IMG/VR virus record: IMGVR_UViG_3300042509_002293 | Span: 1 to 64,000 of that record | DNA length: 64,000 nt | Direction: 5' to 3' (one strand) | Source: a virus | Program-made: the position numbers and the translations under genes | The notes under the pieces: generated by a model | What the model saw: the letters and a program-made list of their open reading frames with translations, nothing else | What the model was told of the DNA's origin: nothing | Database searches by the model: none | Part shown: positions 1 through 64,000 of the stretch, in pieces | Numbering within the stretch: position 1 is the stretch's first letter | How the letters are laid out: each line of letters begins with the position of its first letter

Positions 1-581
1 TCACCAGCGGCATCATCGCAACCTCTCTGCTCGGCGGCGGGACGGCGTCGGCGTCGACGTGGCTCAGAGGTGATTCGTCGTGGCAATCTTTGCCGACAAG
101 TGGCACAAAGACTTTGGCAGTTTTTACACCGCAAGACAACCAGCCCCCATCGACGAACTTCGCCACGCTCGACACCCGAGGGACAGGCATCGCCGTCCTC
201 GACTTCGACGCGGCGACCGACGAGAGCGCCGTGTTTGCCGGCGTGATCCCCGAGGGTGCCACGCTGACCAGCGGGCTCATCGTCCGCATCGCCTGGATGG
301 CGACCTCGGCGACGAGCGGAAACTGCCGCTGGGGCGTGCAGTTCGAGAAGACCGGCACGGACCTCGACTCCGATTCGTTCGACGCGGCGACCGAGGCCAC
401 TGGTGCAGCGAACGGGACAAGCGGCATCGAGACGGTCACCTCGATCACGGCGACGGCGATTGACTCAATCGCAGCCGGGGATCGATTTCGATTGAAGGTG
501 TTCAGGAACGCCGACGACGCGACGAACGACACGATGACCGGGGACGCTGAACTCGTCGCCGTGGAAGTGCTGGTGGCGTGA
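1..581 (+). CDS. Tail-fibre-like virion protein, 5'-truncated by window edge
   Basis: Frame of ORF 90..581 is open back to nt 3: TSGIIATSLLGGGTASASTWLRGDSSW resembles the LGSGTAxxxTxLRGDxxW fibre motif; beta-rich C-terminus. Confidence 0.6.
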   Translation, partial: TSGIIATSLLGGGTASASTWLRGDSSWQSLPTSGTKTLAVFTPQDNQPPSTNFATLDTRGTGIAVLDFDAATDESAVFAGVIPEGATLTSGLIVRIAWMATSATSGNCRWGVQFEKTGTDLDSDSFDAATEATGAANGTSGIETVTSITATAIDSIAAGDRFRLKVFRNADDATNDTMTGDAELVAVEVLVA

Positions 582-1216
582 TGGCGTATTCTTTCAACGG
601 GTCGAATCAATATCTTTCCACGGCTTCATCGCCCGTCGACGGGCCGCCGCTGACGATTGCCGCGTGGATGCGGACGACAGCAGCTTCAGCACCGGCGCGC
701 GTCGTCGCCGTTGGCGTCTCCGGGGAGACGCATCGGAACCAGTTGGGCCTTACAACGCAGTTTGCGCAAGTTCAGGCGGTGTCTGTTGGGCCATCCGTAA
801 CGACCGCTTCAAATTTTGAGGGGGGCGGTGTTGTTGCCAATGTGCGCATTCACGGCTGCGCAGTATTTCAGTCGCGATCCAACCGCCTCGCGTACATGAA
901 CGGAACCGCCGGAGCCCAAGACTTCACCGACGTAGGAATACAAAACACGGCCAACACAATCACTGTCGGCGCGGGCTGGGCGACTACCGTTGGCGTTTAT
1001 CTTGCGGGCGACGTCGCCGAGGTCGGCGTCTGGAACGTCGCCCTGACGGCCGCCGAGGTCGCCTCGCTCGCAAAGGGATTCACCTGCGACCGCGTGCGAC
1101 CGCAGTCGCTTGTGTTCTACGCCCCGCTGATCCGCGATCTTGTCGATCTTCGCGGCGGACTTGCGATCACGAACAACAACACGGCCACCGTCGCCAACCA
1201 CCCAAGGGTCTATTGA
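578..1216 (+). CDS. LamG/concanavalin-A-like lectin domain virion protein
   Basis: LTIAAW...HGCAVF...AYMNG...GDVAEVGVWNVALTAAEV pattern of LamG_3 domains. Confidence 0.75.
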   Translation: MMAYSFNGSNQYLSTASSPVDGPPLTIAAWMRTTAASAPARVVAVGVSGETHRNQLGLTTQFAQVQAVSVGPSVTTASNFEGGGVVANVRIHGCAVFQSRSNRLAYMNGTAGAQDFTDVGIQNTANTITVGAGWATTVGVYLAGDVAEVGVWNVALTAAEVASLAKGFTCDRVRPQSLVFYAPLIRDLVDLRGGLAITNNNTATVANHPRVY

Positions 1217-1632
1217 TGACGCTCTACTACAGCATCGAAGATCCGTCCGACGTGCGCGGCCTCGGCGAGCAGATCGCAGCCTGGACGGCAGCAGGCAACC
1301 CCAAGGCCGCAGCGTGGGCACCGCAGCCCCCGCAGCCCTCGCCCGAGTCCGTCTGGTCTGGTGGGCAGTGGGTGACGCCGACGCCGTCCGTGCCCGAGAG
1401 CGTCACGCCGTACCAGTTTCGGATGGCGCTTCTAAGGTCAGGAGTGTCGCTCGCTCAGGTGGACTCGCTCATTGACTCTCTGCCGCAGCCCGCCCGCGAT
1501 GAGGCTCGCGTAGCCTGGGAATACGGCTTAGAAGTGCGTCGCGATCACCCGCTCGTAGGCCAGTTCGCAGCCTCGCTCGGCATGACGGCAGAGCAGGTGG
1601 ACGCGGCGTTTGTCGAGGCCAAGAAGCTGTGA
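1216..1632 (+). CDS. Tail fibre assembly/accessory protein
   Basis: VPESVTPYQFRMAL...AWEY...RDHPLV...LGMTAEQVDAAF motif common next to fibre genes. Confidence 0.55.
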   Translation: MTLYYSIEDPSDVRGLGEQIAAWTAAGNPKAAAWAPQPPQPSPESVWSGGQWVTPTPSVPESVTPYQFRMALLRSGVSLAQVDSLIDSLPQPARDEARVAWEYGLEVRRDHPLVGQFAASLGMTAEQVDAAFVEAKKL

Positions 1633-1676
1633 CGCAGACCGCGAAGATATACTTGAACCCAAAAGAGGCAGCCTAA

Positions 1677-2141
1677 ATGCCATTCTCATTCCCATCATCG
1701 CCGACAATCGGACAGCAATCCACGCAGAACGGTCGCGTCTATCAGTGGACTGGTTCAGCGTGGGAGATCGTCCCGATCCCGACGACAGTGGACGCCGGGA
1801 ATCTCACCGGCACCGTCGCTGCCGCTCGCCTCCCCGTCGTCCTTGAGCAAACCGTCACAGTCGGCAACTCCGGCACCTCCACGACTCTAAGCCTCACGAG
1901 TGGTAGCGTTCAGACCGTGACGCTGACCGGCAACTGCACGTTTACCATGCCATCCGCTACCGCAGGGGCGTCGCTCACTTTGATTCTCACGCAATCCGGC
2001 ACATTCACGGCGACGTTTACGGGCGTTTTGTGGCCTGGAGGAACGGCCCCGACGATCACAGCGACCAATGGCAAGGTGGACGTGCTGGTCTTCGTCAGCA
2101 ACGGCACGAACTGGTACGGCGCCGCCTCGCAGAATTATTAA
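1677..2141 (+). CDS. Short fibre/adhesin-like virion protein
   Basis: FPSSPTIGQ...YQWTGSAW N-terminal motif; TLTGNCTFT...WPGGTAPT...DVLVF...NWYG C-terminal domain. Confidence 0.55.
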   Translation: MPFSFPSSPTIGQQSTQNGRVYQWTGSAWEIVPIPTTVDAGNLTGTVAAARLPVVLEQTVTVGNSGTSTTLSLTSGSVQTVTLTGNCTFTMPSATAGASLTLILTQSGTFTATFTGVLWPGGTAPTITATNGKVDVLVFVSNGTNWYGAASQNY

Positions 2142-2146
2142 CGCCA

Positions 2147-2986
2147 ATGCTTGCAGGCAAACTCGGATTTTTCCGCGCACCGGCAACGCCCGCCGCCACG
2201 GCTGTCGACGGCAGCAACAACACCATCTCGCCGGTGGATTACACGGCGGACGGCGTCCAGTGGCGAGCGTTTATCTTTCACACTAGCGGCACGCTCACGT
2301 TCTCTCGCGGCGGGGAAGTCGAGTATCTCATCGCAGCCGGCGGTGGTGGTGGTGGCTCGCACTATGCTGGTGGCGGCGGCGCTGGTGGTTTGCGTACTGG
2401 CAGCGCCACCGTGATCGCACAGGGCTACGCCGTTACGGTGGGCGCTGGAGGCTCCGGGGCGGCCTGGAATGGCACGTTCGGTGTGCAGGGCGGCGACGGC
2501 AATAGCTCCTCCGCACTGAGCATCTCGGCGACCGGCGGCGGTGGTGGCGGTGCGAGAGGTCTGTCCAACCAGCAGCAACCGGGCCGGTCTGGCGGTTCTG
2601 GCGGCGGCGGCGGAAACAATCCATCGGCGGCCACTTCGGCGGGCAGCGGAACATCAGGGCAGGGCAACAGTGGCGGCACCGGATTCGACTCGGGCGGTAA
2701 CTCTGCTGGTGGTGGTGGCGGCGGCGCTGGCGGTGCTGGCGGCAACGCTGCCAGTGCGTCCGGAGGAGCGCGTGGCGCTGGGTCGTCGTCCTCCATCTCT
2801 GGCACGGCGACAACCTATTGTCAGGGTGGCGGCGGCTCGTCGTCGGGAACTGCTGGCATTGGCGGCGGTGCCTCCAGCGGGCGAGGCGCGACCGCGAACA
2901 GAGGAGGCGGTGGCGCTGGCGGAAACAATAGCGTCACCGGCGGCGCTGGTGGGAGTGGCGTCGTTGTAGTGCGATTTCGGAGGTAG
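2147..2986 (+). CDS. Glycine-rich virion protein
   Basis: FHTSGTLT, VEYLIAAGGGGGG, terminal GGSGVVVVR glycine-rich domain; ATG at 2147. Confidence 0.7.
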   Translation: MLAGKLGFFRAPATPAATAVDGSNNTISPVDYTADGVQWRAFIFHTSGTLTFSRGGEVEYLIAAGGGGGGSHYAGGGGAGGLRTGSATVIAQGYAVTVGAGGSGAAWNGTFGVQGGDGNSSSALSISATGGGGGGARGLSNQQQPGRSGGSGGGGGNNPSAATSAGSGTSGQGNSGGTGFDSGGNSAGGGGGGAGGAGGNAASASGGARGAGSSSSISGTATTYCQGGGGSSSGTAGIGGGASSGRGATANRGGGGAGGNNSVTGGAGGSGVVVVRFRR

Positions 2987-2988
2987 TG

Positions 2989-3174
2989 ATGGAGAGGTTT
3001 TGCGTGCAGATCGTGGAGGGCGTCGTTGCTCGCGTCATAGTCTGCGACAGTGCCGAGTGGGCAGCCACCACGCACGGTGGCGAGTGGGTGGAGACGGACA
3101 CGCTGCCGGGGATCGGCTGGGTCTACATGGACGGCGAGATTGTTCCGCCGCCCGACGAGGCAGGGACTGCGTGA
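2989..3174 (+). CDS. Small partner of glycine-rich protein
   Basis: GVVARVIV...WVET...GIGWVY motif; adjoins upstream stop. Confidence 0.55.
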   Translation: MERFCVQIVEGVVARVIVCDSAEWAATTHGGEWVETDTLPGIGWVYMDGEIVPPPDEAGTA

Positions 3175-3242
3175 CCCGCAAGGCATACGCCCTGCTGGGC
3201 TACCGTGAGGCGAGAGGCCGCGTTCGTTGAGGCGGCGGGACT

Positions 3243-3345
3243 TTAGCTGACCTTCGGCAGCGCCGCGTGAACGTCTTTCGGCCGCACGATCCTGGGGTCC
3301 AGGTATCGCTGTGTCGTCAGGGGCGATGCGTGATCCATCACGGCC
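3243..3345 (-). pseudogene. C-terminal remnant of a tyrosine recombinase
   Basis: MDHASPLTTQRYLDPR resembles LDHSSPRVTRAYLDPR of the intact integrase at 46429-47334; no upstream integrase sequence. Confidence 0.65.
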
Positions 3346-3487
3346 TGGGGGTCGAGCCCGGCGGGTTGCTGCACGGCATGTGGCAGGCCGCAGACAAAGC
3401 CGCGCTCATGGACGCAGTCGAGGTGATCCCGTGGGACGACGCCGTCGCCATGCTGCCGCCCGATCAGCCGATCGCCCGCCAATCGGC

Positions 3488-3515
3488 TTGACATACCAAT
3501 AGATCCTGGTAAAGT
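3488..3515 (+). promoter_or_regulatory. sigma70-like promoter
   Basis: TTGACA-16 nt-TAAAGT with TGn extension, followed by AGGAGG RBS and GTG at 3547. Confidence 0.5.
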
Positions 3516-3546
3516 CTGGGCTCGCGTACCGCCAGGAGGGCGTCCC

Positions 3547-3903
3547 GTGGGCCGGATGAAGGAATTCGATCTTCGCATCAGGGGCGGCGGAGACGACGCG
3601 ATCCAGGCCATCTCCGAGTATCTGGAAGCCCAGGACAAAGACCTCGTCGCGAGGCTTCGTCGCTGGCTGGAATCGCCGAGCGGGGAGCACGACCCGGGCG
3701 GACTGGTTCAGGCCGCCATCGAGGAGATCGTGTCGCTCAGGGCCATGCTGACCAGGGAGCGGGAGTCGGCGAGCCTGTCCGTCAGGCTGATGACCGAGAA
3801 CGCGTACAAGGCCGGGTACATGGAGGGCGGCATGGAGATGATCCTCCTGGGGCAGGACGCCAAGAAGGTCGCGAAGTCGTGCCTGAAGAGGTTCAATCAA
3901 TGA
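3547..3903 (+). CDS. Hypothetical protein, paralog of 5772..6086
   Basis: Strong RBS; DLVARLRRWLE...EIVSLRAML...GYMEGGMEM vs DVVARINRWLE...EIVALRALL...GFLLGGLEM. Confidence 0.7.
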   Translation: MGRMKEFDLRIRGGGDDAIQAISEYLEAQDKDLVARLRRWLESPSGEHDPGGLVQAAIEEIVSLRAMLTRERESASLSVRLMTENAYKAGYMEGGMEMILLGQDAKKVAKSCLKRFNQ

Positions 3904-4088
3904 GCTACGTCGACGACCCGAGCAGCGCCCTGCTCTACATCGACTTCATGGTTCGTTTCGGCCACGACAAGGACGTCGTGAGAAACATGGCCGGCGTCTC
4001 CGGGGTCATCCGAGACTTGATGCGACGCCTGGAAGAGCAGGCCATGCGGATGGAGAAGGCGGAGATGAAGAAGGGGGCCGGCGAATGA
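3900..4088 (+). CDS. Hypothetical protein
   Basis: ATGA overlaps with both neighbours. Confidence 0.55.
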   Translation: MSYVDDPSSALLYIDFMVRFGHDKDVVRNMAGVSGVIRDLMRRLEEQAMRMEKAEMKKGAGE

Positions 4089-4336
4089 GCGGCGATCTCC
4101 AGATCGACGGATACCGGCTCCTCCTCACCTGCCCGGCCTGCCCCGAGCAGTACGACGTGCTCGACGGCACTGAGCAGGTCGGCTACCTGCGGCTCCGGCA
4201 CGGCTACTTCCGGGCCGACGCCCCGATGCACGGAGGCGAGACCGTCTACGAGGCCCACACCCGTGGAGTTGGGTCGGAGACGGCAAAGGTTACCCACTGG
4301 ATGCCGCTCCCGGCCCCGCCCGAGACGAGCAGGTAG
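4085..4336 (+). CDS. Hypothetical protein with DUF551-like C-terminus
   Basis: TCPACPEQYD...VGYLRLRHG followed by VTHWMPLPAPP. Confidence 0.65.
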   Translation: MSGDLQIDGYRLLLTCPACPEQYDVLDGTEQVGYLRLRHGYFRADAPMHGGETVYEAHTRGVGSETAKVTHWMPLPAPPETSR

Positions 4337-4341
4337 CCACA

Positions 4342-4425
4342 GAACTCGCAGGATCAGGAGCATAGCATGAGCGACGAAACGAAACCGCAGGACGGTGCCG
4401 AGCCGTCTCCTGCATCCGCTGGTTC
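4342..4425 (-). repeat. attC-like imperfect palindrome 1
   Basis: + strand GAAC-5nt-GGAT-CAGGAG ... CTCCTG-C-ATCC-4nt-GTTC; 84 nt. Confidence 0.7.
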
Positions 4426-4705
4426 GCACGGGTCTGCATCTCGCTGGAACGGCGTGCCGGTAGCGTGGGCAGCGGTCGGCAGGAACGGCGTGCCGATGTG
4501 GCTGGCGTACCATCGACAAGACGCCGAAGGTGCTGTGGTCGGCATGGCCGAAGTTGTTCCGCTCTACCGCTCGCCCACGCTCACCGATGCGGAGCGGGAG
4601 GCGATTGAGAAGGCCATCGGGCGAGAGTTGGACGCTGAGTGGTACGGCGGGAAAGAGCCTGACCGAGTGGTGGCTCTTCGCGGGCTTCTTGAACGGACGA
4701 AGTGA
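4367..4705 (+). CDS. Cassette-like hypothetical protein
   Basis: Start codon inside attC-like element; leader AEPSPASAGS; PVAWA...VPLYR, LTDAEREAI. Confidence 0.7.
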   Translation: MSDETKPQDGAEPSPASAGSHGSASRWNGVPVAWAAVGRNGVPMWLAYHRQDAEGAVVGMAEVVPLYRSPTLTDAEREAIEKAIGRELDAEWYGGKEPDRVVALRGLLERTK

Positions 4706-4789
4706 GAACGACAAGGATCACGAGCGGCGAACTATGAGCAATGACAACACGCGAGACGCGGCCGAGCCGTCTCTTGCATCCGCTGGTTC
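4706..4789 (-). repeat. attC-like imperfect palindrome 2
   Basis: GAAC-GACAA-GGAT-CACGAG-CGGC ... GCCG-T-CTCTTG-C-ATCC-GCTG-GTTC directly after a TGA stop. Confidence 0.7.
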
Positions 4790-4976
4790 TGCGGCGTGGA
4801 TTTCGTCAAGCGATCGACTTCCGCCAGAAGGAGTGCTCGTCTTTGCCTACGGCAAGCGTGCGGAGTACGGGTTCCGCCGCGACGGCCAGTGGGTGGATAC
4901 GCTTTACGGCGGCGTGCTGGCGAACGGGCCGACTCACTGGATGCCGATGCCGCCGCCGCCCGAGACGAGCAAGTAG
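4734..4976 (+). CDS. DUF551-like protein (cassette)
   Basis: WISSSDRLP...THWMPMPPPP; leader AEPSLASAGS. Confidence 0.7.
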   Translation: MSNDNTRDAAEPSLASAGSAAWISSSDRLPPEGVLVFAYGKRAEYGFRRDGQWVDTLYGGVLANGPTHWMPMPPPPETSK

Positions 4977-4981
4977 CCACA

Positions 4982-5064
4982 GAACGCCAGCGATCAGCGG
5001 CATCGAACACAGGAGCAACCATGAGTGACGAGGTTGATGAGATGTCCGCTGCATCGCGTGGTTC
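4982..5064 (-). repeat. attC-like imperfect palindrome 3
   Basis: GAAC-GCCAG-CGAT-CAGCGG-CAT ... ATG-T-CCGCTG-C-ATCG-CGTG-GTTC; compensatory changes relative to elements 1, 2, 4. Confidence 0.7.
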
Positions 5065-5326
5065 TCAGCCGGTGGCGTGGGCGGTCTGGTCGCCTGCCTT
5101 TGGCTACCCGTTTGGCGATGCGGCAATCTTCAAGCGGAACGAACTCGCAATCGAAATGTGCGTGATGAATGCGTACGGCGTGGACGACATTGTTCCGCTG
5201 TATCGCAAGCCGATGCTGGAAGACGAGGAGTTGAAGGCGATCCGAAGGGCGGCGGCAGTGGCGCGAGAGATGCACGACACGCGGCTAGAGGCTGCGTTGG
5301 GTGGCCTACTGGAACGACTAGGCTGA
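5021..5326 (+). CDS. Cassette-like hypothetical protein
   Basis: AGGAG RBS and ATG inside element 3; PVAWAV...VPLYR shared with 4367..4705. Confidence 0.7.
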   Translation: MSDEVDEMSAASRGSQPVAWAVWSPAFGYPFGDAAIFKRNELAIEMCVMNAYGVDDIVPLYRKPMLEDEELKAIRRAAAVAREMHDTRLEAALGGLLERLG

Positions 5327-5410
5327 GAACGTGAAGGATCAGGAGCGGCGAACTATGAGCGATGACAACACGCAGGGCGGTGCCGAGCCGTCTCCTGCAT
5401 CCGATGGTTC
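5327..5410 (-). repeat. attC-like imperfect palindrome 4
   Basis: GAAC-GTGAA-GGAT-CAGGAG-CGGC ... GCCG-T-CTCCTG-C-ATCC-GATG-GTTC. Confidence 0.7.
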
Positions 5411-5642
5411 TCACGGGGATGGCATGGTTGCGCGCCTCCGCAGTTGGAGGGACGAGCGCGGCTACCCAACGCCGGGAGAGATGCTGGACGAGGCGGCGGC
5501 CGAGATCGAGCGGCTGCGGCTCACCGACGCGGAGCGGGAGGCGATTTGGACTGTCGCGGAGGCGTATGCCGAGAACGACGGCGACCCGGAGTGCGAGAGG
5601 ATCGCCAGAATCATGCAAGGGCTGTGGCAACGGACGAAGTGA
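5355..5642 (+). CDS. Cassette-like hypothetical protein
   Basis: Leader AEPSPASDGS; EAAAEIERLR, LTDAEREAI. Confidence 0.7.
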   Translation: MSDDNTQGGAEPSPASDGSHGDGMVARLRSWRDERGYPTPGEMLDEAAAEIERLRLTDAEREAIWTVAEAYAENDGDPECERIARIMQGLWQRTK

Positions 5643-5771
5643 GAACCAGTGTTTCTACGGACCTGGATAATCTCCCCCTGTCGGATAACACTCCGGCGAT
5701 TTGCGCCGCGCGGCCGCTAGGCGCAACGTGCGGACGTTACGCAGCGAGGTAACGCCGCCGCTTGAGACGAG

Positions 5772-6086
5772 GTGAATGAGGTGTCCGCTGCATCGAGTGG
5801 TTCTCATGGGAGATTTGAAATGGACGTTGTGGCTCGCATCAACCGCTGGCTTGAGGACGAGGATGCTGCCGACGCAGACGAGACTCTGCACGATGCACGC
5901 GACGAGATCGTCGCCCTTCGGGCGTTGCTGAAGCGGCATAGTGAGGCGGCGCACCATGCGGTCAAGATGATGGGCGAGTACGCAGAACAAAGCGGGTTTC
6001 TGCTTGGCGGACTGGAGATGGTGGCGGCCGGGCACACCACAGCCGACAAGGTGCTAAAGGTGCTCAAGGCGAAGTACCGGGACTGA
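5772..6086 (+). CDS. Hypothetical protein (start 5772 or 5820), paralog of 3547..3903
   Basis: Overlaps an orphan attC-like right arm (about 5781-5803); shared motifs with 3547..3903. Confidence 0.65.
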   Translation: MNEVSAASSGSHGRFEMDVVARINRWLEDEDAADADETLHDARDEIVALRALLKRHSEAAHHAVKMMGEYAEQSGFLLGGLEMVAAGHTTADKVLKVLKAKYRD

Positions 6087-6102
6087 GAACACGGAAGACA
6101 AA

Positions 6103-6360
6103 ATGAACGACTTCTCCCTTTCCACAGCCGGGCTCATCTTCGCCACCTACGTCGCCGTTGACATCCTCTACGCCCTGTACATCATCGCGGTCGAAAAGCG
6201 GCGGGCCCTGGCGGCGGCGGCGATCTCGACGGTCCTGTACTCGCTCCTGGCGTTCGGGGTCATCACCTACTCAAAGAACCCGCTTTACCTCGTGCCGCTG
6301 GCTTCGGGGGCGTTCATTGGGACGTACCTGACCGTGCGGTTTCATCATCTCGTCAAATGA
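6103..6360 (+). CDS. Small membrane protein
   Basis: Three hydrophobic segments in 85 aa. Confidence 0.65.
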   Translation: MNDFSLSTAGLIFATYVAVDILYALYIIAVEKRRALAAAAISTVLYSLLAFGVITYSKNPLYLVPLASGAFIGTYLTVRFHHLVK

Positions 6361-6416
6361 ATCTCGACTGAGGCGGCCTAGCCAGAAAGTCCGGATACGG
6401 GTATCCTGCCGTTTCC

Positions 6417-6641
6417 ATGACCATGCCCAACGAGCGAACCCAGGCAGTTCTGCGGGCGAGGGAGTTCCTCGTTCGACTCTCGAACGTCTACGTCCCGGGC
6501 GGCATCAAGGGGATCAAGCGAGAGGTCCGCGAGGAGGCTCGCCGCGTGTTTCGGCACTTTCCGGCTGGATACGAACTGACGGACCCGAGGAGCTTCGACG
6601 AAAAGGCTGTCGACGAGTGGTACCAGAGATTCAAAACATGA
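6417..6641 (+). CDS. BPSL0761-like small protein
   Basis: MTMPxERTxAVLRAREFL...EARRVFRHFP. Confidence 0.6.
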   Translation: MTMPNERTQAVLRAREFLVRLSNVYVPGGIKGIKREVREEARRVFRHFPAGYELTDPRSFDEKAVDEWYQRFKT

Positions 6642-6937
6642 GCCCCTTCTTCGCCCAGGCGCCTCACGAGGACGTGGCGAGATGGCTCCGGGCGTTCGCG
6701 AGCGACGAGCGGATCGTCCGGATGCCGGCCAAGGTCCGCTGGACGATGCTGCGGGCGGCAGAGCTTCTCGGCACACTCGACGACGCGATCAACACGATGA
6801 ATATCTGCATCCGCGAGTACCAGGAACTCCAGAAGGTCGCGATCGATGGGGACACGGACGTGGCCTATCAGCTTGGGGTCAGACACGGCGAACTAAGGCT
6901 GAACGCCAAGGGAGTGGGCGATGCAGACCAAGATTGA
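6638..6937 (+). CDS. Hypothetical protein
   Basis: ATGA coupling to upstream gene. Confidence 0.55.
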   Translation: MSPFFAQAPHEDVARWLRAFASDERIVRMPAKVRWTMLRAAELLGTLDDAINTMNICIREYQELQKVAIDGDTDVAYQLGVRHGELRLNAKGVGDADQD

Positions 6938-7151
6938 AGAGCGGGCTCAACGATGGATCCCCGTTGGCGAGCGGCTCCCGGAAATCAAGGACCGAGTCCT
7001 CGTTCACTCCGACCGCCGAGTGTTCATCGCCCATAGATGCAACGCCGTCAGCACCTACTGCGCCTGGATCGGAGAGGACGGGTATGCGTTGTGGCCACCG
7101 AGCCACTGGATGCCGCTGCCGGGGGGGCCGAACAACAGGGAGGTGAAGTGA
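6921..7151 (+). CDS. DUF551-like protein
   Basis: WIPVGERLPE...SHWMPLP. Confidence 0.7.
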   Translation: MQTKIEERAQRWIPVGERLPEIKDRVLVHSDRRVFIAHRCNAVSTYCAWIGEDGYALWPPSHWMPLPGGPNNREVK

Positions 7152-7549
7152 TGGGCGTCGACGCATTGATCTACATCCACACGACAGACGGACAGGACCC
7201 GAGCATTGAGTTCGGACTTCCGCCTGGAGTCGAGAGCGTGCGAAGGTGCGACAACGACGACTTCCTGGCCGACGCGATCGGAGAACACTGCGGAGTCAGG
7301 CCGACCCACGAGGTCCGGACTGGCTGGCGGCACTACGGGCCGGGCTACGAGCGTGGACCCTGGCCGGACATCGCGGCCGTGCTCATGCGCCTCATGCAGG
7401 CCCCGAACGTGGACATCGTCTGGTATGACGGCGACAGCGGGTGGGAACTGGCAAGGATGGACGCCAGCCGCCTGCTTGAGATCACGACTCACTGGCTCGC
7501 GAACGGAACGCAGCCTTATAGCAGGCTGTTCGAGGAGTTCCTCAAGTGA
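7151..7549 (+). CDS. Hypothetical protein
   Basis: GGAGGT RBS; RHYGPGYERGPWP motif. Confidence 0.65.
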   Translation: MGVDALIYIHTTDGQDPSIEFGLPPGVESVRRCDNDDFLADAIGEHCGVRPTHEVRTGWRHYGPGYERGPWPDIAAVLMRLMQAPNVDIVWYDGDSGWELARMDASRLLEITTHWLANGTQPYSRLFEEFLK

Positions 7550-7665
7550 CCCTCGGAATCCTGCTTCTCGCAGTCGGTGCCGTGGCCGTGTTCGCAGCAG
7601 TGACCCTCCCGGCCACGGCCGCGATCCGGAGGAGCAACGCGGAGCGGCTCCCGTAGCCTGAAACC

Positions 7666-8004
7666 ATGCTTGGATGGCTCAGGAATCAGGCAGAGCAGTT
7701 GTTCGGGGCCGGTCGGTCTGGCCAGTGGGCCAGAGTCCGCCGGGATCACCTCGCCCGGGAGCCGGCCTGCGCGGCCTGCGGCCGAACCAAGGACCTCCAG
7801 GTCCACCACGTCACCCCAGTTCACGTCGACAAGGACGGCGAGCTTCGCGAGGACAACCTCGTGACCCTCTGCTCGGACCCGTGCCACCTCGTGTTCGGGC
7901 ACCTCCTGAGCTACGCGAAGCGGTGGAATCCACGGGTCCGGGAGGACTGCCGGCGGTACCGGGAAAGGCTCCGAGACTTCAGGTCAAGCCACCCAGGATC
8001 GTAG
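7666..8004 (+). CDS. HNH endonuclease
   Basis: CAACG...VHHVTP...NLVTLC..CHLVFGH. Confidence 0.85.
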   Translation: MLGWLRNQAEQLFGAGRSGQWARVRRDHLAREPACAACGRTKDLQVHHVTPVHVDKDGELREDNLVTLCSDPCHLVFGHLLSYAKRWNPRVREDCRRYRERLRDFRSSHPGS

Positions 8005-8013
8005 CCTGGAAGC

Positions 8014-8364
8014 ATGGCCGACTATCAGATCGTCCCGTCGCCACTCAACTTGCAATTCGTCCGTGGGGACGAATTCGGGATGCTGCTCGACTTCGACGTG
8101 GACCTTTCAGGTTACTCGTTCATCGCGGACATCTACGAGGTTGCGTCGGTGAGAAACGGCGTCGCCAGCAGCAGCGGCGTGCTCATGTCATTCACTCAGA
8201 CGCCGGTCGATCTCTCGTCTGGAAAGCTGAATCTGTCTCTCCAGGAGAACCAGACCGCAGCCTTCGACCTGACCAAAAGCTATCGCTGGTACCTGAGGTG
8301 GGTCGCCCCCGGCATTGTCACGAGGACCGTGCTTTCCGGCATTATTAGCATCGGGGACCCGTGA
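8014..8364 (+). CDS. Virion structural protein (fibre-attachment, BppU-like)
   Basis: RGD...DLSGY...GKLNLSL...QTA...WYL...RTVLSG pattern, immediately before fibre gene. Confidence 0.5.
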   Translation: MADYQIVPSPLNLQFVRGDEFGMLLDFDVDLSGYSFIADIYEVASVRNGVASSSGVLMSFTQTPVDLSSGKLNLSLQENQTAAFDLTKSYRWYLRWVAPGIVTRTVLSGIISIGDP

Positions 8365-9815
8365 TGGCGGACATCAACGTCACAGTGTCGAACGGCACCG
8401 GAGGAACTCCCGTCAGCCTGACTGTCGGGGCGGGGATCGGCCCGGCTGCCATCGTGAGCGGGACCGCCACGACCGTGATCGGGGTCAACCCGATCGTGGC
8501 CGGGGCCAACATGACCGTCTCCACGACAGGAGGCGTGTTTTCGATCATCGGGCCCAGCGTGCCAGTCCAGTCTGTCCAGGGCAGGACCGGAAGCGTGGTC
8601 CTGACCCTCACGGACCTCACTGCGGCAGCCCAGACTCACACGCACTCGACCACCGAAGTCTCGGGTTTCACGGCGGCGGTGGCGGCCATCTCGCCAATCC
8701 AGTCTGTTCAGGGACGGACCGGGAACGTGGTCCTGTCCCTGGTCGACCTCACGGCGGCGGCCCAGACTCACACGCACTCGACGGCCAATATCGTGGGATT
8801 CACGGCCGCCGTGTCGGCGATCTCGCCCGTGCAGTCCGTGCAGGGTCGATCGGGGAGCGTCGTCCTGACCCTCGCCGACCTGACCGCAGCGGCCCAGGCC
8901 CACACGCACTCCACCACCGAGGTCTCGGGTTTCTCTGCGGCCGTGTCCGCCATTTCCCCCGTGCAGTCGGTCCAGGGAAGGTCCGGAAGCGTTGTCCTGA
9001 CTCTCACGGACCTCACAGCCGCAGCCCAGACTCACACGCACTCGACGGCCAATATCGTGGAATTCACGGCCGCCGTGGCGTCGATCTCGCCGATCCAGTC
9101 GGTTCAGGGGCGGACCGGGAACGTGGTCCTGACTCTCGCGGACCTCACGGCGGCAGCCCTGACTCACGGGCACTCGACGACTGACATCTCGGGGTTCACG
9201 GCGGCTGTGTCCGCTATTTCTCCCGTCCAGTCAGTCCAGGGCAGGTCAGGGAACGTCGTCCTGACCCTGACCGACCTCACGGCGGCGGCCGTTTCGCACA
9301 CGCACTCCACGTCCGACATCGTCGGAATCTCGACTCTTGCCGGGACTCCGGGGCCAGCGAACAAGCTCTCGATCGGCTTTGTGGTGACGGGCGCCGCTGG
9401 TTCCACGGCCACGGCCAGCATCACGGGCACCTCGCCGAACCAAGAGCTAAACCTCACCATCCCTCGCGGAGACCCGGGCGCCAGCGTGCAGGTCGCCGGG
9501 AGTGTTTCGAGTGCAATCTCGCTGCCGGCGGCCGGGAGCGTATCGCAGAATACGGCCTACGTTGCGAATGACACCGGGAATTTGCACATCTCCAACGGCG
9601 TGAACCAGTGGACCGACGTCGGCCAGTTCCGTGGGCAAAATGGGGCCAGTGGGCGAGAGGTCGAGTTGAGGTCCGGAGACGGGTACATCCAGTGGAGGTA
9701 CGCCGGGACCACTGCCTGGACGAACATCGTTTCACTTGCCTCGATCACCGGTGCGGCCGGCCCGCCGGGTGCGTCCGGAGGCATATCCATAGGAGCGCTC
9801 ATAGCGTTGTCTTGA
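8364..9815 (+). CDS. Fibre protein with 44-aa HxH repeats and collagen-like end
   Basis: About six repeats of PVQSVQGRxGxVVLTLxDLTAAAxTHTHST; GxY triplets; GREVELR...YIQWRY. Confidence 0.8.
   Translation: MADINVTVSNGTGGTPVSLTVGAGIGPAAIVSGTATTVIGVNPIVAGANMTVSTTGGVFSIIGPSVPVQSVQGRTGSVVLTLTDLTAAAQTHTHSTTEVSGFTAAVAAISPIQSVQGRTGNVVLSLVDLTAAAQTHTHSTANIVGFTAAVSAISPVQSVQGRSGSVVLTLADLTAAAQAHTHSTTEVSGFSAAVSAISPVQSVQGRSGSVVLTLTDLTAAAQTHTHSTANIVEFTAAVASISPIQSVQGRTGNVVLTLADLTAAALTHGHSTTDISGFTAAVSAISPVQSVQGRSGNVVLTLTDLTAAAVSHTHSTSDIVGISTLAGTPGPANKLSIGFVVTGAAGSTATASITGTSPNQELNLTIPRGDPGASVQVAGSVSSAISLPAAGSVSQNTAYVANDTGNLHISNGVNQWTDVGQFRGQNGASGREVELRSGDGYIQWRYAGTTAWTNIVSLASITGAAGPPGASGGISIGALIALS
8562..9320 (+). 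repeat. 132-bp tandem repeat, about 6 copies, in fibre gene
   Basis: QSVQGR recurs every 132 nt from about 8568 to 9228. Confidence 0.85.
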
Positions 9816-9816
9816 C

Positions 9817-10173
9817 ATGGCGAATCCCAACCTTGCGACAGCGGGAAGCATTTACGGCGGCACGGGCGTGCTCGCGGCCGGAACGTCCTCGGTGGCGATC
9901 GTGAGCAACTCCACGGCCAGCGGGAAGATCCTGAAGGTCAACTCCCTGCTCCTGGCCAACACGACGACCGGAAACGTCGACGTGACCGTGGACCTGTTCA
10001 GGTCGGGCACGGCCTACAAGATCGCCAACGCCGTGAGCGTGCCGTCCAACGCCACGCTGGCCGTGCTGTCCAAGGACAGCCCGGTCTACCTCGTCGAGGG
10101 CGACTCGCTCCGGGTCGTTGCCAGTGCGACGGCGTCGCTCTCGGCCGTGTGCTCTTACGAGGAACTCTCGTAA
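9817..10173 (+). CDS. Virion structural protein
   Basis: MANPNL...KILKVNSLLLAN...YLVEGDSLR...SYEEL. Confidence 0.6.
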   Translation: MANPNLATAGSIYGGTGVLAAGTSSVAIVSNSTASGKILKVNSLLLANTTTGNVDVTVDLFRSGTAYKIANAVSVPSNATLAVLSKDSPVYLVEGDSLRVVASATASLSAVCSYEELS

Positions 10174-10946
10174 TGCGAGGCCGGATCGGAGGGTGGATCG
10201 GCAAGAGCACGCTCCCGAACGGGACGGCGGCGAAGGGCTCCTGGGGGCTCGGTGAAGTTTTTCTGGCCAGGAAGGGCTACCTCGGCGCCTATTACGACGA
10301 CTATTACGGAGGGTACCAGCCACCCGGATCTGGCTCGACATGGCCAGCCGGAGACGTGTCGATTTCATGGCCTACGGCCAACTACTACCCGTATCCAGAG
10401 ATGAACTACTCTGATGCCACGGTCTCCGGAGAAGCAAGCTTCTCGCCGACCGTGACGTCCTCATACGGGTCCGTCTCCTACTCCTGGGAGCGGTCAACCA
10501 ATGGCGGAACCTCCTGGGCGGCTGTCCCAGGTGAAAGCTCCGCGTCGCTGGTCCTTCCAGGGCAGACGATCGACGAGGATGGCGACCAGTACAGGCTCGT
10601 GGTCAACGCCGGCCTGAAGCAGTTCCGTTCGTCGCCCGGGTTTCTCCGATTCGACACCGTGACGATCTCCAACATTTCCATCACCGCAGAAAGCTATTCT
10701 GGCGGCAGCATCTACCTGAGCGTGGTCTCTTATGACTGCGTTGGTACGGAGTACGGGGAGAGCTATGAAGCCAGCTTCCAGTGGCAACAGAGCACCAATG
10801 GGGGCGTCTCCTGGAGCAACATCAGCGGAGCCACCGGCGCATATACGTCGTTTGCTGGCAGCGTGTCGAACCTCTATAGGGTGAAGGCAACTTTCGCCAG
10901 CGTGGTCGCCTACTCGGCCGGCATTTCCGTGTACAGCTACGAATAG
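10173..10946 (+). CDS. Ig-like domain virion protein
   Basis: Two copies of Y/FxWxxSTNGGxSWxxI/VxG...YR. Confidence 0.65.
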   Translation: MRGRIGGWIGKSTLPNGTAAKGSWGLGEVFLARKGYLGAYYDDYYGGYQPPGSGSTWPAGDVSISWPTANYYPYPEMNYSDATVSGEASFSPTVTSSYGSVSYSWERSTNGGTSWAAVPGESSASLVLPGQTIDEDGDQYRLVVNAGLKQFRSSPGFLRFDTVTISNISITAESYSGGSIYLSVVSYDCVGTEYGESYEASFQWQQSTNGGVSWSNISGATGAYTSFAGSVSNLYRVKATFASVVAYSAGISVYSYE

Positions 10947-10956
10947 GATCTTACGA

Positions 10957-11214
10957 ATGAATCTTGAAAGCCCAGTGACGGTCCTGCGAGGCGAAGATCA
11001 GGCCACGTTTTCGGAACTCGACCTCACCGTCATCGACAACATGGCGAGGCGGGTGTGCCTAGTTCGGTTCCTGGGGTTCACCAGACCTCTCGTGCTCTGG
11101 TCTGGGGCCTCTTATGAGGCAGCGGGCGACTACACCCAGGCCCAGATCGAGGCCAGAGTTCGCGAGATCCTGGGCGAGAACCCGGGCGAAGTGCTCCAGT
11201 CGCTCTATGCCTGA
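10957..11214 (+). CDS. Hypothetical virion-associated protein
   Basis: LVLWSGASYEAAGDYTQAQIEARV. Confidence 0.6.
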   Translation: MNLESPVTVLRGEDQATFSELDLTVIDNMARRVCLVRFLGFTRPLVLWSGASYEAAGDYTQAQIEARVREILGENPGEVLQSLYA

Positions 11215-11539
11215 GAGATTCAAGTTCTTCCGCCCCAAGAGGCCCAGGAAGCACAGGCCTGGGCCTGAATTCCATGTGGCCTATGGCGGGAAGAAATACT
11301 GGGCCGCCACCAGGAAGAGGATCCTGGTGAGGGACAACTGGCAGTGTCAGCACTGCGGGAGGGTCTGCTCCATGCCAGGGGAGGCCCAGTGTGATCACAA
11401 GAAACCCAAGGCCATAGGAGGGGATGATTCGGATGAAAATCTCCAGACCCTATGCCTGCCATGCCACTCCAAGAAGACCCGCGCTGAGCAAATGGCTGGA
11501 CTCCTGAAGCCATTGCAGCCAGAAGGGCACTCCAGGTAG
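11207..11539 (+). CDS. HNH endonuclease, HK97 gp74-like terminase cofactor
   Basis: RDNWQCQHCG...DHKKPKAIGG...NLQTLCLPCHSKKT, located just upstream of terS. Confidence 0.85.
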   Translation: MPERFKFFRPKRPRKHRPGPEFHVAYGGKKYWAATRKRILVRDNWQCQHCGRVCSMPGEAQCDHKKPKAIGGDDSDENLQTLCLPCHSKKTRAEQMAGLLKPLQPEGHSR

Positions 11540-12030
11540 CCCGAAAAAATCGGGGCCTTAGAAGTGAAGCCCTAGAAGATGGATTTCCCCTATATGGGTA
11601 CCCCCCAGGAGAAATCAATCCAGAACCAGAGATCCAAGATCCAGAGATCACCTAAGTCTATATCTACCAATGAGTTAGATATGGATTTAGAAGAGAATTC
11701 TAGAAGTCCAAAATCAAGGAATCATCAAAATTAACAGATTCGCGTAATGGGGGGGTCACTGGTTTTCCCTTTGGGTACCCCTATAGGGGAAATGTTTTTT
11801 TTGGTTTCCAGGGGAGGGGGATAGGCATAGCGGGCCAAGGGGCATTTTCCGGAAAAAAGATACTTTCAGTGGCCTGGAAGGCCCTGCTAGGCTGCAAGGA
11901 GAGCGGTCAGGACACCCCACCCGGAGGGAGTGTGTTCGCCGGCGAGCCCTGAGGCTAATTCGACGCCATCGGGGGCTTGCGTGAGCGCCTGCAAAAAACT
12001 GGGCCGGGGCTTTCCCGGCCGATTTTCAGA
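11540..12030. other. Non-coding region, AT-rich to about 11890; probable cos/packaging region
   Basis: Between gp74-like HNH and terS; low GC, homopolymer runs, GGGTACCC palindromes. Confidence 0.55.
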
Positions 12031-12033
12031 CTT

Positions 12034-12513
12034 ATGGGCCGACCCGCCATCCCCACCGCGATCAAGCTCGTCCGGCAGAACCCGGGCTGCCGCCCGATCA
12101 ACGAGGCCGAGCCCACACCTCCCCCCGCCGACCTCGCCCCGCCTCCGTCCCTGGAGGGCGTCGCCCTGGAGAAGTGGCACGAGATGGCCGCCCTCCTCTC
12201 GGGAATGGGCGTCCTCACCCAGGCCGACCGCCAGACGCTGACCCGCTACTGCATGATGCACGAGCAGTGGGACGCGATGGAGCGGCACTGCCGGGAGCAT
12301 GGCTCCACACAGATCACTTCGACCGGCTACAGCCAGATCACTGCGGAGGCAACTCTCGCGAAGTCCCTCAGGAAGGAACTCCTGGAGATTGAGCGTCAGT
12401 TTGGCATGACTCCGGCTGCCCGGTCATCCATGAAGGTGGCTCCGAGTGCCTCTGCCCCCCAAAATCCTCTTGCCGCGTTTGCCCAAAGCCGACGCAGTCA
12501 AGCAGGGGCTTAA
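12034..12513 (+). CDS. terS: Terminase small subunit (P27 family)
   Basis: MGRPAIPTAIK...NPGxRPIN..EP...AD...L.RYC...FGMTPAARS. Confidence 0.9.
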   Translation: MGRPAIPTAIKLVRQNPGCRPINEAEPTPPPADLAPPPSLEGVALEKWHEMAALLSGMGVLTQADRQTLTRYCMMHEQWDAMERHCREHGSTQITSTGYSQITAEATLAKSLRKELLEIERQFGMTPAARSSMKVAPSASAPQNPLAAFAQSRRSQAGA

Positions 12514-14118
12514 GTTCTACTTCGACGAAGACAAGGCCGCCCACGCGGTCCAGTTCTTCGAGCAGTTCCTGACCCACTCCAAGGGTCAGTTCGCCGGGAA
12601 GCCTTTCTCGCTCCTCTCCTGGCAGAAGCATGACATCATCGAGGAGCTTTTCGGGTGGATGCGGGTCGACACCGACACCAGGAAGTTCCGGGTCGGCTAC
12701 ATCGAGGTGCCTAAAAAAAATGGCGTCTTGGCCCCTGCGGCTGGTTGCCGTGGGGGCCAAGACGACCATCAGGAAAGTCAACTCTCCTCAGCGGCATAGG
12801 CCTCTACACCCTAGTCGCCGACGGCGAGCAGGCGGCCGAGTGCTTCGGGTGCGCGACAAGTCGTGAGCAGGCCTCGATCGTCTACAAGCAAATGAAGGAA
12901 CTGGTCCAGGCCAGCCCCTACCTCTCCGAGATGCTGGAGGTGGTCGACTCCAGGAAGACCATCGCCTACATCCCCACGAACAGCTTCTGGAAGGTCATTT
13001 CGAGTGACGCCGGACGCCAGGAAGGCCTCAACATCCACTCGCTCTGCTATGACGAGATCCATTCCGCCCGTGACGACAGGCTTTGGCGCGCCGTCCGGTA
13101 TGGTGGAATTTCCAGAGCCCAGAGCCTCATCCTCGCCATTACGACAGCCGGCGTGGACCGGAACTCGATCGGCTACGAACTGCACGACCACGCCATGAAG
13201 TGCCGGCTCGACCCGCACTACGACGAGCAGTTCTTCGCCTTCGTGGCGGCAGCGGCCCCCGAGGACGACTACCGGGACCCGGAAGTCTGGAAGGCCGCCA
13301 ATCCTTCCTGGGGCGTGACGATGGACGAGGAGTCCTTTCGGGCTGACGTCCGGGACGCCGAGCAGTCCAACGCCCGGCTCGCCAGCTTCCTCCGATACAG
13401 GCTCAATGTCTGGACACAGGGAGACGGCAACAAGTACATCCGGCTCGACCAGTGGGACCAGTGCAAGGGCCCTTCGGGGCACCTCGGACCCGAGCGGGTG
13501 TGGTACGCCGGCCTCGACCTTGCCCAGACCTGGGACTGCAACGCCTTCGTGGCCGTCAGCAAGGGGCCGGACGACGTGTTCGACGTGCTCTGCCGGTTCT
13601 GGATCCCAGGCGAGAATGCAGGCCTTCGTTCCCAGAAAGACGGCGTGCCCTACACGCTGTGGGCGAAGGAGGAGAAGAACGGCCTGACGCTGACTCCGGG
13701 AAACACCTGCGACTACTCGTTCATCAAGCGGGACATCCTCCAGTTCTGCAAGGAGCGGACCGTCCGCCTGATCGCGGTCGACCCCCACAACAGCCACTAC
13801 CTCGTCCAGCAACTTCAGGCGGAAGGCCTGAGTGTGCAAGGATTTTCACAAGGGTTCGCCAGCATGAACCCTGGCACGAAACTTTTGAGCACCCTGATCG
13901 CTCAGGGCCGCCTGCGGACCAACGACAACCCCATCCTGAACTGGATGGCCGGAAACGCGACGACCAAGGAATCCCCCGAGGGCTACGTCAAGGTGGTAAA
14001 GCCAAGTGCCATGAGCCCTCTGAGGGTTGACGGGATTGTCGCCCTCATCATGGCTACCGCCATTGCGAACGAGGCTCCGGCTGCGGTCGCTGCCGAGCCG
14101 GAGATCCTGATCCTATGA
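12446..14118 (+). CDS. terL: Terminase large subunit, split over two frames by a 50-nt hairpin in Walker A (exact start uncertain)
   Basis: Frame A: L..WQ...LFGW...YIEVPKKNG; frame B: GKSTLLSG...DEIH...ITTAG...ANPS...GLDLA...DGIVA. Confidence 0.9.
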
Positions 14119-17100
14119 GTCGAGAAGAGAACGCCGCACTCAGCGACATTGTCTGGACACCCGCACGGGGCGAGAACGAGCCGGAGCTTCGCAGCATCTC
14201 CTGGAACAACCTCCTCCTCTCGGACGAGGTGTTCGGCGGGAAGTTCCTGACTGCCGCCGAGATTCGGATCAATCCGGAGACTGCGCTTCAGTCGACCGTG
14301 CTCCTGGCCTGCTGCCGGATCCTCGCCGAAACGGTTTCGGTCCTTCCCCTCCACGTCTACCGGAAGCTCAAGAACGGCCACGAGGAGATTGCCGAGGACA
14401 TCCCCCTGGCCCACGTCCTCGGGTTCGCTCCCAACGGGTGGCAGACGAAGTTCGAGTTCTTCGAGCAGGTGATGATGAACCTGACTCTCTGGGGGAACTC
14501 CTACACCGAGATCAAGTCTGGCAAGTACGGGTCCGTCACCGAACTGAACAACCTGCACCCGAGTAACATGCGGGTCGAGCGGCTGGAGAACGGCCGGCTC
14601 AAGTACACCTACAACGACCCGCAGACTGGTCGGGCCCTGGAGTACACCCAGGATCAGGTCATGCACATCCGCTGGACGCCCCAGCCGGATGGCGTGAAGG
14701 GCATGATGCCCGTCGAGATCGCTCGCGACGCCATTGCCCTGGCCCGCGCGTGCGAAATCTACGCCTCGAAGTTCTGGGCGAACATGGGCCGCCCCGGCGT
14801 GGTCCTCCAGACGGATGGCGCCATCTCGGCGGAGACGGCCGAACGCCTCCGGGACAACTGGGAGCGAATTCATAGAGGCGTGTCCAACGCCTATAAAACC
14901 GCGATCCTCACCAACGGGCTCCGCGTCGAACAGTTCGGCGCCACGAATACCGACAGCCAGTACCTCGATGTAAGAAAATTTCAGGGCGAGGAGATCGCGA
15001 GGTGCTACCGGTTGCCGTTGCACCTTATTCAGGGGCAGTCGGGCGGCAACCTGGAAGTCCAGGGCCGCGAGTTCGTCGACTACACGCTCATGCCCTGGCT
15101 CGCCCGCATCGAGCAGGCGATCAGTCGGTCGCTCATCTACGACGACGCCACCTACAAGGCCCGCTTCGACGTGCGTGGCCTGCTCCGTGGGGACAGCGCG
15201 AGCCGGGCGAGCTACTACTCCACGATGATGGGGCTCGGGATTTTCTCGATCAACGACGTGAGGCGACAGGAGGGGATGGCCCCGCTTGGACCCGACGCCG
15301 ACAAGCACTTCGTGGCGATGAACCTCCAGACGCTGGAGGACGCGGTCAAGCCGAAGCCCGACCCCTCGCAGATGCCGGGCGCTCCGCCCCCCGCCCCTGG
15401 CGGCCCGCCGAGCCTGCCCGAGGTCAAGCCCGGGAAGGCTCCGATGGAGTCACCCAAGGGCGAGGCCTCGGTGAAGAAGCTCCCGGAGAAGGCCTCGGCC
15501 GAGGCTCGCGAGCTACTGCCCCAGGACGAGAAGCTCGAAGAGGCTCAGCAGGAGATCGCGGAGGAGGACGGGAAGTGGGAGAAGGAAGCGGCCCACTACA
15601 TCGAGAAGAACCCGTTCGCCGCTCGTGGCATCAAGTGCCACAACTGCACGCACTACTTCGAGGAGGCCGGGTGCAAGATCGTCCGTGGCCTGATCGCGGG
15701 CGACGCGATCTGCAAGCTGTGGGTGATCCCGCCTGAGAAGATCGCCCCGGAGCCCGAGCAGCGGGCGTTCTGCCCGACGGGAGAGGGCAACGGCATCAAG
15801 AATGACTGCTCCCCAGGCGGCAGCTATCCGGTGGCCGACTCTATGCCTCGCGAGGTCGAGGCTGGTCACCCAGCCCTCGCCGCGAGAGCGCCGTTCAGTC
15901 CGGTTCCAGAGGGCAGTGGGAACTCAGCCTTTGCCGTGCCTCCGTCTGACTCGGACCTGTCTCAGGCGTTGATTGGGTCGAACAAGACGAAGGGCACGAA
16001 GATCGGCAAGGCCAGGGAGCTTCCGGAAGGGACTCCTGTCGCCCTTCGCATCGACATCCCGGCGTTCAATCACTCAACCGAGAGGATGGGGAAGGCGGTA
16101 TACGCCATCACCATTCACGAAGACAAGGGCGGCAAGTCGTTTGGCAGCCCGATCGGATACGACTCGATGGCCCGCCTCTCCGGACCGGTCAGGTTTGAGG
16201 CGAAAGAGAACGAAGCCATCCGCGTGGCGACAGGCGAGTCCACGAAGACACCTCTCGCGACCGTGAAAGGCAAGATTTCGCAGGATCGCACGATCCCGAA
16301 GGACGTGGATTCGTGGACCCCTGTCGGGTACGACCCGAAGAAGGCCGCCTACTTCTACGACAAGAGGACCGGGCAGGAGGTGAAGAGCGGAGTCGACGCA
16401 CTGAGCGTCGGCAATACGGTCTTCACCCGCAGGCCACAGTACGGCGACCGCAACGTCAAGGAGCACTACCGCTCCGCCGACGAGATGTTCGCGAGCGACT
16501 CGTGGGGCCTAGAGTCCCGTGGTTTCTGTCCCACTGGAGAGGGCGGCGGGATCGACAACTCTTGCGGTCGCGGAGACTCGTCAGGAGGAGACTCGCCCGA
16601 CGGGCCCGAGCCAAAGCGTGCCTCCACTCGCGAGGTCCTCGATGAAATCCTTCGGAGCATCGAGGAAACCGGCGGATATTCGGTTCACCCAGTGACGGCC
16701 GAGAGTCCCACGACCGGATTCATGTGTTCGACGGTCCCAGGTGCCGAGAAGATTATCGACGGCAAGGATCAAGTCACCGAGGCGGTCGTCGACGCCTACT
16801 TCGATGAGCACCGGGACTACCTTTCTTCGCGGCCGAAGCTACACTTAGGTGGTTGGATTGACGGGTCTGACGGGAAGGTCTACCTGGACCTCTCGGAGAG
16901 GTTTGAGACGCAGGAAGAGGCCGAGAAGGCTGCGGTCGAGCACAACCAGCTTGCGATCTGGGACATCGCCAACAAGAAAGAGATCAGGATCAAGAATGAG
17001 CGAGCAGCCGAAGAAGATGGTGAGGTTCGACTTCAAGCCCGGCGCGACCTCGAAGGAGATCGCCGAGGCGATCGAGCGGGCCAGGAAGAAGGTCGTTCAG

Positions 17101-20100
17101 GAGTACGCCGAGGCGAAGGCCAAGGCGGATGCGGATCGCCAACTGGGCGAGTAGAGTCTCGCGAAGGCTCGGACTGCGGCCGAGACGACGGCGGAAAGTT
17201 CGGCCCTGGCAACAAGTGCCAGGAGGACGCCGGAGACGGCGAGCAGGAGTCCAGTGGCGGCGACACTGCCACTGCCACTCTGGCGCCGCCTCAGGTCCAC
17301 CCCGGCTCGCCGTCTCACGAGGGCCGCGTCTCTGCTCTTACGACCGGCTCCCTGCTGGACGGAAGCGAGCGTCTTGACGTCCCGACGATCCGTGGCCGTG
17401 TCCTTGAGACCGACCTGTCTCAGGCACTGACCCAGCGGGCCATCGCGGCCCACGGCGGAAGGGTCATCGACATAAACGACCGCGTGAGCGACGCGGACAT
17501 GGACGTCTGCTCCGACGCGCTGGCCGAGGATCTCGACCGGGCCGCAAAGGACCTCGGGCGTCATTCGGGCTGGTACTCCGAGGACGTTGGCCGGGCTGTT
17601 GAAATCGCCAGGAGCATGCCCGGGAACGAGAAGATCGGGGACGGCACTCGCGACGGCGAGCTTCACGACTTCGTTTTCAGCACGGCCCTCGGGATTCTCT
17701 CCCAGGAAAACACGGTCCCACAGAATGCCCGATACGCAGACGCGATGTATCGGAACTGGGTTCAGACCGGCAGCCTGATCATTCCCGAGGAACACCACTC
17801 GGCCCTGGGAAGAAGCTTCAACGCAAAGGCATTCGAGGTCGTCCAGACACTCGCCGACAGGCATGGGTGGGACGACGTGATGAAGTTCTTCTCCAAGTCC
17901 GACACTGTCGGGAACCTCGTGAAGACTGCCAACACGATGCTCCCCGACTCGCCGTACTCGCTCGGCGTCAGCAATGAACTCGTGTCGACGCGGGTGCCGA
18001 CGTTCGCGCTGTTCGGCCCCAAGATCGGCGCCTTCACCCATGCAGTCGCCAACCGGGAGCGAGCCGACGATGCTTTTGACTTTGTGGTCAAGGATCGGTG
18101 GCTCATGCGTCAGGCTGGCTCCATCTTCGGGACTCTCATGTCGCCGACGGACGGGGAGAAGTCGTCCGAGCATATGTCGAGAGTCCTGGATAGCATCAAG
18201 GGCCTTCGCACAGGAAGCCCCCTCCTTCACGGCCTGAGCGCTTCGGAGGTCAAGGCGAGCCTCCAGGAGGCCATCCGGCTGAAGACAACGCCGGACGACG
18301 ACTCCCCCGCGATGGAGTACATCCGGAGGACGGTCAAGGCTTACGCGAAAAGCTCAAGCTCGACAAACTCCACATACGCCGACAAGACTGAGCGGAATCT
18401 CGCGGCCAATAACGCCTTCAAGAACAGAACGCAGATCCTGATCGCCCCAGGGAACGGAACGCAGTCACTAAACCTTCACCGTCTCTTCGAGGAGGCGGCG
18501 AAAAAGTCTGGACGAGGTAACGTCTGCGAGGCGCAGGCGCTTGGGTGGGTGGACACGCAGCGTCTCTGGCAGAGCCTGGGCTATAAGCTGAAGACTCCGC
18601 CGGATCAGAATACGTTTAGCTCCGCGTTCTCTGCGCTCGCGTCCGGTAGGTCGGCCAGCGGAAGAATCACGGACATCGCAGCGGAGGCGGAAAGGCAACG
18701 CCGCGAGGCGGCACAGGCCAGCGGCAGGAAGTCTCGCCGAGACGCCACTGGCTCGGATGAGTGGGATTCCACCCGGGACATCAATGCAATCGGAGAGGAT
18801 CCGCAGATTCTTTTCAACGAGTCGCTGAGCGATCCTGATACCTTTAATGCGTTGCTTGAGCACATCAGCGCGTTGATCTCTCGCGACTCCTCGTCCGAGC
18901 GTCGCGCCTTCTGCCCCACCGGCGAAGGCGGCGGTGTGAAGAACGACTGCCCCCCCAGCGAGGGCGGCAGCGGTGGCGACGAAGATGACGACAAGGGCGG
19001 AGACATCGCAAAGGCTGACGATGACTCTGGGCCTCGCCCATCCTCCGGCCCCGAGATCAAGATCGGCGACAAGCCCGAGGAGATCGACCGCCGCCTGGAG
19101 GCTATGGGCATCAAGCAGGACGACGCCATCGGCATGGTGGGCGGAAGCCGCGACGGAACCTACGTCTTCGTCCGCCGCGACCACGATCGCGACGGAGGCG
19201 ACGGCCTCCACATTGAGACCACCCGCGACGTGGCCGGCGTGAAAGACGGCCTGTTCAGCCAGTCCGTCGTCTACAACGCTGGCCCGCCGCAGTCGCCTGA
19301 GCTTGTCGTCGATCACAAGCTCATGGACGTGAAGACCGACGTGAGCCGTGACCCCGAGAAGAGGCACGCCGCCGCTCGCGAGTTCTTCCGAATTATGACC
19401 GACAGCGTTCAGGAGTCGCTCAAGCGAGGAGTCTCGAAGATCACGCTCAACGCCGCCGGCGACCCCAAGCAGGCCCGCGACGGCATGTTCCGTGGGTACA
19501 CGATCTGGCCCCGGATGGGATTCAACGCTCCGATCCCGAACCACATCCGCAACAAGCTGCCGCCCGACCTGGGGCACTGCCGCACCCTCCTCGACCTCCA
19601 CGCGACCCCGGACGGAACGCGGTGGTGGAAGAAGAACGGCACGGACCTCGACGTCCAGCTTGACCTGACCAAGGCCGACAGCCCGCAGATGCAGGTCTTC
19701 GGTCGGTTCGTTCGTCACTTCGAGCGTGACCGCCGAGACCTTGCCTATGGGACCGGAGACGAATGGCTCTCGCCGGCCGACGAGGTCAAGCTCGACGAGT
19801 TGTGGCAGGAGGTCTGGGACGAGGGCCTGCTCGACGACTACACGGGCGAGGACGAAGACTTCAGGGTTTTGGAGAAGCGGGCCTTCTGCCCCACCGGCGA
19901 AGGCGGCGGGGTGAAGAATGACTGCTCGCCAAACGACGAAGGTGGCGGCGATACGGCCACGGCCCCCAGGCCGAACACTATGCCTAAGGCGAAGTACGAC
20001 GACCCCAGGAACAAGGAGTCGTGGCTGAGCACCGGAGGGGATTTTCACCCGTTCGATCGGGCGAAAGAGCCGGCCGATCGACTGAAGTCTCCGATCGGCT

Positions 20101-21284
20101 TCAATACCCACGACTTCTGGGCCAAGAAGCACGGCGTGGACGGCGGAGAGCCCGAACTGCTCGGCAAAGGCTGGATGCGGGTAACTGCTTCTGGCCGAAC
20201 GCTCTACCTCAGCAACTCCAGCGGCAATCCCCCGACCGATCGCCAGCGAAAGGTTGCGATTGACCACGCCATCGCGACGGACAAGTACGACGACATCGTC
20301 TTCGATGCCGGCTACGGCAAGCAGCCCAGGACGATCTGGAGCAAGAGGTCGAAGAAAGTACGAGGCGAGTCTCGTGCCTTCTGCGCGACAGGCGAAGGCG
20401 GCGGAATCGACAACTCGTGCGGCGCCGGCGAGAAGATGGCCGCCGACAAGGACTCCGGGGGCGGATCTTCTTCTCGATGGGGCGGGAAAGAGGAGAAGTG
20501 GGGCCGATCGAGCGAGACAGAAATCTGGACTCCGGGCAAGCCGCTCTTCCCCGGGGCCGAGAGCCTTGCCTCCATCAAGATCACGAGGCCAAACGACGTC
20601 CGGGGCATCATCGAGGACGGCCTGAAGATGAAGATTGCGGACGCCGTACTGGCCTCTGGCCCGGTAGCGGATTCCGCAGATCGATCGAGCATCACCCGCC
20701 CTCGGCTTGAGATTGTCCCAACCGGCCACGGCATCGAGATGCGGTGGACTTCAATGGGCGTCGCCACCGGAGAGGGCTTCAAGGGCGAGGAGGAGCAGTT
20801 CAAGAGTCAGCCGGGGACCGCCGTGAAGGCTGCCGCAGCCTCTCGCGACCTCTGGATCACGAATCAAGGGCCGGTCCTTAACATGGGCGGATTCTTCATT
20901 CATCCAGACTTCCAGGGCAAGGGCTTGGCGCTTGAGTCTGTGGCCAAGTCGTCGTCCTCGGGCGTCATCCGCATGGAAATGCAGGCCGAGCGATTTGATG
21001 CGGATGACCCGAATCTTCGCATGACCGGATACAAGGTGTGGCCGAAGTACGGATACGACGCCCCACTCTCTCTCGTCCGTGGGACTCTGAGGTCTCAGGA
21101 CCAGGAAATCCCCAAGGAATTTTCTGGTGCCAGGACTTTGGCCGACATTTTCCGCATGCCGGGCGGCCGTGAGTGGTGGTCCCAAAGCGGCGATTCGATC
21201 CGGCTCGTCTTCGACTGCCGCCCCAGAAGCAAGAGCGTCGAAACTCTGCTAAAATTGCAGGACCGTTACCGCAAAGGGAGGTAG
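14115..21284 (+). CDS. HK97-family portal protein (about first 410 aa) fused to about 1950 aa of cargo domains
   Basis: AC.RILAETVSVLPL...PN..QT..EF...GNSY...HIR...EIAR.Y..P..L...L.PW..RIEQ...LLRGD...NDVR..E; frame stays open for 2389 aa. Confidence 0.9.
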   Translation: MSREENAALSDIVWTPARGENEPELRSISWNNLLLSDEVFGGKFLTAAEIRINPETALQSTVLLACCRILAETVSVLPLHVYRKLKNGHEEIAEDIPLAHVLGFAPNGWQTKFEFFEQVMMNLTLWGNSYTEIKSGKYGSVTELNNLHPSNMRVERLENGRLKYTYNDPQTGRALEYTQDQVMHIRWTPQPDGVKGMMPVEIARDAIALARACEIYASKFWANMGRPGVVLQTDGAISAETAERLRDNWERIHRGVSNAYKTAILTNGLRVEQFGATNTDSQYLDVRKFQGEEIARCYRLPLHLIQGQSGGNLEVQGREFVDYTLMPWLARIEQAISRSLIYDDATYKARFDVRGLLRGDSASRASYYSTMMGLGIFSINDVRRQEGMAPLGPDADKHFVAMNLQTLEDAVKPKPDPSQMPGAPPPAPGGPPSLPEVKPGKAPMESPKGEASVKKLPEKASAEARELLPQDEKLEEAQQEIAEEDGKWEKEAAHYIEKNPFAARGIKCHNCTHYFEEAGCKIVRGLIAGDAICKLWVIPPEKIAPEPEQRAFCPTGEGNGIKNDCSPGGSYPVADSMPREVEAGHPALAARAPFSPVPEGSGNSAFAVPPSDSDLSQALIGSNKTKGTKIGKARELPEGTPVALRIDIPAFNHSTERMGKAVYAITIHEDKGGKSFGSPIGYDSMARLSGPVRFEAKENEAIRVATGESTKTPLATVKGKISQDRTIPKDVDSWTPVGYDPKKAAYFYDKRTGQEVKSGVDALSVGNTVFTRRPQYGDRNVKEHYRSADEMFASDSWGLESRGFCPTGEGGGIDNSCGRGDSSGGDSPDGPEPKRASTREVLDEILRSIEETGGYSVHPVTAESPTTGFMCSTVPGAEKIIDGKDQVTEAVVDAYFDEHRDYLSSRPKLHLGGWIDGSDGKVYLDLSERFETQEEAEKAAVEHNQLAIWDIANKKEIRIKNERAAEEDGEVRLQARRDLEGDRRGDRAGQEEGRSGVRRGEGQGGCGSPTGRVESREGSDCGRDDGGKFGPGNKCQEDAGDGEQESSGGDTATATLAPPQVHPGSPSHEGRVSALTTGSLLDGSERLDVPTIRGRVLETDLSQALTQRAIAAHGGRVIDINDRVSDADMDVCSDALAEDLDRAAKDLGRHSGWYSEDVGRAVEIARSMPGNEKIGDGTRDGELHDFVFSTALGILSQENTVPQNARYADAMYRNWVQTGSLIIPEEHHSALGRSFNAKAFEVVQTLADRHGWDDVMKFFSKSDTVGNLVKTANTMLPDSPYSLGVSNELVSTRVPTFALFGPKIGAFTHAVANRERADDAFDFVVKDRWLMRQAGSIFGTLMSPTDGEKSSEHMSRVLDSIKGLRTGSPLLHGLSASEVKASLQEAIRLKTTPDDDSPAMEYIRRTVKAYAKSSSSTNSTYADKTERNLAANNAFKNRTQILIAPGNGTQSLNLHRLFEEAAKKSGRGNVCEAQALGWVDTQRLWQSLGYKLKTPPDQNTFSSAFSALASGRSASGRITDIAAEAERQRREAAQASGRKSRRDATGSDEWDSTRDINAIGEDPQILFNESLSDPDTFNALLEHISALISRDSSSERRAFCPTGEGGGVKNDCPPSEGGSGGDEDDDKGGDIAKADDDSGPRPSSGPEIKIGDKPEEIDRRLEAMGIKQDDAIGMVGGSRDGTYVFVRRDHDRDGGDGLHIETTRDVAGVKDGLFSQSVVYNAGPPQSPELVVDHKLMDVKTDVSRDPEKRHAAAREFFRIMTDSVQESLKRGVSKITLNAAGDPKQARDGMFRGYTIWPRMGFNAPIPNHIRNKLPPDLGHCRTLLDLHATPDGTRWWKKNGTDLDVQLDLTKADSPQMQVFGRFVRHFERDRRDLAYGTGDEWLSPADEVKLDELWQEVWDEGLLDDYTGEDEDFRVLEKRAFCPTGEGGGVKNDCSPNDEGGGDTATAPRPNTMPKAKYDDPRNKESWLSTGGDFHPFDRAKEPADRLKSPIGFNTHDFWAKKHGVDGGEPELLGKGWMRVTASGRTLYLSNSSGNPPTDRQRKVAIDHAIATDKYDDIVFDAGYGKQPRTIWSKRSKKVRGESRAFCATGEGGGIDNSCGAGEKMAADKDSGGGSSSRWGGKEEKWGRSSETEIWTPGKPLFPGAESLASIKITRPNDVRGIIEDGLKMKIADAVLASGPVADSADRSSITRPRLEIVPTGHGIEMRWTSMGVATGEGFKGEEEQFKSQPGTAVKAAAASRDLWITNQGPVLNMGGFFIHPDFQGKGLALESVAKSSSSGVIRMEMQAERFDADDPNLRMTGYKVWPKYGYDAPLSLVRGTLRSQDQEIPKEFSGARTLADIFRMPGGREWWSQSGDSIRLVFDCRPRSKSVETLLKLQDRYRKGR
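16996..17154 (+). CDS. Overprinted small ORF (52 aa) inside the portal gene
   Basis: MSEQPKKMVRFDFKPGATSKEIAEAIERARKK reads as a natural protein while the portal frame here is R/G/E-rich, like an off-frame read. Confidence 0.55.
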   Translation: MSEQPKKMVRFDFKPGATSKEIAEAIERARKKVVQEYAEAKAKADADRQLGE

Positions 21285-21286
21285 GC

Positions 21287-21475
21287 ATGGGCGACGAAAA
21301 GATCGGCTGCGATTCTGACCGGGACGATGCCGTTGACGCGGCGTGGGAAGAAATCCAGAAGGAGGGCCTGACTGGCGAGTCACCGACTCAGGAGGAGTGG
21401 GACCGCTGGGCGGCCGAAGCCAACGAGAGGAAGAAGGCCAAGGATGGCAACGCCGGAGAAGTACAGTCACATTAG
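21287..21475 (+). CDS. Small acidic protein, possible inhibitor of the terminal GNAT domain
   Basis: GGGAGGT RBS; DDAVDAAWEEIQKEGL resembles DEVKLDELWQEVWDEGL after the first GNAT domain. Confidence 0.65.
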   Translation: MGDEKIGCDSDRDDAVDAAWEEIQKEGLTGESPTQEEWDRWAAEANERKKAKDGNAGEVQSH

Positions 21476-23042
21476 CTTCACGCCCCCGTCGGGGGTTCGC
21501 AGGGAAGCGGAGTACGGACTGAAGCTGCGTCGCGAGCATGGCCGTGGCGGCACCGCCGTCGGCATCGCCCGCGCCCGGGATCTGTCGAACGGCAGGGAGG
21601 TGTCGCCGTCGACCGTCAAGCGAATGAAGGCCTACTTCGATCGCCACGACTCGGACCAGCAGGCCGAGGGTTTCAATCGCGGCGACAAGGGCTGGCCCTC
21701 CAACGGCTATATCGCCGCCAAGCTCTGGGGCGGATTCCAGAGCGGCTATTCCTGGGCAAAGAAGGTCGTCGCCCAGATGGAGGCCGCCGACGGGAAGGAG
21801 TCGTCTCGCTCTTATAGTCCGGATACGGAAACCCGTAGCCTGAACGGCATGGAAACCACCGAAAGCCGATTCGTCGCCACCGACACGCCTGAGCCCGAGG
21901 CCACCGAGATGCCCCAGGTCGAGCGGCGGTATCTGGCCTCCGCCGGTACTGAGAGCTCAACCGAGGGCACGCTCGGCGTCGAGCACCGCGCCGACCCGCA
22001 GACGGGCGAGAGGCGGACGTACCTTGTCGGGTATGCGGCAAAATTTGGAACTGACTCTTTGCTGCTCGGGGACTTCATCGAGCAAATTGCCCCGTCCGCA
22101 TTCGAGATCGTCACCAAGGGAAAGGACCTCGAAGGAAATCCCCTAGAGACTCGCGGCCTTTTCAATCACGACCCGAACCACCTCATCGGTCGGTTTCCGA
22201 ACACGATGAAGCTCACGGTCGACAAGATCGGCCTGAAGTACGAGATCCTCCTTCCCGAGAGTCGGCAGGATATCGCCGAAATGGTAGCTCGCGGGGACCT
22301 CAAGGGATCGAGCTTCAGCTTCGTCGTGGCAGAGGGCGGGGAAAAGTGGACCCGCGAGGGCGGCAGGAGCCGCCGCCTCGTCACCCGCATCAAGTCCCTC
22401 CTGGATTGTGGCCCCGTCACATACCCGGCCTATAAAAATTCTTCCGTTGCCGTCGCCAAGCGGAGCTACGAGCAGTTCATCTCGGCGCAGGATCCGAAGC
22501 CAGCCGAGCCGCTGAAGCCGAAGACCGACGTCGCTGCGGAGATGCGGAAGTACCAGGAGTTCATCGCCGAGCGACGCGGCTTCTGTCCGACGGGCCCAGG
22601 CGGCGGCGTCGACAACTCGTGCGGCGCGTCCGCCAGTGGTGGAGATTCCGGAAAATACAAAGAGTGGAAGAAGGGCGATCACCTCGACAAGTCGAAGGAG
22701 AAAGACGCCCAGGACTTCCTCGATAAGGCCCGAACTGACCAACTCGCCCGTGGTGGCAAGGACGGCGGAAAGTCCGACGACGGCGGCGGCGTGCAGACCT
22801 GGAGCAAGGGCGACCACTTTCCCTGGACGGCCAAGCAGGTCGGCGACACCGACGGCTACGTTCAGGGCCTGCACCCGGATGGAAGCAAGACGGAGAAGTA
22901 TCCGTTCGCCGGCGGCAAGACGGCCGACGCCTACGCGAAGCTCTCCGAGGAGTTGAAGGGCCGGGTCAAGAAGGACAAGAGGTCCACCGATCCGTCTGCC
23001 GTCGCATCGGAGATGCTGAGGTTCCTCAAGGACCGCCGGTAA
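21444..23042 (+). CDS. HK97-type prohead protease with N- and C-terminal extra domains
   Basis: GYAAKF...F.EQIAPSAF...LFNHD...GL.YEI...RGD..GSSFSF...VTYPAY; N-terminal GT.VG.ARARDL...RM.AYF.RH...LWGG domain; C-terminal CPTG tag. Confidence 0.9.
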   Translation: MATPEKYSHISFTPPSGVRREAEYGLKLRREHGRGGTAVGIARARDLSNGREVSPSTVKRMKAYFDRHDSDQQAEGFNRGDKGWPSNGYIAAKLWGGFQSGYSWAKKVVAQMEAADGKESSRSYSPDTETRSLNGMETTESRFVATDTPEPEATEMPQVERRYLASAGTESSTEGTLGVEHRADPQTGERRTYLVGYAAKFGTDSLLLGDFIEQIAPSAFEIVTKGKDLEGNPLETRGLFNHDPNHLIGRFPNTMKLTVDKIGLKYEILLPESRQDIAEMVARGDLKGSSFSFVVAEGGEKWTREGGRSRRLVTRIKSLLDCGPVTYPAYKNSSVAVAKRSYEQFISAQDPKPAEPLKPKTDVAAEMRKYQEFIAERRGFCPTGPGGGVDNSCGASASGGDSGKYKEWKKGDHLDKSKEKDAQDFLDKARTDQLARGGKDGGKSDDGGGVQTWSKGDHFPWTAKQVGDTDGYVQGLHPDGSKTEKYPFAGGKTADAYAKLSEELKGRVKKDKRSTDPSAVASEMLRFLKDRR

Positions 23043-24850
23043 TGAGTGCCGCGACGGACTGCCGGATCGCGAGCCTGCACGCCTTCGCCCAGGCGAGGGC
23101 GATGGGATCGGCGACGAATGCAGGTGGCGGAGCAGTCTCCGGCGGAGCCGACTGCGGGCGGGATTCGGACGGGAAGTTTGGCGCTGGCAACACCTGCCGC
23201 ATCGGAATCAATATCAACGACTCTACCCAGGCCTTCACGACGCAGATTCTTGCCGGCCAGAAGACGATCGAGACTCGGCCAACAAACTCGCTTCGCCCCT
23301 ACGTCGGCAAGACGGTCGGAATCGTTCGGACTGGCCAGGGCAAGGCCACGCTCGTGGGCACGATGAAGATCGGCGAGCCTAAGTTCTACAAGACGAAGAA
23401 AGACTTCGACGCGGACCGCAAGAAGCACCTCGTCTCCCCGGGCAGCCCGCACTACATCACGGCCGCCGGGAAGTACGGTTACCCTCTCTCCGAAGTGCGT
23501 CCCGTAAAGCCCATCGAACTCGACACGAAGGGGATCGTCGGGAGGGTGATCGCGAAGTCGAGCCGCAGCGAAGAGCTTGAGTATGACCTAGATGGAGTTG
23601 AGCTTCGCGCATTCTGCCCCACGGGCGAAGGCGGTGGACTCGACAACTCATGCGGCAGCGGAGAGACAGCCTCTACGCCGCCGGAAAAAACTCAGAAGCC
23701 AAGATGGATGGGTGCCGTAGACGCGGCGGGTGAGACCAAGCACGGAACGTGGTTCCTGGAGAAGAACGAAGACGGGAGCAAATCGCCAGGACACGACGAA
23801 GCCACGTCCCACGTTGTTAGCCTTGTTGGCGGCAAGGATGAGGTTAAGGCGTTCGTGTTTGCTGACGCTCACGATGATCGTCTCTACATCAACTACTCTC
23901 AGGTTGCGGAGCCTCATCGCGGCAAGGGAGTTTACAAAGAGCTTCTTTCGTCGCTGCAAGAGCAATTCACGATTCATTCGGACGAACAGCACAACGTCGC
24001 CACCGCCGCAAAAAAGGCTTACGAGTCGCTCGGCGCGAGGCTGAATCAGTACGGGCAGTACGTCCTCGAACGGAAGCGTCGCGATTCTCGCGGCTCATCC
24101 CTCGGCGCTCGCCACGCCAGCCTCCTCGCCTTCGCCCAGTCTCGCGACTGCGGGCGAGACCCGGACGGCAAGTTCTCGTCCGGCAACACCTGCGCCGGTG
24201 GAGTGGCCGCAGACGCCGCCAAGGGGGCCATCAAGGGCGCCGCCGAGGGCGGGCTGCTCGGCCTCTGGGTTGCTGGCCCCCCGGGGGCCAAGACCGGTGC
24301 GGTCGCTGGGGCCGCTGTCGGGGCCGCGAAGGGGATCTACGACAATCAGATGCGGCCGACCCGCGTGAAGAAGGCGATCGACAGGCTCGGCCTCACGGAC
24401 CAGAAGGTCGGGAGGCTTGTCGAAAAGCTCGGCGGCACCCCGGAGTCGTCGGCGAACGCGAAGCGAGGCGTTCTGACCCTCACGATTCGAGACAAGGACA
24501 ACAAGAAAACCTTCCACGTCGAGGTCACGAAGAAGGGCGTCACCGTGTACCCCAGGCGGGCAACCGGGGAGTTGAGCGGCAAGGAGATCGCCCGGATCAA
24601 GCAGGTCGCGAAGGACCTGTCCCCGCGCCCGGTCAGCGTCACAGTCAAGCAAAGCTCGTCCGCCTATGTGGCCAAGCTCGTGAAGAGCGGCTTCAAGGTG
24701 ACCGCCGGCAAGGTTGCCGGCACGCTCGTCGCGAACTATGTGGTCCCGACGGCGATTGGGCTTGCGGTCACCGCCTCGGAAGGGGCGGCGGCCGCAGCGG
24801 GAGTCGCGGCGGCCAAGGTCGTCGCCAAAATTCCGAAGAAGCGTTCGTAA
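23042..24850 (+). CDS. Head-associated multidomain protein (ASCH + GNAT + tag motifs)
   Basis: ILAGQKTIETR (ASCH GxKxxExR); VAEPHRGKGVY...KKAYESLG (GNAT); one CPTG and two DCGRD tags. Confidence 0.75.
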   Translation: MSAATDCRIASLHAFAQARAMGSATNAGGGAVSGGADCGRDSDGKFGAGNTCRIGININDSTQAFTTQILAGQKTIETRPTNSLRPYVGKTVGIVRTGQGKATLVGTMKIGEPKFYKTKKDFDADRKKHLVSPGSPHYITAAGKYGYPLSEVRPVKPIELDTKGIVGRVIAKSSRSEELEYDLDGVELRAFCPTGEGGGLDNSCGSGETASTPPEKTQKPRWMGAVDAAGETKHGTWFLEKNEDGSKSPGHDEATSHVVSLVGGKDEVKAFVFADAHDDRLYINYSQVAEPHRGKGVYKELLSSLQEQFTIHSDEQHNVATAAKKAYESLGARLNQYGQYVLERKRRDSRGSSLGARHASLLAFAQSRDCGRDPDGKFSSGNTCAGGVAADAAKGAIKGAAEGGLLGLWVAGPPGAKTGAVAGAAVGAAKGIYDNQMRPTRVKKAIDRLGLTDQKVGRLVEKLGGTPESSANAKRGVLTLTIRDKDNKKTFHVEVTKKGVTVYPRRATGELSGKEIARIKQVAKDLSPRPVSVTVKQSSSAYVAKLVKSGFKVTAGKVAGTLVANYVVPTAIGLAVTASEGAAAAAGVAAAKVVAKIPKKRS

Positions 24851-24861
24851 CAGGAGCGACG

Positions 24862-25053
24862 ATGGCGGTTTGCAGCGGTGACAAGTGTTCTCGCCCGGGT
24901 TGCCAGGGACTCATGGCGACCAGGAGCAGCAGGCAGAGCGGAGTGCTCCAGGTTCGGTACCTCCGCTGCACTCGGTGTGGCACTCAGGCCCGATCGGTCG
25001 TCGAGGCCAACAACGTGCGGTCCATCTCCTGGCGTCGCGCGACGCAGAAATAG
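24862..25053 (+). CDS. Zinc-ribbon protein, Ogr/Delta-like
   Basis: CSRPGC...RSSR...RYLRCTRCG; AGGAG RBS. Confidence 0.6.
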   Translation: MAVCSGDKCSRPGCQGLMATRSSRQSGVLQVRYLRCTRCGTQARSVVEANNVRSISWRRATQK

Positions 25054-25181
25054 TGTTGTGTCACACAACACTTTTTTCTTGGCCCTCTTCGGGCAAGTGA
25101 TCGCCTCCTTTTAGGGTGAACGTGTGGCCGCTGTTTTGCGGTCGCCACACGAAACACACACCCGCAAGGAAGCGATCACAG

Positions 25182-26654
25182 ATGGAAGCCTCCGCCAAGG
25201 TCAAGCAGCTTCTCGACGAACTGGCCGCCGTTCTCGCAGAGATGGGCGCCCTCCAGGAGCAGGGCGACATCGAGGACACCGAGGCCGGTGACGAGATGGC
25301 CGAGAAGGCCGGCATGGAGGAGGACGAGACCGAAGCCGAGTCCCCCGAGCAGGTCGCCGAGGAGGAGGAGGCGAAGGAGAAGAAGATTCGCTGCCTCTGC
25401 GAGCGTGCCGAGAAGATCCGCGACCGCATCAAGTTTTACGAGTCTGTGGCCGCCAAGGAGCTTGAACTCCGAACGGTCCTGGACAAGGCGACCCCCGCGT
25501 CGGAGGCCGCCGTCGTTTCTCGAAACACCCCGGCCAAGGAGGGCCGTTCCGTGACGCAGATTTATCACAACCTTCCCGGTGCCGGTCGTCTCCGTGGTTT
25601 CCGTGGCCCGAACGCCGAGGAGCGTGCCTATCGTGCTGGCATGTTCTACAAGTCGGCCCTGTTCGGCGACCGTGAGGCGACCCGGTGGTGCGCTGACCAC
25701 GGCGTGATCGACAGCCGCGCGATGGGCGAGGGCGTCAACTCGCTCGGCGGCGTGAGCGTGGCCGAGGAGGTGCTCAACGAGATCATCGTGCTGGTTGAGC
25801 AGTACGGCGTGTTCGTTCAGAACGCCCGCAACGTGAACATGCAGTCGGACACCCTCGTGGTGCCTCGGCGAGTTGGCGGTCTCCAGGCCTATTTTATTGG
25901 CGAGAACACGAGCATCCCGGATTCCGACGCGAGTTGGGATCGGGTTCAGCTTATCGCCAAAAAGGTGGCTGTCTCTAATAGGATTTCTTCGGAGCTTTTG
26001 CAGGACTCCGTACTGGCTTTGGGCGATTATTTGACTATGGAGACAGCAAGGGCCATTTCGATCCTCACGGATCGCGTGGGCTTTGTGGGCACGGGCTCCG
26101 GCGAAGACGGTGGTATCGTCGGTGCCGCGACGAAGGTCGCTGACGGCAGCCACAACGCCGGCCTCGTGACGGCCGCGACCGGCAACACGTCGGCTACGAC
26201 CCTCACGATCGACGACTTCGTGAACACCGCAGCCCGTCTCCCCGTGTACGCACGGGCTCGGGCCGCGTGGTACTGCTCGCCCGCCGTGTTCGCGGCCAGC
26301 GTGCAGCGTCTCGGCCTGACCAACAACGGCAAGCTGACGGGCGGCAACAGCGCCTCGAACCTCGCCGATGCTCCCGAGATGCGTCTGCTCGGATACCCTG
26401 TGAATTTCGTGCATACGATGCCGAGCAACCTGGGTGTCGATGCCGGGAAGGTGCAGTTCCTGCTCGGCGACCTCAGCCTCAGCACGATGTACGCGACCCG
26501 TCGCGGCCTCCAGATCAAGACCTCGGTCGACCGCTACGCGGAACTCGACCAGACCCTGATCGTGGCGACCACGCGTTTCGACGCGGTGACGCATGACTGC
26601 GGCGACAACACGAAGGCTGGCCCGCTCGTTGGTCTCCGCACGGCTCTTTCTTGA
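25182..26654 (+). CDS. Major capsid protein (HK97 fold) with N-terminal delta domain
   Basis: Acidic coiled-coil N-terminus; R|AMGEG...GG..V; IGE...IP.SD; IS.ELLQDS; LLGYPV; GDLS. Confidence 0.9.
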   Translation: MEASAKVKQLLDELAAVLAEMGALQEQGDIEDTEAGDEMAEKAGMEEDETEAESPEQVAEEEEAKEKKIRCLCERAEKIRDRIKFYESVAAKELELRTVLDKATPASEAAVVSRNTPAKEGRSVTQIYHNLPGAGRLRGFRGPNAEERAYRAGMFYKSALFGDREATRWCADHGVIDSRAMGEGVNSLGGVSVAEEVLNEIIVLVEQYGVFVQNARNVNMQSDTLVVPRRVGGLQAYFIGENTSIPDSDASWDRVQLIAKKVAVSNRISSELLQDSVLALGDYLTMETARAISILTDRVGFVGTGSGEDGGIVGAATKVADGSHNAGLVTAATGNTSATTLTIDDFVNTAARLPVYARARAAWYCSPAVFAASVQRLGLTNNGKLTGGNSASNLADAPEMRLLGYPVNFVHTMPSNLGVDAGKVQFLLGDLSLSTMYATRRGLQIKTSVDRYAELDQTLIVATTRFDAVTHDCGDNTKAGPLVGLRTALS

Positions 26655-26706
26655 TGTACGGACACGGTAACCCCTCAACCAACCACTCCCTGGGAGCAGA
26701 TTTTCG

Positions 26707-27138
26707 ATGAACCACCTCGAAGCCACGAAGTCCGACGTCAAGGTCTCGGCCTCGGTTGCTACGAACGCCACCCACAGCCACGAGATTGACACGGTCGGCT
26801 ACGGCTACCTGTCGGTCGACGTGGCCTTCAGCCCGTTCGCCACGGCGACGTCGAGCTACGCGACCGTCCTGAAGCTCCAGGAGAGCGACACGGCCGGCAG
26901 CGGTCAGGTCGACATTCCGGGCATGACTGTGACGGCCGGCGCCGGCTCGACGACCGGTGCCAAGGCTGGTGCCGTGGCCCGGTTCAACGTCGACCTGCGT
27001 GGCAGCAAGCGGTACGTCACCGTGGTCGCTACCCCTGGCAACTCGGCCTCGGTGGTCACGGCCGCTCGCCTCGGGAAGGCGAACGACATGCCGTACAAGG
27101 CTGCCAACGCCGGCGTGAACGACTGGGTCTCGGGCTGA
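26707..27138 (+). CDS. Capsid decoration-like protein
   Basis: Directly after MCP; IDT.GY...LQESDT...KRYV beta-sandwich pattern. Confidence 0.6.
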   Translation: MNHLEATKSDVKVSASVATNATHSHEIDTVGYGYLSVDVAFSPFATATSSYATVLKLQESDTAGSGQVDIPGMTVTAGAGSTTGAKAGAVARFNVDLRGSKRYVTVVATPGNSASVVTAARLGKANDMPYKAANAGVNDWVSG

Positions 27139-27204
27139 GTCAAGGACGACTCGTCTGGGCACGGAAGCCCAAGCCTATTTCCACGGAGGGCTTGGAGCAG
27201 ATGG

Positions 27205-27978
27205 ATGAAGGTTGTTGTCGGTAACTTCGAGCACGACGTAAAAGTCGCTGCTTGCCTGAGCGTCCCCCGGCTGGGCTTTCAGGATAATTTTTTCACGGCC
27301 TATGCGGGGCTGGCCCCGCACGGCATCCAGATCACCAAAGGCGCCGGGGCCTTCTGGGATCAGACCATGTCCCGCATCCTCACGGATCTATCCAGTGAGG
27401 AGGCCGGGAATGATCTCGTCATCACGCTCGACTACGACAGCGTGTTCGAGCCCGACTGCGTCGTTCGGCTCGTCTCTGCGCTCCTGGTCAGCGGCGTCGA
27501 CGCCATCGCCCCGCTTCAGACCAAGCGGGACGACAAGAACCTGATGTTCACGCCGGCCGGTCTGGCCAGCGACACGGACGGCCCTGTGACCGTCACGCTG
27601 CCCGCCGAGTGGTGGGAGAAGCCGGCCCAGTTGGCGGACACGGCCCACTTCGGCCTGACTGTGATCCGCACGTCCGCCCTCCGCAGGACGCCCAAGCCCT
27701 GGTTCGTGGGAATCCCGAACGAGAAGGGCGACTGGGGTGACGGCCGGCGAGACCCGGACATCGGATTCTGGCATCGCTTCCGCGAGGCCGGGAACACCGT
27801 GGCCGTGTGCCCCCAGGTGGCGATCGGGCATGCCGAGCTTGTCATCACTTGGCCAGACCAGCGGCTCGGAGCCATCCACCAGTACCCGACCCACTACTGG
27901 GAGGCCGGCGGCAGGCGTCCTCCGGAGGCCTGGGGGAGCGACGACCACGCCGAGAAGTCCATGAGAGGCAGGAAATGA
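27205..27978 (+). CDS. Glycosyltransferase-like protein (GT-A fold)
   Basis: ITLDYDSVF (DxD), HFGLTVIR, DPDIGFW..FREAG..V...V.IGH. Confidence 0.65.
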   Translation: MKVVVGNFEHDVKVAACLSVPRLGFQDNFFTAYAGLAPHGIQITKGAGAFWDQTMSRILTDLSSEEAGNDLVITLDYDSVFEPDCVVRLVSALLVSGVDAIAPLQTKRDDKNLMFTPAGLASDTDGPVTVTLPAEWWEKPAQLADTAHFGLTVIRTSALRRTPKPWFVGIPNEKGDWGDGRRDPDIGFWHRFREAGNTVAVCPQVAIGHAELVITWPDQRLGAIHQYPTHYWEAGGRRPPEAWGSDDHAEKSMRGRK

Positions 27979-28190
27979 AGGTCAGACTTTTGAAGACTTG
28001 GGGCTGGTACAAGGTCGGTGACGTCGCCGACGTGTTCGAGCCACTGGGGGCGAATTGGATCCAGACCGGCATTGCCGAGGCCGTTCGCGAGGATCGGTCC
28101 ATGCCCGTGGAGCGGGCCGACGAGGTCGAGGACCGGGTCGAGCGGGCTGTCGTGAGCGAGAAGCGTCGCGTCCCCAAGGAAAGGGCGTGA
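27975..28190 (+). CDS. Small head-module protein
   Basis: MKVRLLK...YKVGDVADV...W.QTGIAE; ATGA overlap. Confidence 0.6.
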   Translation: MKVRLLKTWGWYKVGDVADVFEPLGANWIQTGIAEAVREDRSMPVERADEVEDRVERAVVSEKRRVPKERA

Positions 28191-28191
28191 C

Positions 28192-28842
28192 GTGTATCCA
28201 TCGAGGTTCGACCGATATCTCGACGTCGTATCCAGGGCGAACCTTCGGTATCGGTCTCTCGTTCGAGTCACCGAGCCGACGGTCGAGCCGGTCAGCCTGT
28301 CTGAGGTGAAGCAGCACCTCAGAATCGACCAAGAGTTCAACGACGACGACTCGTACCTGCTCTCCCTGGTAACCGCCTCGCGGCAGTACGTCGAGAACTA
28401 CGTTGACCGGACCCTGATCCGGACCCAGCTTCGCATGAAGCTCGACTTTTTCCCTGTCTGGGACCTGCCCCTGCCCCGCCCGCCGGTCATGCCGGACGCG
28501 GTGATTGTCCAGTACACGCCCTCGGACGTGGCACTCGGGTACGCATTGACTGAGTACGCGAACTTCCGCACGGACCGGGACTCCACTCCGTGCATTCTGC
28601 GGCCCCAGTGGAATGGCACTTGGCCGTCGTGCCGGGGCGCTGAGAACGACGTGGTCATCTCGTGGTGGGCGGGATACGGAACCACCGGGGCAGACGTGCC
28701 AGTCCCCGCCCGCCACGCGATGCTTTTGATCCTCAGCCACTGGTATCGCAACCGCGAGGCGGTCTCCGAGTCGCGATTCGCACCCGTCCCCATGTCCGCC
28801 GAGACGCTACTCGGGACCGTCAACTGGGGGCAGTACCGGTGA
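28192..28842 (+). CDS. Head-tail connector (gp6-like)
   Basis: EPVSLSEVKQHLRID...DD.YL...AGYG...HWYRNRE. Confidence 0.9.
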   Translation: MYPSRFDRYLDVVSRANLRYRSLVRVTEPTVEPVSLSEVKQHLRIDQEFNDDDSYLLSLVTASRQYVENYVDRTLIRTQLRMKLDFFPVWDLPLPRPPVMPDAVIVQYTPSDVALGYALTEYANFRTDRDSTPCILRPQWNGTWPSCRGAENDVVISWWAGYGTTGADVPVPARHAMLLILSHWYRNREAVSESRFAPVPMSAETLLGTVNWGQYR

Positions 28843-29171
28843 TCAATGCCGGCGAACTCCGCGAGTCCGTGACCGTCCAGGTGGCGAGCAAGGCCACCAA
28901 CGCCTACGGGGAGACGGTCATGTCCTGGTCGACGTTCGCCAGCCGGCGGGCCTCGATCGACGGCCGGACGATCACCGAGACGATGAACGCCGAGCAGCCC
29001 TACACGAGCGGTGCCTACAACGTCCGGTTTCGGTATCTCCCGGGCCTGACGTCCGAGATGCGACTGGTTTGGACGAGCCGGAAGCCGAACCGAGTCCTGG
29101 ACATCGTGGCCGTCACCGAGAAGGGCATGAGGGAAGAGCACGAACTGGTGTGTAAGGAGTGGAAGGGGTGA
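28839..29171 (+). CDS. Head closure / head-tail adaptor
   Basis: GELRE.VTVQ...N.YGE...W...RY.PGLT..MR...L.C.E. Confidence 0.85.
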   Translation: MINAGELRESVTVQVASKATNAYGETVMSWSTFASRRASIDGRTITETMNAEQPYTSGAYNVRFRYLPGLTSEMRLVWTSRKPNRVLDIVAVTEKGMREEHELVCKEWKG

Positions 29172-29545
29172 TCCTCGGCCTCGAAGAGACGAAGCAGGCC
29201 CTCCTGGACTTCCCGTCCGTGCTCGACACGGACCGGGCACTTCGCGACGTGGCCTCCCAGTTCCGGGCCAGGATCTCCAGCGTCACCCCCGTCGGCTACA
29301 GCGGCCGTCTCAAGCGGTCCGTCATGGCTGAGTTCGACGAGGGCGTCGCCAGGGTTGGGTACGAGGAGGGCGTCGAAACGTCCGGGAATCCGGAACTCGA
29401 CAGCGTCCTGAGGCCCAGGACCAGGGGCCGCAGCGTTCTGTGGGTTCCGGCCGAGGACCTGGGCGAGTTGCTGGCCCAGGAGTTCGAGGACTTCGAGGGT
29501 GTGGCCATGTCTGTCCTGGAGGACGCCTTCGATGGCCGCTCCTGA
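29168..29545 (+). CDS. HK97 gp10-like neck protein
   Basis: I.GLEE...TPV..SGRLKRS; conserved position. Confidence 0.6.
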   Translation: MILGLEETKQALLDFPSVLDTDRALRDVASQFRARISSVTPVGYSGRLKRSVMAEFDEGVARVGYEEGVETSGNPELDSVLRPRTRGRSVLWVPAEDLGELLAQEFEDFEGVAMSVLEDAFDGRS

Positions 29546-29927
29546 GGCTTGGCTCCGCAACGCGATCACCCAGGCGACCACGGCCGGGGTCCACCCGGTC
29601 CTCGCCCCGCAGAATTCGCCATTCCCGCTCGTGGTGTACCGGCGTTCCGCGACACGCCGCGAACGAGGCTTGACCGGGAATTTCGGGGTCCCGGTAGCCA
29701 CGTTTTCCGTCTCGATCGTCTCCCAGTCCTACTCGGAGGTGAAGGACATCTCCGACGCGATCCGAAGGCGGGTCGACAACTTTACGGGCGACTACTCTGG
29801 GGTGAAAATTGTGACAGTGGCGCTCACTGCCGAGAGCGACAACATGGAACGTCCTCCGGACGGTCAGGCGAAGCCACTTTACAGGGTCGACCAAGTCTAC
29901 GACGTTCGATTTCAGGAAACCATTTAG
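29532..29927 (+). CDS. Tail terminator (DUF3168-like)
   Basis: PVLAPQ..PFPLVVY...SYSEVK. Confidence 0.75.
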   Translation: MAAPEAWLRNAITQATTAGVHPVLAPQNSPFPLVVYRRSATRRERGLTGNFGVPVATFSVSIVSQSYSEVKDISDAIRRRVDNFTGDYSGVKIVTVALTAESDNMERPPDGQAKPLYRVDQVYDVRFQETI

Positions 29928-29948
29928 CGTCCAAGGAGGGACGGCAAC

Positions 29949-30320
29949 ATGGCTTACGAGTCCTCGCAGGGCATTTCGTTCACCTTCTCCGGTCAGGCGT
30001 TTACCGCCAACCAGATTCAGATGACCAAGAAGTTGTCTGAGATCGACGTCACGAGCCTTGGCGACAAGACTGGCTCATTTCGTTCATACCGCCCGTCCCC
30101 GATCGTCGACGCCCCGGAACTGAAGGTCGACTTCGTCGGTCTCACCTTGCCCCAGATGACCTCCACCGGCGCCATCACCTGGACCGTGGACGCCAGCGGC
30201 TCGAACGCGGCCTTCACGGCGAACATGCCGACGGTTGCGCTCTGCACCTCGGCCGACGTGACGGCTCAGGTTGGCGAACTCATCAAGGGCTCCGCGACTT
30301 TCCGCCTGACTCAGAACTAA
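29949..30320 (+). CDS. Tail tube-like protein, paralog 1
   Basis: SQGISFTF...IDVTSL...KVDFVG...TAQVGELIKGSATF; after terminator, strong RBS. Confidence 0.75.
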   Translation: MAYESSQGISFTFSGQAFTANQIQMTKKLSEIDVTSLGDKTGSFRSYRPSPIVDAPELKVDFVGLTLPQMTSTGAITWTVDASGSNAAFTANMPTVALCTSADVTAQVGELIKGSATFRLTQN

Positions 30321-30339
30321 CACCCCGCCGAGTCTGACA

Positions 30340-30690
30340 ATGCAGGACTCGCAAGGGATTACGTTCTCGTTTGGTGGCAATGCTTACACGGCGACCCAGA
30401 TCGCCGTGTCGCGAGGCCGCGCTGAGTTTGACGTCTCCAGCACAGACTTGTCATCGAAGTCGCTCAGGCGGCTTCGGCTGGGGAAGATCAACGAGGTCTC
30501 AATAAAGGTCGACTGGATCGGCAAGGTGACTCCGACGGTCACGGCCACGGCCAACTTCACTGTCACTGGGACTGACCTCGGAGCAAATTCATTCTCCGGG
30601 AAGCCCGCCATCTGCACGGGCCTGAGCATCACCGGAAACGCGGGCGACCTCGTTCGCGGTTCGGCGACGTTCAAGGTGTCACACGACTAA
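30340..30690 (+). CDS. Tail tube-like protein, paralog 2
   Basis: SQGITFSF...FDVSS...KVDWIG...GDLVRGSATFKV. Confidence 0.7.
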   Translation: MQDSQGITFSFGGNAYTATQIAVSRGRAEFDVSSTDLSSKSLRRLRLGKINEVSIKVDWIGKVTPTVTATANFTVTGTDLGANSFSGKPAICTGLSITGNAGDLVRGSATFKVSHD

Positions 30691-30707
30691 AAGTCTGGGT
30701 ACGCGTC

Positions 30708-31073
30708 ATGGCAGTCGAATTTGACTCGATCGTTGGCGTGACGTTCACGTTCGATGGCGACCCGTACACGGCAACCCAGATCAGCGTGTCCCGTGGTGCG
30801 GCCGAGTTTGACGTCACGAGCACGGCGATTCCGGACAACGGGCTCAGGAGGTTTCGGCTGAGCGAGGTCCAGTCGTGTGACATCAAGGTCGACTGGGTTG
30901 GCCTCACGATACCTCCGATCGACGCGGTGAAGTCTTTCACTATTTCGGGCGGCACGGCGGTGTCCGCCCTGTACGCCACCGGCTCGATGGCCCTCTGCAC
31001 CGGCCTGACCATCACCGCCCAGGCCGGCGAGCTAATCAAGGGCTCCGCGACATTTAAGGTGAGCTACGACTGA
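30708..31073 (+). CDS. Tail tube-like protein, paralog 3
   Basis: GVTFTF...FDVTS...KVDWVG...AQAGELIKGSATFKV. Confidence 0.7.
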   Translation: MAVEFDSIVGVTFTFDGDPYTATQISVSRGAAEFDVTSTAIPDNGLRRFRLSEVQSCDIKVDWVGLTIPPIDAVKSFTISGGTAVSALYATGSMALCTGLTITAQAGELIKGSATFKVSYD

Positions 31074-31447
31074 TGGCTTACGAGTCCTCCCAGGGAATCA
31101 TCTTCAAGTTCAACAACGTGGTCTACACGGCCACGTCGGTGTCCGTGTCGAGGTCAATGGGCGAGTACAACGTCACGAGCCTGAATATCCCCAAAGGCCC
31201 GAACTGCATGACCCGGTACAGGCCCGGCGGGCTCAAAAGCATCGAGATCAAGGTTGACTGGGTTGGATCCACCCTGCCCCCAACGGATGCGCCGTATTCA
31301 ATCGCCTTTGATGGCGACGGCCCTGGTTCTGGCTCCGGGCTGACTGAAGACTCGATCAGCAAGGCAATCGCCACGGGAGTCACGCTCACAGCGCAGGCCG
31401 GGGACTTGATCAAGGGCACTGCCACCTTCAAGGTCACGGTGGACTGA
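31073..31447 (+). CDS. Tail tube-like protein, paralog 4
   Basis: MAYESSQGI identical to paralog 1; KVDWVG; AQAGDLIKGTATFKV. Confidence 0.7.
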   Translation: MAYESSQGIIFKFNNVVYTATSVSVSRSMGEYNVTSLNIPKGPNCMTRYRPGGLKSIEIKVDWVGSTLPPTDAPYSIAFDGDGPGSGSGLTEDSISKAIATGVTLTAQAGDLIKGTATFKVTVD

Positions 31448-31878
31448 TGGCAGGCGAATTGCCGGCTGGATTTCCTGAAGTCGTCGAGTCGCAGGGCATC
31501 ACCGTGCGGTGGGGCGGAGTGAACATTGTCGTCACCGGGATTCGCTACAACCGATCCGCAGCGGGCGAGGTCGACGTTACGGGCATTCGCTCGTTCGCGT
31601 GGACAGACGCAGCTAACTCAGACAATCGTCGAGTTGTCAAGGAGGTCGAGTACAGCGTCATCGACCCTGGCGAGGTGGAGTGCGACTTCGTTGGGCCGAG
31701 CACGTTTGACGAAAGCTGGGTGGGCAATCGCAGACTCCTGACGATCTCAGGGCTCGACAACGCCCCGAGCGGCGTCCAGGCCTATCTCACGAATCTTTCA
31801 ATACAGGCACGAGCCGGGGAACTGGTCACCGGCTCTTGCACGTTTCGTTTGTCGAGCGACATGACCGGTGTTTTTTAG
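31447..31878 (+). CDS. Tail tube-like protein, paralog 5 (divergent)
   Basis: ESQGIT...VDVTG...DFVG...ARAGELVTGSCTFRL. Confidence 0.65.
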   Translation: MAGELPAGFPEVVESQGITVRWGGVNIVVTGIRYNRSAAGEVDVTGIRSFAWTDAANSDNRRVVKEVEYSVIDPGEVECDFVGPSTFDESWVGNRRLLTISGLDNAPSGVQAYLTNLSIQARAGELVTGSCTFRLSSDMTGVF

Positions 31879-31904
31879 TCTGGATATCAGGAGTAGGTAG
31901 GCAT

Positions 31905-32270
31905 ATGGGATTCTTGAACAAGGCGGCGATTCTGGCGGCGAAGGACAAGAAGATGGTCGAGGTTTCCGTGCCCGAGTGGCCCGACGACAAGGGCGAGCCG
32001 GGCGTGGTGAACCTCCGGGTTCTCACCGGCACCGAGCGTGACCGTTTCGAGTCGGAGTTTGTGGGCGGCAACAAGTCCGTCGACATGGTCCGGGCGAAGC
32101 TGGTGGCGAAGTGTCTGTGTGACTCGGATGGCAACCGCCTCTTCACTGAGCAGGAGATTCCTGCACTGAGCGACAAGAGCGCGGCCGTCCTCGACCGTCT
32201 CTTCGCGAAGTGCATGAAGCTCAACCGGTTCACCAAGGACGACGTGGAGGAACTCGCGGGAAACTCCTGA
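31905..32270 (+). CDS. Tail assembly chaperone (gpG-like)
   Basis: V.VPEW...LTG.ERDRFE...RAKLV...D.DGNRLF...ELAGNS; ends at slippery site. Confidence 0.85.
   Translation: MGFLNKAAILAAKDKKMVEVSVPEWPDDKGEPGVVNLRVLTGTERDRFESEFVGGNKSVDMVRAKLVAKCLCDSDGNRLFTEQEIPALSDKSAAVLDRLFAKCMKLNRFTKDDVEELAGNS
32258..32264 (+). other. -1 programmed frameshift site G GGA AAC
   Basis: In-frame X XXY YYZ heptamer before TGA; the -1 frame continues to 32566. Confidence 0.85.
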
Positions 32271-32566
32271 GCCGTCCGAGGCGGCGATTTGAGTATCGAC
32301 TGGCGTTGGCACTCGGGAAGACGCACAGGCAACTCCTGGAGGAGTGCGACGCTGAAGAACTAGCCGAGTGGGAGGCCTATTGGCTGATAGAGCCGTGGGG
32401 GGACGAATGGCGACAGATTGCCCGTCTCACCACGGCTCTATGCACTGCATGGGGCAGTAAGAACCTCGAAGAGGAAATGATCATGCCGAGCAGCCGCAAG
32501 CCTCCCCAGTCGAAGGATCAGATGATGAGCGAGCTTATGAAGGTCCCAGGGCTCTTTCAGAATTAG
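32258..32566 (+). CDS. Tail assembly chaperone frameshift extension (gpT-like)
   Basis: F.YRLALALGKT...ELAEW.AY..IEPWG. Confidence 0.8.
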   Translation, partial: GKLLSRPRRRFEYRLALALGKTHRQLLEECDAEELAEWEAYWLIEPWGDEWRQIARLTTALCTAWGSKNLEEEMIMPSSRKPPQSKDQMMSELMKVPGLFQN

Positions 32567-32568
32567 CG

Positions 32569-35500
32569 ATGGCCACGATCGGATCACTCGTCGTCGAGTT
32601 TGGGGCAGACCTTCGCGGGCTGAGCGAGGGGATCGGCGCCGCCGTCGACTTATTCGATCAGGTCGCGGAGAGGGCCGAGAGGCTCGCTGAGCAGCTTGAG
32701 TCGTTGGCCCGGCGTGACACCAGGATCAGCATTTCCGCAGACTCGTCCGAGGTCGACTCGGCCACCCAGAGCGTCGAGGACCTCGGGGAGGCTATTGAGT
32801 CTGCCTCGGACGTCGGCGGCGTGTCGGGCGGGCTGTCGGAGGTTTCCTCCGCCGCGCAGGCTGTCGCCACGTCATCTCGCGACGCGACCACCTTCATCAG
32901 CAGGTTCGGCGAGGTTGCTTCGGAGGCTATCCGCCGTCCGGCCAGCGACGCCCTTCGCGGGACGGAGTCCTACATCGAGATGCGGGACTCGATATCCGGG
33001 ATTGGCTCCACCGCATCCCAGTCCCTTGAGGCCGTCTCTTCGGCGACGGAGACGACGGCTTTCGCGGCTCGCGGATGCGCCGAGGCCTTCACGTCGCTCG
33101 CCTCCGGAAACTCTGCCGGCCAGTTTGCCGACGCCGCCATCGTTGCGGCCGGGAGGGTCGTGTCAGCGTACCGGGAGGTTAGTACGCTTTTCTCGGCTGT
33201 CCTGCCGCAGGCCATCGGCGAGGGCGTTACGGCATTCGGAGCCTTGACCGCAACCGTGGGCGGAGGCGGGGCCGTTCTAGCTGCGTTCCAGGGCAGTTCG
33301 GCAGCCACGGCGATTGTTATCGGGTCTCTCGCGAGGTCGTTTGTCGGCGTCGGCGTCGCCTTGGCAACCTATTCCGCAATCATGGCGGCAGCTAGGGTCG
33401 TGCTTTCGGGGCTGAGCGACGAGGCTCGCGCGTATGCCGAGGCCGGAGTGTCGGTCGTCGCGATGATTGTGTCGGGAGCCGCTGCCGCGAGGGCCGGGGC
33501 TGCGGCATACCAGATCGTCGCCTCGGCCATGTTCCGCTCGGGGTCTGCGTCCGCCCTCCTGTCTCAGGTCCTGGGAACTGTCTCATCCGCCACGTCCAGG
33601 CTGCTCGGGCCGACGACGAGGCTGGTTTCTTCCTACGCGACGCTGACGAGCATCATCGGCGTGGCGTCCACGGCGTTCCAGGGCTTCAGCGACAGGCAGC
33701 AGAGCGTTTCGCAGACGTTCACCCAGATTGCAGGCTCGGTGGCGAGGTTCGCGGCCACGTCGGTGGCGATCGGCGCCGTGTCAGGTGGCCTGAATGCCCT
33801 CCGCGCGTACGCTGTGGCCGCCGGCGGCGCAATGACCTCGGCGGGTGCAGGCTCGGCGGCCCTCTCCGGGGCTTTCGGCGGCGCCACGGCAGCCGCCGGC
33901 GGGCTGATCGCGACGTTCCCCGCCGTGGCCGCCGCCATATCCGTGGCCGCCGTCGCATCCGGGAGGTTCGAGCAGCAGCTTGAGTCTCTTGCGTCGAAGG
34001 CCGAGTCCATCGAGCAGATGGCCGATCGCTTTGGGTCATCCAACGAAGGCGTGGAGAAACTGAGGATCGCAGCCTCGAACGCCAACGTCTCGATGATGGC
34101 CCTGATCCGATCGCAGCAGAACTTCTACACCAACCTGAGCAAGGTCAAGTCGGGCCAGTTCGACAGCCAGAACACCCGAGAGGCCAAGCTGGCCTTCGAC
34201 GAGCTTGGCATACCGGTCGAGAAGCTGAAGTCCCTCAAGCCGGAAGAGTCGTTCAGGCTCGTCGCCAAGTCTCTCTCCGAGGTCAAGAACGCGGCCGACA
34301 AGACCAGGATCGCCGTCGACCTGTTCGGCGCTCGTGGAGCGTTCGCCCTGCCGGCCTTGAAGGAGATCGGAGAGCTTGAGGAGGACTTTGGGCGACTCGG
34401 CGGCGCCATCCGGGCCGTCGACTTCGGGAACATTATGAGCATGGAGGCCTCGTTCGACCGGCTCAAGGTCGCGTCGGACGCCCTCAGCCGAACCATGCTC
34501 GTTCCGTTCGTCTCACTCCAGAGGGCCTTCAATAACTTCGCCGCAGACCTCAAGGGTGGGCTCGCCTCGGCCCTTGCCCCCCTGGCCACAATGCTCAACG
34601 CCATCGCGGAGCCGCTTGCCGTGATCATTGAGGCCTTCGGCCGGATGATCAACGTGACGCTCAGGCTGATCGGCATCTTCACGGGTATCGCGGCGTTCTT
34701 CCAGATATTCGCCAGCGTGGCCATGATTTTCCAGGGCATCGGCGAGGGCTTCCGCGCTGCGATGAAGCCCCTGGAAGGCCTGATCGATATGTTCTCCTCT
34801 GCCGGCAACGAGGCCGGCATCTTCAGCGGCGTGATCAGTGTCGTCGAGACGGTCCTCAACGGGATCGGCGTGGCGATCGGCTATGTGATCGGCATCCTCG
34901 CGAACGCGGCCATCGTGATCGTAGCCGGCGCTGCGGCGTGGGCGATCTACTCGGCGGCGATGGCGTTGGCCTCTGCCACGTCCATCACGGCAGCCTTTTC
35001 TTTCGCGGCCGCCTGGGCTGCGGCTCTCGGTCCGTTCCTTCCCGTCATCGGGCTGATCGCCGGAGGAATCGCCCTCATCGGCGGTGCGGTGATGCTTCTT
35101 GCCGTTGGCATCAAGGCCGCATTCGGGTACTTGGTCGGCCTCGGGCAGGCTTTTGGTCTCGTCAGCAAGCAGCGGGATCCGATTGACGCCTCCGCAGCCT
35201 CGACCAAGGACCTCGCCGCCGCAGCCCGAGAAGCCCAGGACGCCGCCTCGTGGTTCAGCGACGGCGAGAACGAGAGCGTGATCGCCGAGTCGGTCAGCGA
35301 AGCCAGGGACGCCTTCAACGGTCTCGTCACCGAGTCGATTAAGTACGGCAAGGCGGGCTCGGACTCTATTGCGTCCGTTCAGAAGCGGTACGCCGACCTT
35401 GAGCAGTCTCTCGCGGACGGCAAGATCAGCACCGAAGAGTTCACCAGCAAGACCGAGGGCCTGTTCGAGTCTGCCGAGAAGGGCATGAAGGACTACGAGC

Positions 35501-37782
35501 AGAGCGCAGCGGTCACGCTCCAGAAGAACCTGGAACTGTACAAGCAGCTTGACGACTCGGTGCGTCAGGTCGAGAAGTCGGTCCGGGACCTCAACTCTGG
35601 CACGGTCGTCGACGGGAAGCTGTTTCCGGCTTCCGAAGAGGTGAAAAAGCGGGCGGCAGAGTACAAGGCGGAGTACACGGCCGCCATCGATGGGATTAAG
35701 AAGAAGCAGCAGTCCGGCGGCTTCCAGGACGAACTCAACGAGCGGCGGAGTCAACTCACGGCCGACCTGGAGTCCGGCAAGATCAATGCCGAGCAGTACG
35801 CCACCATGAAGGTGGAGCTTGACTCCACGAACGCGCAGGAGCAGGCCAAGTTTGCCGCCGAGGACGTTCAGCGGGAGTTTGACCGCAAGACCGCAAAGCT
35901 CAAGGCGGACATCTCGTTCGCTGACGACATTCGGAAGAAGCTCGACGAGGCCTTCCTGTCTCCGGTCGAGAAGTTCCAGAAGGAACTCCAGAAGGTACTC
36001 GACAACCCGCAGCTAACAGACGCCGAGAAGGGTTCCGCAGAGAAGATGCTCCGCCGGGATGCCAAGGAGGATCTCTTCGGCAAGACGGCCCAGCAGAACC
36101 TCACGGACCGGACTCGCGACATCATGCAGGCCAACAGGGCCGGCATTCTCGGTTCGCCGATGGCCGAGGCCGGTGGCGACGGGACGGTGCCTCCGGAGGT
36201 GGCTGCCGAACTGAAGTCCGCCGCCGAGGAATTCGCCTCTGCGGTTGGGGTCACCAGGACTCCTTTCGAGGAATTCTCGTCTCGGCTCGACGGGGTCGCG
36301 AAGCAGTTCGGATTCGCCGGGCAGCCACTCGACGAGGTCCGCAAGAAGCTGGCCGGCAACGCCGAGCAACTCGCCCTCTTCGATCGTGCCGTCCAAGAGG
36401 CTCGCGACAGCCTTCTTCAGTCCTTGGGCATCGAGAAGACGCCCGAGGAGGCCTTCAACGAGCAGATGAAGAAGATCGACGAGGCCGTCAACGCGACGGA
36501 CCCGAACAAGAGGATCACCGCCGAGCAGGCCGAGCAGGCCAGGACCGTCGCCCGCCGCAGACGGGACGCGGAACTGGGAGCCGGCGAGGACCTCGGCGGT
36601 CAGTTCGCCGAGCGTCAGCGGAAGATCGAGGAGTCGTTCGGTGGCGGCAAGGACCCGGCCCGGCAGGGCGTCGCCATGAACAAGCTGGCGATGGACCGCC
36701 GGCAGGCGGCCGGCCTGGACGCGACGGCTGGGCAGACGCTCAAGGCCGGCGTCGACAAGATCAACGACGCGTTCGGCGTTACCGGAAAGTCGATGGCCGA
36801 GATCCAGGCCACCCTCTCTCCGGCTGATTTTGCCGAGTACCAGGAGGCCGTCAAGGCAAACGCCGACAAGGTGAAGCAAAGTCTCGGCATCGAGAAGACC
36901 GGAGCCGAGCAGCTTGCCGAGACTCGGAAGAAGTACCAGAAGGCCGTCGCGGACAAGGTCATCACGGAGGAGGAGGCCGGCAAGGCCCTGAAGCGGCAGA
37001 GGGACAGCCTCCTGTCTTCGCTCGGGATCTCGAAGACACCGGCCCAGGACTTCGAGGACGCCGTCGAGCGAATCAAGGAAAACGCTGCCGAGCTTTCTCC
37101 GGACGAACTGGCGAAGGGAATGAAGGAGGCGAAGGACAAGCTCTTGTCGAGCCTGGGCATCGACAAGTCTCCGGTCCAGGCTGCTTCCGAGCAGATGGAA
37201 AAGCTGACGGAAGCCTTCGAGAAGGGCCAGATCAGCACAGAAGAGTTCGCGGACGGCATGCAGAAGACTCGCGACACCATGCTTCAGTCTCTCGGGATCC
37301 CGCTCGACCCGGTGACGCAACTCGCTGAGAAGATGAAGAATCTCCGGGAGGCTATGGACGCCGACCAGATTACGCCCGAGGAGTTCGCCCGTGGCGAGGA
37401 GGAGGCCAAGAGGGCCCTCCTGCCCGGTGGCGAAGAGGAGAGCCCGATCAAGAAGTTCCAGCGGGACCTGGAGACTCTGGAACGAGCCAACCAGGACAAG
37501 CTCATCTCGGACGACGACTTTGCGCAGCGGAAGCTCAACCTCCAGGCGGAGCTTGAGGAGTCCCTCGCCCCGGCCCTGGACAAACTGGCCCCAGACCGCC
37601 GTGGCGTCGACGGCTCTGACGCCCGCAGCAAGGCCGGCGTCGACACGTTCTTCCGGATTCTTCGCGGCAACGACAACCCGTCGCTCAAGGCCCAGCTTGA
37701 GATCGCCAAGAACACCCGCCTCCTCGCCGAGGCCTCGCGGGAGCCCGAGGCGGCTCCGTTCATCGCCCAGCTTCCTCGATAG
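32569..37782 (+). CDS. Tape measure protein
   Basis: 1737 aa, Ala-rich helical, MATIGSLVV start, follows chaperone; SLGIxK repeats near C-terminus. Confidence 0.9.
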   Translation: MATIGSLVVEFGADLRGLSEGIGAAVDLFDQVAERAERLAEQLESLARRDTRISISADSSEVDSATQSVEDLGEAIESASDVGGVSGGLSEVSSAAQAVATSSRDATTFISRFGEVASEAIRRPASDALRGTESYIEMRDSISGIGSTASQSLEAVSSATETTAFAARGCAEAFTSLASGNSAGQFADAAIVAAGRVVSAYREVSTLFSAVLPQAIGEGVTAFGALTATVGGGGAVLAAFQGSSAATAIVIGSLARSFVGVGVALATYSAIMAAARVVLSGLSDEARAYAEAGVSVVAMIVSGAAAARAGAAAYQIVASAMFRSGSASALLSQVLGTVSSATSRLLGPTTRLVSSYATLTSIIGVASTAFQGFSDRQQSVSQTFTQIAGSVARFAATSVAIGAVSGGLNALRAYAVAAGGAMTSAGAGSAALSGAFGGATAAAGGLIATFPAVAAAISVAAVASGRFEQQLESLASKAESIEQMADRFGSSNEGVEKLRIAASNANVSMMALIRSQQNFYTNLSKVKSGQFDSQNTREAKLAFDELGIPVEKLKSLKPEESFRLVAKSLSEVKNAADKTRIAVDLFGARGAFALPALKEIGELEEDFGRLGGAIRAVDFGNIMSMEASFDRLKVASDALSRTMLVPFVSLQRAFNNFAADLKGGLASALAPLATMLNAIAEPLAVIIEAFGRMINVTLRLIGIFTGIAAFFQIFASVAMIFQGIGEGFRAAMKPLEGLIDMFSSAGNEAGIFSGVISVVETVLNGIGVAIGYVIGILANAAIVIVAGAAAWAIYSAAMALASATSITAAFSFAAAWAAALGPFLPVIGLIAGGIALIGGAVMLLAVGIKAAFGYLVGLGQAFGLVSKQRDPIDASAASTKDLAAAAREAQDAASWFSDGENESVIAESVSEARDAFNGLVTESIKYGKAGSDSIASVQKRYADLEQSLADGKISTEEFTSKTEGLFESAEKGMKDYEQSAAVTLQKNLELYKQLDDSVRQVEKSVRDLNSGTVVDGKLFPASEEVKKRAAEYKAEYTAAIDGIKKKQQSGGFQDELNERRSQLTADLESGKINAEQYATMKVELDSTNAQEQAKFAAEDVQREFDRKTAKLKADISFADDIRKKLDEAFLSPVEKFQKELQKVLDNPQLTDAEKGSAEKMLRRDAKEDLFGKTAQQNLTDRTRDIMQANRAGILGSPMAEAGGDGTVPPEVAAELKSAAEEFASAVGVTRTPFEEFSSRLDGVAKQFGFAGQPLDEVRKKLAGNAEQLALFDRAVQEARDSLLQSLGIEKTPEEAFNEQMKKIDEAVNATDPNKRITAEQAEQARTVARRRRDAELGAGEDLGGQFAERQRKIEESFGGGKDPARQGVAMNKLAMDRRQAAGLDATAGQTLKAGVDKINDAFGVTGKSMAEIQATLSPADFAEYQEAVKANADKVKQSLGIEKTGAEQLAETRKKYQKAVADKVITEEEAGKALKRQRDSLLSSLGISKTPAQDFEDAVERIKENAAELSPDELAKGMKEAKDKLLSSLGIDKSPVQAASEQMEKLTEAFEKGQISTEEFADGMQKTRDTMLQSLGIPLDPVTQLAEKMKNLREAMDADQITPEEFARGEEEAKRALLPGGEEESPIKKFQRDLETLERANQDKLISDDDFAQRKLNLQAELEESLAPALDKLAPDRRGVDGSDARSKAGVDTFFRILRGNDNPSLKAQLEIAKNTRLLAEASREPEAAPFIAQLPR

Positions 37783-37797
37783 TACGGATACTCATAC

Positions 37798-38700
37798 ATG
37801 GCTGTCGTTCGATGCCGAGAGATGTACCGTGGCCGCCAGAGGTCCAACAGCTACGGAGACGTGCCGACGTACACCAGGATCTGGATGGTCACGGTCGACG
37901 ACGCGAACACACCTTTCCAGGAGATATCCGAGGCGCCCAAAATTGCGTGGCTGGCCGCGCACCCCGAGGACTCTAGCGCGTTCCTTTTTGACTCCCAGGT
38001 CCAGCAGGATGGCGACAGCCCGTTCCACTACCGGGTGACGTTCTCGTACAAAGGCCTGACCGACAAGGATCCTACGCCGACAGACAGGCCACCACAGTTC
38101 TCGTTCTCGGGCTCCCTGGCGTCGGCGCCATGCTTCTGGCACTACCCGTTCGCCAACAACAACACGGACAAGAGGGTGATCCTCAACTCCGCAGGGGACC
38201 CCATCGGAGGCCTCGACCGGGACGAGGGCGAGTTCACGGTGACGATCACCTACAACGAGATCGCTCCGTTCAATTACGCCAAGGCGCAGCAGTACGTCGG
38301 CGCCATCAACAGCGACACCTGGAGTGGCGGGGATCCGAAATGCTGGAAGTGCATGTCGATCAGCGCCAACAGGAAAATTGAGCGAGCGCCCGACGAAGCT
38401 CCGCCTCTAATACCGGGCGAGCCACGAGTCTGGAAGACATACATCTACTACGAATTGAGCGAGGTGCTCGCGTATCGGGCGACGGGCTGGGACCTCCAGA
38501 CGTGGGACGTGGGCTTCAATCAGATAGTCGGCGGTCAGCGGATGAAGATCATGGCAGGAGGCGACCCGGTGAGTGAGCCGGTCGCACTGAGCGGGGGGGC
38601 GGCGAAGGCTCCCGGCCAGCCGCCGGACCTGCTCTCGTTCCGCATCTACAAGATGCTTCCGTTCAGCGGGACGTTCCCTGTGATCCCAGACACGGTGTAA
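37798..38700 (+). CDS. Minor tail protein
   Basis: Directly after TMP; AHP, NSAGDP, INSD.W motifs. Confidence 0.6.
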   Translation: MAVVRCREMYRGRQRSNSYGDVPTYTRIWMVTVDDANTPFQEISEAPKIAWLAAHPEDSSAFLFDSQVQQDGDSPFHYRVTFSYKGLTDKDPTPTDRPPQFSFSGSLASAPCFWHYPFANNNTDKRVILNSAGDPIGGLDRDEGEFTVTITYNEIAPFNYAKAQQYVGAINSDTWSGGDPKCWKCMSISANRKIERAPDEAPPLIPGEPRVWKTYIYYELSEVLAYRATGWDLQTWDVGFNQIVGGQRMKIMAGGDPVSEPVALSGGAAKAPGQPPDLLSFRIYKMLPFSGTFPVIPDTV

Positions 38701-38704
38701 CGGC

Positions 38705-39073
38705 ATGGCATACGGACCATCACCCAGCTATCGCGCAGACTCCGGCTCGGCGTCCAGGCCTGTTCAGTTCACGCTCCAGGATGCGGAGCGAATCGGAAGA
38801 GTGGTGTCCGCCTACGAGCGAAGTCGTCGGGGCAGGAATCCCAGCACGCTGCCGAGGGCGGCTGGCGGCGGCGCGGCAATCCGGGAGGCGACGTTCGTGG
38901 GGTCGTGGGCGTTGGGGTCTCAGAAAGTCGTCGACCTAGCCGGCGGCGGGGGCACTGCGGTCGCGGTCAACAAGCTGTTCAACATCATCGGCGTTGGCTC
39001 CTTCGGCTGGAGGACCTGCTACATCTCTCGGTCCGGCGACGGGCCGTATGTTCTCGTCAACTCGGAGTGCTGA
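38705..39073 (+). CDS. Minor tail protein
   Basis: Position in tail-tip module. Confidence 0.55.
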   Translation: MAYGPSPSYRADSGSASRPVQFTLQDAERIGRVVSAYERSRRGRNPSTLPRAAGGGAAIREATFVGSWALGSQKVVDLAGGGGTAVAVNKLFNIIGVGSFGWRTCYISRSGDGPYVLVNSEC

Positions 39074-42000
39074 CGGTGGGCTCCCCTGATCGAGGCTGTC
39101 ACTCGCCGCGAGCCTACACCTGGGGGGAGGGGGCATCGGCGTCGTCCACCTACGGAAGGTACAGGGGCTCGTGGCCGTACCGCCAGGGGTCATACTTGCC
39201 TGGATTCTTCGGGGACTTCCGAGACCCGCCGATTGCGGGCGATTGCCAGATCCCTCCGTCCATGCAGGGAGACTGGATTGATTTCTCGTCAACGGGCTGG
39301 ACGTCGTATGCCATCGACTCTTCTGGCCAGTTGTGGGCGTGGGGAGACGGTCCGCTCGGGGACGGAACGCTCTACGGCTCCATGCACCCAATCAGGATCC
39401 CCGGGGGTCCCTGGAAAAGTGTGTCGACGTGCGGGCCCCACACCGTGGCCGTCACCACAGACGGCGACGTCTATACATGGGGCGGAAACTCTTACGGTGA
39501 GCTTGGCAACGGGACGGCGAGGGCACCTGAATCGTGGTCGCCTCGGCTGATGCTTAACTCGTCGATCGAGTACGTCAGGACAGGTCCCGGGACCGAATTC
39601 AACCCTTCATTTAATCTGAATTCCCCGCAGATTGTGAAGGCTAATCAAGACGACCCCGGCGGCGGTGCCATCCTCCGGGTCAACCGCGAATTTTTCATAG
39701 AGCGGTTTACCAACATATCGGCCTCCGGAATCTCTTTTGGGGAATTATTTAGCCTGCCCGTCCTGAGCGTTGAAGGCTCCCCTGTTATTGAGCCCGCCGA
39801 GCTTGCGCCCAACGTCTCCCTGAGGGTGCTGCGGGTGGAGGTCGTGTCTGGCGGACAAGGCTACGAAAACGGCGCGGCCGTGGTTTTCTCTCCGAACGCC
39901 GCCGGCATTGCCGCAACCGGCCGAGTCGTTGTCTATGGGGGGGCCGTGCTTTATGTCCTGGTCGACTACAGGGAAGAGCCGGTCCTCTACGACAAGATGC
40001 CGACGGCGACGATCGTGGGGTCAGGAGGCGGCGCCGTTGTGCAGGTGGTGGCAACCGGAAGAATGACCGGGATCGATCTTCGATCGAAAGGCCGATATCA
40101 GGCATCAGGCCTGTCTGTCGCCTGGAAGCTCCTCGGCCGCGACCACTCCACCGTGGTGTCGCAGGGCGACACGTCTGGGGCTTTCCTTCCGTTCGTCGTC
40201 GCTCGCATCACCGGCATCGACGTCATCGACGGCGGCAGCGGGTACACATGCCCATCAGGCCTTCCGCTGAAGGTGCATTGCAGCGGCGTCGAGGTTGGCG
40301 AGTGCGTTCTCTCGCCGTCGGGCGTGGCGTCGGTGACTCCGTCGACGGTCCAGGCGGCCGACCGGTCGCTCGGCGAGTTGTCGCCGTTCTCGGTAGGAAT
40401 CTATCAGTCGGGTGCTTCATTGACTTACAAGTACCCGCCCAAAGGCGCCGAGCTTCGCTTCACCGGCAGCGGGCTGGCGGTGCCGCTTGAAATCTCCTTG
40501 TCGTCAGCGCCTTTTGCCACGTCGCTCGACGCGGAAGCCGTTAATTATCCTGACGAGAAGTCGAAGGCCAGCGTGAACAAAGTTTTCGTTGTCCACAGCA
40601 AGGGAAGTTTTTCTATTGACGTCGCTGGGCGGAACGTCCGTGAAGAAAGCAAGGTTGAAATCTGGGTTCCCTACGAGGGAGAGCCGAATCCAGAAGTCCC
40701 GAAGGCCTACCTCACGTTCCAGGATGGATACCCAGAAATCGAACTGGTCGTCTGGTTTGACTATCCGCAGTGGTCGGCTCGCTTGACGGAGTCGATCTAC
40801 GGAGTGACGAGCAGGCCTTACGTTGTGGTGAGACAATCCGAGGAGCAGTACGGCCCCGGGACGAGGCCATCCACAGTCCTGCCGCTGCCGGTGGCTGCGG
40901 TTGATCCTACGGGATTCCCCTCTGCGATACCTCACGCCCCCTACAACCGACCCTTGAATCCATCCCGGGGCGGGCTCCTGCTGTGGGGCCAGAGGGCTTA
41001 CGACCAGCGACCTCTCACTGGGGGGCAGTGTTTCTGGCTGGGTCCTGGCATTACGGTGAGCGACTACGCTACGTCCGAAGGGGACCGGTGTTACGAGGTC
41101 GTCGACAACGTGTACGGCGGAGACGTCCTCGGGCTCGTGAGGGGCGTGCCGGCGACACTCACCGGCGCTGAAGCTCGAACCCACCACCAGACGAGCAGGT
41201 TACTGACTGGCTACGGCGTCACTGTCTACACATATCTTGGCGGGCAACGCTACTCATGGCCAGACTTCCAGACTCAGAGCGTTTATCCGGAGAGGCGGTC
41301 CGTAATAAGCAACTTAGGTGAGTCCTGGGAGGGACCGCCGACGCTGCCCCCGCAGGTCACCGCCGTATACGACGATGCCGGAACATACGGCGATCGGGTC
41401 TCAATCGCCTGCTCGGTCGGCACTCAAGGAAGGTCCGTAGGCCTATCCTTCTCGATATCCGACCCCGGCTCAGGATACAGGGAGGAGCCGAGCGTTGTGT
41501 TCACGACCCTGGCCCTGTCGCCCACCAGGATTTCCTCGATCTCCGGCGTCGACAAGGCCGTGGCCGTTTACGGTCGGACAACTCTCCTCAAGGACGGCGT
41601 CCTGTACTGGTGCGGCGCCGAGCACATCGGCTACAGCAATGGCACAGTCGCGTCGCTCATCTCGACGACCCCCACACGCCAGGGGTACTCGCTGCGGGTC
41701 TATTCCAATGGCTTGCTCGGAGGCATGCCCTGGAACCTGATCGATTACTGGGCTCCCAACCCCCCGGACGAAACGTACATCCTGAACATGCTGACGCAGG
41801 CGTTCCTGCCCCAGGCCAGGACGTCGGGGTGTGACGCCACTCCCCGGCAGGGGGACGGCCACAGCGATTCGTATGTCTCTCCGGGGCCCGTCGACGTCGG
41901 GCCGCCGTCGCCGCTGACTGGGGTTCCGATCTTTTGGCCGCCTGAGGGGTATGTGCCTCCTCCGCCGCCGACGGGGTGGCAGCCGCCCCCTCCGCCGCTG

Positions 42001-45000
42001 GGGGATCCTCCGCCCGGATCTATAGTCGTGCCTCGCGGAGTTTATGCCGGTTCGAGTCAGATATTCGACGTCCCAAACAAGAACGACCGTGTCGTCGTGC
42101 CCGTCGACTACTCCGACCGAGAGAGTATTTTCGGGGTTAAAAAGAGCAGCTATCCCGTCGCCGAGACTTTATTCGGCAGCCACTTCAGCGTGCCCGACCT
42201 GCCAGCCGGCTTCTACGGCGTCCTCGATTCGCCGGGATACGTCCGCGACATCATCCAGACGAGCCCGTGGGGATTCCACGCCATAGGTCAGGATGGAGGC
42301 AAGTGGATCGTCGGATCCGGCCCCGGGCCGGGGAGGTTCTGGCCCGTCCAGCGAAAGACAATTTTCGCACCTGAGGGCGCGGTGAGCGTGTCACGGACGT
42401 GGTCTCTGGAGGACAAGCAGGCCAAGTTGCAGCTTATTGTCAACAATGAGGTCTGCCGCGAGCAGCAGATTCAATGGAAGGCCCTCAAGGCTGAGGAGAA
42501 CAACGAAGACGTTCAGTTTTCGTGGAGGGACTTCGGGGATGTTGTGGCAGACTCACCCCAGGAGCTTGCGCTCTTGTTCCCCGCATATCCGGCCGGCTTT
42601 CGCCCAGGCGGGCTCGTCAAGCTGCGGATCTCTGGCGGCAGTAAGGTGACGATCTGGCCCGCCTCGTCGGGAACGCCCAGCGTCGCGACCTACGACTACG
42701 AGTCGTGTCCCAATAAGTATTTTGAATGGAAAAGATTTTACAGAGATGGGGAGAACAAAAATCCAGTCGGAGCGGGCGGCGTTACGCTCTTGCCCCTCGC
42801 CATTCCCACGGCCGAGATCCCCGAGGGCGGTGTGATCCTTAGGGCAGTCGCCGGGAGGATTCCGGGCGAATACTACGAGCCCACCTGCGAAGGCGAGGAC
42901 ACGGGCCCCGGAAGCACTTTTTGGGAAGGCCCAACCGCGACCACGATAGGCCACTTTTACACGCCCAAGTCCCACACCTGGAGCACGTCCTTCTGGTGGG
43001 AACATCACGATGCACCGATTTACGAGATACCAACGGAGGTGGACCTTCCCTCCATCAACTACCTCGGGGCTTACGCCGGCGGCCTCTACCTCACGCAGCC
43101 TCTTGCGATTGGCCAGATGGGTTACCTTGGCCAGATCGGTTATGTGAACGGCGACGGAATCTATGTTTCCCAGCCCTGGACTTCGCCGGCCCTGCCGAAA
43201 GATGTTGTGCTGTCTTCGCTTATTGAAACAAAAACCTACGTCACGCAACTTCCGACGGTGGTGTTGGTTTCTCCTTCTGGGGCTACGGTGACTGGACAGT
43301 GGGTCGCTCGCCCCACCTCCGGAAGCGGCATCGCGCCGTACAAAATCTCGAACGTCGTGGATGCGGCCGGGAAGTCGTTGTCGACTCAAGTCCAAAACGG
43401 AAGTACCAGCCTTGCCGTCACGAGCCAGGGCTCGACTGTCCTTTTGGGCAGCGGCCAGGAGGTCCCGTCCGCATACCAGCGAAGCTTCCAGAAGCTCGGC
43501 CGATCGTTCGGCTTATCGGGCGGGTCGATTTACACAACCGAGTCCATTCGACCCAGAGCCACGCAGAACGTGGCCGTGCAGGTCGTCAATCCTGGGTACG
43601 GATACACGGACGTCCCGGAGGTGCGTGCCAGCCACCAGCCGGACTCCAGCATCGCGAGGGTCACTCCGCAGTTCTCCGGGTCCGTCGTCTCCGTCGGCGT
43701 GATCAAGGGCGGCTCTGGATTTCAGTTCCCGCCCAGGGTGGCGTTCGCGAACGGGTTCGCCTCGGCCGAGGCCGTGATCGAGGGCCCAATCGGTCGCGTC
43801 GTAGTCGTGAACCGTGGGGCCGGCTACCTCTCGCCGCCGCTTGTTTATTTCGATGGCCCCGGAATCCCCGCGAAGGCAGTCGCAGTCCTTGGCCCCGGTG
43901 GCTCCGTTCAGTCGGTCACGATCATCGACGGAGGCAGGTATCGACAGCCTCCAGTAGTTCAACTGATTCCTACCAACTTTTGGGGCGAAGGTGCGATCGG
44001 GGCAGCGGCGGAGGCACATATCGACGGGCGGGTGCTGTACGCGACCGTGTCCAGCGGAGGCCAGTACGACAGCCCGCCTCTGGTTTTTGCCGTTCGTCAG
44101 ATTCCCCTCACTGAGACGTCCTTCACGGACGACGACCAAGACTACCGGGACTACAGAAACGGCCTGATCACGCTCCAGGAGTACCACGCAAGGCCCGGCG
44201 TATGCGTTCTTGAGGCCAGGGTCGAGGGGACGGTGACAGACATCGACGTCAACTCCGGCGGAAATTGGTACAGCGATTGGTACTGGAACGACACGGCGAA
44301 GGTCGAGAACTCACCGACTACCGAGGGCCTCGCGATCCACCCCCTCGTCTGCGACGATCCGTACAAGTCTTCCTTGCTTCCCCTGGGCACGCTCTCGGCC
44401 AACTTTCCGTACCCTGGCGGACCAGTCAGCAAGGGCAACATCTATTCCGGCAGGGTGTACCGCAGGAGACCCGAGTTTCCGCTCGTCAACTCGCAGACGT
44501 TCTTCGTCGAGATGGTGAATTGCGCCAGGAATCGTGCCCGGGGGCTGCGGTCCCAGGTTCCCGTCTCGCCGTGGCAATGGGTCAACGGGAGCATTCACGT
44601 CAAGGACATCTCCGGCAAGAGCCTCAAGACTGCGGTGTCGCACACCGAGATCACACTCCCGGGCGGGTCAAAGGCCAAGCTCAGCGACATCCCCATGACC
44701 CAGCGGTGGTACAAGCTCTTGGACGTCCTCGGAACCGGTGCCGAGATTAGTGAGTCCGGTCGCATTCTTTCGATCTCCGCGCAGGGGGGAGGCTACACTG
44801 ACGCCGTCTGCTTGCAGCTTGTGTCCGCAAGGCCTCCGGCCTACGGCGCCTATGCAACGACTGAGGTGGACAGTTCTGGCTCTGTTTCTGGGGTATCGCT
44901 CGATTCCGGCGGTTTCGGATACCTCAATCCGGTCGCCTTCGTGTACGGCGGCAGGCGAATGCCGGGTGTTCCGTATCGGCAGGCAAAGCTGGGCATCGTC

Positions 45001-45576
45001 ATGGCTGGCGGGTCGATGCCCAGGTCGATTGCTGGAGTCGTCGTCCTGGACGGAGGCTCCGGGTACGATCCTCGCGATCCCCCGAGTGTTCAGATCACCG
45101 AAGGCACCGAGAACATTGTCGACACCGAACTCGGCGAAGCCATCAACAAGGCACTCAGGGCAATCCCTTTCTCGTCCCTGATGGACTGGACTTCTGCCGT
45201 GGCCGAGTACGCTCGGGCCCCAGGAGACGCCCCGCCAGGGTACGTCGGTGAGCTTTCAAGTGCGTTCCGTTCGTGCGAGTCCGCGACCTCGTTCTCCGAA
45301 AGGCTCCAAGTCGCAACGCTCGGCGACCTCAAGATCGACACGTTTGCTTTCTTTGAGAGCATCCACTCAGTCAACACGCTGACCGGTCGCCCATACAACT
45401 TTGCCAGCTACAGTTCCCCACCCTCGCTGAGCGTCATCGGGGGCTGCTACACGCCCGCTGTTGTCTCGGCCACGCTCGCATCGTGGTCGGCCGTGGAGAT
45501 GGTCGACGATTATGCTCCTTCCGGCTGGTACAACCCGTGGAACGAATCGTATTTTGTCGCGAAAAGGGTGTCCTGA
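39067..45576 (+). CDS. Very large tail-tip/adhesin protein with RCC1-like and GGxGY repeats (start about 39067-39076)
   Basis: YAIDSSGQLWAWG, TVAVTTDGDVYTWGGNSYGELGNGT; many VxxGGxGY repeats; Pro-rich linker near 41.9-42.0 kb. Confidence 0.75.
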   Translation: MLTVGSPDRGCHSPRAYTWGEGASASSTYGRYRGSWPYRQGSYLPGFFGDFRDPPIAGDCQIPPSMQGDWIDFSSTGWTSYAIDSSGQLWAWGDGPLGDGTLYGSMHPIRIPGGPWKSVSTCGPHTVAVTTDGDVYTWGGNSYGELGNGTARAPESWSPRLMLNSSIEYVRTGPGTEFNPSFNLNSPQIVKANQDDPGGGAILRVNREFFIERFTNISASGISFGELFSLPVLSVEGSPVIEPAELAPNVSLRVLRVEVVSGGQGYENGAAVVFSPNAAGIAATGRVVVYGGAVLYVLVDYREEPVLYDKMPTATIVGSGGGAVVQVVATGRMTGIDLRSKGRYQASGLSVAWKLLGRDHSTVVSQGDTSGAFLPFVVARITGIDVIDGGSGYTCPSGLPLKVHCSGVEVGECVLSPSGVASVTPSTVQAADRSLGELSPFSVGIYQSGASLTYKYPPKGAELRFTGSGLAVPLEISLSSAPFATSLDAEAVNYPDEKSKASVNKVFVVHSKGSFSIDVAGRNVREESKVEIWVPYEGEPNPEVPKAYLTFQDGYPEIELVVWFDYPQWSARLTESIYGVTSRPYVVVRQSEEQYGPGTRPSTVLPLPVAAVDPTGFPSAIPHAPYNRPLNPSRGGLLLWGQRAYDQRPLTGGQCFWLGPGITVSDYATSEGDRCYEVVDNVYGGDVLGLVRGVPATLTGAEARTHHQTSRLLTGYGVTVYTYLGGQRYSWPDFQTQSVYPERRSVISNLGESWEGPPTLPPQVTAVYDDAGTYGDRVSIACSVGTQGRSVGLSFSISDPGSGYREEPSVVFTTLALSPTRISSISGVDKAVAVYGRTTLLKDGVLYWCGAEHIGYSNGTVASLISTTPTRQGYSLRVYSNGLLGGMPWNLIDYWAPNPPDETYILNMLTQAFLPQARTSGCDATPRQGDGHSDSYVSPGPVDVGPPSPLTGVPIFWPPEGYVPPPPPTGWQPPPPPLGDPPPGSIVVPRGVYAGSSQIFDVPNKNDRVVVPVDYSDRESIFGVKKSSYPVAETLFGSHFSVPDLPAGFYGVLDSPGYVRDIIQTSPWGFHAIGQDGGKWIVGSGPGPGRFWPVQRKTIFAPEGAVSVSRTWSLEDKQAKLQLIVNNEVCREQQIQWKALKAEENNEDVQFSWRDFGDVVADSPQELALLFPAYPAGFRPGGLVKLRISGGSKVTIWPASSGTPSVATYDYESCPNKYFEWKRFYRDGENKNPVGAGGVTLLPLAIPTAEIPEGGVILRAVAGRIPGEYYEPTCEGEDTGPGSTFWEGPTATTIGHFYTPKSHTWSTSFWWEHHDAPIYEIPTEVDLPSINYLGAYAGGLYLTQPLAIGQMGYLGQIGYVNGDGIYVSQPWTSPALPKDVVLSSLIETKTYVTQLPTVVLVSPSGATVTGQWVARPTSGSGIAPYKISNVVDAAGKSLSTQVQNGSTSLAVTSQGSTVLLGSGQEVPSAYQRSFQKLGRSFGLSGGSIYTTESIRPRATQNVAVQVVNPGYGYTDVPEVRASHQPDSSIARVTPQFSGSVVSVGVIKGGSGFQFPPRVAFANGFASAEAVIEGPIGRVVVVNRGAGYLSPPLVYFDGPGIPAKAVAVLGPGGSVQSVTIIDGGRYRQPPVVQLIPTNFWGEGAIGAAAEAHIDGRVLYATVSSGGQYDSPPLVFAVRQIPLTETSFTDDDQDYRDYRNGLITLQEYHARPGVCVLEARVEGTVTDIDVNSGGNWYSDWYWNDTAKVENSPTTEGLAIHPLVCDDPYKSSLLPLGTLSANFPYPGGPVSKGNIYSGRVYRRRPEFPLVNSQTFFVEMVNCARNRARGLRSQVPVSPWQWVNGSIHVKDISGKSLKTAVSHTEITLPGGSKAKLSDIPMTQRWYKLLDVLGTGAEISESGRILSISAQGGGYTDAVCLQLVSARPPAYGAYATTEVDSSGSVSGVSLDSGGFGYLNPVAFVYGGRRMPGVPYRQAKLGIVMAGGSMPRSIAGVVVLDGGSGYDPRDPPSVQITEGTENIVDTELGEAINKALRAIPFSSLMDWTSAVAEYARAPGDAPPGYVGELSSAFRSCESATSFSERLQVATLGDLKIDTFAFFESIHSVNTLTGRPYNFASYSSPPSLSVIGGCYTPAVVSATLASWSAVEMVDDYAPSGWYNPWNESYFVAKRVS

Positions 45577-45851
45577 TGCACGACCACCACTTCCACATCG
45601 GGCTGAACAACGAAAAGTGGCTCTGGCGGTACTCGCCCCTCAAGGGCGGCGCCGACGGGTGGACCGAGTACGCCAAGCGTAAGGTCCTCATCCACTCGAA
45701 GCTCAAGGGCCGCCAACGCCTCGAATGCGAACTCCACGAAGGGCTCCATGCAACTCTCGGTCCAACCGTCAGCGAGTCTTGCGTCGAGCAGGCCGCCAAG
45801 GACCTCGCCAAGATCCTCCACTCGCTCGGATACAGGCTGCATGAGTCTTAG
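45576..45851 (+). CDS. Small HExxH metallopeptidase-like protein
   Basis: LHEGLHA...E..VEQ. Confidence 0.6.
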   Translation: MHDHHFHIGLNNEKWLWRYSPLKGGADGWTEYAKRKVLIHSKLKGRQRLECELHEGLHATLGPTVSESCVEQAAKDLAKILHSLGYRLHES

Positions 45852-45909
45852 TCTGGAAAAGATAACCCCGCCCTGCTACAGTGGTCTCACCCAGTCACGG
45901 AGGCGAGGC

Positions 45910-46407
45910 ATGCGAGACGGCGACGAGTTCCTGGAGGAACTGAAGGAGGAGTTGGTCCGCGAGGACCTCCGCCCCGGGATCTTTGACCTGAACCCGAAGG
46001 ACGCCGTGGGGGCCACGAAGCTCCCGCTCCACCTCTGGCCGATGACGGCCACGGCGATGGGCTCGATCGCGATGCTCAACGGGGCCCTGAAGTACGGACG
46101 ATCCAACTGGAGGGTCGCCGGAGTCCGGGCAAGCATCTACGTCGACGCCTGCCAGCGTCACCTCGCCGCGTGGTTCGAGGGCCACGAGGCCGACGAGGAG
46201 GGCGTCCCCCACCTCGCCAGCGCCCTGGCCTGCATCGCGATCGTGATCGACGCCCAGGCCGCCGGAAAGCTTCGCGATGACCGACAGGTCCAGGGCGGGT
46301 ATCGCGAACTCGTGGCGTCCCTGACTCCGCACGTCTCGCGGCTCAAGGAACGACACGAAGCTCGCGGCCCGCGACACTGGACCATCGCTGACAACAGCCA
46401 GCCGTGA
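45910..46407 (+). CDS. dATP/dGTP diphosphohydrolase domain protein (DUF5664-like)
   Basis: NPKDAVG..KLPLHL...GALKYGRSNWR...RHL.AW..G...D...HLA.ALAC. Confidence 0.8.
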   Translation: MRDGDEFLEELKEELVREDLRPGIFDLNPKDAVGATKLPLHLWPMTATAMGSIAMLNGALKYGRSNWRVAGVRASIYVDACQRHLAAWFEGHEADEEGVPHLASALACIAIVIDAQAAGKLRDDRQVQGGYRELVASLTPHVSRLKERHEARGPRHWTIADNSQP

Positions 46408-46428
46408 GAGGCGGCCACTCGCCCTCGC

Positions 46429-47334
46429 CTACCCCGAGTGGTCGCCCCCGGCTGGCCTGTTGTCGCGGTGAAGCGACGGCAGGACGTGGCAGGGCGGAGT
46501 TCCCAGGTCTGCATAGCGAGGATCTAGGTATGCCCTCGTGACGCGTGGGCTACTGTGATCAAGCAGGAGGGTGGCATTGCCTCCCCGGGCAGCGAAGTGT
46601 GACGCCGCGCAGCGTCTCAGTTGATGAAATTTCGCTCGCCGACCTCCGGGAAGTCCGGCCGCCTGGACGATATCGCCGAACCGCTTCCAGATGTGCGCGT
46701 AGCAGCGGTCCCACTTGAAGATCAGGTCCGTCGGTGACTTCCCTCGGCACATCGCGTCGACGAGTTCGCACGTCTCGTCGGTGAGCGTGTAGAGCCGGTC
46801 CCGTTTCCCGCCCTTGCGGTGCTCGGCCTTCACGAGGAGCCTCGGGCTGCTCCAGTCCTCGACGCGAGCGGCGAAGATCGCGCCGCACCGTTCTGCGGTC
46901 TCGTAGAGCACACAGATCAGGGTCCGCCAAAAGAGCCCCGCCGGAATGCCGCTGATCCTCCCCGGCGTCGCCCCGGCGACCAGGGCGAGATGCTGGAGTT
47001 CTGCGACGGACCAGCATGACGGAACCCGTTCGGGGAGACGGGCGGAGGGGGGCACGCACGGCGCGGTGGGGACGATGCCGCGATCACGAGCGAACCGCCA
47101 GAGCGAACACAACTGATTGCGTTCTTTCTCGCTCGTGTAGGGGCTCCTCTCCCTCGATCGCTTGTCGAGGAACCTCGACAGCACGAGGTCGTCAAAGTCA
47201 GCCGTCGTCGCCGGCCTGCCGAGGAATTTGTCGAAAGTCCTCAGTGTGCAGTGGTAGAGCCGGGTGGTGTTCTCAGATCGGCCCCGCAGACGAAGCGGGC
47301 GGAAGTGTTCCTCGAATAACTCGTTGAGTTTCAT
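46429..47334 (-). CDS. int: Tyrosine recombinase / integrase
   Basis: YETAER (R), RKGGK (K), HQLR (HxxR), DH and Y in DHSSPRVTRAY; GGAGGT RBS. Confidence 0.9.
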   Translation of the reverse strand: MKLNELFEEHFRPLRLRGRSENTTRLYHCTLRTFDKFLGRPATTADFDDLVLSRFLDKRSRERSPYTSEKERNQLCSLWRFARDRGIVPTAPCVPPSARLPERVPSCWSVAELQHLALVAGATPGRISGIPAGLFWRTLICVLYETAERCGAIFAARVEDWSSPRLLVKAEHRKGGKRDRLYTLTDETCELVDAMCRGKSPTDLIFKWDRCYAHIWKRFGDIVQAAGLPGGRRAKFHQLRRCAASHFAARGGNATLLLDHSSPRVTRAYLDPRYADLGTPPCHVLPSLHRDNRPAGGDHSG

Positions 47335-47444
47335 TGTGCGTACCTCCAAAAGGAAAAGGGGGAGAATACGCGTCCTTGCGGTGAGAACATCCCTGCGTTG
47401 GGGGGCCCTGACCAAGCGTGCCGAGTGACGGTGCCGTTTTACCG

Positions 47445-47732
47445 CTACGACCGACACCCGCGACGGTCTCCTTTCACGGCTACTCGAATGTCTTCTCCGA
47501 TCGCGAGCGCGGCGTACTCGATCGTGTTCATCGGCGGCTCGTCGCGGCTCCCGTCGAACATGAGAACGAGGTGATACGGGATCACCTCCCGGACGATCTT
47601 CCGCACAGCCTCGTTGCCGACGACGCGTCCAACTCTGGACTCGACGATCTCGGCGATTCGCTCGACGTCCTTGTCGAAGTCTCTGAGTGGATGCGTCTCG
47701 GTTTCTTTGACGTCATCCCAGAAGGGCTTCAT
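47445..47732 (-). CDS. Hypothetical protein
   Basis: 95-aa ORF co-oriented with integrase. Confidence 0.5.
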   Translation of the reverse strand: MKPFWDDVKETETHPLRDFDKDVERIAEIVESRVGRVVGNEAVRKIVREVIPYHLVLMFDGSRDEPPMNTIEYAALAIGEDIRVAVKGDRRGCRS

Positions 47733-47824
47733 GGCAGAGCCTCACGCCTGAGTGTTTTTTGCGTCGAGAGAAGTTCCCGCCGCCGTCTCAATACTGGTGT
47801 CCCCGCCACTTGAATGTCAAGCCT

Positions 47825-47851
47825 GGGGGTTCCGGAAGGTCCGGAACCCCC
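47825..47851. promoter_or_regulatory. Perfect 12-bp inverted repeat in divergent intergenic region
   Basis: GGGGGTTCCGGA-AGG-TCCGGAACCCCC. Confidence 0.6.
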
Positions 47852-47890
47852 GGTTTTAGCCCGGAAAGTACGGACAGACGGAGGTTTCCC

Positions 47891-48334
47891 GTGCCAAAGG
47901 ACAGAATCGTGTCGATCGGCGAGGCGGCGGCCCTCAGGGGGCTGACGGAGGAGGCCATCATCAAGGCGATTGCCTCCGGGAGGCTCTTCGTCCACCAGTT
48001 GTCCGGGAAGGGGTACATGCTCTCGGAGAGGCAGGTCCTCGGGCGGAGTTTCGACAAGCAGGAATTCCAGCGAATGTGCCGGCAGTACGTCTCGGTTCCC
48101 GAGGCCTGCAACATCGTCTGGAAGACCGACGCGGCCGTCATGCGGGACATCCGCAAGGGGAGGATCAAGGGATTCCGGCTCAACAGCCGGTGCTGGGCGG
48201 TCCTCAAGGCCAGCGCCGAGGACGAGTTCCGCGACTACCTGGAGAACGGGCGTCGCCGGGTCGGCCGGCCCAGGGCCGTCGGCGAGACCCGGTCCCCCCG
48301 GGACCTGAGACGGAAGATTTTGCGGAAACGCTGA
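47891..48334 (+). CDS. Tandem helix-turn-helix (excisionase/HTH_17-like) protein
   Basis: VSIGEAAALRGLTEEAI..AI.SGRL and VSVPEAC..V..T..AV.RDIR.GRI; GGAGGT RBS. Confidence 0.75.
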   Translation: MPKDRIVSIGEAAALRGLTEEAIIKAIASGRLFVHQLSGKGYMLSERQVLGRSFDKQEFQRMCRQYVSVPEACNIVWKTDAAVMRDIRKGRIKGFRLNSRCWAVLKASAEDEFRDYLENGRRRVGRPRAVGETRSPRDLRRKILRKR

Positions 48335-48354
48335 TCTGGGGTACAATCGGCACG

Positions 48355-48558
48355 GTGTTGCGAATACTGACCACTGTCGAGGCGGCGGCCGAACTCGGGA
48401 CCAGTCCGTCGAGCATTTCTCGCGCCGCGAGGAGGGCCGACGTCGGGCTGCGTCGCGAGGACGGTCGCCTCGTCGGCATCAGCCGCAGCGACATGGCGAA
48501 GATCAGGAAGCTGCTCCGGTACAAGGCCGGCAACCCCAACTTCGGAAAGAAGAAGTGA
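48355..48558 (+). CDS. Small HTH protein
   Basis: LTTVEAAAELGTSPSSISR. Confidence 0.65.
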   Translation: MLRILTTVEAAAELGTSPSSISRAARRADVGLRREDGRLVGISRSDMAKIRKLLRYKAGNPNFGKKK

Positions 48559-49424
48559 TGCCGCACACCGTGTACTACAGCGACGACTTCTGCCGTGCCA
48601 CCCACGCGTTCGACACGACAAGGAAGTCGAGGTGGGTCGCCGACTCGCTCCGCACTCGTCCGGTGGACGGGGTCTCGCTGGAGGCACCGGCTCCGGCTGC
48701 GGTCGCTGACGTCGAGGCCGTCCACGCCCCGGAGTACGTCGCGGCCATCCGGGACGGCGAGCCCGACGGCGTCGCCAGCAGCAGCGGGCTGGCATGGTGC
48801 GAGTCCATGCTCGGATCGGTTCTGGCAAGCACGGGAGGCATGGTCGCGGCGGTGACGCGGGCCGCCCGGAGCGGCGTCGCCGGCTCGCTGTCGTCCGGCA
48901 TGCACCACGCCCGGCGGAGCCACGGTCTCGGATTCTGCACGTTCAATGGGCTCGTCGTCGCCGCGAGGGCAGCCGAGGCTCTGGGGTACGAGCGGATCCT
49001 GATTCTCGACCTCGACGCCCACGGTGGAGGCGGGACGGCTTCTCTTATTTCCGGAAATGTACGGATAAGCCACCTCGACCTCGTCGTCGACCCGTTCGAC
49101 GTTCACGAAGACTCGATCGACCTGTCCCGGAGAAGCCCGCTCGACTACCTGACCGTGCTCTCGGCCTCCCTGGAGGCCCTCCGCCCGGACTTCGTCATCT
49201 ACAACGCCGGCATGGACGTCGCCGAGGGGGACTGCGGCCCCGGCGGCTTCGACTCGCGGATCATCGCCGCCCGCGAGGTGACGGTCTTCGAGTGGGCTCA
49301 GCGGATCGGGGTGCCCATCTGCTACGGACTCGCCGGCGGGTACGAGTCGCCGACCCGGTCGCGGGAGTCGCTCGTGGCTCACCATCGCTCGACCATCAGG
49401 GCCGCAGAGCGGATCTGCGGCTGA
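48558..49424 (+). CDS. Histone-deacetylase (HDAC/AcuC) family protein
   Basis: VH.PEY, GMHHA, GFCTFN, ILDLDAHGG, YNAGMD, GGY. Confidence 0.9.
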   Translation: MPHTVYYSDDFCRATHAFDTTRKSRWVADSLRTRPVDGVSLEAPAPAAVADVEAVHAPEYVAAIRDGEPDGVASSSGLAWCESMLGSVLASTGGMVAAVTRAARSGVAGSLSSGMHHARRSHGLGFCTFNGLVVAARAAEALGYERILILDLDAHGGGGTASLISGNVRISHLDLVVDPFDVHEDSIDLSRRSPLDYLTVLSASLEALRPDFVIYNAGMDVAEGDCGPGGFDSRIIAAREVTVFEWAQRIGVPICYGLAGGYESPTRSRESLVAHHRSTIRAAERICG

Positions 49425-49447
49425 TCACCAAGGAAGGAGAGTTCGTC

Positions 49448-49675
49448 ATGGAAAAGACGTGTGAACGCTGCGTGTTCTGGACCGCCCCGTCCGGGCCGTC
49501 GCCGTGGCATCAGCCCGGCATGCCTCCGGTCGGCGGGGGGCAGTGCCGCCGAAACGCCCCGATTGCCGTTCCGATGCCTCCGATGGCCGGCATGCCTCCC
49601 CCGGGCACGCACTGGCCGCTCACGGCCCCCACGGACTTCTGCGGAGAGTTCTCCCCGCGAGAGGCCTCGTCGTGA
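49448..49675 (+). CDS. Small Cys-rich protein
   Basis: CERCVFW...GQCRRNAP...WP.T...DFCGEF. Confidence 0.65.
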   Translation: MEKTCERCVFWTAPSGPSPWHQPGMPPVGGGQCRRNAPIAVPMPPMAGMPPPGTHWPLTAPTDFCGEFSPREASS

Positions 49676-50064
49676 GCGGAGTCGACCATCCCTCGCACTA
49701 CAACTCGCACCCCAGCGGCGTCGAGGCGATCGACATCGTCGAGCACCTGCCGTTCAACGTCGGCAACGCTCTGAAGTACGTCTTCAGGCGAGAGCACAAG
49801 GGCCGGGAACGCGAGGACCTGGAGAAGGCCGTCTGGTACCTGAGGCGGGAACTGGAGCGGATCCGCAAGTCTCGCGATTTTGATCGATGGACGCCGACGG
49901 ACGGATACCTGAAGGCGGTCGCGGCCGCGTCGGCCAGGGACCCGTCCCCGGAGATCGGCGAGGTGATCTCGCTGCTCGCCACGTCCAGGTTCGACGAAAG
50001 CCCGGAGGCCGCATCGATCCGAGAGAGCCTCCGCATCCTCTGCCGAATCCTGGAGTCGACATGA
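49672..50064 (+). CDS. DUF3310 (T7 gp1.7-like) protein
   Basis: VDHPSHY...EAID...GNALKY..R..HKG...DLEKA.WYL. Confidence 0.85.
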   Translation: MSGVDHPSHYNSHPSGVEAIDIVEHLPFNVGNALKYVFRREHKGREREDLEKAVWYLRRELERIRKSRDFDRWTPTDGYLKAVAAASARDPSPEIGEVISLLATSRFDESPEAASIRESLRILCRILEST

Positions 50065-50282
50065 GAGACCACGACCGCAACGTCCGCCGTGTCGCCGAGT
50101 GGTTCGCGCTCGCCGTGTTCGTCGCCCTCCCCGTGGCGTCACTCTTCGGCGACGAAGGGCTCAAGGCGTTCACGGTCGCAGCGGCGGCCACCAGCATTGT
50201 CGCCGTGTCGCCGATCTTCTACGAACTCATGGAACTGACGATCGAAACCTCGACTAGAAAGGAATCCGATGATCACGTTTGA
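50061..50282 (+). CDS. Small membrane protein
   Basis: Two hydrophobic segments. Confidence 0.5.
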   Translation: MRDHDRNVRRVAEWFALAVFVALPVASLFGDEGLKAFTVAAAATSIVAVSPIFYELMELTIETSTRKESDDHV

Positions 50283-50580
50283 CGAACTCGTCGACCTCGT
50301 GGAGCGGTGGGCGAGCGACCGGAGGATCGTTCCGAACAGCACCCCCCAGGCCCAGCTTCTCAAGACAGTGAGCGAACTCGGGGAACTCTCCGACGCGACG
50401 CTCAAGGGAGACGAGGCCGAGGTCGTCGACGGAGTCGGGGACGTGCTCGTGACTCTGATCATCTACGCGAAGCTCCAGGGGCTCGACCTCACCCACTGCC
50501 TGAACTCCGCCTACCAGACGATCCGCAACCGGCGGGGCACGCTCACGCCCGAGGGCGTGTTCGTGAAGGAGGGGGCGTGA
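50269..50580 (+). CDS. MazG-like NTP pyrophosphohydrolase
   Basis: WA.DR...QLLK..SELGEL...DGVGDVLVTL...CL..AY..I..R.G...FVK. Confidence 0.85.
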   Translation: MITFDELVDLVERWASDRRIVPNSTPQAQLLKTVSELGELSDATLKGDEAEVVDGVGDVLVTLIIYAKLQGLDLTHCLNSAYQTIRNRRGTLTPEGVFVKEGA

Positions 50581-51164
50581 GGAAGATCATCTCGCTCTTC
50601 CAGCGAAACTACGGCGGCGACCATCTCGTTCGGGGCGAGGTCGTGCCCGGGGCCGAGTGGGTGATTGCCGGAGAGGGCACCCCGACGCGAAAGTACGACG
50701 GGACGTGCTGCCTCATCAGGGACGGCAGGCTCTACAGGCGGTTCGACGCCAAGCGGGGGAAGTCGCCTCCCGGTGGGTTCATTCCGGCCCAGGACCCGGA
50801 CCCCGTGACCGGGCACTGGCCCGGATGGTTGCTCGTCGACTTCGACAACCCGGCCGACCGCTGGCATGCCGTGGCATCGATTGGACGCTCGCTCGTCGGC
50901 ATGGACGGGACCTGGGAACTGTGCGGACCCAAGATCAACGGCAACCCGGAGGGTCTCCTCGAACACCAACTGCTCCGGCACGGATACCCGCTAGACGACT
51001 GCGACGCGAGGGACTACCTGTCCATCCGGGACTACCTCTCAGGCAAGGACATCGAGGGCATCGTCTGGCATCACCCGGACGGCCGCATGGTGAAGATCAA
51101 GAAGCGGGACTTCGGGCTTGACCGTAATACGGATACGAGTACACTCTCGGCCGCTGTCCCGTAG
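50577..51164 (+). CDS. ATP-dependent RNA ligase, RLIG1/C12orf29 (DUF5565)-like
   Basis: Motif I TRKYDGTCC, GHWPGW, ELCGPKINGNP, IEGIVWH..DG.MVKIK. Confidence 0.8.
   Translation: MRKIISLFQRNYGGDHLVRGEVVPGAEWVIAGEGTPTRKYDGTCCLIRDGRLYRRFDAKRGKSPPGGFIPAQDPDPVTGHWPGWLLVDFDNPADRWHAVASIGRSLVGMDGTWELCGPKINGNPEGLLEHQLLRHGYPLDDCDARDYLSIRDYLSGKDIEGIVWHHPDGRMVKIKKRDFGLDRNTDTSTLSAAVP
51118..51145 (+). promoter_or_regulatory. Putative promoter for the Y RNA array and Ro60
   Basis: TTGACC-16 nt-TACACT ending about 10 nt before the first RNA unit. Confidence 0.5.
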
Positions 51165-51225
51165 TGAAGAGCGCGGTTACTCCACAATTGCTAGGAAAGA
51201 ACACCGCACTCGCTTGTTCTCGGGC
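51156..51225 (+). ncRNA. Y RNA-like unit 1 (minimal, Ro-binding stem only)
   Basis: CGTAGTG...CGGTTACTCC...TGTTCTCG framework shared with units 2-4. Confidence 0.6.
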
Positions 51226-51240
51226 GATAAATCAATCCAC

Positions 51241-51339
51241 AGGCGTAGTGATATGGGTCGGCTACTTCATGGATGAACGATCGGCCTCGTGCTGATTGGC
51301 CGGTTCGAGCCCGGCATCCGCCCCAGCCCGTTCTCGCCT
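51241..51339 (+). ncRNA. Y RNA-like unit 2 (T-arm only)
   Basis: AGGCG/CGCCT closing stem; GCCGG-TTCGAGC-CCGGC T-arm. Confidence 0.7.
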
Positions 51340-51346
51340 CTCGATA

Positions 51347-51473
51347 CAGGGACGTAGTGTTGTTCGCGGCTACTTCAAGTGGACGCAAGTTCGAGTCTTG
51401 CCGCCTGGGGCTGCGCTGCCTTCGGCGACGCCGGTGCTGGCTCCCGGCACCGCGAGCAGTTGTTCTCGCCCTG
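51347..51473 (+). ncRNA. Y RNA-like unit 3
   Basis: CAGGG/CCCTG closing stem; GCAAG-TTCGAGT-CTTGC T-arm plus extra hairpins. Confidence 0.7.
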
Positions 51474-51482
51474 ACAATCCTC

Positions 51483-51620
51483 GGCTGTAGTGAAGAGGTC
51501 GGCTACTTCTTTTAGGAAGACGAGACGCCGGTTCGACTCCGGCCCCCTCCACTGCAAAGGCCCCGGAGGGGTAGCTCAACGGTAGAGCGCGATACGTTCC
51601 GTCCTCGCCTGTTCTCGGCC
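51483..51620 (+). ncRNA. YrlA-type Y RNA with permuted tRNA-like domain
   Basis: T-arm GCCGG-TTCGACT-CCGGC, closed acceptor-like stem CCCCTCC/GGAGGGG, then D-arm TAGCTCAACGGTAGAGC; next to Ro60. Confidence 0.85.
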
Positions 51621-51652
51621 TTGGTTTTCCTCCAGTCCAGAAAGGGATCCCG

Positions 51653-52951
51653 ATGAAGCTCAACGTCGCAGACTACTCCCGCCAGACGACCCACGAGGGC
51701 GGGCCAGCCAAGCGGATCTCGCCCGAGCAGGAACTCCGTCGGAGCGTCCTCTCGTGCCTCTTGTGGGAGAAGCAGTTCTACGAGGACGGCCAGGACATCG
51801 CCGATCGCATCGAGAGTCTCTGCGAGAAGGTCGATCCCAGCGTGATCGCGGCCCTCGCTGTCGAGGCCAGGACGGCATTCCACCTCCGGCATGTTCCGCT
51901 CCTCCTGGCGTCGTGCCTCGCCAAGCGGGGCGGAGGACGTCTCGTGGCCGACACGGTCGAGGCCGTGGTCCAGCGTGCAGACGAGTTGGCCGAGATCCTC
52001 GCCGTCTACTGGCGGAACGGCCGGTGCCCGATCTCGAACGGCCTGAAGAAGGGCCTCGCCCTCGCGTTCACGAAGTTCTCGCCGTACCAACTGGCAAAGT
52101 ACAACCGAGACGGAGCGATCAAGCTCCGGGACGTCCTGTTCCTCGTCCACGCCAAGCCCAAGGACGCCGATCAGGCGGAGACCTGGAAGAAGCTCGTCGA
52201 CGGCACCCTTGAGTCTCCCGATACCTGGGAGGTCTCGCTCTCCGCCGGTGCCGGCAAGCGTGAGACGTTCGAGAGGCTCATCCGAGAGGGGAAGCTCGGC
52301 TATCTCGCCCTCCTGCGGAACCTCCGCAATATGGCCGAGGCCGGGGTCGACTCCTCGGCGGTCAAGAATGCGATCCTCTGCCGTGCCGGCGCCGGCCGGG
52401 TGCTGCCGTTCCGCTACGTTGCGGCGGCGAGGGCCTGCCCGCAGTACGAGACGACGCTCGACATCGCCCTGCTTGCGGCCATCTCGGAACTGCCGGCCCT
52501 GCCGGGCAAGACGCTCGTGCTCGTCGACATCTCCGGGAGCATGGACTCCGCATTGTCTGGAAAGAGTGACCTGAGGCGGATCGACGCGGCGGCCGCCCTG
52601 GCGAGCATCATTCCCGGGGACGTGCGGGTCTTCTCGTTCACCGACGCAGTCAAGGAGGTCCCGCCCAGGCGGGGCATGGCGGGGGTCGACGCGATCCTCT
52701 CGTCTCAGCCCCACGGCGGGACGTACCTTGGCCATGCCGTGAAGGCGATGAATGCGATCGAGCACGACCGGCTCGTGGTCATCACCGACGAGCAGTCGGC
52801 GGACTCCGTCCCGGACCCGCTCGCGAAGCATGCCTACATGATCAACGTGGCCTCGCACCGCAACGGTGTCGGCTACGGACGCTGGACCCACCTCGACGGA
52901 TTCTCCGAGAACGTCATCCGCTTCATCGCAGAGAGCGAGGCGGGCCGATGA
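51653..52951 (+). CDS. rsr: Ro60/Rsr (TROVE + vWA) RNA-binding protein
   Basis: THEGG.A, LW...FYE.G, YQLAKY, TWE..LS, ALLRNLRN, PFRY, DISGSM, GGT, ITDEQ, GFSE. Confidence 0.92.
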   Translation: MKLNVADYSRQTTHEGGPAKRISPEQELRRSVLSCLLWEKQFYEDGQDIADRIESLCEKVDPSVIAALAVEARTAFHLRHVPLLLASCLAKRGGGRLVADTVEAVVQRADELAEILAVYWRNGRCPISNGLKKGLALAFTKFSPYQLAKYNRDGAIKLRDVLFLVHAKPKDADQAETWKKLVDGTLESPDTWEVSLSAGAGKRETFERLIREGKLGYLALLRNLRNMAEAGVDSSAVKNAILCRAGAGRVLPFRYVAAARACPQYETTLDIALLAAISELPALPGKTLVLVDISGSMDSALSGKSDLRRIDAAAALASIIPGDVRVFSFTDAVKEVPPRRGMAGVDAILSSQPHGGTYLGHAVKAMNAIEHDRLVVITDEQSADSVPDPLAKHAYMINVASHRNGVGYGRWTHLDGFSENVIRFIAESEAGR

Positions 52952-53154
52952 TGAAGCTCGCAGCATCGGCGACGGTGGGAGTCCTGGCGATCATTTTCCT
53001 GGTCGCGATCTATCTCGCGGCCGGTCTCGCCGCCATGATCGCCTGGAATCTCTGCATGCCGTCGCTGTTCGCCCTGCCACGGGCGACGTTCGCCAACGGA
53101 GTCGGGCTTGCGATCCTGTCCAGCCTCATGCAGGTGCGTTTCCCGGCCAAATAG
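52951..53154 (+). CDS. Small membrane protein
   Basis: Hydrophobic; WN..MP.LF.LP. Confidence 0.55.
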   Translation: MKLAASATVGVLAIIFLVAIYLAAGLAAMIAWNLCMPSLFALPRATFANGVGLAILSSLMQVRFPAK

Positions 53155-53161
53155 CTGCCTA

Positions 53162-53190
53162 TTGCATCGGCTTGCCGATAGTGCTATGAT
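53162..53190 (+). promoter_or_regulatory. sigma70-like promoter with internal palindrome
   Basis: TTGCAT-17 nt-TATGAT containing ATCGGC-TT-GCCGAT; AAGGAGGT RBS follows. Confidence 0.65.
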
Positions 53191-53216
53191 CGGGCACCAA
53201 CCCAAGGAGGTGCCCG

Positions 53217-53597
53217 ATGCCCGCAACTAAGAGCCTGACCAAGTCCGACGAAATCGAGACGCTGCACGGCTTCGTGCAGTCCCTTCCTCGCTTCTCGTAC
53301 CTGCGATCGGCCCTGGAGCCGTTCCTGGTCGACTTCGAGCGGGGCGTCTACTCGGACTACGTTCCGAGTGTCCGCGAGTCCTGGGACGCCAGGATCGCCG
53401 CCGACAAGGAGGCCTCCGAGGCCAGAGCGAAGGCCCAGGAGGCACGCAACGACGCCGAGAAGGCTCGTCGCGAGGGGTGCCTTGTCCACGCCCAGCTTCA
53501 GAAGCTCGTCGAGGCCCTTCGTGAAGTGAAGGTCTCGGCCGAGGTCGCCGAGCGTTCGGCCAAGGGCGTGGCGTCCAAGCTGTCTTCATCCCTCTGA
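53217..53597 (+). CDS. Hypothetical coiled-coil protein
   Basis: Strong RBS, helical C-terminus. Confidence 0.7.
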   Translation: MPATKSLTKSDEIETLHGFVQSLPRFSYLRSALEPFLVDFERGVYSDYVPSVRESWDARIAADKEASEARAKAQEARNDAEKARREGCLVHAQLQKLVEALREVKVSAEVAERSAKGVASKLSSSL

Positions 53598-53617
53598 AAG
53601 TACGGAAAGGGGCACCG

Positions 53618-54010
53618 ATGGCCATCACGCTGCACGAACCGTTCTTCATCTCGTCACGACTGCTGCCGGCGATCCGGGTCGGCGGCGCGACGGTGAGCAT
53701 CGAGTACGCGGCCATCCCGCCCCGGGGGGGTGTCCGCTACCGCTACCACATCGATTTCCCGGACGGAACAACGCACTCCTCGGAAGACCTCAGGTCCGGA
53801 GTGAAGGGAGGGAGCCTCAAGTCGGGCATGGAAGCCCTTTTGTCATTTCTGGCGGCCTGCGGGGAGTCGAGAGCCCCGTCGGCGACATACCCAGGCGAGA
53901 ACGCAGACCTGTTCCCCGACACGGTCGGCGAGTGGGCCTACCAGCACAAGGACGAGATCGAGGCCCTCAGCCTGTGGATCGAGGAGGCCCGGGACTGCTG
54001 CATCGAATGA
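53618..54010 (+). CDS. Hypothetical protein
   Basis: RBS; DLRSG...LLSFL.A..E...FP..V.EWA. Confidence 0.7.
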   Translation: MAITLHEPFFISSRLLPAIRVGGATVSIEYAAIPPRGGVRYRYHIDFPDGTTHSSEDLRSGVKGGSLKSGMEALLSFLAACGESRAPSATYPGENADLFPDTVGEWAYQHKDEIEALSLWIEEARDCCIE

Positions 54011-54201
54011 AACTCGTGCGAGTGTCCCGGGGATGGTTTGAGACTCAGGACGGGAGGTACGCGGTCCTCAAGTCTCACGACGTGTGGCGTGTCGCCACGC
54101 TCGTGGACAGGGGGACGTGGACCAGCGAGGTGTACCGGACGAAGCGGGACGCCGTCGCGAGTGTGGCACGGAGGCTGACGCAAGAACGCACGGACTCGTA
54201 G
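54007..54201 (+). CDS. Hypothetical protein
   Basis: ATGA coupling. Confidence 0.55.
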   Translation: MKLVRVSRGWFETQDGRYAVLKSHDVWRVATLVDRGTWTSEVYRTKRDAVASVARRLTQERTDS

Positions 54202-54339
54202 GAGGGGGCATGGGTACCGACTTATTAGATTAACGCTCCGCCGTGAGCGTCAGCGGCCGCCTCGCATGGCGGTCTCCGCAGCGGTCGCCCAGCCGGGAGG
54301 TGGCGAGTAACGCCCGGCGCATGGCAAGTCCTTTCGACT

Positions 54340-54379
54340 CGGGGCCGGCGGTCTTTCGGGGCTGCCGGCCCCGTTTCTT
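54340..54379 (+). terminator. Intrinsic terminator
   Basis: CGGGGCCGGCGGTCT-TTCG-GGGCTGCCGGCCCCG then TTTCTT. Confidence 0.7.
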
Positions 54380-54384
54380 GCCGT

Positions 54385-54413
54385 TTGACAATGCTGCGGA
54401 GTCGGAGTATATT
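54385..54413 (+). promoter_or_regulatory. Near-consensus sigma70 promoter
   Basis: TTGACA-17 nt-TATATT. Confidence 0.7.
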
Positions 54414-54498
54414 CGAGTGACCCCCGGAGAAATCACATCGACGGCGTGAGCATCGAGCACACCGAGGTCATCCAGACCGTCCTGCATTGGAGGAAGAA

Positions 54499-54837
54499 GT
54501 GACCCAAGACATCAAGTTCGGAGAGTGGGTCGGCGGCTCCAGCCACGGCAGAAATGCCGGCGGCGACGCCCAGAACTTCCCAGCCTTGTCGTCTGTGCTG
54601 GTCGACGGATGGCACACGGGCTGGCTGGTCAGGCCGCACGGCGAGCGTCGGTTCGTGCTCCGCCTGGGGTGGTATCCCAGCGAGCGAGACTTTGACCTGG
54701 GGGTTCGCTACGACCCTGGCGACGGCGGGCGGAGCGCCGCCCGTGCCCGGAAGCGGGCCCTGCCGCTGATCGAGTGCTGGCTGTTCGGATTCCAGTGTGG
54801 TGACAGCAAGAAGGGAGGGTCCCGTGCCAAAGTCTGA
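54499..54837 (+). CDS. Hypothetical protein
   Basis: GGAGG RBS before GTG. Confidence 0.55.
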   Translation: MTQDIKFGEWVGGSSHGRNAGGDAQNFPALSSVLVDGWHTGWLVRPHGERRFVLRLGWYPSERDFDLGVRYDPGDGGRSAARARKRALPLIECWLFGFQCGDSKKGGSRAKV

Positions 54838-55270
54838 CTACGCGATCGTGGCCTACAGGCCGAGCATGTTCGGTAATGTCGTCTTCATCGTCGACCTCGA
54901 CCGTGGTGGCCGGAGCGTCACGAACGATGCCGAGAGGGTCTGGGCCGACGTCCAGGCGGAATACCCCGGCGCCCGGCTCGTCTACCGAGACACGATGGGG
55001 CGGTGGGACGAGATCGTGGGCGGCTCCAAGTTCAAGCCGTACCACGGCGACCGGCCGGCCGTCGAGGTCTGCGAGTGCTGCGAGCGAGTGTTTCATCGAT
55101 GGGACCGCTGCACGAACGGACGGTGCTCGTCCTGCCATCGGGAGCACTGCACAAGCGGCGGGGCGACCTGCCCCGGCCACGGCCGCCGGTGGCCAGAGGG
55201 CGTCTCGGGCGACGTCGAGCACGAGCGGAAGATCGGGAGCCTCCGGAAGAAGTACGGGGTGAAGGCATGA
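54824..55270 (+). CDS. Hypothetical protein with C-terminal zinc finger
   Basis: SVTNDAE...YRDTMG.WDEI; CECC...C..GRCSSCH. Confidence 0.65.
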   Translation: MPKSDYAIVAYRPSMFGNVVFIVDLDRGGRSVTNDAERVWADVQAEYPGARLVYRDTMGRWDEIVGGSKFKPYHGDRPAVEVCECCERVFHRWDRCTNGRCSSCHREHCTSGGATCPGHGRRWPEGVSGDVEHERKIGSLRKKYGVKA

Positions 55271-55563
55271 AACGCCGCCTCTCTGTCCAGAAATCCATGA
55301 ACGCCACCGGCGGCATCGTCGACGGCTGCCCGCCGTGTCGGCGGTGTGGCGGGCAGCTACGGTGTGACCGGAGGGCGGACTTCGATCCTCTGAAGCCTGA
55401 GTTCAGAGACTGGCACGAGTCCTGGGAGTGCTACGAGTTCGACCACGACGGAAAAACCTTCGAGGCCTTTTTCGTTCGGTGCGACTCGTGCTCCCGGACG
55501 AGCAACTACTGGCAGGAAAAACCGTTGACCAATACACCGATCCAGGAGACAATAGAGACATGA
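55267..55563 (+). CDS. Zinc-ribbon protein
   Basis: CRRCGG...CDSC. Confidence 0.55.
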   Translation: MKRRLSVQKSMNATGGIVDGCPPCRRCGGQLRCDRRADFDPLKPEFRDWHESWECYEFDHDGKTFEAFFVRCDSCSRTSNYWQEKPLTNTPIQETIET

Positions 55564-55832
55564 TTAAGAAACCCAAGTACGTCCTCGAACCGTCCACCGA
55601 GCGTCGCATCGCGGCCCGGGAGGCGGCCCGGATCCTCGACCTCTCGATGGGGCACCTGCGAAGCTTGGCTCGCAAGGAGATTCTCCGATCGTGGAAGATC
55701 GGCCCCAGCACCGTGCTGTACAGCCTCGACGAGATCGTGGCCTACGGCAAGGAGAAGGCCGAAGGCCGCCGGAAGGGGAAGGTCCGAGGCGCCCGCCCGC
55801 AGGGGTTCTCCCCGGACGCATCCGGCGAATAG
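55560..55832 (+). CDS. HTH DNA-binding protein
   Basis: AREAARILDLSMGHLRSLAR...YSLDEI; own candidate promoter TTGACC-17 nt-GACAAT at 55525-55553. Confidence 0.7.
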   Translation: MIKKPKYVLEPSTERRIAAREAARILDLSMGHLRSLARKEILRSWKIGPSTVLYSLDEIVAYGKEKAEGRRKGKVRGARPQGFSPDASGE

Positions 55833-55884
55833 GCCTGTTTTTGCGGGCTTTTTGTGACCAGTGTCATAGAGACTTGCCCCACAC

Positions 55885-55913
55885 TTGCAATGCACCGAGG
55901 CCGGTGCTATACT
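55885..55913 (+). promoter_or_regulatory. Repeated promoter-operator, copy 1
   Basis: TTGCAA-TGCACCGAGGCCGGTGC-TATACT. Confidence 0.85.
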
Positions 55914-55957
55914 CTTGGGGTCGGACGAAACCACCCGCCAACGAAGGACTGAAACCC

Positions 55958-57064
55958 ATGAACAACGTCGCCGCCGCCCCCGCCTGGAAGAGCTACTACG
56001 TCGGAGCCACCGTCGCCACCCCTGACGGCATCGAGTGGAAGATCATCGAGTGCCAGAAGCGGCCCACGGCCAAGGGCTACCAGAGCCGCGTGTTCACGCT
56101 GCTCGGTCCTGACGGACGCAAGGTCCGGAAGACCGCCCGTGGCATCACCCTGTTCTCAGCGGGGGTCGAGGTCAGCGAGGCGAAGCCCCAGGTCGTCGAG
56201 TTCGCCCCGGCGGAGCCTGTCGCTCCGGCCCCCGTGGTGGAGCCCGTCCCGGGTCAGGTCCGGCATGCCAACTACGGGGCCCTCCTACGGGCGGTCGCCG
56301 CGAAGTGCAACGTCTGGCTCGTCGGCCCGGCCGGCTCCGGCAAGACCTCGGCCGCCGAGAACGTGGCCAAGGACCTCGGCCTGCCCTTCTACTCGAAGAG
56401 CGTCGGCCCGCAGACCAGCGAGTCGAGCCTCCTGGGCTACCAGGACGCCAACGGACGCACGGTCCGGACGCTCCTCCGCGAGGCGTTTGAGCACGGCGGC
56501 GTGTTTCTCCTGGACGAGGTCGACGCGGCCAACCCGGCCGTCCTCGTCGTGATCAACGCCCTGCTCGCGAACGGCCACTGCGCGTTCCCGGACGGGGTCG
56601 TCGAGAAGCATCCGGACTTCACGCTGATCGCCGGCGCCAACACGATCGGCCAGGGTGCGGACCGCCAGTACGTCGGCCGGCAGCAGATCGACGCCGCGAC
56701 GCTCGACCGGTTCGTGAATCTCGTGTGGGACTACGATCCGGCGATCGAGGCCGCCGCCGCCGGCGTCCCGCTCGCCGCCGTGGCCGACGCCCCCAGGCCT
56801 GCGGCCATCGCGTTCGAGGTCGGCGTCACGCCCGCCGAGACCGAGCGGCGGGCCGCCGAGTACGTCCGGTACGTCGTGGCGGTCCGCAACGCCGTGGCGT
56901 CGTTCGGCAAGTCTGTCCGGTTCATCGTCAGCCCTCGGGCCAGCAAGCATGGGGCCGCCCTGGTCCGGGCCGGGTTCTCGATCGCGGACGCCTGCGAACT
57001 GGCGATCTGGAAGGGGCTCGACTCCGACACCCGGGCCAAGCTGGAGGCGGCCGCCGCACGCTAG
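55958..57064 (+). CDS. MoxR/CbbQ-like AAA+ ATPase
   Basis: GPAGSGKT, LLDEVD, HPDF.LIA.ANT.G.G...Y.GR...DAATLDRF, SPR. Confidence 0.9.
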   Translation: MNNVAAAPAWKSYYVGATVATPDGIEWKIIECQKRPTAKGYQSRVFTLLGPDGRKVRKTARGITLFSAGVEVSEAKPQVVEFAPAEPVAPAPVVEPVPGQVRHANYGALLRAVAAKCNVWLVGPAGSGKTSAAENVAKDLGLPFYSKSVGPQTSESSLLGYQDANGRTVRTLLREAFEHGGVFLLDEVDAANPAVLVVINALLANGHCAFPDGVVEKHPDFTLIAGANTIGQGADRQYVGRQQIDAATLDRFVNLVWDYDPAIEAAAAGVPLAAVADAPRPAAIAFEVGVTPAETERRAAEYVRYVVAVRNAVASFGKSVRFIVSPRASKHGAALVRAGFSIADACELAIWKGLDSDTRAKLEAAAAR

Positions 57065-57093
57065 TTGCAATGCACCGAGGCCGGTGGTATACT
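57065..57093 (+). promoter_or_regulatory. Repeated promoter-operator, copy 2
   Basis: TTGCAA-TGCACCGAGGCCGGTGG-TATACT. Confidence 0.85.
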
Positions 57094-57112
57094 CACACGA
57101 CCCCCAGGAGGA

Positions 57113-57946
57113 ATGCCCGTGATCCACAAGTTTGAGTCGTTCGAGAAGTTCATCGAGCAGGCCCTGGTCGTCCCGTCCAGGCAGGACAGTTCGAGCAGCC
57201 GGCAGACGCGAGAAGGCAAGGACCCGTGGCACGGGACGAACACCTTCGAGCAGGCTGTCGAGATCGCCCGGAAGGGGTGGCCGGAAGGGGCCGCCAAGGC
57301 CCTGGAGCTACGGGCCGAGGTCGAGTCGGCGGTCCGGGACCTGATCAACGCCCGGTCGAGTTCGTACACGTTCGACCTTGTCGGCGAGTACGTCGACATC
57401 GGCCGGCACCTGTCCGGCGAGCCGGAATGCTTCGGCACCGAGGTGACCGACGGCAGCAGCGTGTCGCGGCCGGTGGTCAAGATCGTGGCGAACCTCGCCG
57501 CCAGCGGCTCGATCAGCCCGAGGAGCCTGTTCGTCCGGGGGGCCGCGATCGTGGCCGCCATCGACATCCTGGAGGCCCTCGGCCGCCGTGTCGAGGTGTG
57601 GGTCGCCCACGGGTCCGCGACGCGTCGGGGCGGCGGCGCCACCCACGAGTCTCACGTCCTGGTCAAGAGTGCCGACCAGCCCCTCGACGTTGACAGGCTC
57701 AGCTTCGCCGTGGCCCACCCGGCCTGCCTGCGGCGGCTGTGTTTCTCTGTGATGGAGCAGCGTGGGCACCTGCCCAACTCGACCTACCCCCACAGCGTCA
57801 CGGTCGAGGGCGACGCCATCGTCACCAAGCACTCACTCCGGGGGTCCGACTTCTCGAAGCGGGAACTCCTGGAACTCGTGGCCGAGCTTTGCGGGCAGGC
57901 GGGGGTCGAGATTGACGAGGAAGAGGTGGATGCGGCCTGCCACTAG
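57113..57946 (+). CDS. vWA-like partner of the AAA+ ATPase
   Basis: G..VDI.R.LSGEPEC, ASGS, RGA...LE..G..VEV, HP..LRRL; follows MoxR-type ATPase. Confidence 0.6.
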   Translation: MPVIHKFESFEKFIEQALVVPSRQDSSSSRQTREGKDPWHGTNTFEQAVEIARKGWPEGAAKALELRAEVESAVRDLINARSSSYTFDLVGEYVDIGRHLSGEPECFGTEVTDGSSVSRPVVKIVANLAASGSISPRSLFVRGAAIVAAIDILEALGRRVEVWVAHGSATRRGGGATHESHVLVKSADQPLDVDRLSFAVAHPACLRRLCFSVMEQRGHLPNSTYPHSVTVEGDAIVTKHSLRGSDFSKRELLELVAELCGQAGVEIDEEEVDAACH

Positions 57947-57972
57947 ACAATGCACCGAGCCCGGCGTATACT
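57944..57972 (+). promoter_or_regulatory. Repeated promoter-operator, copy 3 (variant)
   Basis: TAGACA-ATGCACCGAGCCCGGCG-TATACT. Confidence 0.7.
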
Positions 57973-57997
57973 TGGGAAGTCACGAGGAGACATCGAC

Positions 57998-58213
57998 ATG
58001 AAAACGGTTCGCCCAATCTCGTTCTTCCCGCCGTCGTCCGGCAAGGGCAAGTGGCATGCAGCCGCAGCGTGCAGCACCCTGTCGGCGTGCGGCTCGGGGG
58101 CGACGGTCAACTCGCTCGGGTTTCAGCGGATTCAGGTCGAGGGTGGAGTCGAGGCGAAGTGGGTTCATCCGATTTGTTGCCGTCGGTGTCTGAAGCAAGC
58201 CTGTGGGGAGTAA
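57998..58213 (+). CDS. Small Zn-binding protein
   Basis: KWH...ACG...CRRC; GAGGAG RBS. Confidence 0.6.
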   Translation: MKTVRPISFFPPSSGKGKWHAAAACSTLSACGSGATVNSLGFQRIQVEGGVEAKWVHPICCRRCLKQACGE

Positions 58214-58217
58214 CGCG

Positions 58218-58733
58218 ATGCACTACAAATTCCTGCGAGTCACGAGCAACGAGGGCCGCTGCGAGAAGTGCGGCACCGTCTGCCCGAAGCGGCGTGTCGA
58301 GGTCCTGCCGGTCGACGCCGATGGCAATGCCTGCGGTGAAGTGCAACTCTGGGGCGTCAACTGCGCGGCCCAGGCCCGCTACGGCTCGAAGGCCCGCAAG
58401 TACCAGGAGCGGGTCGTGGTCGAGGCCGACACGGCCGAGCGGGAGCGGGCCTACCAGGAGCGGCAGAAGCTGGCTCGGGTCGCGGTCGTCGGCCAGAGCT
58501 ACGACTTCGGCGGGCCGGCCACGGTCGTCTTCTGCCGTGACGGGCTCGACAGCGAGGGCCTCGCCAACCGGCTCTACCGCCGGACCGGCCGCAGCCTCGT
58601 CGGCAGCTACTTCGCCCGTGGCCCCCGGGGAGAGGTCGTGCGGGTCGACGGCAGCGATGCCGCCGACGTGGCGTTCTTCGCGGAGCGGGGGTACGTTCAG
58701 GTCTCGAACCCGGTCGAGGAGGTGCTCCACTGA
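58218..58733 (+). CDS. Zinc-finger hypothetical protein
   Basis: CEKCG...WGVNCA. Confidence 0.65.
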   Translation: MHYKFLRVTSNEGRCEKCGTVCPKRRVEVLPVDADGNACGEVQLWGVNCAAQARYGSKARKYQERVVVEADTAERERAYQERQKLARVAVVGQSYDFGGPATVVFCRDGLDSEGLANRLYRRTGRSLVGSYFARGPRGEVVRVDGSDAADVAFFAERGYVQVSNPVEEVLH

Positions 58734-58933
58734 GCGACCTGCGCCACGGCGACAAAGTGAAGGTCCTGGTCGACGGCCAGTGGGTCGAGGCGACGCTCAC
58801 CCACCCGTCCCTACAGCTTCCCAGGGGCATGGGGGAGGCGTGGCACTTCACGCTCGATCCCGAGTGTCCGGCCGAGCCCGGCCGAGACTGGGCCCCGGCA
58901 AAAGACATCAAAAAGGCCGACTAAAGCCCGGGG

Positions 58934-58962
58934 TTGCAATGCACCGATAACGGTGGTATACT
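58934..58962 (+). promoter_or_regulatory. Repeated promoter-operator, copy 4
   Basis: TTGCAA-TGCACCGATAACGGTGG-TATACT. Confidence 0.85.
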
Positions 58963-58985
58963 TGGGCCACCCCAGGAGAAAAGCC

Positions 58986-59945
58986 ATGACCGACCTCACC
59001 AAGCTTTCGCCGTCCGAAGTCGACACGATCTACCTGGAGCGGCTTGCGGCCCTCCAGCGGGCATGGAGGGAGGTCGAGTACGCCTCCCTCGCCGTCCTGC
59101 GTGAGTCTGGCCGAGGCATCACCGTCGAGGTCGCGAACCGCAAGGGCTACCCGGTCCACGAGACCGTCTACGTCCACCCGTCGTTCGGGCAGACGCTCCA
59201 GGCGTGGTATCGGACCTACAAACTCGACGACGTCCGCGTCCACGTCCTGACCGTCGAGCGGTGCCTCGCCGAGGGGCTCGCCCCCGCCGCCGCCGCAAAG
59301 CTGGCCCAGGCCGAGGCCGCCTGCCGCGACGCCCAGGCGGCCTGCCACGAGGTCGAGACGGAGTACGATCGCCGCCCCTGGAGCCGCTACTGGCTCGTCA
59401 CGTCAAGCGACGGGCACATCCACCGGTCGACGTGCTGCTCGACCTGCAACAAGGGCCTCAACCGCACCGGGTTCGCCCTGACGCCGTTTCTGAGCGGCAA
59501 GGCCGACTCCGATGCCGTGGCGGACCTGGGCCCGGCCCTGTGCTCGGTCTGCTTCCCTGAGGCCCCTGTCGAGTCGAAGGAGCAGGCCCGCATCCCGGCC
59601 CGGCTCGCCCTGGCCCTCGCCGAGGAGGGCGTCGAGGCCTTCCAGAAGGCCCGCCAGGAGGCCGCCGCCAAGCAGGCCGCCCGGTGCCCCGGCTCGGGTC
59701 AGCAGGGCCTCCCAGGCAGCCACAGGGCCTTCCACAAGTGCCCGGTCTGTGGCGAGTCTCAGCGGGCCACCCCGGGCGGCAAGTTCCGGCCCCACAAGCC
59801 GGCCCGGTTCAACGTCGAGAACGCCGACTACAAGGCCTGGAACGGCTCGGCCTGGGGCCCGAAGACGAAGGCCGCGATCTACGGGTCGCTCGAAGAGGCC
59901 GAGGCGGTGGCGGCCCAGGTCGGCGGCACGGCGAGGAGGAAGTGA
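58986..59945 (+). CDS. Cys/His-rich hypothetical protein
   Basis: WSRYWLV..SDGHIH...CSTC, LCSVCFP.AP, CPGSG...CPVCG...RPH. Confidence 0.75.
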   Translation: MTDLTKLSPSEVDTIYLERLAALQRAWREVEYASLAVLRESGRGITVEVANRKGYPVHETVYVHPSFGQTLQAWYRTYKLDDVRVHVLTVERCLAEGLAPAAAAKLAQAEAACRDAQAACHEVETEYDRRPWSRYWLVTSSDGHIHRSTCCSTCNKGLNRTGFALTPFLSGKADSDAVADLGPALCSVCFPEAPVESKEQARIPARLALALAEEGVEAFQKARQEAAAKQAARCPGSGQQGLPGSHRAFHKCPVCGESQRATPGGKFRPHKPARFNVENADYKAWNGSAWGPKTKAAIYGSLEEAEAVAAQVGGTARRK

Positions 59946-59947
59946 GG

Positions 59948-60145
59948 ATGAACAAAATCACCTGGGATGACTGCCGCAAGGGCGACGAACTATCGGCCAG
60001 CCTGGACGGACGATTCACGATCCGCTTCCGCCTAGCTGCCGATGGCAAGCCTGTCCGGCTGAGGATGAATGGCGAGTACATGGGGTCGTTCAGCACGATC
60101 GCGGCGGCCAAGAGACACGCCTCAAGACTGGCGAAGGTGAAGTGA
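59948..60145 (+). CDS. Hypothetical protein
   Basis: F.T.AAAK motif; coupled genes. Confidence 0.55.
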   Translation: MNKITWDDCRKGDELSASLDGRFTIRFRLAADGKPVRLRMNGEYMGSFSTIAAAKRHASRLAKVK

Positions 60146-60390
60146 TGGAACTCGAAGAACCTCTCGATCCGAAGGAAGCCGCCGCCGCCATCCGAGGCAT
60201 CGTGACGAACTGGCGGACCTGCACCCAGGCCGCCGGGCTCGCCAGGAAGGCCGGGAGGGGCCAGGACGCCGTCGAGCCCCTGGCGACCGCCGTGGCCGCG
60301 ATCATCGAGGCGGCGGCGTGGCTGTCCCAGGGCGACGGCGAGGACCGGCTCACCCTGGCCCGAGCCGTGGCGGAGAGCCTTGTGTCATAG
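60145..60390 (+). CDS. Hypothetical protein
   Basis: Ends in the repeat-derived GTGTCATAG. Confidence 0.55.
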   Translation: MELEEPLDPKEAAAAIRGIVTNWRTCTQAAGLARKAGRGQDAVEPLATAVAAIIEAAAWLSQGDGEDRLTLARAVAESLVS

Positions 60391-60482
60391 GCCGAAAACG
60401 GCCCCCTTGCAATGCACCGACATCGGTGCTATACTTGGGGCAGACGGGACGAGACACCACTAACCAGGAGACGACCAGTGAA
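60382..60482 (+). repeat. Stop-promoter-operator-RBS-start repeat A (promoter 60407-60435)
   Basis: GTGTCATAG..CCCCTTGCAATGCACCGACATCGGTGCTATACTTGGGGCAGACGGGACGAGACACCACTAACCAGGAGACGACCAGTGAA. Confidence 0.9.
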
Positions 60483-61212
60483 CACCGCCACCAGCTACAC
60501 CGCCGCCCAGGGGTTCGCCGCTCTCGCCGCCATCAAGTCGGCCAAGGCCAAGTACGACGCCATCGCTTCGCGAGACGCGGTCGGCGGGTTCCGCCACTGC
60601 CCCGACGCGAAGGTCGCTGCCGAGTACCACTCGGCTGGCCAGAAGCTGTTCGAGGTCGCCGACTACTTCTTCGCGACACTCACCGGCTTCAAGACGCTGA
60701 ACGAGTGCCTCGACGCCCAGGGGCACGGCTACCGCCCGACGTTTCGCGAGGAAGGCGGCAAGGACGCCGAGGTCGTGTTTCTCGCCGAGGTCTACGACTA
60801 CCTCGCCGAGACTCGCGGATTGCCGCTTCGGGCCTACCGGCCCGAGCAGGCTGTCCCGGCCAAGCTGACCCTCGCCTCGATCAAGGCGAAGCTTCGAGAC
60901 CTTCGCGAGGAAGCGCACCGCGAGACTCGGTCGATCGACGCTAAGTATTTTCGATCGAGCGGCCACGAGGTTCGCCTCGGCGGCGGCCCGGACGGCTATT
61001 ACGAGTACGGCGGCGCCTGGGACGGGACGCTCAAGGACCTGAAGGACCACGCCGAGCGGTGCCGCAGCAAGGGAGGGGACACCGTCGACATCGGGGGGCA
61101 ATGGCTCTGCGGAAACGACCTCAACGACACGTTCGACCCCACCGACTGCGAGTGGTTCGTCAGCCTGACCGTCGACGAGATCCTGGGGATCGGCAGGAAG
61201 GCCGTGTCATAG
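60478..61212 (+). CDS. Hypothetical protein
   Basis: GTG start and RBS supplied by repeat A; ends AVS* in repeat B. Confidence 0.75.
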   Translation: MNTATSYTAAQGFAALAAIKSAKAKYDAIASRDAVGGFRHCPDAKVAAEYHSAGQKLFEVADYFFATLTGFKTLNECLDAQGHGYRPTFREEGGKDAEVVFLAEVYDYLAETRGLPLRAYRPEQAVPAKLTLASIKAKLRDLREEAHRETRSIDAKYFRSSGHEVRLGGGPDGYYEYGGAWDGTLKDLKDHAERCRSKGGDTVDIGGQWLCGNDLNDTFDPTDCEWFVSLTVDEILGIGRKAVS

Positions 61213-61292
61213 CCCCTTGCAATGCACCGAGACCGGTGCTATACTTGGGGCAGACGGGACGAGACACCACTAACCAGGAGACGACCAGTGAA
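61204..61292 (+). repeat. Repeat B (promoter 61217-61245)
   Basis: Near-identical to repeat A. Confidence 0.9.
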
Positions 61293-61557
61293 CGCCACAA
61301 ACGCCTTCCGCGACCAAGTCAATCAGCGAATCACGCTCGTCGTCCGCATTGCCAAAGACGAAAGCGGCCGCCCGAGGGCGCACACGTTCAACGAAGCCCG
61401 ATATGCGATTCTTGAAGGCCAGGACAGAGTCAAGTTTAGCGCTCGCATCCCGATGTTCGGGCTGTCTGAATTCCGGGAGGTTTCCGCTCGCGTCCACCAC
61501 GTCGGATTCGACGGCACTGTCTACCTCAAGAATGTTCGCCTGCGAAAGTCCCGCTGA
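61288..61557 (+). CDS. Hypothetical protein
   Basis: Start supplied by repeat B; lower GC. Confidence 0.65.
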   Translation: MNATNAFRDQVNQRITLVVRIAKDESGRPRAHTFNEARYAILEGQDRVKFSARIPMFGLSEFREVSARVHHVGFDGTVYLKNVRLRKSR

Positions 61558-61588
61558 TTGTCCGGACACGCCAACCAGGAGCCCGCTC

Positions 61589-61891
61589 GTGACCACCTTC
61601 AAAACCACCATCCGCTGCGGAGACACGCTCCACGTCCTCGTGGCGGGCACGGCCCAGGAACTGGCCTCCCTGGCTTCCAGGACGGCCTCGAAGCTCCTGA
61701 GGGCCAACGGCGACGCCGTCCAGGCCCAGGACGGCTCGTCGACCTGGATCGTCGACGAGGAGGTCCACCCGGCGGTCTGGCACCAGGACGGCAACCGGGT
61801 CCGGGCGGTCCGGGTCCAGTACCACCGGGACACGGCCGGGAAGGTCTCGAAACAGGCCCTCCGGAACGTGTGGATTTCGGCCGTGTCATAG
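61589..61891 (+). CDS. Hypothetical protein
   Basis: CAGGAG RBS; ends AVS* in repeat C. Confidence 0.6.
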   Translation: MTTFKTTIRCGDTLHVLVAGTAQELASLASRTASKLLRANGDAVQAQDGSSTWIVDEEVHPAVWHQDGNRVRAVRVQYHRDTAGKVSKQALRNVWISAVS

Positions 61892-61972
61892 CCCCCTTGC
61901 AATGCACCGAGGTCGGTGCTATACTTGGGGCAGACGGGACGAGAAACCACCAACCGGGAGACGGCCAGTGAA
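61883..61972 (+). repeat. Repeat C (promoter 61897-61925)
   Basis: Few mismatches to repeats A and B. Confidence 0.9.
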
Positions 61973-62660
61973 TATCCACTTCGACATCAACGCGACCAGC
62001 CAGACCGAGTGGTACGACATCCGGTGCGACAAACTGCCCGGCCAGGAACTTGGCTACATCTACCTCTGCCCCGGCTACGGCGGCAGCTACTGCTACACCA
62101 TCAAGACGCAGTCGGCATACAAGCGGCATCGCGGCGCCCTCCGCAGCCGCCTGTTCAAGACCCTCGACGAGGCAAAGCAGGCCGCGAAAGCCACCGTCGC
62201 CCGTCGGCTGAAGCAGGAGCGGGACGCGGAGCCCGTCAAGCACGGCTGCGGCCACTACTACAAGGGCGGCCCGAGGTGGTACTACGTCTACGTCGGGAGC
62301 AAGGGAGAGGCCCTCTGCTACCCGCAGCCGGCGGCCTCGAAGAAGGACGCCCTGGCGAAGCTCCAGACCCTGCCGCTCTGGGTCAAGCACCCGGTGGACG
62401 TCGTCGAAGGCGTAGTCCGCTGGAAGTCGAACGGCAGCGTGCCGCCGGCTGACTGCCGGGAGAAGCTCCGGGCCGAGGGGGTCCGATTCGACGAGGCCAA
62501 GTCTGCGGCCGCCGACAAGGCCGACTTGGAGGCTCTGCTCGCCGAGTGCCGCAGCCGCCCCCGGGACGACAGCCCCGAGGCCCAGTTCGAGCGACGGGCC
62601 GCGTTCGGGCCTGGGCAGACGATCGTCGACGTCCTCGGCGGTCATCGGTACGAGACCTGA
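61968..62660 (+). CDS. Hypothetical protein
   Basis: Start supplied by repeat C; C-terminal RW.SN..VPP.D...E.RAAFGPG..IVDV..G. Confidence 0.75.
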   Translation: MNIHFDINATSQTEWYDIRCDKLPGQELGYIYLCPGYGGSYCYTIKTQSAYKRHRGALRSRLFKTLDEAKQAAKATVARRLKQERDAEPVKHGCGHYYKGGPRWYYVYVGSKGEALCYPQPAASKKDALAKLQTLPLWVKHPVDVVEGVVRWKSNGSVPPADCREKLRAEGVRFDEAKSAAADKADLEALLAECRSRPRDDSPEAQFERRAAFGPGQTIVDVLGGHRYET

Positions 62661-62669
62661 GGAGCCCCC

Positions 62670-62698
62670 TTGCAATGCACCGGCCTCGGTGATATACT
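62670..62698 (+). promoter_or_regulatory. Repeated promoter-operator, copy 8
   Basis: TTGCAA-TGCACCGGCCTCGGTGA-TATACT. Confidence 0.85.
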
Positions 62699-62736
62699 GC
62701 CCCCAGTCGCCCACCACTCACGAAAGGACCTGACCC

Positions 62737-63600
62737 ATGAGCAACGCCCGCACCGACGTCCATGCCCCGGCCGCCGCTGGCTTCGACCCCGAGGCTTACG
62801 CCTGCTACGGCTGCTTCGACAACGGCGAGCCGTTCTCGGCCCGCGAGCGGCATGAGGCCGTGAAGTCCCTCCGGGATCGCGGATTCAAGTGCGGCCACGG
62901 CTCCAGCGGTCAGTGCGGCCACTGCGGTGCCCATATCCGCTACACCGCCCTGCTCGCCCGCGAGGACGTGAAGGAGTTCATCTTCGTCGGCGAGGACTGC
63001 CTGGGGAACCGGTTCTCCGGCATCACCGCCGGGCAGTTCCAGGAGCTTCGCCGGCGGGCCGCGCTCAATCGGGAGCGGGCCGGCAAGGAAGAGCGGATCG
63101 AGCGGCTCCAGGCCGAGCACGCCTGCCTCAAGCGGCTCGTCGAGGACGGCAGCCACGGCAGCGAGTTCCTGTCCGACGTCCGATCCAAGTTCCTCGCGAA
63201 CGGTCGCCTGAGCGACGCCCAGGTCGCCGCCGTTGGCCGGGCGTTCGAGGGCATCGACCGTCGCGCCAAGTGGGACGCCGAGCGTCGCGAGCGGGCCGCC
63301 GCCCTGGTGGCCGCCGGGGTCCGGGCCCCGCAGGGGCGGGTCGAGGTGGTCGGCCAGATCGTCTCGGCCAAGTCTCAGCTTAACGCCGTCGGCGAGCCCT
63401 GCGTGAAGATCGTGATCCGCACCGACGCCGGCTGGTCGGCCTGGGTCACGCTCCCGTCGGCCCTCGACGACGGCAGCGACGTGAAGGGGCGACGGATCAA
63501 GCTGTCCGCGACCCTGACGCCGTCGGACAAGGACGCCACGTTCGCGTTCGGGAAGAGGCCGACGAAGGCGGCTTTTCTCGACGCGGCGGCCACTGCCTGA
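62737..63600 (+). CDS. Zn-finger protein with OB-fold-like C-terminus
   Basis: CGHCG.HIRY...VGEDC; FL.D...LSDAQ; F.FGKRPTKA. Confidence 0.7.
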   Translation: MSNARTDVHAPAAAGFDPEAYACYGCFDNGEPFSARERHEAVKSLRDRGFKCGHGSSGQCGHCGAHIRYTALLAREDVKEFIFVGEDCLGNRFSGITAGQFQELRRRAALNRERAGKEERIERLQAEHACLKRLVEDGSHGSEFLSDVRSKFLANGRLSDAQVAAVGRAFEGIDRRAKWDAERRERAAALVAAGVRAPQGRVEVVGQIVSAKSQLNAVGEPCVKIVIRTDAGWSAWVTLPSALDDGSDVKGRRIKLSATLTPSDKDATFAFGKRPTKAAFLDAAATA

Positions 63601-63642
63601 TTGTCTGGATACGTCACCCATCAAGAACAGGAGACACGACTC

Positions 63643-64000
63643 ATGCTGATTCGCAATGACCAGGACAAGGCCCAGGCCAAGCTGCTCGACGCCATCAACT
63701 GGAAGGTGGTCGAGGCCCATCGGGCCGAGATCGCAGCCAAGGACAAACTCGCCGAGAAGGTCGCCCTGTGTGCCGCCAGCGGCGTCCAGGCGGCCGGCGA
63801 GGCGGTGAGACTCGCCCGCGTCGCGAAGAACTGGCAGTGGGTCCTCAAGTGTGCGGGCAAGGCCTGTGCGGACGGCAGCAACGACGTGTCCGGCGCCGTG
63901 GCCCAGTGCGTCGCCAGCATCCGCCGGTCGATCGAGTTGGCCGCCGAGACCGGGCCCTCGACGTGCCCGTTCCACAACGCCGTCGACTTTGCGGAGGCCC
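63643..64000 (+). CDS. Hypothetical protein, 3'-truncated by window edge
   Basis: CAGGAG RBS, ATG at 63643, open to the end. Confidence 0.65.
   Translation, partial: MLIRNDQDKAQAKLLDAINWKVVEAHRAEIAAKDKLAEKVALCAASGVQAAGEAVRLARVAKNWQWVLKCAGKACADGSNDVSGAVAQCVASIRRSIELAAETGPSTCPFHNAVDFAEA

Follow-up and report, generated by a model that had tools for sequence, protein, structure and literature searches.

Bacteriophages carry packed enzymes in the capsid, with which they disarm the host during the first seconds of an infection. In phage T4, the internal proteins and Alt carry capsid-targeting sequences that are cut by the gp21 prohead protease, and these proteins are packed in the head and injected together with the DNA. 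How packed enzymes stay harmless or stable until delivery is, to our knowledge, little studied. Binding of a short peptide is one way in which a GNAT enzyme is held in check, as in the type II GNAT toxins, where a peptide of the partner protein binds and neutralises the enzyme. In polymorphic toxin systems, the toxin is delivered without its immunity protein, which is made separately and remains in the producer cell. The anti-CRISPR AcrVA5 (PDB 6iuf) is a GNAT acetyltransferase with which a mobile element inactivates a defence protein of its host. Phage polyvalent proteins with GNAT domains and with portal or MuF fusions were described by Iyer, Burroughs, Anand, de Souza and Aravind in 2017 (PMC5512222); GNAT is listed there among the effector domains, often beside ART domains, and two RimI-like GNAT families are described.

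The window analysed here, a stretch of 64,000 nucleotides, originates from a 96-kb uncultured phage known from metagenome contigs. Its head genes follow each other as TerL, a portal fusion (P0001), a small ORF, an S78 protease, a 602-aa cargo protein and the major capsid protein (Table 1). Residues 64-387 of P0001 match Pfam Phage_portal (E 2.9e-94), PHROG portal families match P0001 too, and after the portal domain the cargo comprises at least six further tag-delimited segments. P0001 thus combines several unrelated effector-type domains on one polypeptide in a phage head-gene context, as polyvalent proteins do. Two of its cargo segments, GNAT-like domains 1 and 2, are each followed by a short acidic peptide, further called the W-helix, and are separated by an unrelated 152-aa domain for which a Pfam search gave no match even at E 10.

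Table 1. Features of the portal-polyprotein locus (positions in the window).
Feature	Position	Strand	Details
Portal-polyprotein gene P0001	14115..21284	+	2389 aa; HK97-type portal domain, then ~1900 aa of cargo domains
Cys tag 3, CPTGEGGGVKNDC	18912..18950	+	Motif scan; preceded by ERRAF; N-terminal boundary of domain 1
GNAT-like domain 1	18951..19886	+	P0001 residues 1613-1924
Predicted GNAT-fold core of domain 1	19041..19724	+	AF2 model, structural matches, alignment A2
Acidic W-helix of domain 1, DEVKLDELWQEVWDEGL	19779..19829	+	Fused in frame
Cys tag 4	19887..19925	+	Motif scan; preceded by EKRAF
Cargo domain between the two GNAT-like domains	19926..20381	+	152 aa, function unassigned; conserved in P0006
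Cys tag 5, CATGEGGGIDNSC	20382..20420	+	Motif scan; preceded by ESRAF
GNAT-like domain 2	20421..21281	+	P0001 residues 2103-2389; family core ~20718-21275
Shine-Dalgarno GGGAGG	21276..21281	+	5 nt upstream of the small-gene ATG; sequence read
Small gene	21287..21475	+	62 aa, net charge -10; ATG at 21287, stop ends at 21475
Prohead serine protease (S78)	21444..23042	+	Pfam Peptidase_S78, E 2.5e-29

The portal is a dodecamer with its C-terminus toward the capsid interior, so each head would contain about 12 copies of the cargo chain. Judged by its in-frame fusion to the portal, the chain is probably packaged into virions and passed on to the host, in line with the initial annotation, which had called the two domains cargo. 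As with the T4 internal proteins and Alt, enzymes would be packed in the head and trimmed by a prohead protease. Three things differ from T4, however: covalent fusions tie cargo to the portal, to the protease and to a third head protein, the protease is of family S78 instead of S77, and an E-x-R ahead of a Cys-loop tag is the candidate site of cutting. Among distinct Cys tags, the glutamate at position -5 is kept in 113 and the arginine at -3 in 145 out of 154; E-x-R is found upstream of both tag types, and in the capsid protein EGRSV stands where the boundary of the delta domain is expected. The S78 protease, which has N- and C-terminal extensions and a Cys tag of its own at residue 381, is the candidate processing enzyme of the cargo chain. 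This adjacent protease would probably cut the cargo chains apart at the E-x-R before every Cys tag, and the cut cargo would be delivered along with the DNA.

The likeness to the polyvalent proteins (PMC5512222) lies in the many unrelated enzyme domains on one virion-associated polypeptide of a phage with portal-terminase packaging, and relatives of P0001 carry ART-PolyVal (PF18760), ADPrib_exo_Tox (PF03496) and Phage_Mu_F (PF04233). Unlike in P0001, the Cys tag is not described in PMC5512222, where the words cysteine and linker are absent, and a description of the partner helix was not found in that paper either. The present GNAT family may coincide with the ART-associated GNAT family of that paper.

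All strings that had been quoted for both domains and both peptides in the initial annotation were recovered in the translations at their positions, and the paralogy it proposed for the two domains was borne out by BLASTP (E 5e-11, 27% identity over 102 aa). With domain 2 as query against the own phage genome, domain 1 was found at E 2.5e-9 and nothing else. The GNAT fold, on which the same annotation had made its case depend, is predicted as well: Foldseek searches of the PDB with both AF2 models gave near-exclusively GNAT acyltransferases. For the model of domain 1 (m7af73500c9e5; pLDDT 85.3, pTM 0.85), the best 50 matches in VIA wide are all GNATs (best 1yre, Z 7.0, rmsd 4.2, 134 residues aligned), and the same holds for the best 50 of the model of a 64%-identical fused ortholog of domain 2 (pLDDT 88.7, pTM 0.86; best 4ua3, Z 6.9, rmsd 4.2, 151 aligned). 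With Z below 8 and a Foldseek E never better than 3e-3 this support is moderate, its weight lying in the uniform GNAT lists and in no single strong match. On these models, both domains have a GNAT-like, mixed alpha/beta fold.

GNATs are ordered beta1-alpha1-alpha2-beta2-4-alpha3-beta5-alpha4-beta6, with the pyrophosphate-binding loop for CoA formed by motif A, R/Q-x-x-G-x-G/A. An invariant GYxxWPxxG[YF] of the family (GYTIWPRMGF from nt 19494 in domain 1, GYKVWPKYGY from 21027 in domain 2) sits at the expected alpha4/motif B position, and there is a family-specific C-terminal extension of about 80 aa (GGREWW ... FD ... PGSxS). GTRWW of domain 1 starts at 19614 and GREWW of domain 2 at 21165. 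The CoA-binding motif A is retained in domain 2 only, as FQGKGLA (20910-20930), a stretch that the family profile aligns to motif A of two GNATs of solved structure, puromycin acetyltransferase and YncA. Domain 1 has KRHAAAREF where GNATs carry R/QxxGxG/A; it lacks the glycines of the CoA loop, and the same stretch is kept in its orthologs (alignment A2). For domain 2, the most likely function is acyl-CoA-dependent transfer to a host molecule; domain 1 could be a degenerate copy or one turned to another use.

The domain family extends far beyond this phage. A search of representatives with domain 2 gave 1183 relatives at E<=1e-3, corresponding to at least 1183 metagenome clusters at 50% identity. 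Among deposited phages, megablast of the locus against GenBank phages gave no match, and neither did tblastn with domain 2 and with P0195 against about 50,000 deposited phage genomes. The domain family has no matching model in Pfam, NCBIfam or PHROG; for both domains of the window, curated GNAT models gave no match even at E 10 in Pfam and at E 1 in NCBIfam, and Pfam Acetyltransf_1 is matched weakly (E 1e-4 or worse) by 4 out of 33 small homologs. Matching clusters in the ESM Atlas are all named hypothetical protein, one of them with 20% Acetyltransf_1. As judged from sequence, the module of domain and peptide is widespread in phages, without a family in the databases searched (Pfam, NCBIfam, PHROG).

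The W-helix is short, acidic and amphipathic, with the consensus L-S-x-E-D-x-x-x-L-D-x-[VI]-W-x-x-I. Similarity between the peptide of domain 1 and that of the small gene is weak when the two are compared directly (E 0.007 over 22 aa), and taken on its own this figure would also fit a chance or compositional resemblance, with the small ORF not being a gene. At the level of the family, the motif [LIVM][DEN]x[LIVMAF]W occurs at most 80 aa downstream of the domain in 105 of the 235 instances with at least 40 aa downstream (45%), against 33 of the 4513 control windows taken from the same proteins (0.7%). Among the copies of the peptide most are in cis, 15-45 aa downstream of the domain, a minority is split off, and over half of the domain homologues lack a W-helix altogether. 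Most orthologs of domain 2 carry the peptide fused in frame. Split forms were found from the DNA downstream of domain genes: free W-helix genes lie directly 3' of the domain gene at the distant phage loci L014, L024, L029, L039 and L077, so that, together with domain 2 of this phage, the free form is present in at least six lineages, as proteins of 44-73 aa whose gene starts at, or within about 35 nt of, the stop of the domain gene. For domain ORFs ending at the core, the motif is present just downstream in 7 of 26 (the window and L078 included) versus 0 of 26 in the reverse-complement control. P0062, initially taken for a second split lineage, proved to be a piece of this phage's own sequence.

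In the window, the TAG stop of P0001 (21282-21284) lies between the GGGAGG and the ATG of the small gene, which encodes its W-helix, DDAVDAAWEEIQKEGL, at 21323-21370 and overlaps the start of the S78 protease gene with its 3' end. The 62-aa product matches no Pfam or NCBIfam family, and a word-based search for diverged free homologs among proteins of 34-109 aa found only itself. Its identity with the tail that L003 carries in frame is 55% (E 2e-17), and the tail is likewise fused in P0006-P0022. By this homology, the small gene is the split-off ortholog of the C-terminal tail of the polyprotein in relatives. An assembly error as origin of the split is ruled out, since the identical 62-aa ORF is present on 13 contigs. 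The small ORF is in the -1 frame relative to the polyprotein and open from 21173; with no X XXY YYZ heptamer in the zero-frame codons of 21201-21284 and with GGGAGG and ATG in place, separate initiation is preferred over a -1 frameshift joining the two. Together with the family enrichment, this orthology, the strong ribosome-binding site and the recurrence on 13 contigs make a chance resemblance to a spurious ORF extremely improbable.

Hence the conservation of the W-helix and its pattern of fusion and fission are a real feature of the family. GNAT-fold domain and acidic W-helix together form a two-part module, in which the helix is a detachable partner and not part of the fold. What the initial annotation had said of the peptides themselves was thereby upheld: one is fused after domain 1 and the other encoded separately after domain 2, the two are alike far above chance at the level of the family, and the enrichment, the fused tails and the split loci mark them as cognate partners in fused and free form.

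In the AF2 model of domain 1, the W-helix corresponds to residues 245-261 (pLDDT about 85-92), with W255 conserved in at least 90% of the rows of alignment A2. In the fused-ortholog model the tail helices reach pLDDT 92-96 beyond a low-confidence linker, which suggests that the fused tail packs on the domain, a high pLDDT of an amphipathic helix being in itself no proof of docking. When core columns were compared between domains that carry the helix and domains that lack it, relatedness dominated the outcome; the weak pointers obtained were positions 221 and 277 of model B and a slight lean towards the family-specific C-terminal helices over the catalytic cleft. Charge complementarity was not confirmed, cores with the helix being not clearly more basic than those without (median +3 versus +2).

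These observations bear on the question whether the W-helix is an optional structural appendage that packs on the extra C-terminal helices and adds stability without regulating; the small gene would then have arisen by neutral fission, its function preserved because it is closely coupled to the gene before it. Such a role would fit the position of the helix after the family-specific helical extension of model B (helices 271-287, then 305-317), the mostly cis arrangement and, weakly, core position 277, which is hydrophobic in domains with the helix and polar in those without. However, more than half of the homologous domains manage without it, the linker to the core is of low confidence and resembles a protease site (R[SAG][FLIVM] is present in 35% of domain-to-helix linkers versus 16% of controls), and repeated independent fissions that each kept a ribosome-binding site point to a separable unit. 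We regard a purely structural role as possible and rather doubtful.

Alternatively, the W-helix could be a targeting or adaptor peptide that tethers the GNAT domain to the capsid interior, the protease, a scaffold or a host target instead of binding its own domain. Short acidic amphipathic helices commonly are docking motifs, and the terminal tail adjoins the protease gene and overlaps its start. Against this stand the tie of the motif to one domain family across many unrelated architectures (0.7% elsewhere in the same polyproteins), the packaging that is already guaranteed by the portal fusion, and the single-chain AF2 model (pTM 0.86), in which the helix is placed confidently. We therefore think a targeting role unlikely.

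The best explanation for the whole, and one that we modestly favour, is that of paralogous GNAT-fold cargo in a portal-fused polyvalent protein, with a partner helix that binds or masks its own domain. The W-helix would bind this domain in cis or in trans, the bound helix would mask or stabilise a surface of the enzyme during assembly and head storage, and the pair would separate upon processing and ejection of the cargo. A role of the W-helix as inhibitor of the GNAT domain is plausible. In a more specific, zymogen-like form, a divergent GNAT would be held inactive by its own W-helix; either the prohead protease would cut the linker, at a site of Arg-Ser type, or the helix would come as a protein of its own, and the pair would part on threading from the capsid, leaving the enzyme active only in the newly infected cell. 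We put this form forward tentatively, as a possibility that is less probable than not. The module is in any case a defined pair that was repeatedly fused and split in evolution, with about 190-290 aa for the domain and about 20-60 aa for the peptide. Should the helix regulate the enzyme, the module would provide virion-delivered effectors with a simple, portable switch; even without such a role, the helix is of use for recognising this cargo family in annotation.

A part of the initial annotation that fits poorly is the likeness to polymorphic toxin-immunity pairs. Under a strict toxin-immunity or toxin-antitoxin relation, the toxic effectors would be the GNAT domains, and the peptides would serve as immunity factors protecting the producing cell. 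The best Foldseek matches of the domain 1 model are indeed the tRNA-acetylating toxins TacT and AtaT in complex with C-terminal peptides of their antitoxins (E 3e-3), the small-gene peptide is acidic (-10) and the core of domain 2 mildly basic (net charge +4), and the free gene lies directly 3' of the domain gene. These matches are weak, though (E 3e-3 or worse), and in VIA wide TacT and AtaT (Z 5.1-5.9) are level with many other, non-toxin GNATs. The type II systems (TacT-TacA, AtaT-AtaR, GmvT; PDB 7ak7, 7ak8, 7ak9, 6gtr, 9ils) share the GNAT fold with the phage module, whereas the phage partner is encoded downstream, has no DNA-binding antitoxin domain and is usually fused in cis, in a virion cargo chain instead of a two-gene autoregulated operon; the small gene comes after a late structural gene of 7 kb and runs into the protease gene. 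Moreover, 105 of the 235 instances have the peptide in frame with the domain, where, unlike an immunity protein, it would be co-delivered; more than half of the domains have none, and as a late protein, expressed in an already doomed cell, it has no obvious need to protect the producer. We consider this relation very unlikely.

Both models also match AcrVA5, likewise a GNAT (Z 5.0 and 5.1), at a level no better than that of dozens of other GNATs. In contrast to the cargo domains, AcrVA5 is a minimal GNAT of 95 aa that is expressed after entry, is not packaged and has no partner helix.

Two further loci add to the range of arrangements observed. In P0063 (68% identity), the ORF likewise stops right after the domain. 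At L087, a 35%-identical metagenome locus, the helix is fused and then followed by a tag of the second type.

Domain 2, the last of the two paralogous cargo domains of the portal-polyprotein P0001, is most likely a GNAT-fold enzyme and domain 1 its diverged paralog, both carried by a portal-fused polyvalent protein; to each belongs a detachable acidic tryptophan helix (W-helix) that most likely binds its own domain. The window covers the first 64 kb of a 96 kb virus record (completeness estimate 98%), and the head module lies on the + strand between 12.7 and 26.7 kb. A complete portal domain opens the 2389-aa protein (Pfam Phage_portal, residues 64-387, E 2.9e-94), and the approximately 1900 aa beyond it are split into segments by a repeated tag, R-A-F-C-P-T-G-E-G-G-G-x-x-N-x-C, at residues 553, 805, 1600, 1925 and 2090, with a variant at residue 1021. 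The same tags recur at residue 381 of the protease (P0003) and at residues 38, 192 and 370 of the 602-aa protein (P0004), and each cargo domain of these three head proteins has a Cys-loop tag ahead of it, CPTGEGGGxxNxC or the variant CGRDxDGKFGxGNxC. The GNAT-like finding concerns the last three P0001 segments and the small ORF behind them.

Features of the head module and of the segments discussed in the text
Feature	Position in window	Strand
Large terminase	12745-14118	+
Portal-polyprotein ORF, 2389 aa (P0001)	14115-21284	+
Four-Cys segment of P0001 (residues 508-533)	15636-15713	
Cys-loop tags of P0001	15771-15809, 16527-16565, 18912-18950, 19887-19925, 20382-20420	+
PHROG-matching segment of P0001 (residues 843-962)	16641-17000	
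152-aa cargo domain of P0001	19926-20381	
Small ORF	21287-21475	+
S78 prohead protease with extensions (P0003)	21444-23042	+
Extra N-terminal domain of the protease	21444-21790	
602-aa protein (P0004)	23042-24850	+
HK97-type major capsid protein	25116-26654	+

Elsewhere in P0001, a four-Cys segment (CHNC...C...C) stands directly after the portal domain and ahead of the first tag, and the only PHROG matches past the portal part are PHROGs 17808 and 3170, both of unknown function. The 152-aa cargo domain between the two GNAT-like domains matches nothing in Pfam, even at E 10, and is kept in the close relative P0006.

All sequence strings of the initial annotation were found in place, both as translations and as motif positions, and the paralogy it had proposed was borne out: residues 1613-1924 (domain 1) and 2103-2389 (domain 2) align at E 5e-11 with 27% identity over 102 aa, and a search of the whole record with domain 2 returned these two copies only. 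As curated sequence models (Pfam, NCBIfam, PHROGs) matched neither domain, leaving this GNAT subfamily without a model in those collections, we relied on alignments of metagenomic relatives and on two predicted structures. Domain 1 with its tail (alignment A2) was modelled at pLDDT 85.3 and pTM 0.85; domain 2 was represented by its ortholog from relative locus L003 (64% identity), which carries the tail in frame (alignment A3; pLDDT 88.7, pTM 0.86). Foldseek against the PDB gave weak rows for the two models, with best E-values of 3e-3 and 4e-3; almost all are acetyltransferases (TacT, AtaT, KKT23, NatD, p300/CBP, the ICL2 GNAT-like domain and nourseothricin acetyltransferase). A second, Foldseek-independent search of 48,161 representative chains gave best rows of Z 7.0 (1yre, rmsd 4.2, 134 aligned) and Z 6.9 (4ua3, rmsd 4.2, 151 aligned), and GNAT-fold proteins filled 50 of the 50 listed rows for each model; taken singly, a Z under 8 is no strong match, and the argument for the fold rests on the uniformity of both lists. 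Sequence comparisons agree with a GNAT-like fold, the family profile aligning to motif A of solved GNATs (e.g. puromycin acetyltransferase, E 0.005) and Pfam Acetyltransf_1 weakly matching 4 of 33 small homologs. Motif A reads FQGKGLA in domain 2; in domain 1 and all its orthologs its place is taken by KRHAAAREF, so domain 1 may have degenerated or been re-purposed. The family also has an invariant G-Y-x-x-W-P-x-x-G-[YF] in the alpha4 helix region and, after that helix, a specific extension of about 80 residues with a GGREWW motif and F-D...P-G-S-x-S.

In a full HMMER search covering 1.84 billion representatives, 1183 proteins scored E<=1e-3, many of 1000-3900 aa with several copies and many others of 100-400 aa. 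The close relatives are polyproteins of 1300-3000 aa on viral contigs of 90-98 kb, some annotated as portal proteins and some with ART or MuF domains, and in relatives the domain occurs two to four times per chain. Structural matches in BFVD were mainly uncharacterised proteins from uncultured phages, besides one MuF (head-morphogenesis) protein and one polyvalent protein of RadC-like type; when 50,697 deposited phage genomes were queried by BLAST with two members of the family, no match came up.

Compared pairwise, the two acidic peptides of the window are weakly alike, and it is across the family that the peptide clearly appears, by sequence, as a feature of the domain. Of the instances of the domain that are followed by 40 or more residues (235 in all), 105 contain the motif [LIVM][DEN]x[LIVMAF]W in the next 80 residues (median offset 22); of 4513 control windows taken from these proteins, 33 contain it. 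The helix consensus is of the type L-S-x-E-D-x-x-I-L-D-x-I-W-x-x-I, the 27 residues around the motif have a net charge of about -5, and its contexts include proteins less than 30% identical to the domains of the window. In the L003 model a low-confidence linker (294-299) is followed by helices 305-317 and 326-340 at pLDDT 92-96, and in that of domain 1 helix 245-261 reaches about 85-92, which suggests docking of the helix on the domain. Domains that have the helix were also compared, column by column in the core, with those that lack it; this comparison, confounded by relatedness, gave a weak hint at the family-specific C-terminal helices.

The 62-aa product of the small ORF is, from its sequence, the ortholog of the tail that most relatives carry fused in frame to their last domain: it shares 55% identity (E 2e-17) with the final 62 residues of the L003 polyprotein, and the same tail closes P0006, P0010, P0013, P0016 and others. 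In the window phage the chain ends right after domain 2 and the tail is made in the -1 frame from its own ATG, three bases past the polyprotein stop codon and with GGGAGG five bases upstream. The identical small ORF on 13 contigs shows this split to be real; a search for a slippery heptamer that would allow frameshifting from the polyprotein found none. In the tail-bearing relatives and the window phage alike, the protease gene starts within the final codons, and this overlap accounts for the conserved C-terminal residues. The protease itself opens with a conserved extra domain of about 115 aa (KYSHI(S/N)F..PP; PHROG 2859, function unknown), with a counterpart at L003 4016-4120.

The same split has arisen in other lineages. 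Among domain ORFs of the fetched loci, 26 distinct ones stopping directly behind the core were examined; the motif is encoded just downstream of seven of them, versus none of 26 on the reverse complement. In L014, L024, L029, L039 and L077 the W-helix occupies a separate gene of 44-73 codons with its ATG at the stop codon of the gene before it (in L077, no more than about 35 nt away) and a purine-rich Shine-Dalgarno-like stretch ahead, clearest in L014, L024, L039 and L077. When two units fuse and separate time and again, this is classically taken as evidence that they work together. In L078 (3210-3462) the motif lies in another frame, overlapping the domain ORF over its final 80 codons, which could be a frameshifted assembly or another mode of expression.

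Ahead of tags of either type stands E-x-R, a candidate cut site of the prohead protease: among 154 distinct first-type tags, E stands at -5 in 113 and R at -3 in 145, and second-type tags have E-S-R at -6 to -4. The strict pattern E-x-R-[SAG]-[FLIVM] occurs 11 times in the four head proteins, seven times directly ahead of a tag and once, as EGRSV, at residue 142 of the capsid protein, at the expected end of its scaffold-like N-terminal part, which should be removed. R-[SAG]-[hydrophobic] is found in 35% of domain-to-helix linkers versus 16% of controls, and orthologs of domain 2 have such a site (e.g. K-K-S-R-S-V) where the chain of the window phage ends and the small gene begins. From the pattern, the linker enrichment and this position, we propose that the S78 protease cuts after Arg; on this view, the free small gene would be the gene-level counterpart of a product of cleavage.

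The initial annotation had seen acetyltransferase effectors with cognate inhibitors, as in polymorphic toxin-immunity pairs. This analogy is weak, because the peptide is mostly in cis and often missing, and the 62-aa protein, unlike antitoxins, shows no antitoxin features; that the W-helix is a true inhibitor seems rather unlikely. We favour a role in which the helix would mask or stabilise the domain during assembly and storage, the two coming apart on processing and ejection. Iyer et al. 2017 (PMC5512222) described phage polyvalent proteins that have GNAT domains and are fused to portal or MuF; the words cysteine and linker are missing from that text, which thus does not describe the Cys tag, and no description of a partner helix was found in it.

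P0004 combines an ASCH-like segment with a GNAT-like one that is more canonical (HRGKGVY; Pfam Acetyltransf_7, E 0.067), both outside the family of domains 1 and 2, and ends in hydrophobic Gly/Ala-rich stretches. As the distant locus L087 has the P0004 modules in a single chain behind a domain 2 ortholog, these modules are shuffled between chains.

What the first reader, a model, noticed from the sequence alone, without database searches (positions are those of the whole stretch)
50577..52951. Phage RNA-repair module: RLIG1-like ligase, four Y RNAs and Ro60
Seen: an ATP-dependent ligase with RLIG1/C12orf29-like motifs whose stop codon overlaps the first of four Y RNA-like units, followed by a full TROVE-vWA gene. 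Known: bacterial Ro60/Y RNA loci often pair with RtcB (Salmonella rsr-yrlBA-rtcBA), and a few phages encode Ro60 and YrlA. Inference: coupling to a 5'-P/3'-OH ligase instead of RtcB suggests a distinct repair or decoy system against host tRNA/RNA-cleaving defences.
Basis: partly seen in the sequence, partly recalled or inferred. Interest (0 to 1): 0.85.

Follow-up and report, generated by a model that had tools for sequence, protein, structure and literature searches.

The report
Phage Ro60/Y-RNA locus beside RNA ligase
An uncultured 96-kb phage carries a normal phage Ro60 protein gene with four partner Y RNAs, and a small human-RLIG1-type RNA-sealing enzyme gene sits directly in front; that pairing is rare and absent from the closest relative, so a fixed "repair module" is not shown.

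Summary
- **Ligase.** The 195-aa ORF at 50577-51164 is an RLIG1/C12orf29-family ATP-dependent RNA ligase.
- **Ro60.** 51653-52951 is a full TROVE-vWA Ro60.
- **RNAs.** The 490-nt spacer holds exactly four Y-RNA-like units. A covariance model built only from other phages' Ro60-upstream RNAs finds these four and nothing else in 64 kb.

- **The Ro60/Y unit is ordinary.** The Y-array plus Ro60 has its own promoter-like site. The model found 201 more such units, all on the Ro60 strand, in 79 further viral Ro60 loci.
- **The ligase is not part of that unit.** Of 87 other Ro60 loci, only L028 has it.
- **The ligase normally travels alone.** Of 240 ligase loci, only L028 has Ro60.
- **The slot is variable.** The closest relative (L260, Ro60 78% identical) has the same MazG, promoter, Y RNAs and Ro60, with a DUF7768 gene where the ligase sits here.

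Some association remains. The two ligase-linked loci lie in separate Ro60 clades. Other loci of this Ro60 group carry RtcB+PNKP+RlaP, or PF09414 ligases, nearby. A loose link between Ro60/Y RNPs and RNA sealing is therefore plausible.

The scan has noted Ro60-like genes with RNA arrays and nearby ligases on other phage DNA before.

The parts
50269..50580 (+). MazG-like nucleotide pyrophosphohydrolase. Its stop overlaps the ligase start (GTGA). It is conserved in the closest relative, L260.
   Evidence: PF03819 at 26.8 bits and phrog_1992/715. 74% aa identity to L260:4962-5270.
50577..51164 (+). Minimal (195 aa) RLIG1/C12orf29-family ATP-dependent 5'-P/3'-OH RNA ligase. Motif I is K39-x-D41-G42; E114, E160-G161, K173 and K175 are also conserved. 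Residues 187-195 are disordered and are a read-through into the next promoter-like site and unit 1.
   Evidence: Family and structure matches. Invariant residues from 47 homologues. K39 aligns with the lysine mutated in 9c6m, K73M.
51118..51145 (+). Sigma-70-like promoter (TTGACC, 16 nt, TACACT) inside the ligase 3' end. Inferred start about 7-9 nt downstream, where unit 1 begins.
   Evidence: It is the only promoter-like site in 50000-53400; shuffles give 0.1. The same hexamers and spacing occur in L260 (TTGCAC, 16 nt, TACATT), downstream of the stop of the gene in the ligase slot. Similar TTGACA-type sites precede the arrays in L085, L086, L092 and L001.
51154..51228 (+). Y RNA unit 1: short, YrlB-like, handle only, no tRNA-like part. 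It contains the ligase stop codon.
   Evidence: R1 at 42.2 bits, E 1.9e-8. Homologous unit at L260:5648-5718.
51238..51342 (+). Y RNA unit 2: handle plus a hairpin and a T-arm-like hairpin (GCCGG-UUCGAGC-CCGGC). It has no counterpart in L260.
   Evidence: R1 at 35.5 bits, E 1e-6. Fold. L260 has only three units.
51347..51474 (+). Y RNA unit 3: handle plus a T-arm-like hairpin (GCAAG-UUCGAGU-CUUGC) and two further hairpins.
   Evidence: R1 at 31.5 bits, E 1e-5. Fold. Homologue at L260:5721-5838.
51480..51623 (+). Y RNA unit 4: YrlA-like tRNA mimic, made of handle, T arm, acceptor-like stem and D arm.
   Evidence: R1 at 26.2 bits, E 2e-4; the model alignment is cut at 51547 by the long insert. 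Rfam YrlA positions 28-81, 32 bits, E 8e-5. The handle closes at 51482-51621. Homologue at L260:5843-5980.
51653..52951 (+). Ro60 orthologue: TROVE/HEAT ring plus a vWA domain with an intact MIDAS motif (D-x-S-G-S ... T-D).
   Evidence: Family and structure matches. Invariant D292, S294, G295, S296, T378 and D379 in 11 homologues.
52948..53154 (+). Small ORF whose start overlaps the Ro60 stop (ATGA). Weak match to phage membrane-protein families. Its role in the locus is unknown.
   Evidence: phrog_705, E 1e-6, and phrog_2169.

Best explanation
**Two separable parts lie side by side.**

**(1) A conserved phage Ro60/Y-RNA unit**
- It consists of a sigma-70-like promoter, four Y RNAs and a TROVE-vWA Ro60 gene.
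- The four RNAs share one Ro-binding 'handle'. This is a basal stem, a bulged U, a 2-bp clamp, a conserved asymmetric loop and an upper stem.
- The RNAs carry different payloads. Unit 4 is a YrlA-type tRNA mimic, units 2 and 3 carry T-arm-like hairpins, and unit 1 is handle only.
- Inferred: the RNAs are made as one transcript with the Ro60 mRNA, processed, and bound by Ro60.
- Inferred from the bacterial and phiLo systems: the RNP tethers host RNA-decay or tRNA-handling enzymes, or decoys them.

**(2) A sealing-only RLIG1-family RNA ligase**
- It occupies a variable gene slot between MazG and that promoter-like site.
- Inferred from the family's biochemistry: it adenylates itself on K39 and joins 5'-phosphate and 3'-OH RNA ends, such as broken tRNA anticodon loops.
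- The phage encodes no end-healing enzyme from the six families I searched. It could therefore only reseal clean 5'-P/3'-OH breaks, or ends healed by host enzymes.

**Relationship between the two**
- They probably serve the same arena: damage to RNA in phage-host conflict.
- The ligase is an occasional add-on, not an obligate subunit.
For: **RNA family and structure**
- In 17 units from other phages, 84.9% of cells are paired, against 58.7% in shuffles and 40-53% when partners are slid. 14 of 16 pairs change on both sides.
- The clamp covaries across lineages: GG:CC in most, AG:CU in all four window units, GC:GC in the L089/L092/L090 group.
- The model finds 4 of 4 units here.
- It finds 201 more at E <= 0.001 in the 79 further Ro60 loci searched, all on the Ro60 strand and nearly all just upstream of the gene. 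It finds none in the rest of this genome.
- R1-type units with tRNA-like parts give full-length Rfam YrlA matches in Xanthomonas phage 10KY502B (55.9 and 46.7 bits) and in the 279,967-bp record L317, which I take to be CcrColossus by its length (42.3 bits).

**Own promoter-like site, shared with L260**.

**Ligase family, fold and catalytic residues**.
- Bacterial and viral C12orf29 homologues seal tRNA anticodon-loop nicks with 5'-P/3'-OH ends (bioRxiv 10.1101/2024.04.24.590974).

**Ligase is separable from the Ro60 unit**
- L260 has DUF7768 in the slot.
- Ro60 accompanies the ligase in 1 of 240 ligase loci.
- The ligase has no conserved neighbour in 80 viral loci.

**Same arena**
- Two separate Ro60 clades carry the ligase directly upstream of the array.
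- L269 has Ro60-RtcB-HAD_PNKP-RlaP. L305 and L262 have PF09414 ligases 1.4 and 3.7 kb from Ro60.

**No healing enzymes in this genome**
- No credible AAA_33 kinase: one 16.3-bit match, below the 27-bit cut-off, at 56312-56380 inside the AAA ATPase ORF 55691-57064.
- No hits for HAD_PNKP, Metallophos, 2H, HD or RtcB.
- No tRNA genes.
Against: - Nothing here shows expression, Ro60 binding or ligase activity.
- The promoter is a consensus match only.
- In L028 no promoter-like site separates the ligase from the first unit, so there the ligase, RNAs and Ro60 may be one transcript. That would fit tighter coupling.
- The healing-enzyme search covered six families only.
- The host is unknown: the large terminase is at most 38% identical to any cultured phage's.
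Confidence: 0.55

Rival explanations
1. **Dedicated coupled module.** The ligase works physically with the Ro60-Y RNP. For example, tRNA-like Y RNA payloads bring broken tRNAs or their nucleases to the ring, and the ligase reseals them. This would be an ATP-ligase analogue of rsr-yrlBA-rtcBA.
For: - The ligase lies immediately upstream of the array in two phages whose Ro60s sit on opposite sides of the deepest, well-supported split of the Ro60 tree. Each is nested among ligase-less loci.
- Rough expectation: about 165 ligase-bearing and at least 581 Ro60-bearing contigs among 2.9 million viral contigs. By my own estimate this predicts far fewer than one shared contig by chance.
- In L028 the only + strand promoter-like site lies upstream of the ligase.
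- Ligases of other families sit next to Ro60 in the same clade.
- RtcB-Ro60 linkage is known in bacteria (PMC7790460).
Against: - The linkage is absent from the closest relative and from 86 of 87 other Ro60 loci; 79 of the 87 have at least 1.5 kb upstream.
- It is absent from 239 of 240 ligase loci.
- The array has its own promoter-like site here.
- The ligase tree is unresolved, so one shared origin of the two linked ligases is not excluded.
- No healing enzymes were found.
Confidence: 0.25
2. **Chance neighbours in an accessory-gene hot spot.** The slot between MazG and the Y-array promoter-like site accepts unrelated cargo. The ligase has a role unconnected to Ro60, such as independent tRNA repair or nick sealing.
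For: - The slot holds DUF7768 in L260.
- Flanking genes are a mixed bag: HDAC-like, DUF3310, MazG and a dNTP diphosphohydrolase-like protein.
- In other phages the ligase sits beside methylase, capsid, DnaB, HNH or terminase genes, with no recurrent partner.
Against: - Two juxtapositions at the same position relative to the array, in distant Ro60 clades.
- Recurrent ligases of other families near Ro60.
Confidence: 0.2

Closest known systems
Bacterial and phage Ro60 (Rsr) with YrlA/YrlB Y RNAs (Chen et al. 2014, PMC4201824), and Thermus phage phiLo Ro60 with Yrl1/Yrl2 (PMC12135203)
   Same: - TROVE-vWA protein with Y RNAs encoded directly upstream on the same strand.
- At least one RNA carries a tRNA-like T arm, stem and D arm.
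- The 5' handle motif corresponds to the published GNCGAA(N)G motif; it is exact (GGCGAAGG) in L084 and L087 and reads GUAGUGAAG here.
- The protein matches 9l5y over its full length.
   Different: - Four units here rather than one or two. Arrays of 4-7 are nevertheless common in this phage clade.
- No unit reaches Rfam's YrlA gathering score.
- The bulged base is U, and the clamp is AG:CU in this lineage.
Salmonella rsr-yrlBA-rtcBA RNA-repair operon (PMC7790460)
   Same: Ro60, Y RNAs and an RNA ligase lie in one same-strand cluster. The nearest phage or provirus analogue found here is L269: Y array, Ro60, RtcB, HAD_PNKP, RlaP.
   Different: - The ligase here is an ATP-dependent 5'-P/3'-OH sealer, not the GTP-dependent 3'-P/5'-OH ligase RtcB.
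- No RtcB was found in the genome; RtcA and RtcR were not searched for.
- The ligase lies upstream of the array and outside its promoter-like site.
- The linkage is not conserved.
RLIG1 / C12orf29 RNA ligases (PMC9931718; bioRxiv 10.1101/2024.04.24.590974; PDB 9c6l)
   Same: - Pfam PF17720 match.
- KxDG lysine aligned with the catalytic lysine of 9c6l.
- Same fold (TM 0.76).
- Conserved Glu and Lys motifs.
   Different: - 195 aa, against 277 for Yasminevirus and about 325 for human by my recollection (the Pfam model has 324 positions). The N-terminal extension and insertions are missing.
- About 26% identity to 9c6l.
- The same short form is already annotated 'RNA ligase' in Mycobacterium (Kratiovirus), Ralstonia and Cellulophaga phages, none of which has Ro60 beside it where checked.

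Membership tests
RLIG1/C12orf29 RNA ligase family (PF17720) | Pfam model above its gathering score | tested here: met
   42.2 bits against 25, but only profile positions 191-280 of 324 are covered. phrog_14301 is covered end to end at 240 bits.
RLIG1/C12orf29 RNA ligase family (PF17720) | Motif I lysine nucleophile (KxDG) aligned with the catalytic lysine | tested here: met
   K39-Y-D-G aligns with K-T-D-G of 9c6l. That lysine is Met in the K73M entry 9c6m. K39, D41 and G42 are invariant in 47 homologues.
RLIG1/C12orf29 RNA ligase family (PF17720) | Fold of the solved family member | tested here: met
   AF2 pLDDT 92.4. Foldseek gives 9c6l at E 1.7e-13, TM 0.76. The next family, Naegleria Rnl, has E 0.07.
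RLIG1/C12orf29 RNA ligase family (PF17720) | ATP-dependent joining of 5'-P and 3'-OH RNA ends | not testable with these tools
   Needs an adenylation and ligation assay.
Ro60/Rsr (TROVE + vWA) | TROVE domain followed by a vWA domain with a MIDAS motif, and full-length similarity to a solved Ro60 | tested here: met
   TROVE 52.7 bits against 23. VWA_2 25.8 bits, just under 27. 9l5y/9kop E 2.5e-30 over residues 12-431. The DxSGS...TD residues are invariant.
YrlA (Rfam RF02553) | Score at or above Rfam's gathering threshold (69 bits) | tested here: not met
   No hit at gathering. Unit 4 gives 32 bits, partial. The tRNA-like units of the CcrColossus-sized record L317 (42.3 bits) and Xanthomonas phage 10KY502B (55.9 bits) also fail, so the threshold misses this whole phage clade.
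YrlA (Rfam RF02553) | Architecture: 5'/3' stem with a Ro-binding motif enclosing T arm, stem-loop and D arm, encoded within 4 kb of Ro60 | tested here: met
   Met by unit 4: handle, then T arm, stem and D arm aligned to model positions 28-81, ending 30 nt before Ro60. Units 1-3 have the handle but not the full tRNA-like part, so they are YrlB-like or intermediate.
Y RNA (functional definition) | Bound by Ro60 in vivo | not testable with these tools
   Needs immunoprecipitation or EMSA.
Ro60-ligase RNA-repair operon (rsr-yrl-rtcBA type) | Ligase conserved with Ro60/Y RNAs across relatives | tested here: not met
   1 of 87 other Ro60 loci and 1 of 240 ligase loci show the pairing. It is absent from the closest relative, L260.
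Ro60-ligase RNA-repair operon (rsr-yrl-rtcBA type) | End-healing or regulatory partners (RtcA, PNKP, RtcR) | tested here: not met
   No credible AAA_33 (one 16.3-bit sub-threshold match in the AAA ATPase ORF). No HAD_PNKP, Metallophos, 2H, HD or RtcB match in the 96-kb genome. RtcA and RtcR were not searched.

The most novel reading that the evidence does not exclude
Phage Ro60-Y RNPs may be platforms that repeatedly recruit a sealing enzyme from whichever ligase family is at hand: RLIG1-like here and in L028, RtcB in L269, PF09414 in L305 and L262. Here the four Y RNAs would present tRNA-like baits, and the RLIG1-type ligase would reseal 5'-P/3'-OH breaks. Such breaks are made by metal-dependent tRNA or rRNA nucleases. 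This would be a healing-free counter-defence distinct from T4 Pnk/Rnl1 and from RtcB systems.
Probability: 0.2. Interest if true: 0.7.

Novelty: new member of a known kind. Interest (0 to 1): 0.4.

Why it matters
- **If the link is real.** What Ro60/Y RNPs do next to RNA ligases is still open even for the Salmonella operon (PMC7790460). A phage version with a simple, sealing-only ligase of the human RLIG1 family would be a compact system in which to test it.
- **As it stands.** The useful results are narrower:
  - A structure-supported model of the phage Y-RNA handle recovers about 200 units that Rfam's YrlA threshold misses.
  - Multi-unit Y arrays are the rule in this Ro60 clade.
  - The ligase is an exchangeable neighbour rather than part of the unit.

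Tried and rejected
- **Rfam at gathering threshold.** Nothing in the window. In 11 related loci the only hit was one 'tRNA', which is the payload of a Y unit.
- **ARAGORN.** No tRNA or tmRNA in the window or the whole genome. The weak tmRNA hits are T-arm matches only.
- **Folding the whole spacer.** No better than shuffles, z = +0.98. Single units were also unremarkable by energy. Covariation, not stability, carries the evidence.
- **Near-identical phage.** Megablast of 20 kb against cultured phages found nothing.
- **MazG as a ligase partner.** Not found in 80 ligase loci.
- **Conserved ligase neighbours.** None; the best cluster occurs in 5 of 80 loci. tRNA genes lie near 6 of 80 viral and 13 of 80 genomic ligase loci.
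- **Ligase tree.** Too poorly resolved to decide between one and two origins.
- **L089 ligase-like ORFs.** They are DNA_ligase_A_M with Ku, which looks like NHEJ. I do not count them as RNA ligases.
- **ProFaNA supplement.** It lists TROVE, but I could not tie that row to the DUF5565 analysis.
- **Papers not held.** Burroughs & Aravind 2016 and the 2020 Annual Review could not be read.
Full report
**Context**

The window is the first 64 kb of a 96,079-bp uncultured virus record estimated 98% complete. It encodes a large terminase, a portal fused to a long extension, a head protease, a major capsid protein, a tape measure protein and an integrase. It is therefore most likely a temperate tailed phage. 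G+C is about 64%. No cultured phage is close: megablast found nothing, and the terminase is at most 38% identical to any cultured phage's. The finding lies in a same-strand accessory region downstream of the integrase.

**The ligase**

- The ORF at 50577-51164 starts at a GTG that overlaps the MazG stop. Its first residues match the family consensus.
- Matches:
  - PF17720 RLIG1: 42.2 bits against a cut-off of 25.
  - phrog_14301 'RNA ligase': end to end, 240 bits.
  - PDB 9c6l, the Yasminevirus C12orf29 5'-to-3' RNA ligase: E 1.6e-16.
- K39 in K-Y-D-G aligns with the lysine that is mutated in 9c6m.
- In 47 homologues K39, D41, G42, E114, E160, G161 and K173 are invariant.
- The AF2 model has mean pLDDT 92.4, with only residues 187-195 disordered.
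- Its best structural matches are the 9c6l/9c6m chains (E 1.7e-13, TM 0.76). Other RNA ligases score far behind, at E 0.07 or worse.
- The family joins 5'-phosphate and 3'-OH RNA ends, and bacterial and viral homologues seal tRNA anticodon-loop nicks in vitro (bioRxiv 10.1101/2024.04.24.590974; PMC9931718).
- The same short form is already annotated 'RNA ligase' in Mycobacterium, Ralstonia and Cellulophaga phages.

**Ro60**

- The ORF at 51653-52951 has a TROVE domain (52.7 bits) and a vWA domain.
- It matches phrog_850 and aligns over its full length with the solved Ro60 of Thermus phage phiLo (E 2.5e-30).
- The MIDAS residues are invariant among 11 homologues.

**The four RNAs**

- The 490-nt spacer contains four direct repeats of a unit. 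Each has a 5' GUAGUG...GGCUACUUC segment and a 3' UGUUCUCG segment.
- The regions upstream of Ro60 in ten related viral loci, in L028 and in Xanthomonas phage 10KY502B carry the same kind of unit. There the motifs read GGUG(A/U)AG...GGUUACUUC and UGUUCCC.
- Per-unit folds and an anchored pairing search give one common architecture:
  1. a basal stem of 5-8 bp;
  2. a bulged U;
  3. a 2-bp clamp;
  4. an asymmetric internal loop;
  5. an upper stem;
  6. a variable payload.
- The clamp covaries between lineages. It is GG:CC in most, AG:CU in all four window units, and GC:GC in the L089/L092/L090 group.
- Structure support comes from an alignment of 17 short units, none from the window:
  - 84.9% of cells pair, against 58.7% in shuffles and 40-53% when partners are slid.
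  - 14 of 16 pairs change on both sides.
- The covariance model built from that alignment finds exactly four hits in the 64-kb window, all in this spacer.
- It finds none in the other 32 kb of the genome. It finds 201 more at E <= 0.001 in the 79 further viral Ro60 loci searched. All are on the Ro60 strand, and nearly all lie just upstream of the gene.
- Arrays of four to seven units are common. For example, there are seven in L317, a 279,967-bp record I take to be CcrColossus by its length.
- Payloads differ between the window's units:

| Unit | Payload |
|---|---|
| 1 | handle only |
| 2 | a hairpin and a T-arm-like hairpin |
| 3 | a T-arm-like hairpin and two further hairpins |
| 4 | T arm, acceptor-like stem and D arm, matching Rfam YrlA positions 28-81 (32 bits, E 8e-5) |

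- No unit reaches Rfam's gathering score of 69. The tRNA-like units of L317 (42.3 bits) and of Xanthomonas phage 10KY502B (55.9 bits, full length) also miss it. Chen et al. report YrlA RNAs in most of the phage genomes they searched (PMC4201824), and PMC12135203 names CcrColossus among phages with Y RNA-like RNAs and Ro60. The shortfall is therefore a limit of the curated threshold for this clade.
- The published 5' motif GNCGAA(N)G (PMC4201824) is exact in L084 and L087 (GGCGAAGG) and degenerate here.

I conclude that these are YrlA/YrlB-type Y RNAs of a known kind.

**Transcription**

- The only sigma-70-like site in 50000-53400 is TTGACC, 16 nt, TACACT at 51118-51145. It sits inside the ligase 3' end, and the inferred start falls where unit 1 begins.
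- No terminator-like site separates unit 4 from Ro60. Co-transcription of the RNAs with Ro60 is inferred.

**Is the ligase part of the system?**

I tested linkage in both directions.

- **Starting from the ligase:**
  - Ro60 is adjacent in 1 of 80 viral loci (L028), 0 of 80 metagenomic loci and 0 of 80 bacterial or archaeal loci.
  - TROVE is present anywhere in only 1 of 50 ligase-bearing viral records, 22 of which are at least 90% complete.
  - The RNA model hits only L028 among the ligase loci.
  - The ligase has no recurrent neighbour. The commonest are methylase, capsid, DnaB, HNH and terminase genes, each in five loci or fewer.
- **Starting from Ro60:**
  - None of the ten closest records has the ligase, nor do 79 further loci.
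  - Of the 87 other Ro60 loci, 79 have at least 1.5 kb upstream, so the absence is not a contig-end artefact.
- **The closest relative is the most informative:**
  - L260 has Ro60 at 78% aa identity and 70-77% nucleotide identity on both sides.
  - It has the same MazG (74% aa), the same promoter-like hexamers and spacing, homologues of units 1, 3 and 4, and Ro60.
  - A 112-aa DUF7768 gene occupies the place of the ligase.
  - The ligase's last dozen residues are unconserved and disordered. They are encoded by the promoter region and the start of unit 1, a stretch that is 72% identical to L260, where it lies downstream of the stop of the slot gene.
  - The stop-codon overlap therefore looks like a by-product of a gene sitting in a variable slot.

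**Evidence for a looser link**

- On a tree of 88 Ro60 proteins the two ligase-linked loci fall on opposite sides of the deepest, well-supported split. The window pairs with L260 (support 99) and L028 with L312 (support 90). The adjacency therefore needs two changes.
- The ligase tree is unresolved and does not exclude a shared origin of the two ligases.
- About 165 ligase-bearing and at least 581 Ro60-bearing contigs were found among 2.9 million viral contigs. By my rough estimate, chance predicts far fewer than one shared contig.
- Other sealing enzymes occur near Ro60 in the same clade:
  - L269 has Y array, Ro60, RtcB, HAD_PNKP phosphatase and RlaP in a row.
  - L305 has a PF09414 RNA ligase 1.4 kb downstream of Ro60.
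  - L262 has one 3.7 kb upstream.
- L089/L313 has a minimal DNA-ligase-type ORF right after Ro60 and a second copy beside Ku. That looks like NHEJ, and I do not count it.
- Most loci have nothing of the kind: 5 of 49 records have RtcB anywhere, and only one has it adjacent to Ro60.

**Mechanism**

- **Shown by comparison:** the identities, the structure of the RNA handle, the separability of the ligase, and the sealing-only gene content.
  - There is no credible AAA_33 kinase. The one 16.3-bit match is below the 27-bit cut-off and lies in the AAA ATPase ORF.
  - There are no HAD_PNKP, Metallophos, 2H, HD or RtcB matches and no tRNA genes.
- **Inferred from the families:**
  - Ro60 binds the four RNAs through the handle.
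  - The payloads engage host tRNA-handling or RNA-decay enzymes. Deinococcus and phiLo Ro60/Y RNA do this with PNPase (PMC4201824, PMC12135203).
  - Alternatively, the payloads decoy anticodon nucleases, as suggested for YrlA (PMC7790460).
  - The ligase reseals 5'-P/3'-OH breaks.

**Verdict**

- The components are ordinary members of known families.
- The pairing is rare and recurs at most twice in what I searched. That is suggestive but not established.

Earlier notes of this scan describe Ro60-like genes with RNA arrays, and sometimes a ligase nearby, in other phages. I treated these as leads only.

Noticed in passing
L269:1400-5913: A provirus contig of the same Ro60 clade carries a Y-RNA array, Ro60 (1743-3056), RtcB (3066-4292), a HAD_PNKP phosphatase (4292-4924) and RlaP (4873-5913) in a row. 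This is a complete RNA-repair operon on a viral record.
   Followed up: partly
L260:5270-5607: In the closest relative, the slot that holds the ligase here holds a 112-aa DUF7768 gene. The slot between MazG and the Y-array promoter-like site is therefore exchangeable.
   Followed up: yes
L089:6439-7038 and 9322-10771: A minimal 199-aa ATP-dependent DNA-ligase-domain ORF lies 98 nt after Ro60. A 70%-identical second copy sits next to a Ku gene. This looks like an NHEJ pair on or beside a provirus.
   Followed up: partly
window 48555-49424: Histone-deacetylase-family ORF (PF00850, 109 bits) in the same accessory region. It is unusual cargo for a phage.
   Followed up: no
window 45748-46407 and 50269-50580: Two nucleotide-pyrophosphatase-type genes lie near each other. 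One has a dATP/dGTP diphosphohydrolase N-domain (77 bits); the other is the MazG-like gene.
   Followed up: no
window 14115-21284: The portal protein (first approximately 500 residues) is fused to about 1,900 further residues in one 2,389-aa ORF.
   Followed up: no
window 51238-51342: Unit 2 has no counterpart in L260. Its T-arm region is 76% identical to that of unit 4 (51299-51327 against 51527-51555). It may be a recent partial duplication.
   Followed up: partly
L001:3798-3865 (OQ622092.1 20624-20691): The 'tRNA-Thr' annotated in Xanthomonas phage 10KY502B lies inside a Y-RNA unit. That unit gives a full-length Rfam YrlA match (46.7 bits) and carries the shared handle. It is probably a Y-RNA payload, not a decoding tRNA.
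   Followed up: partly
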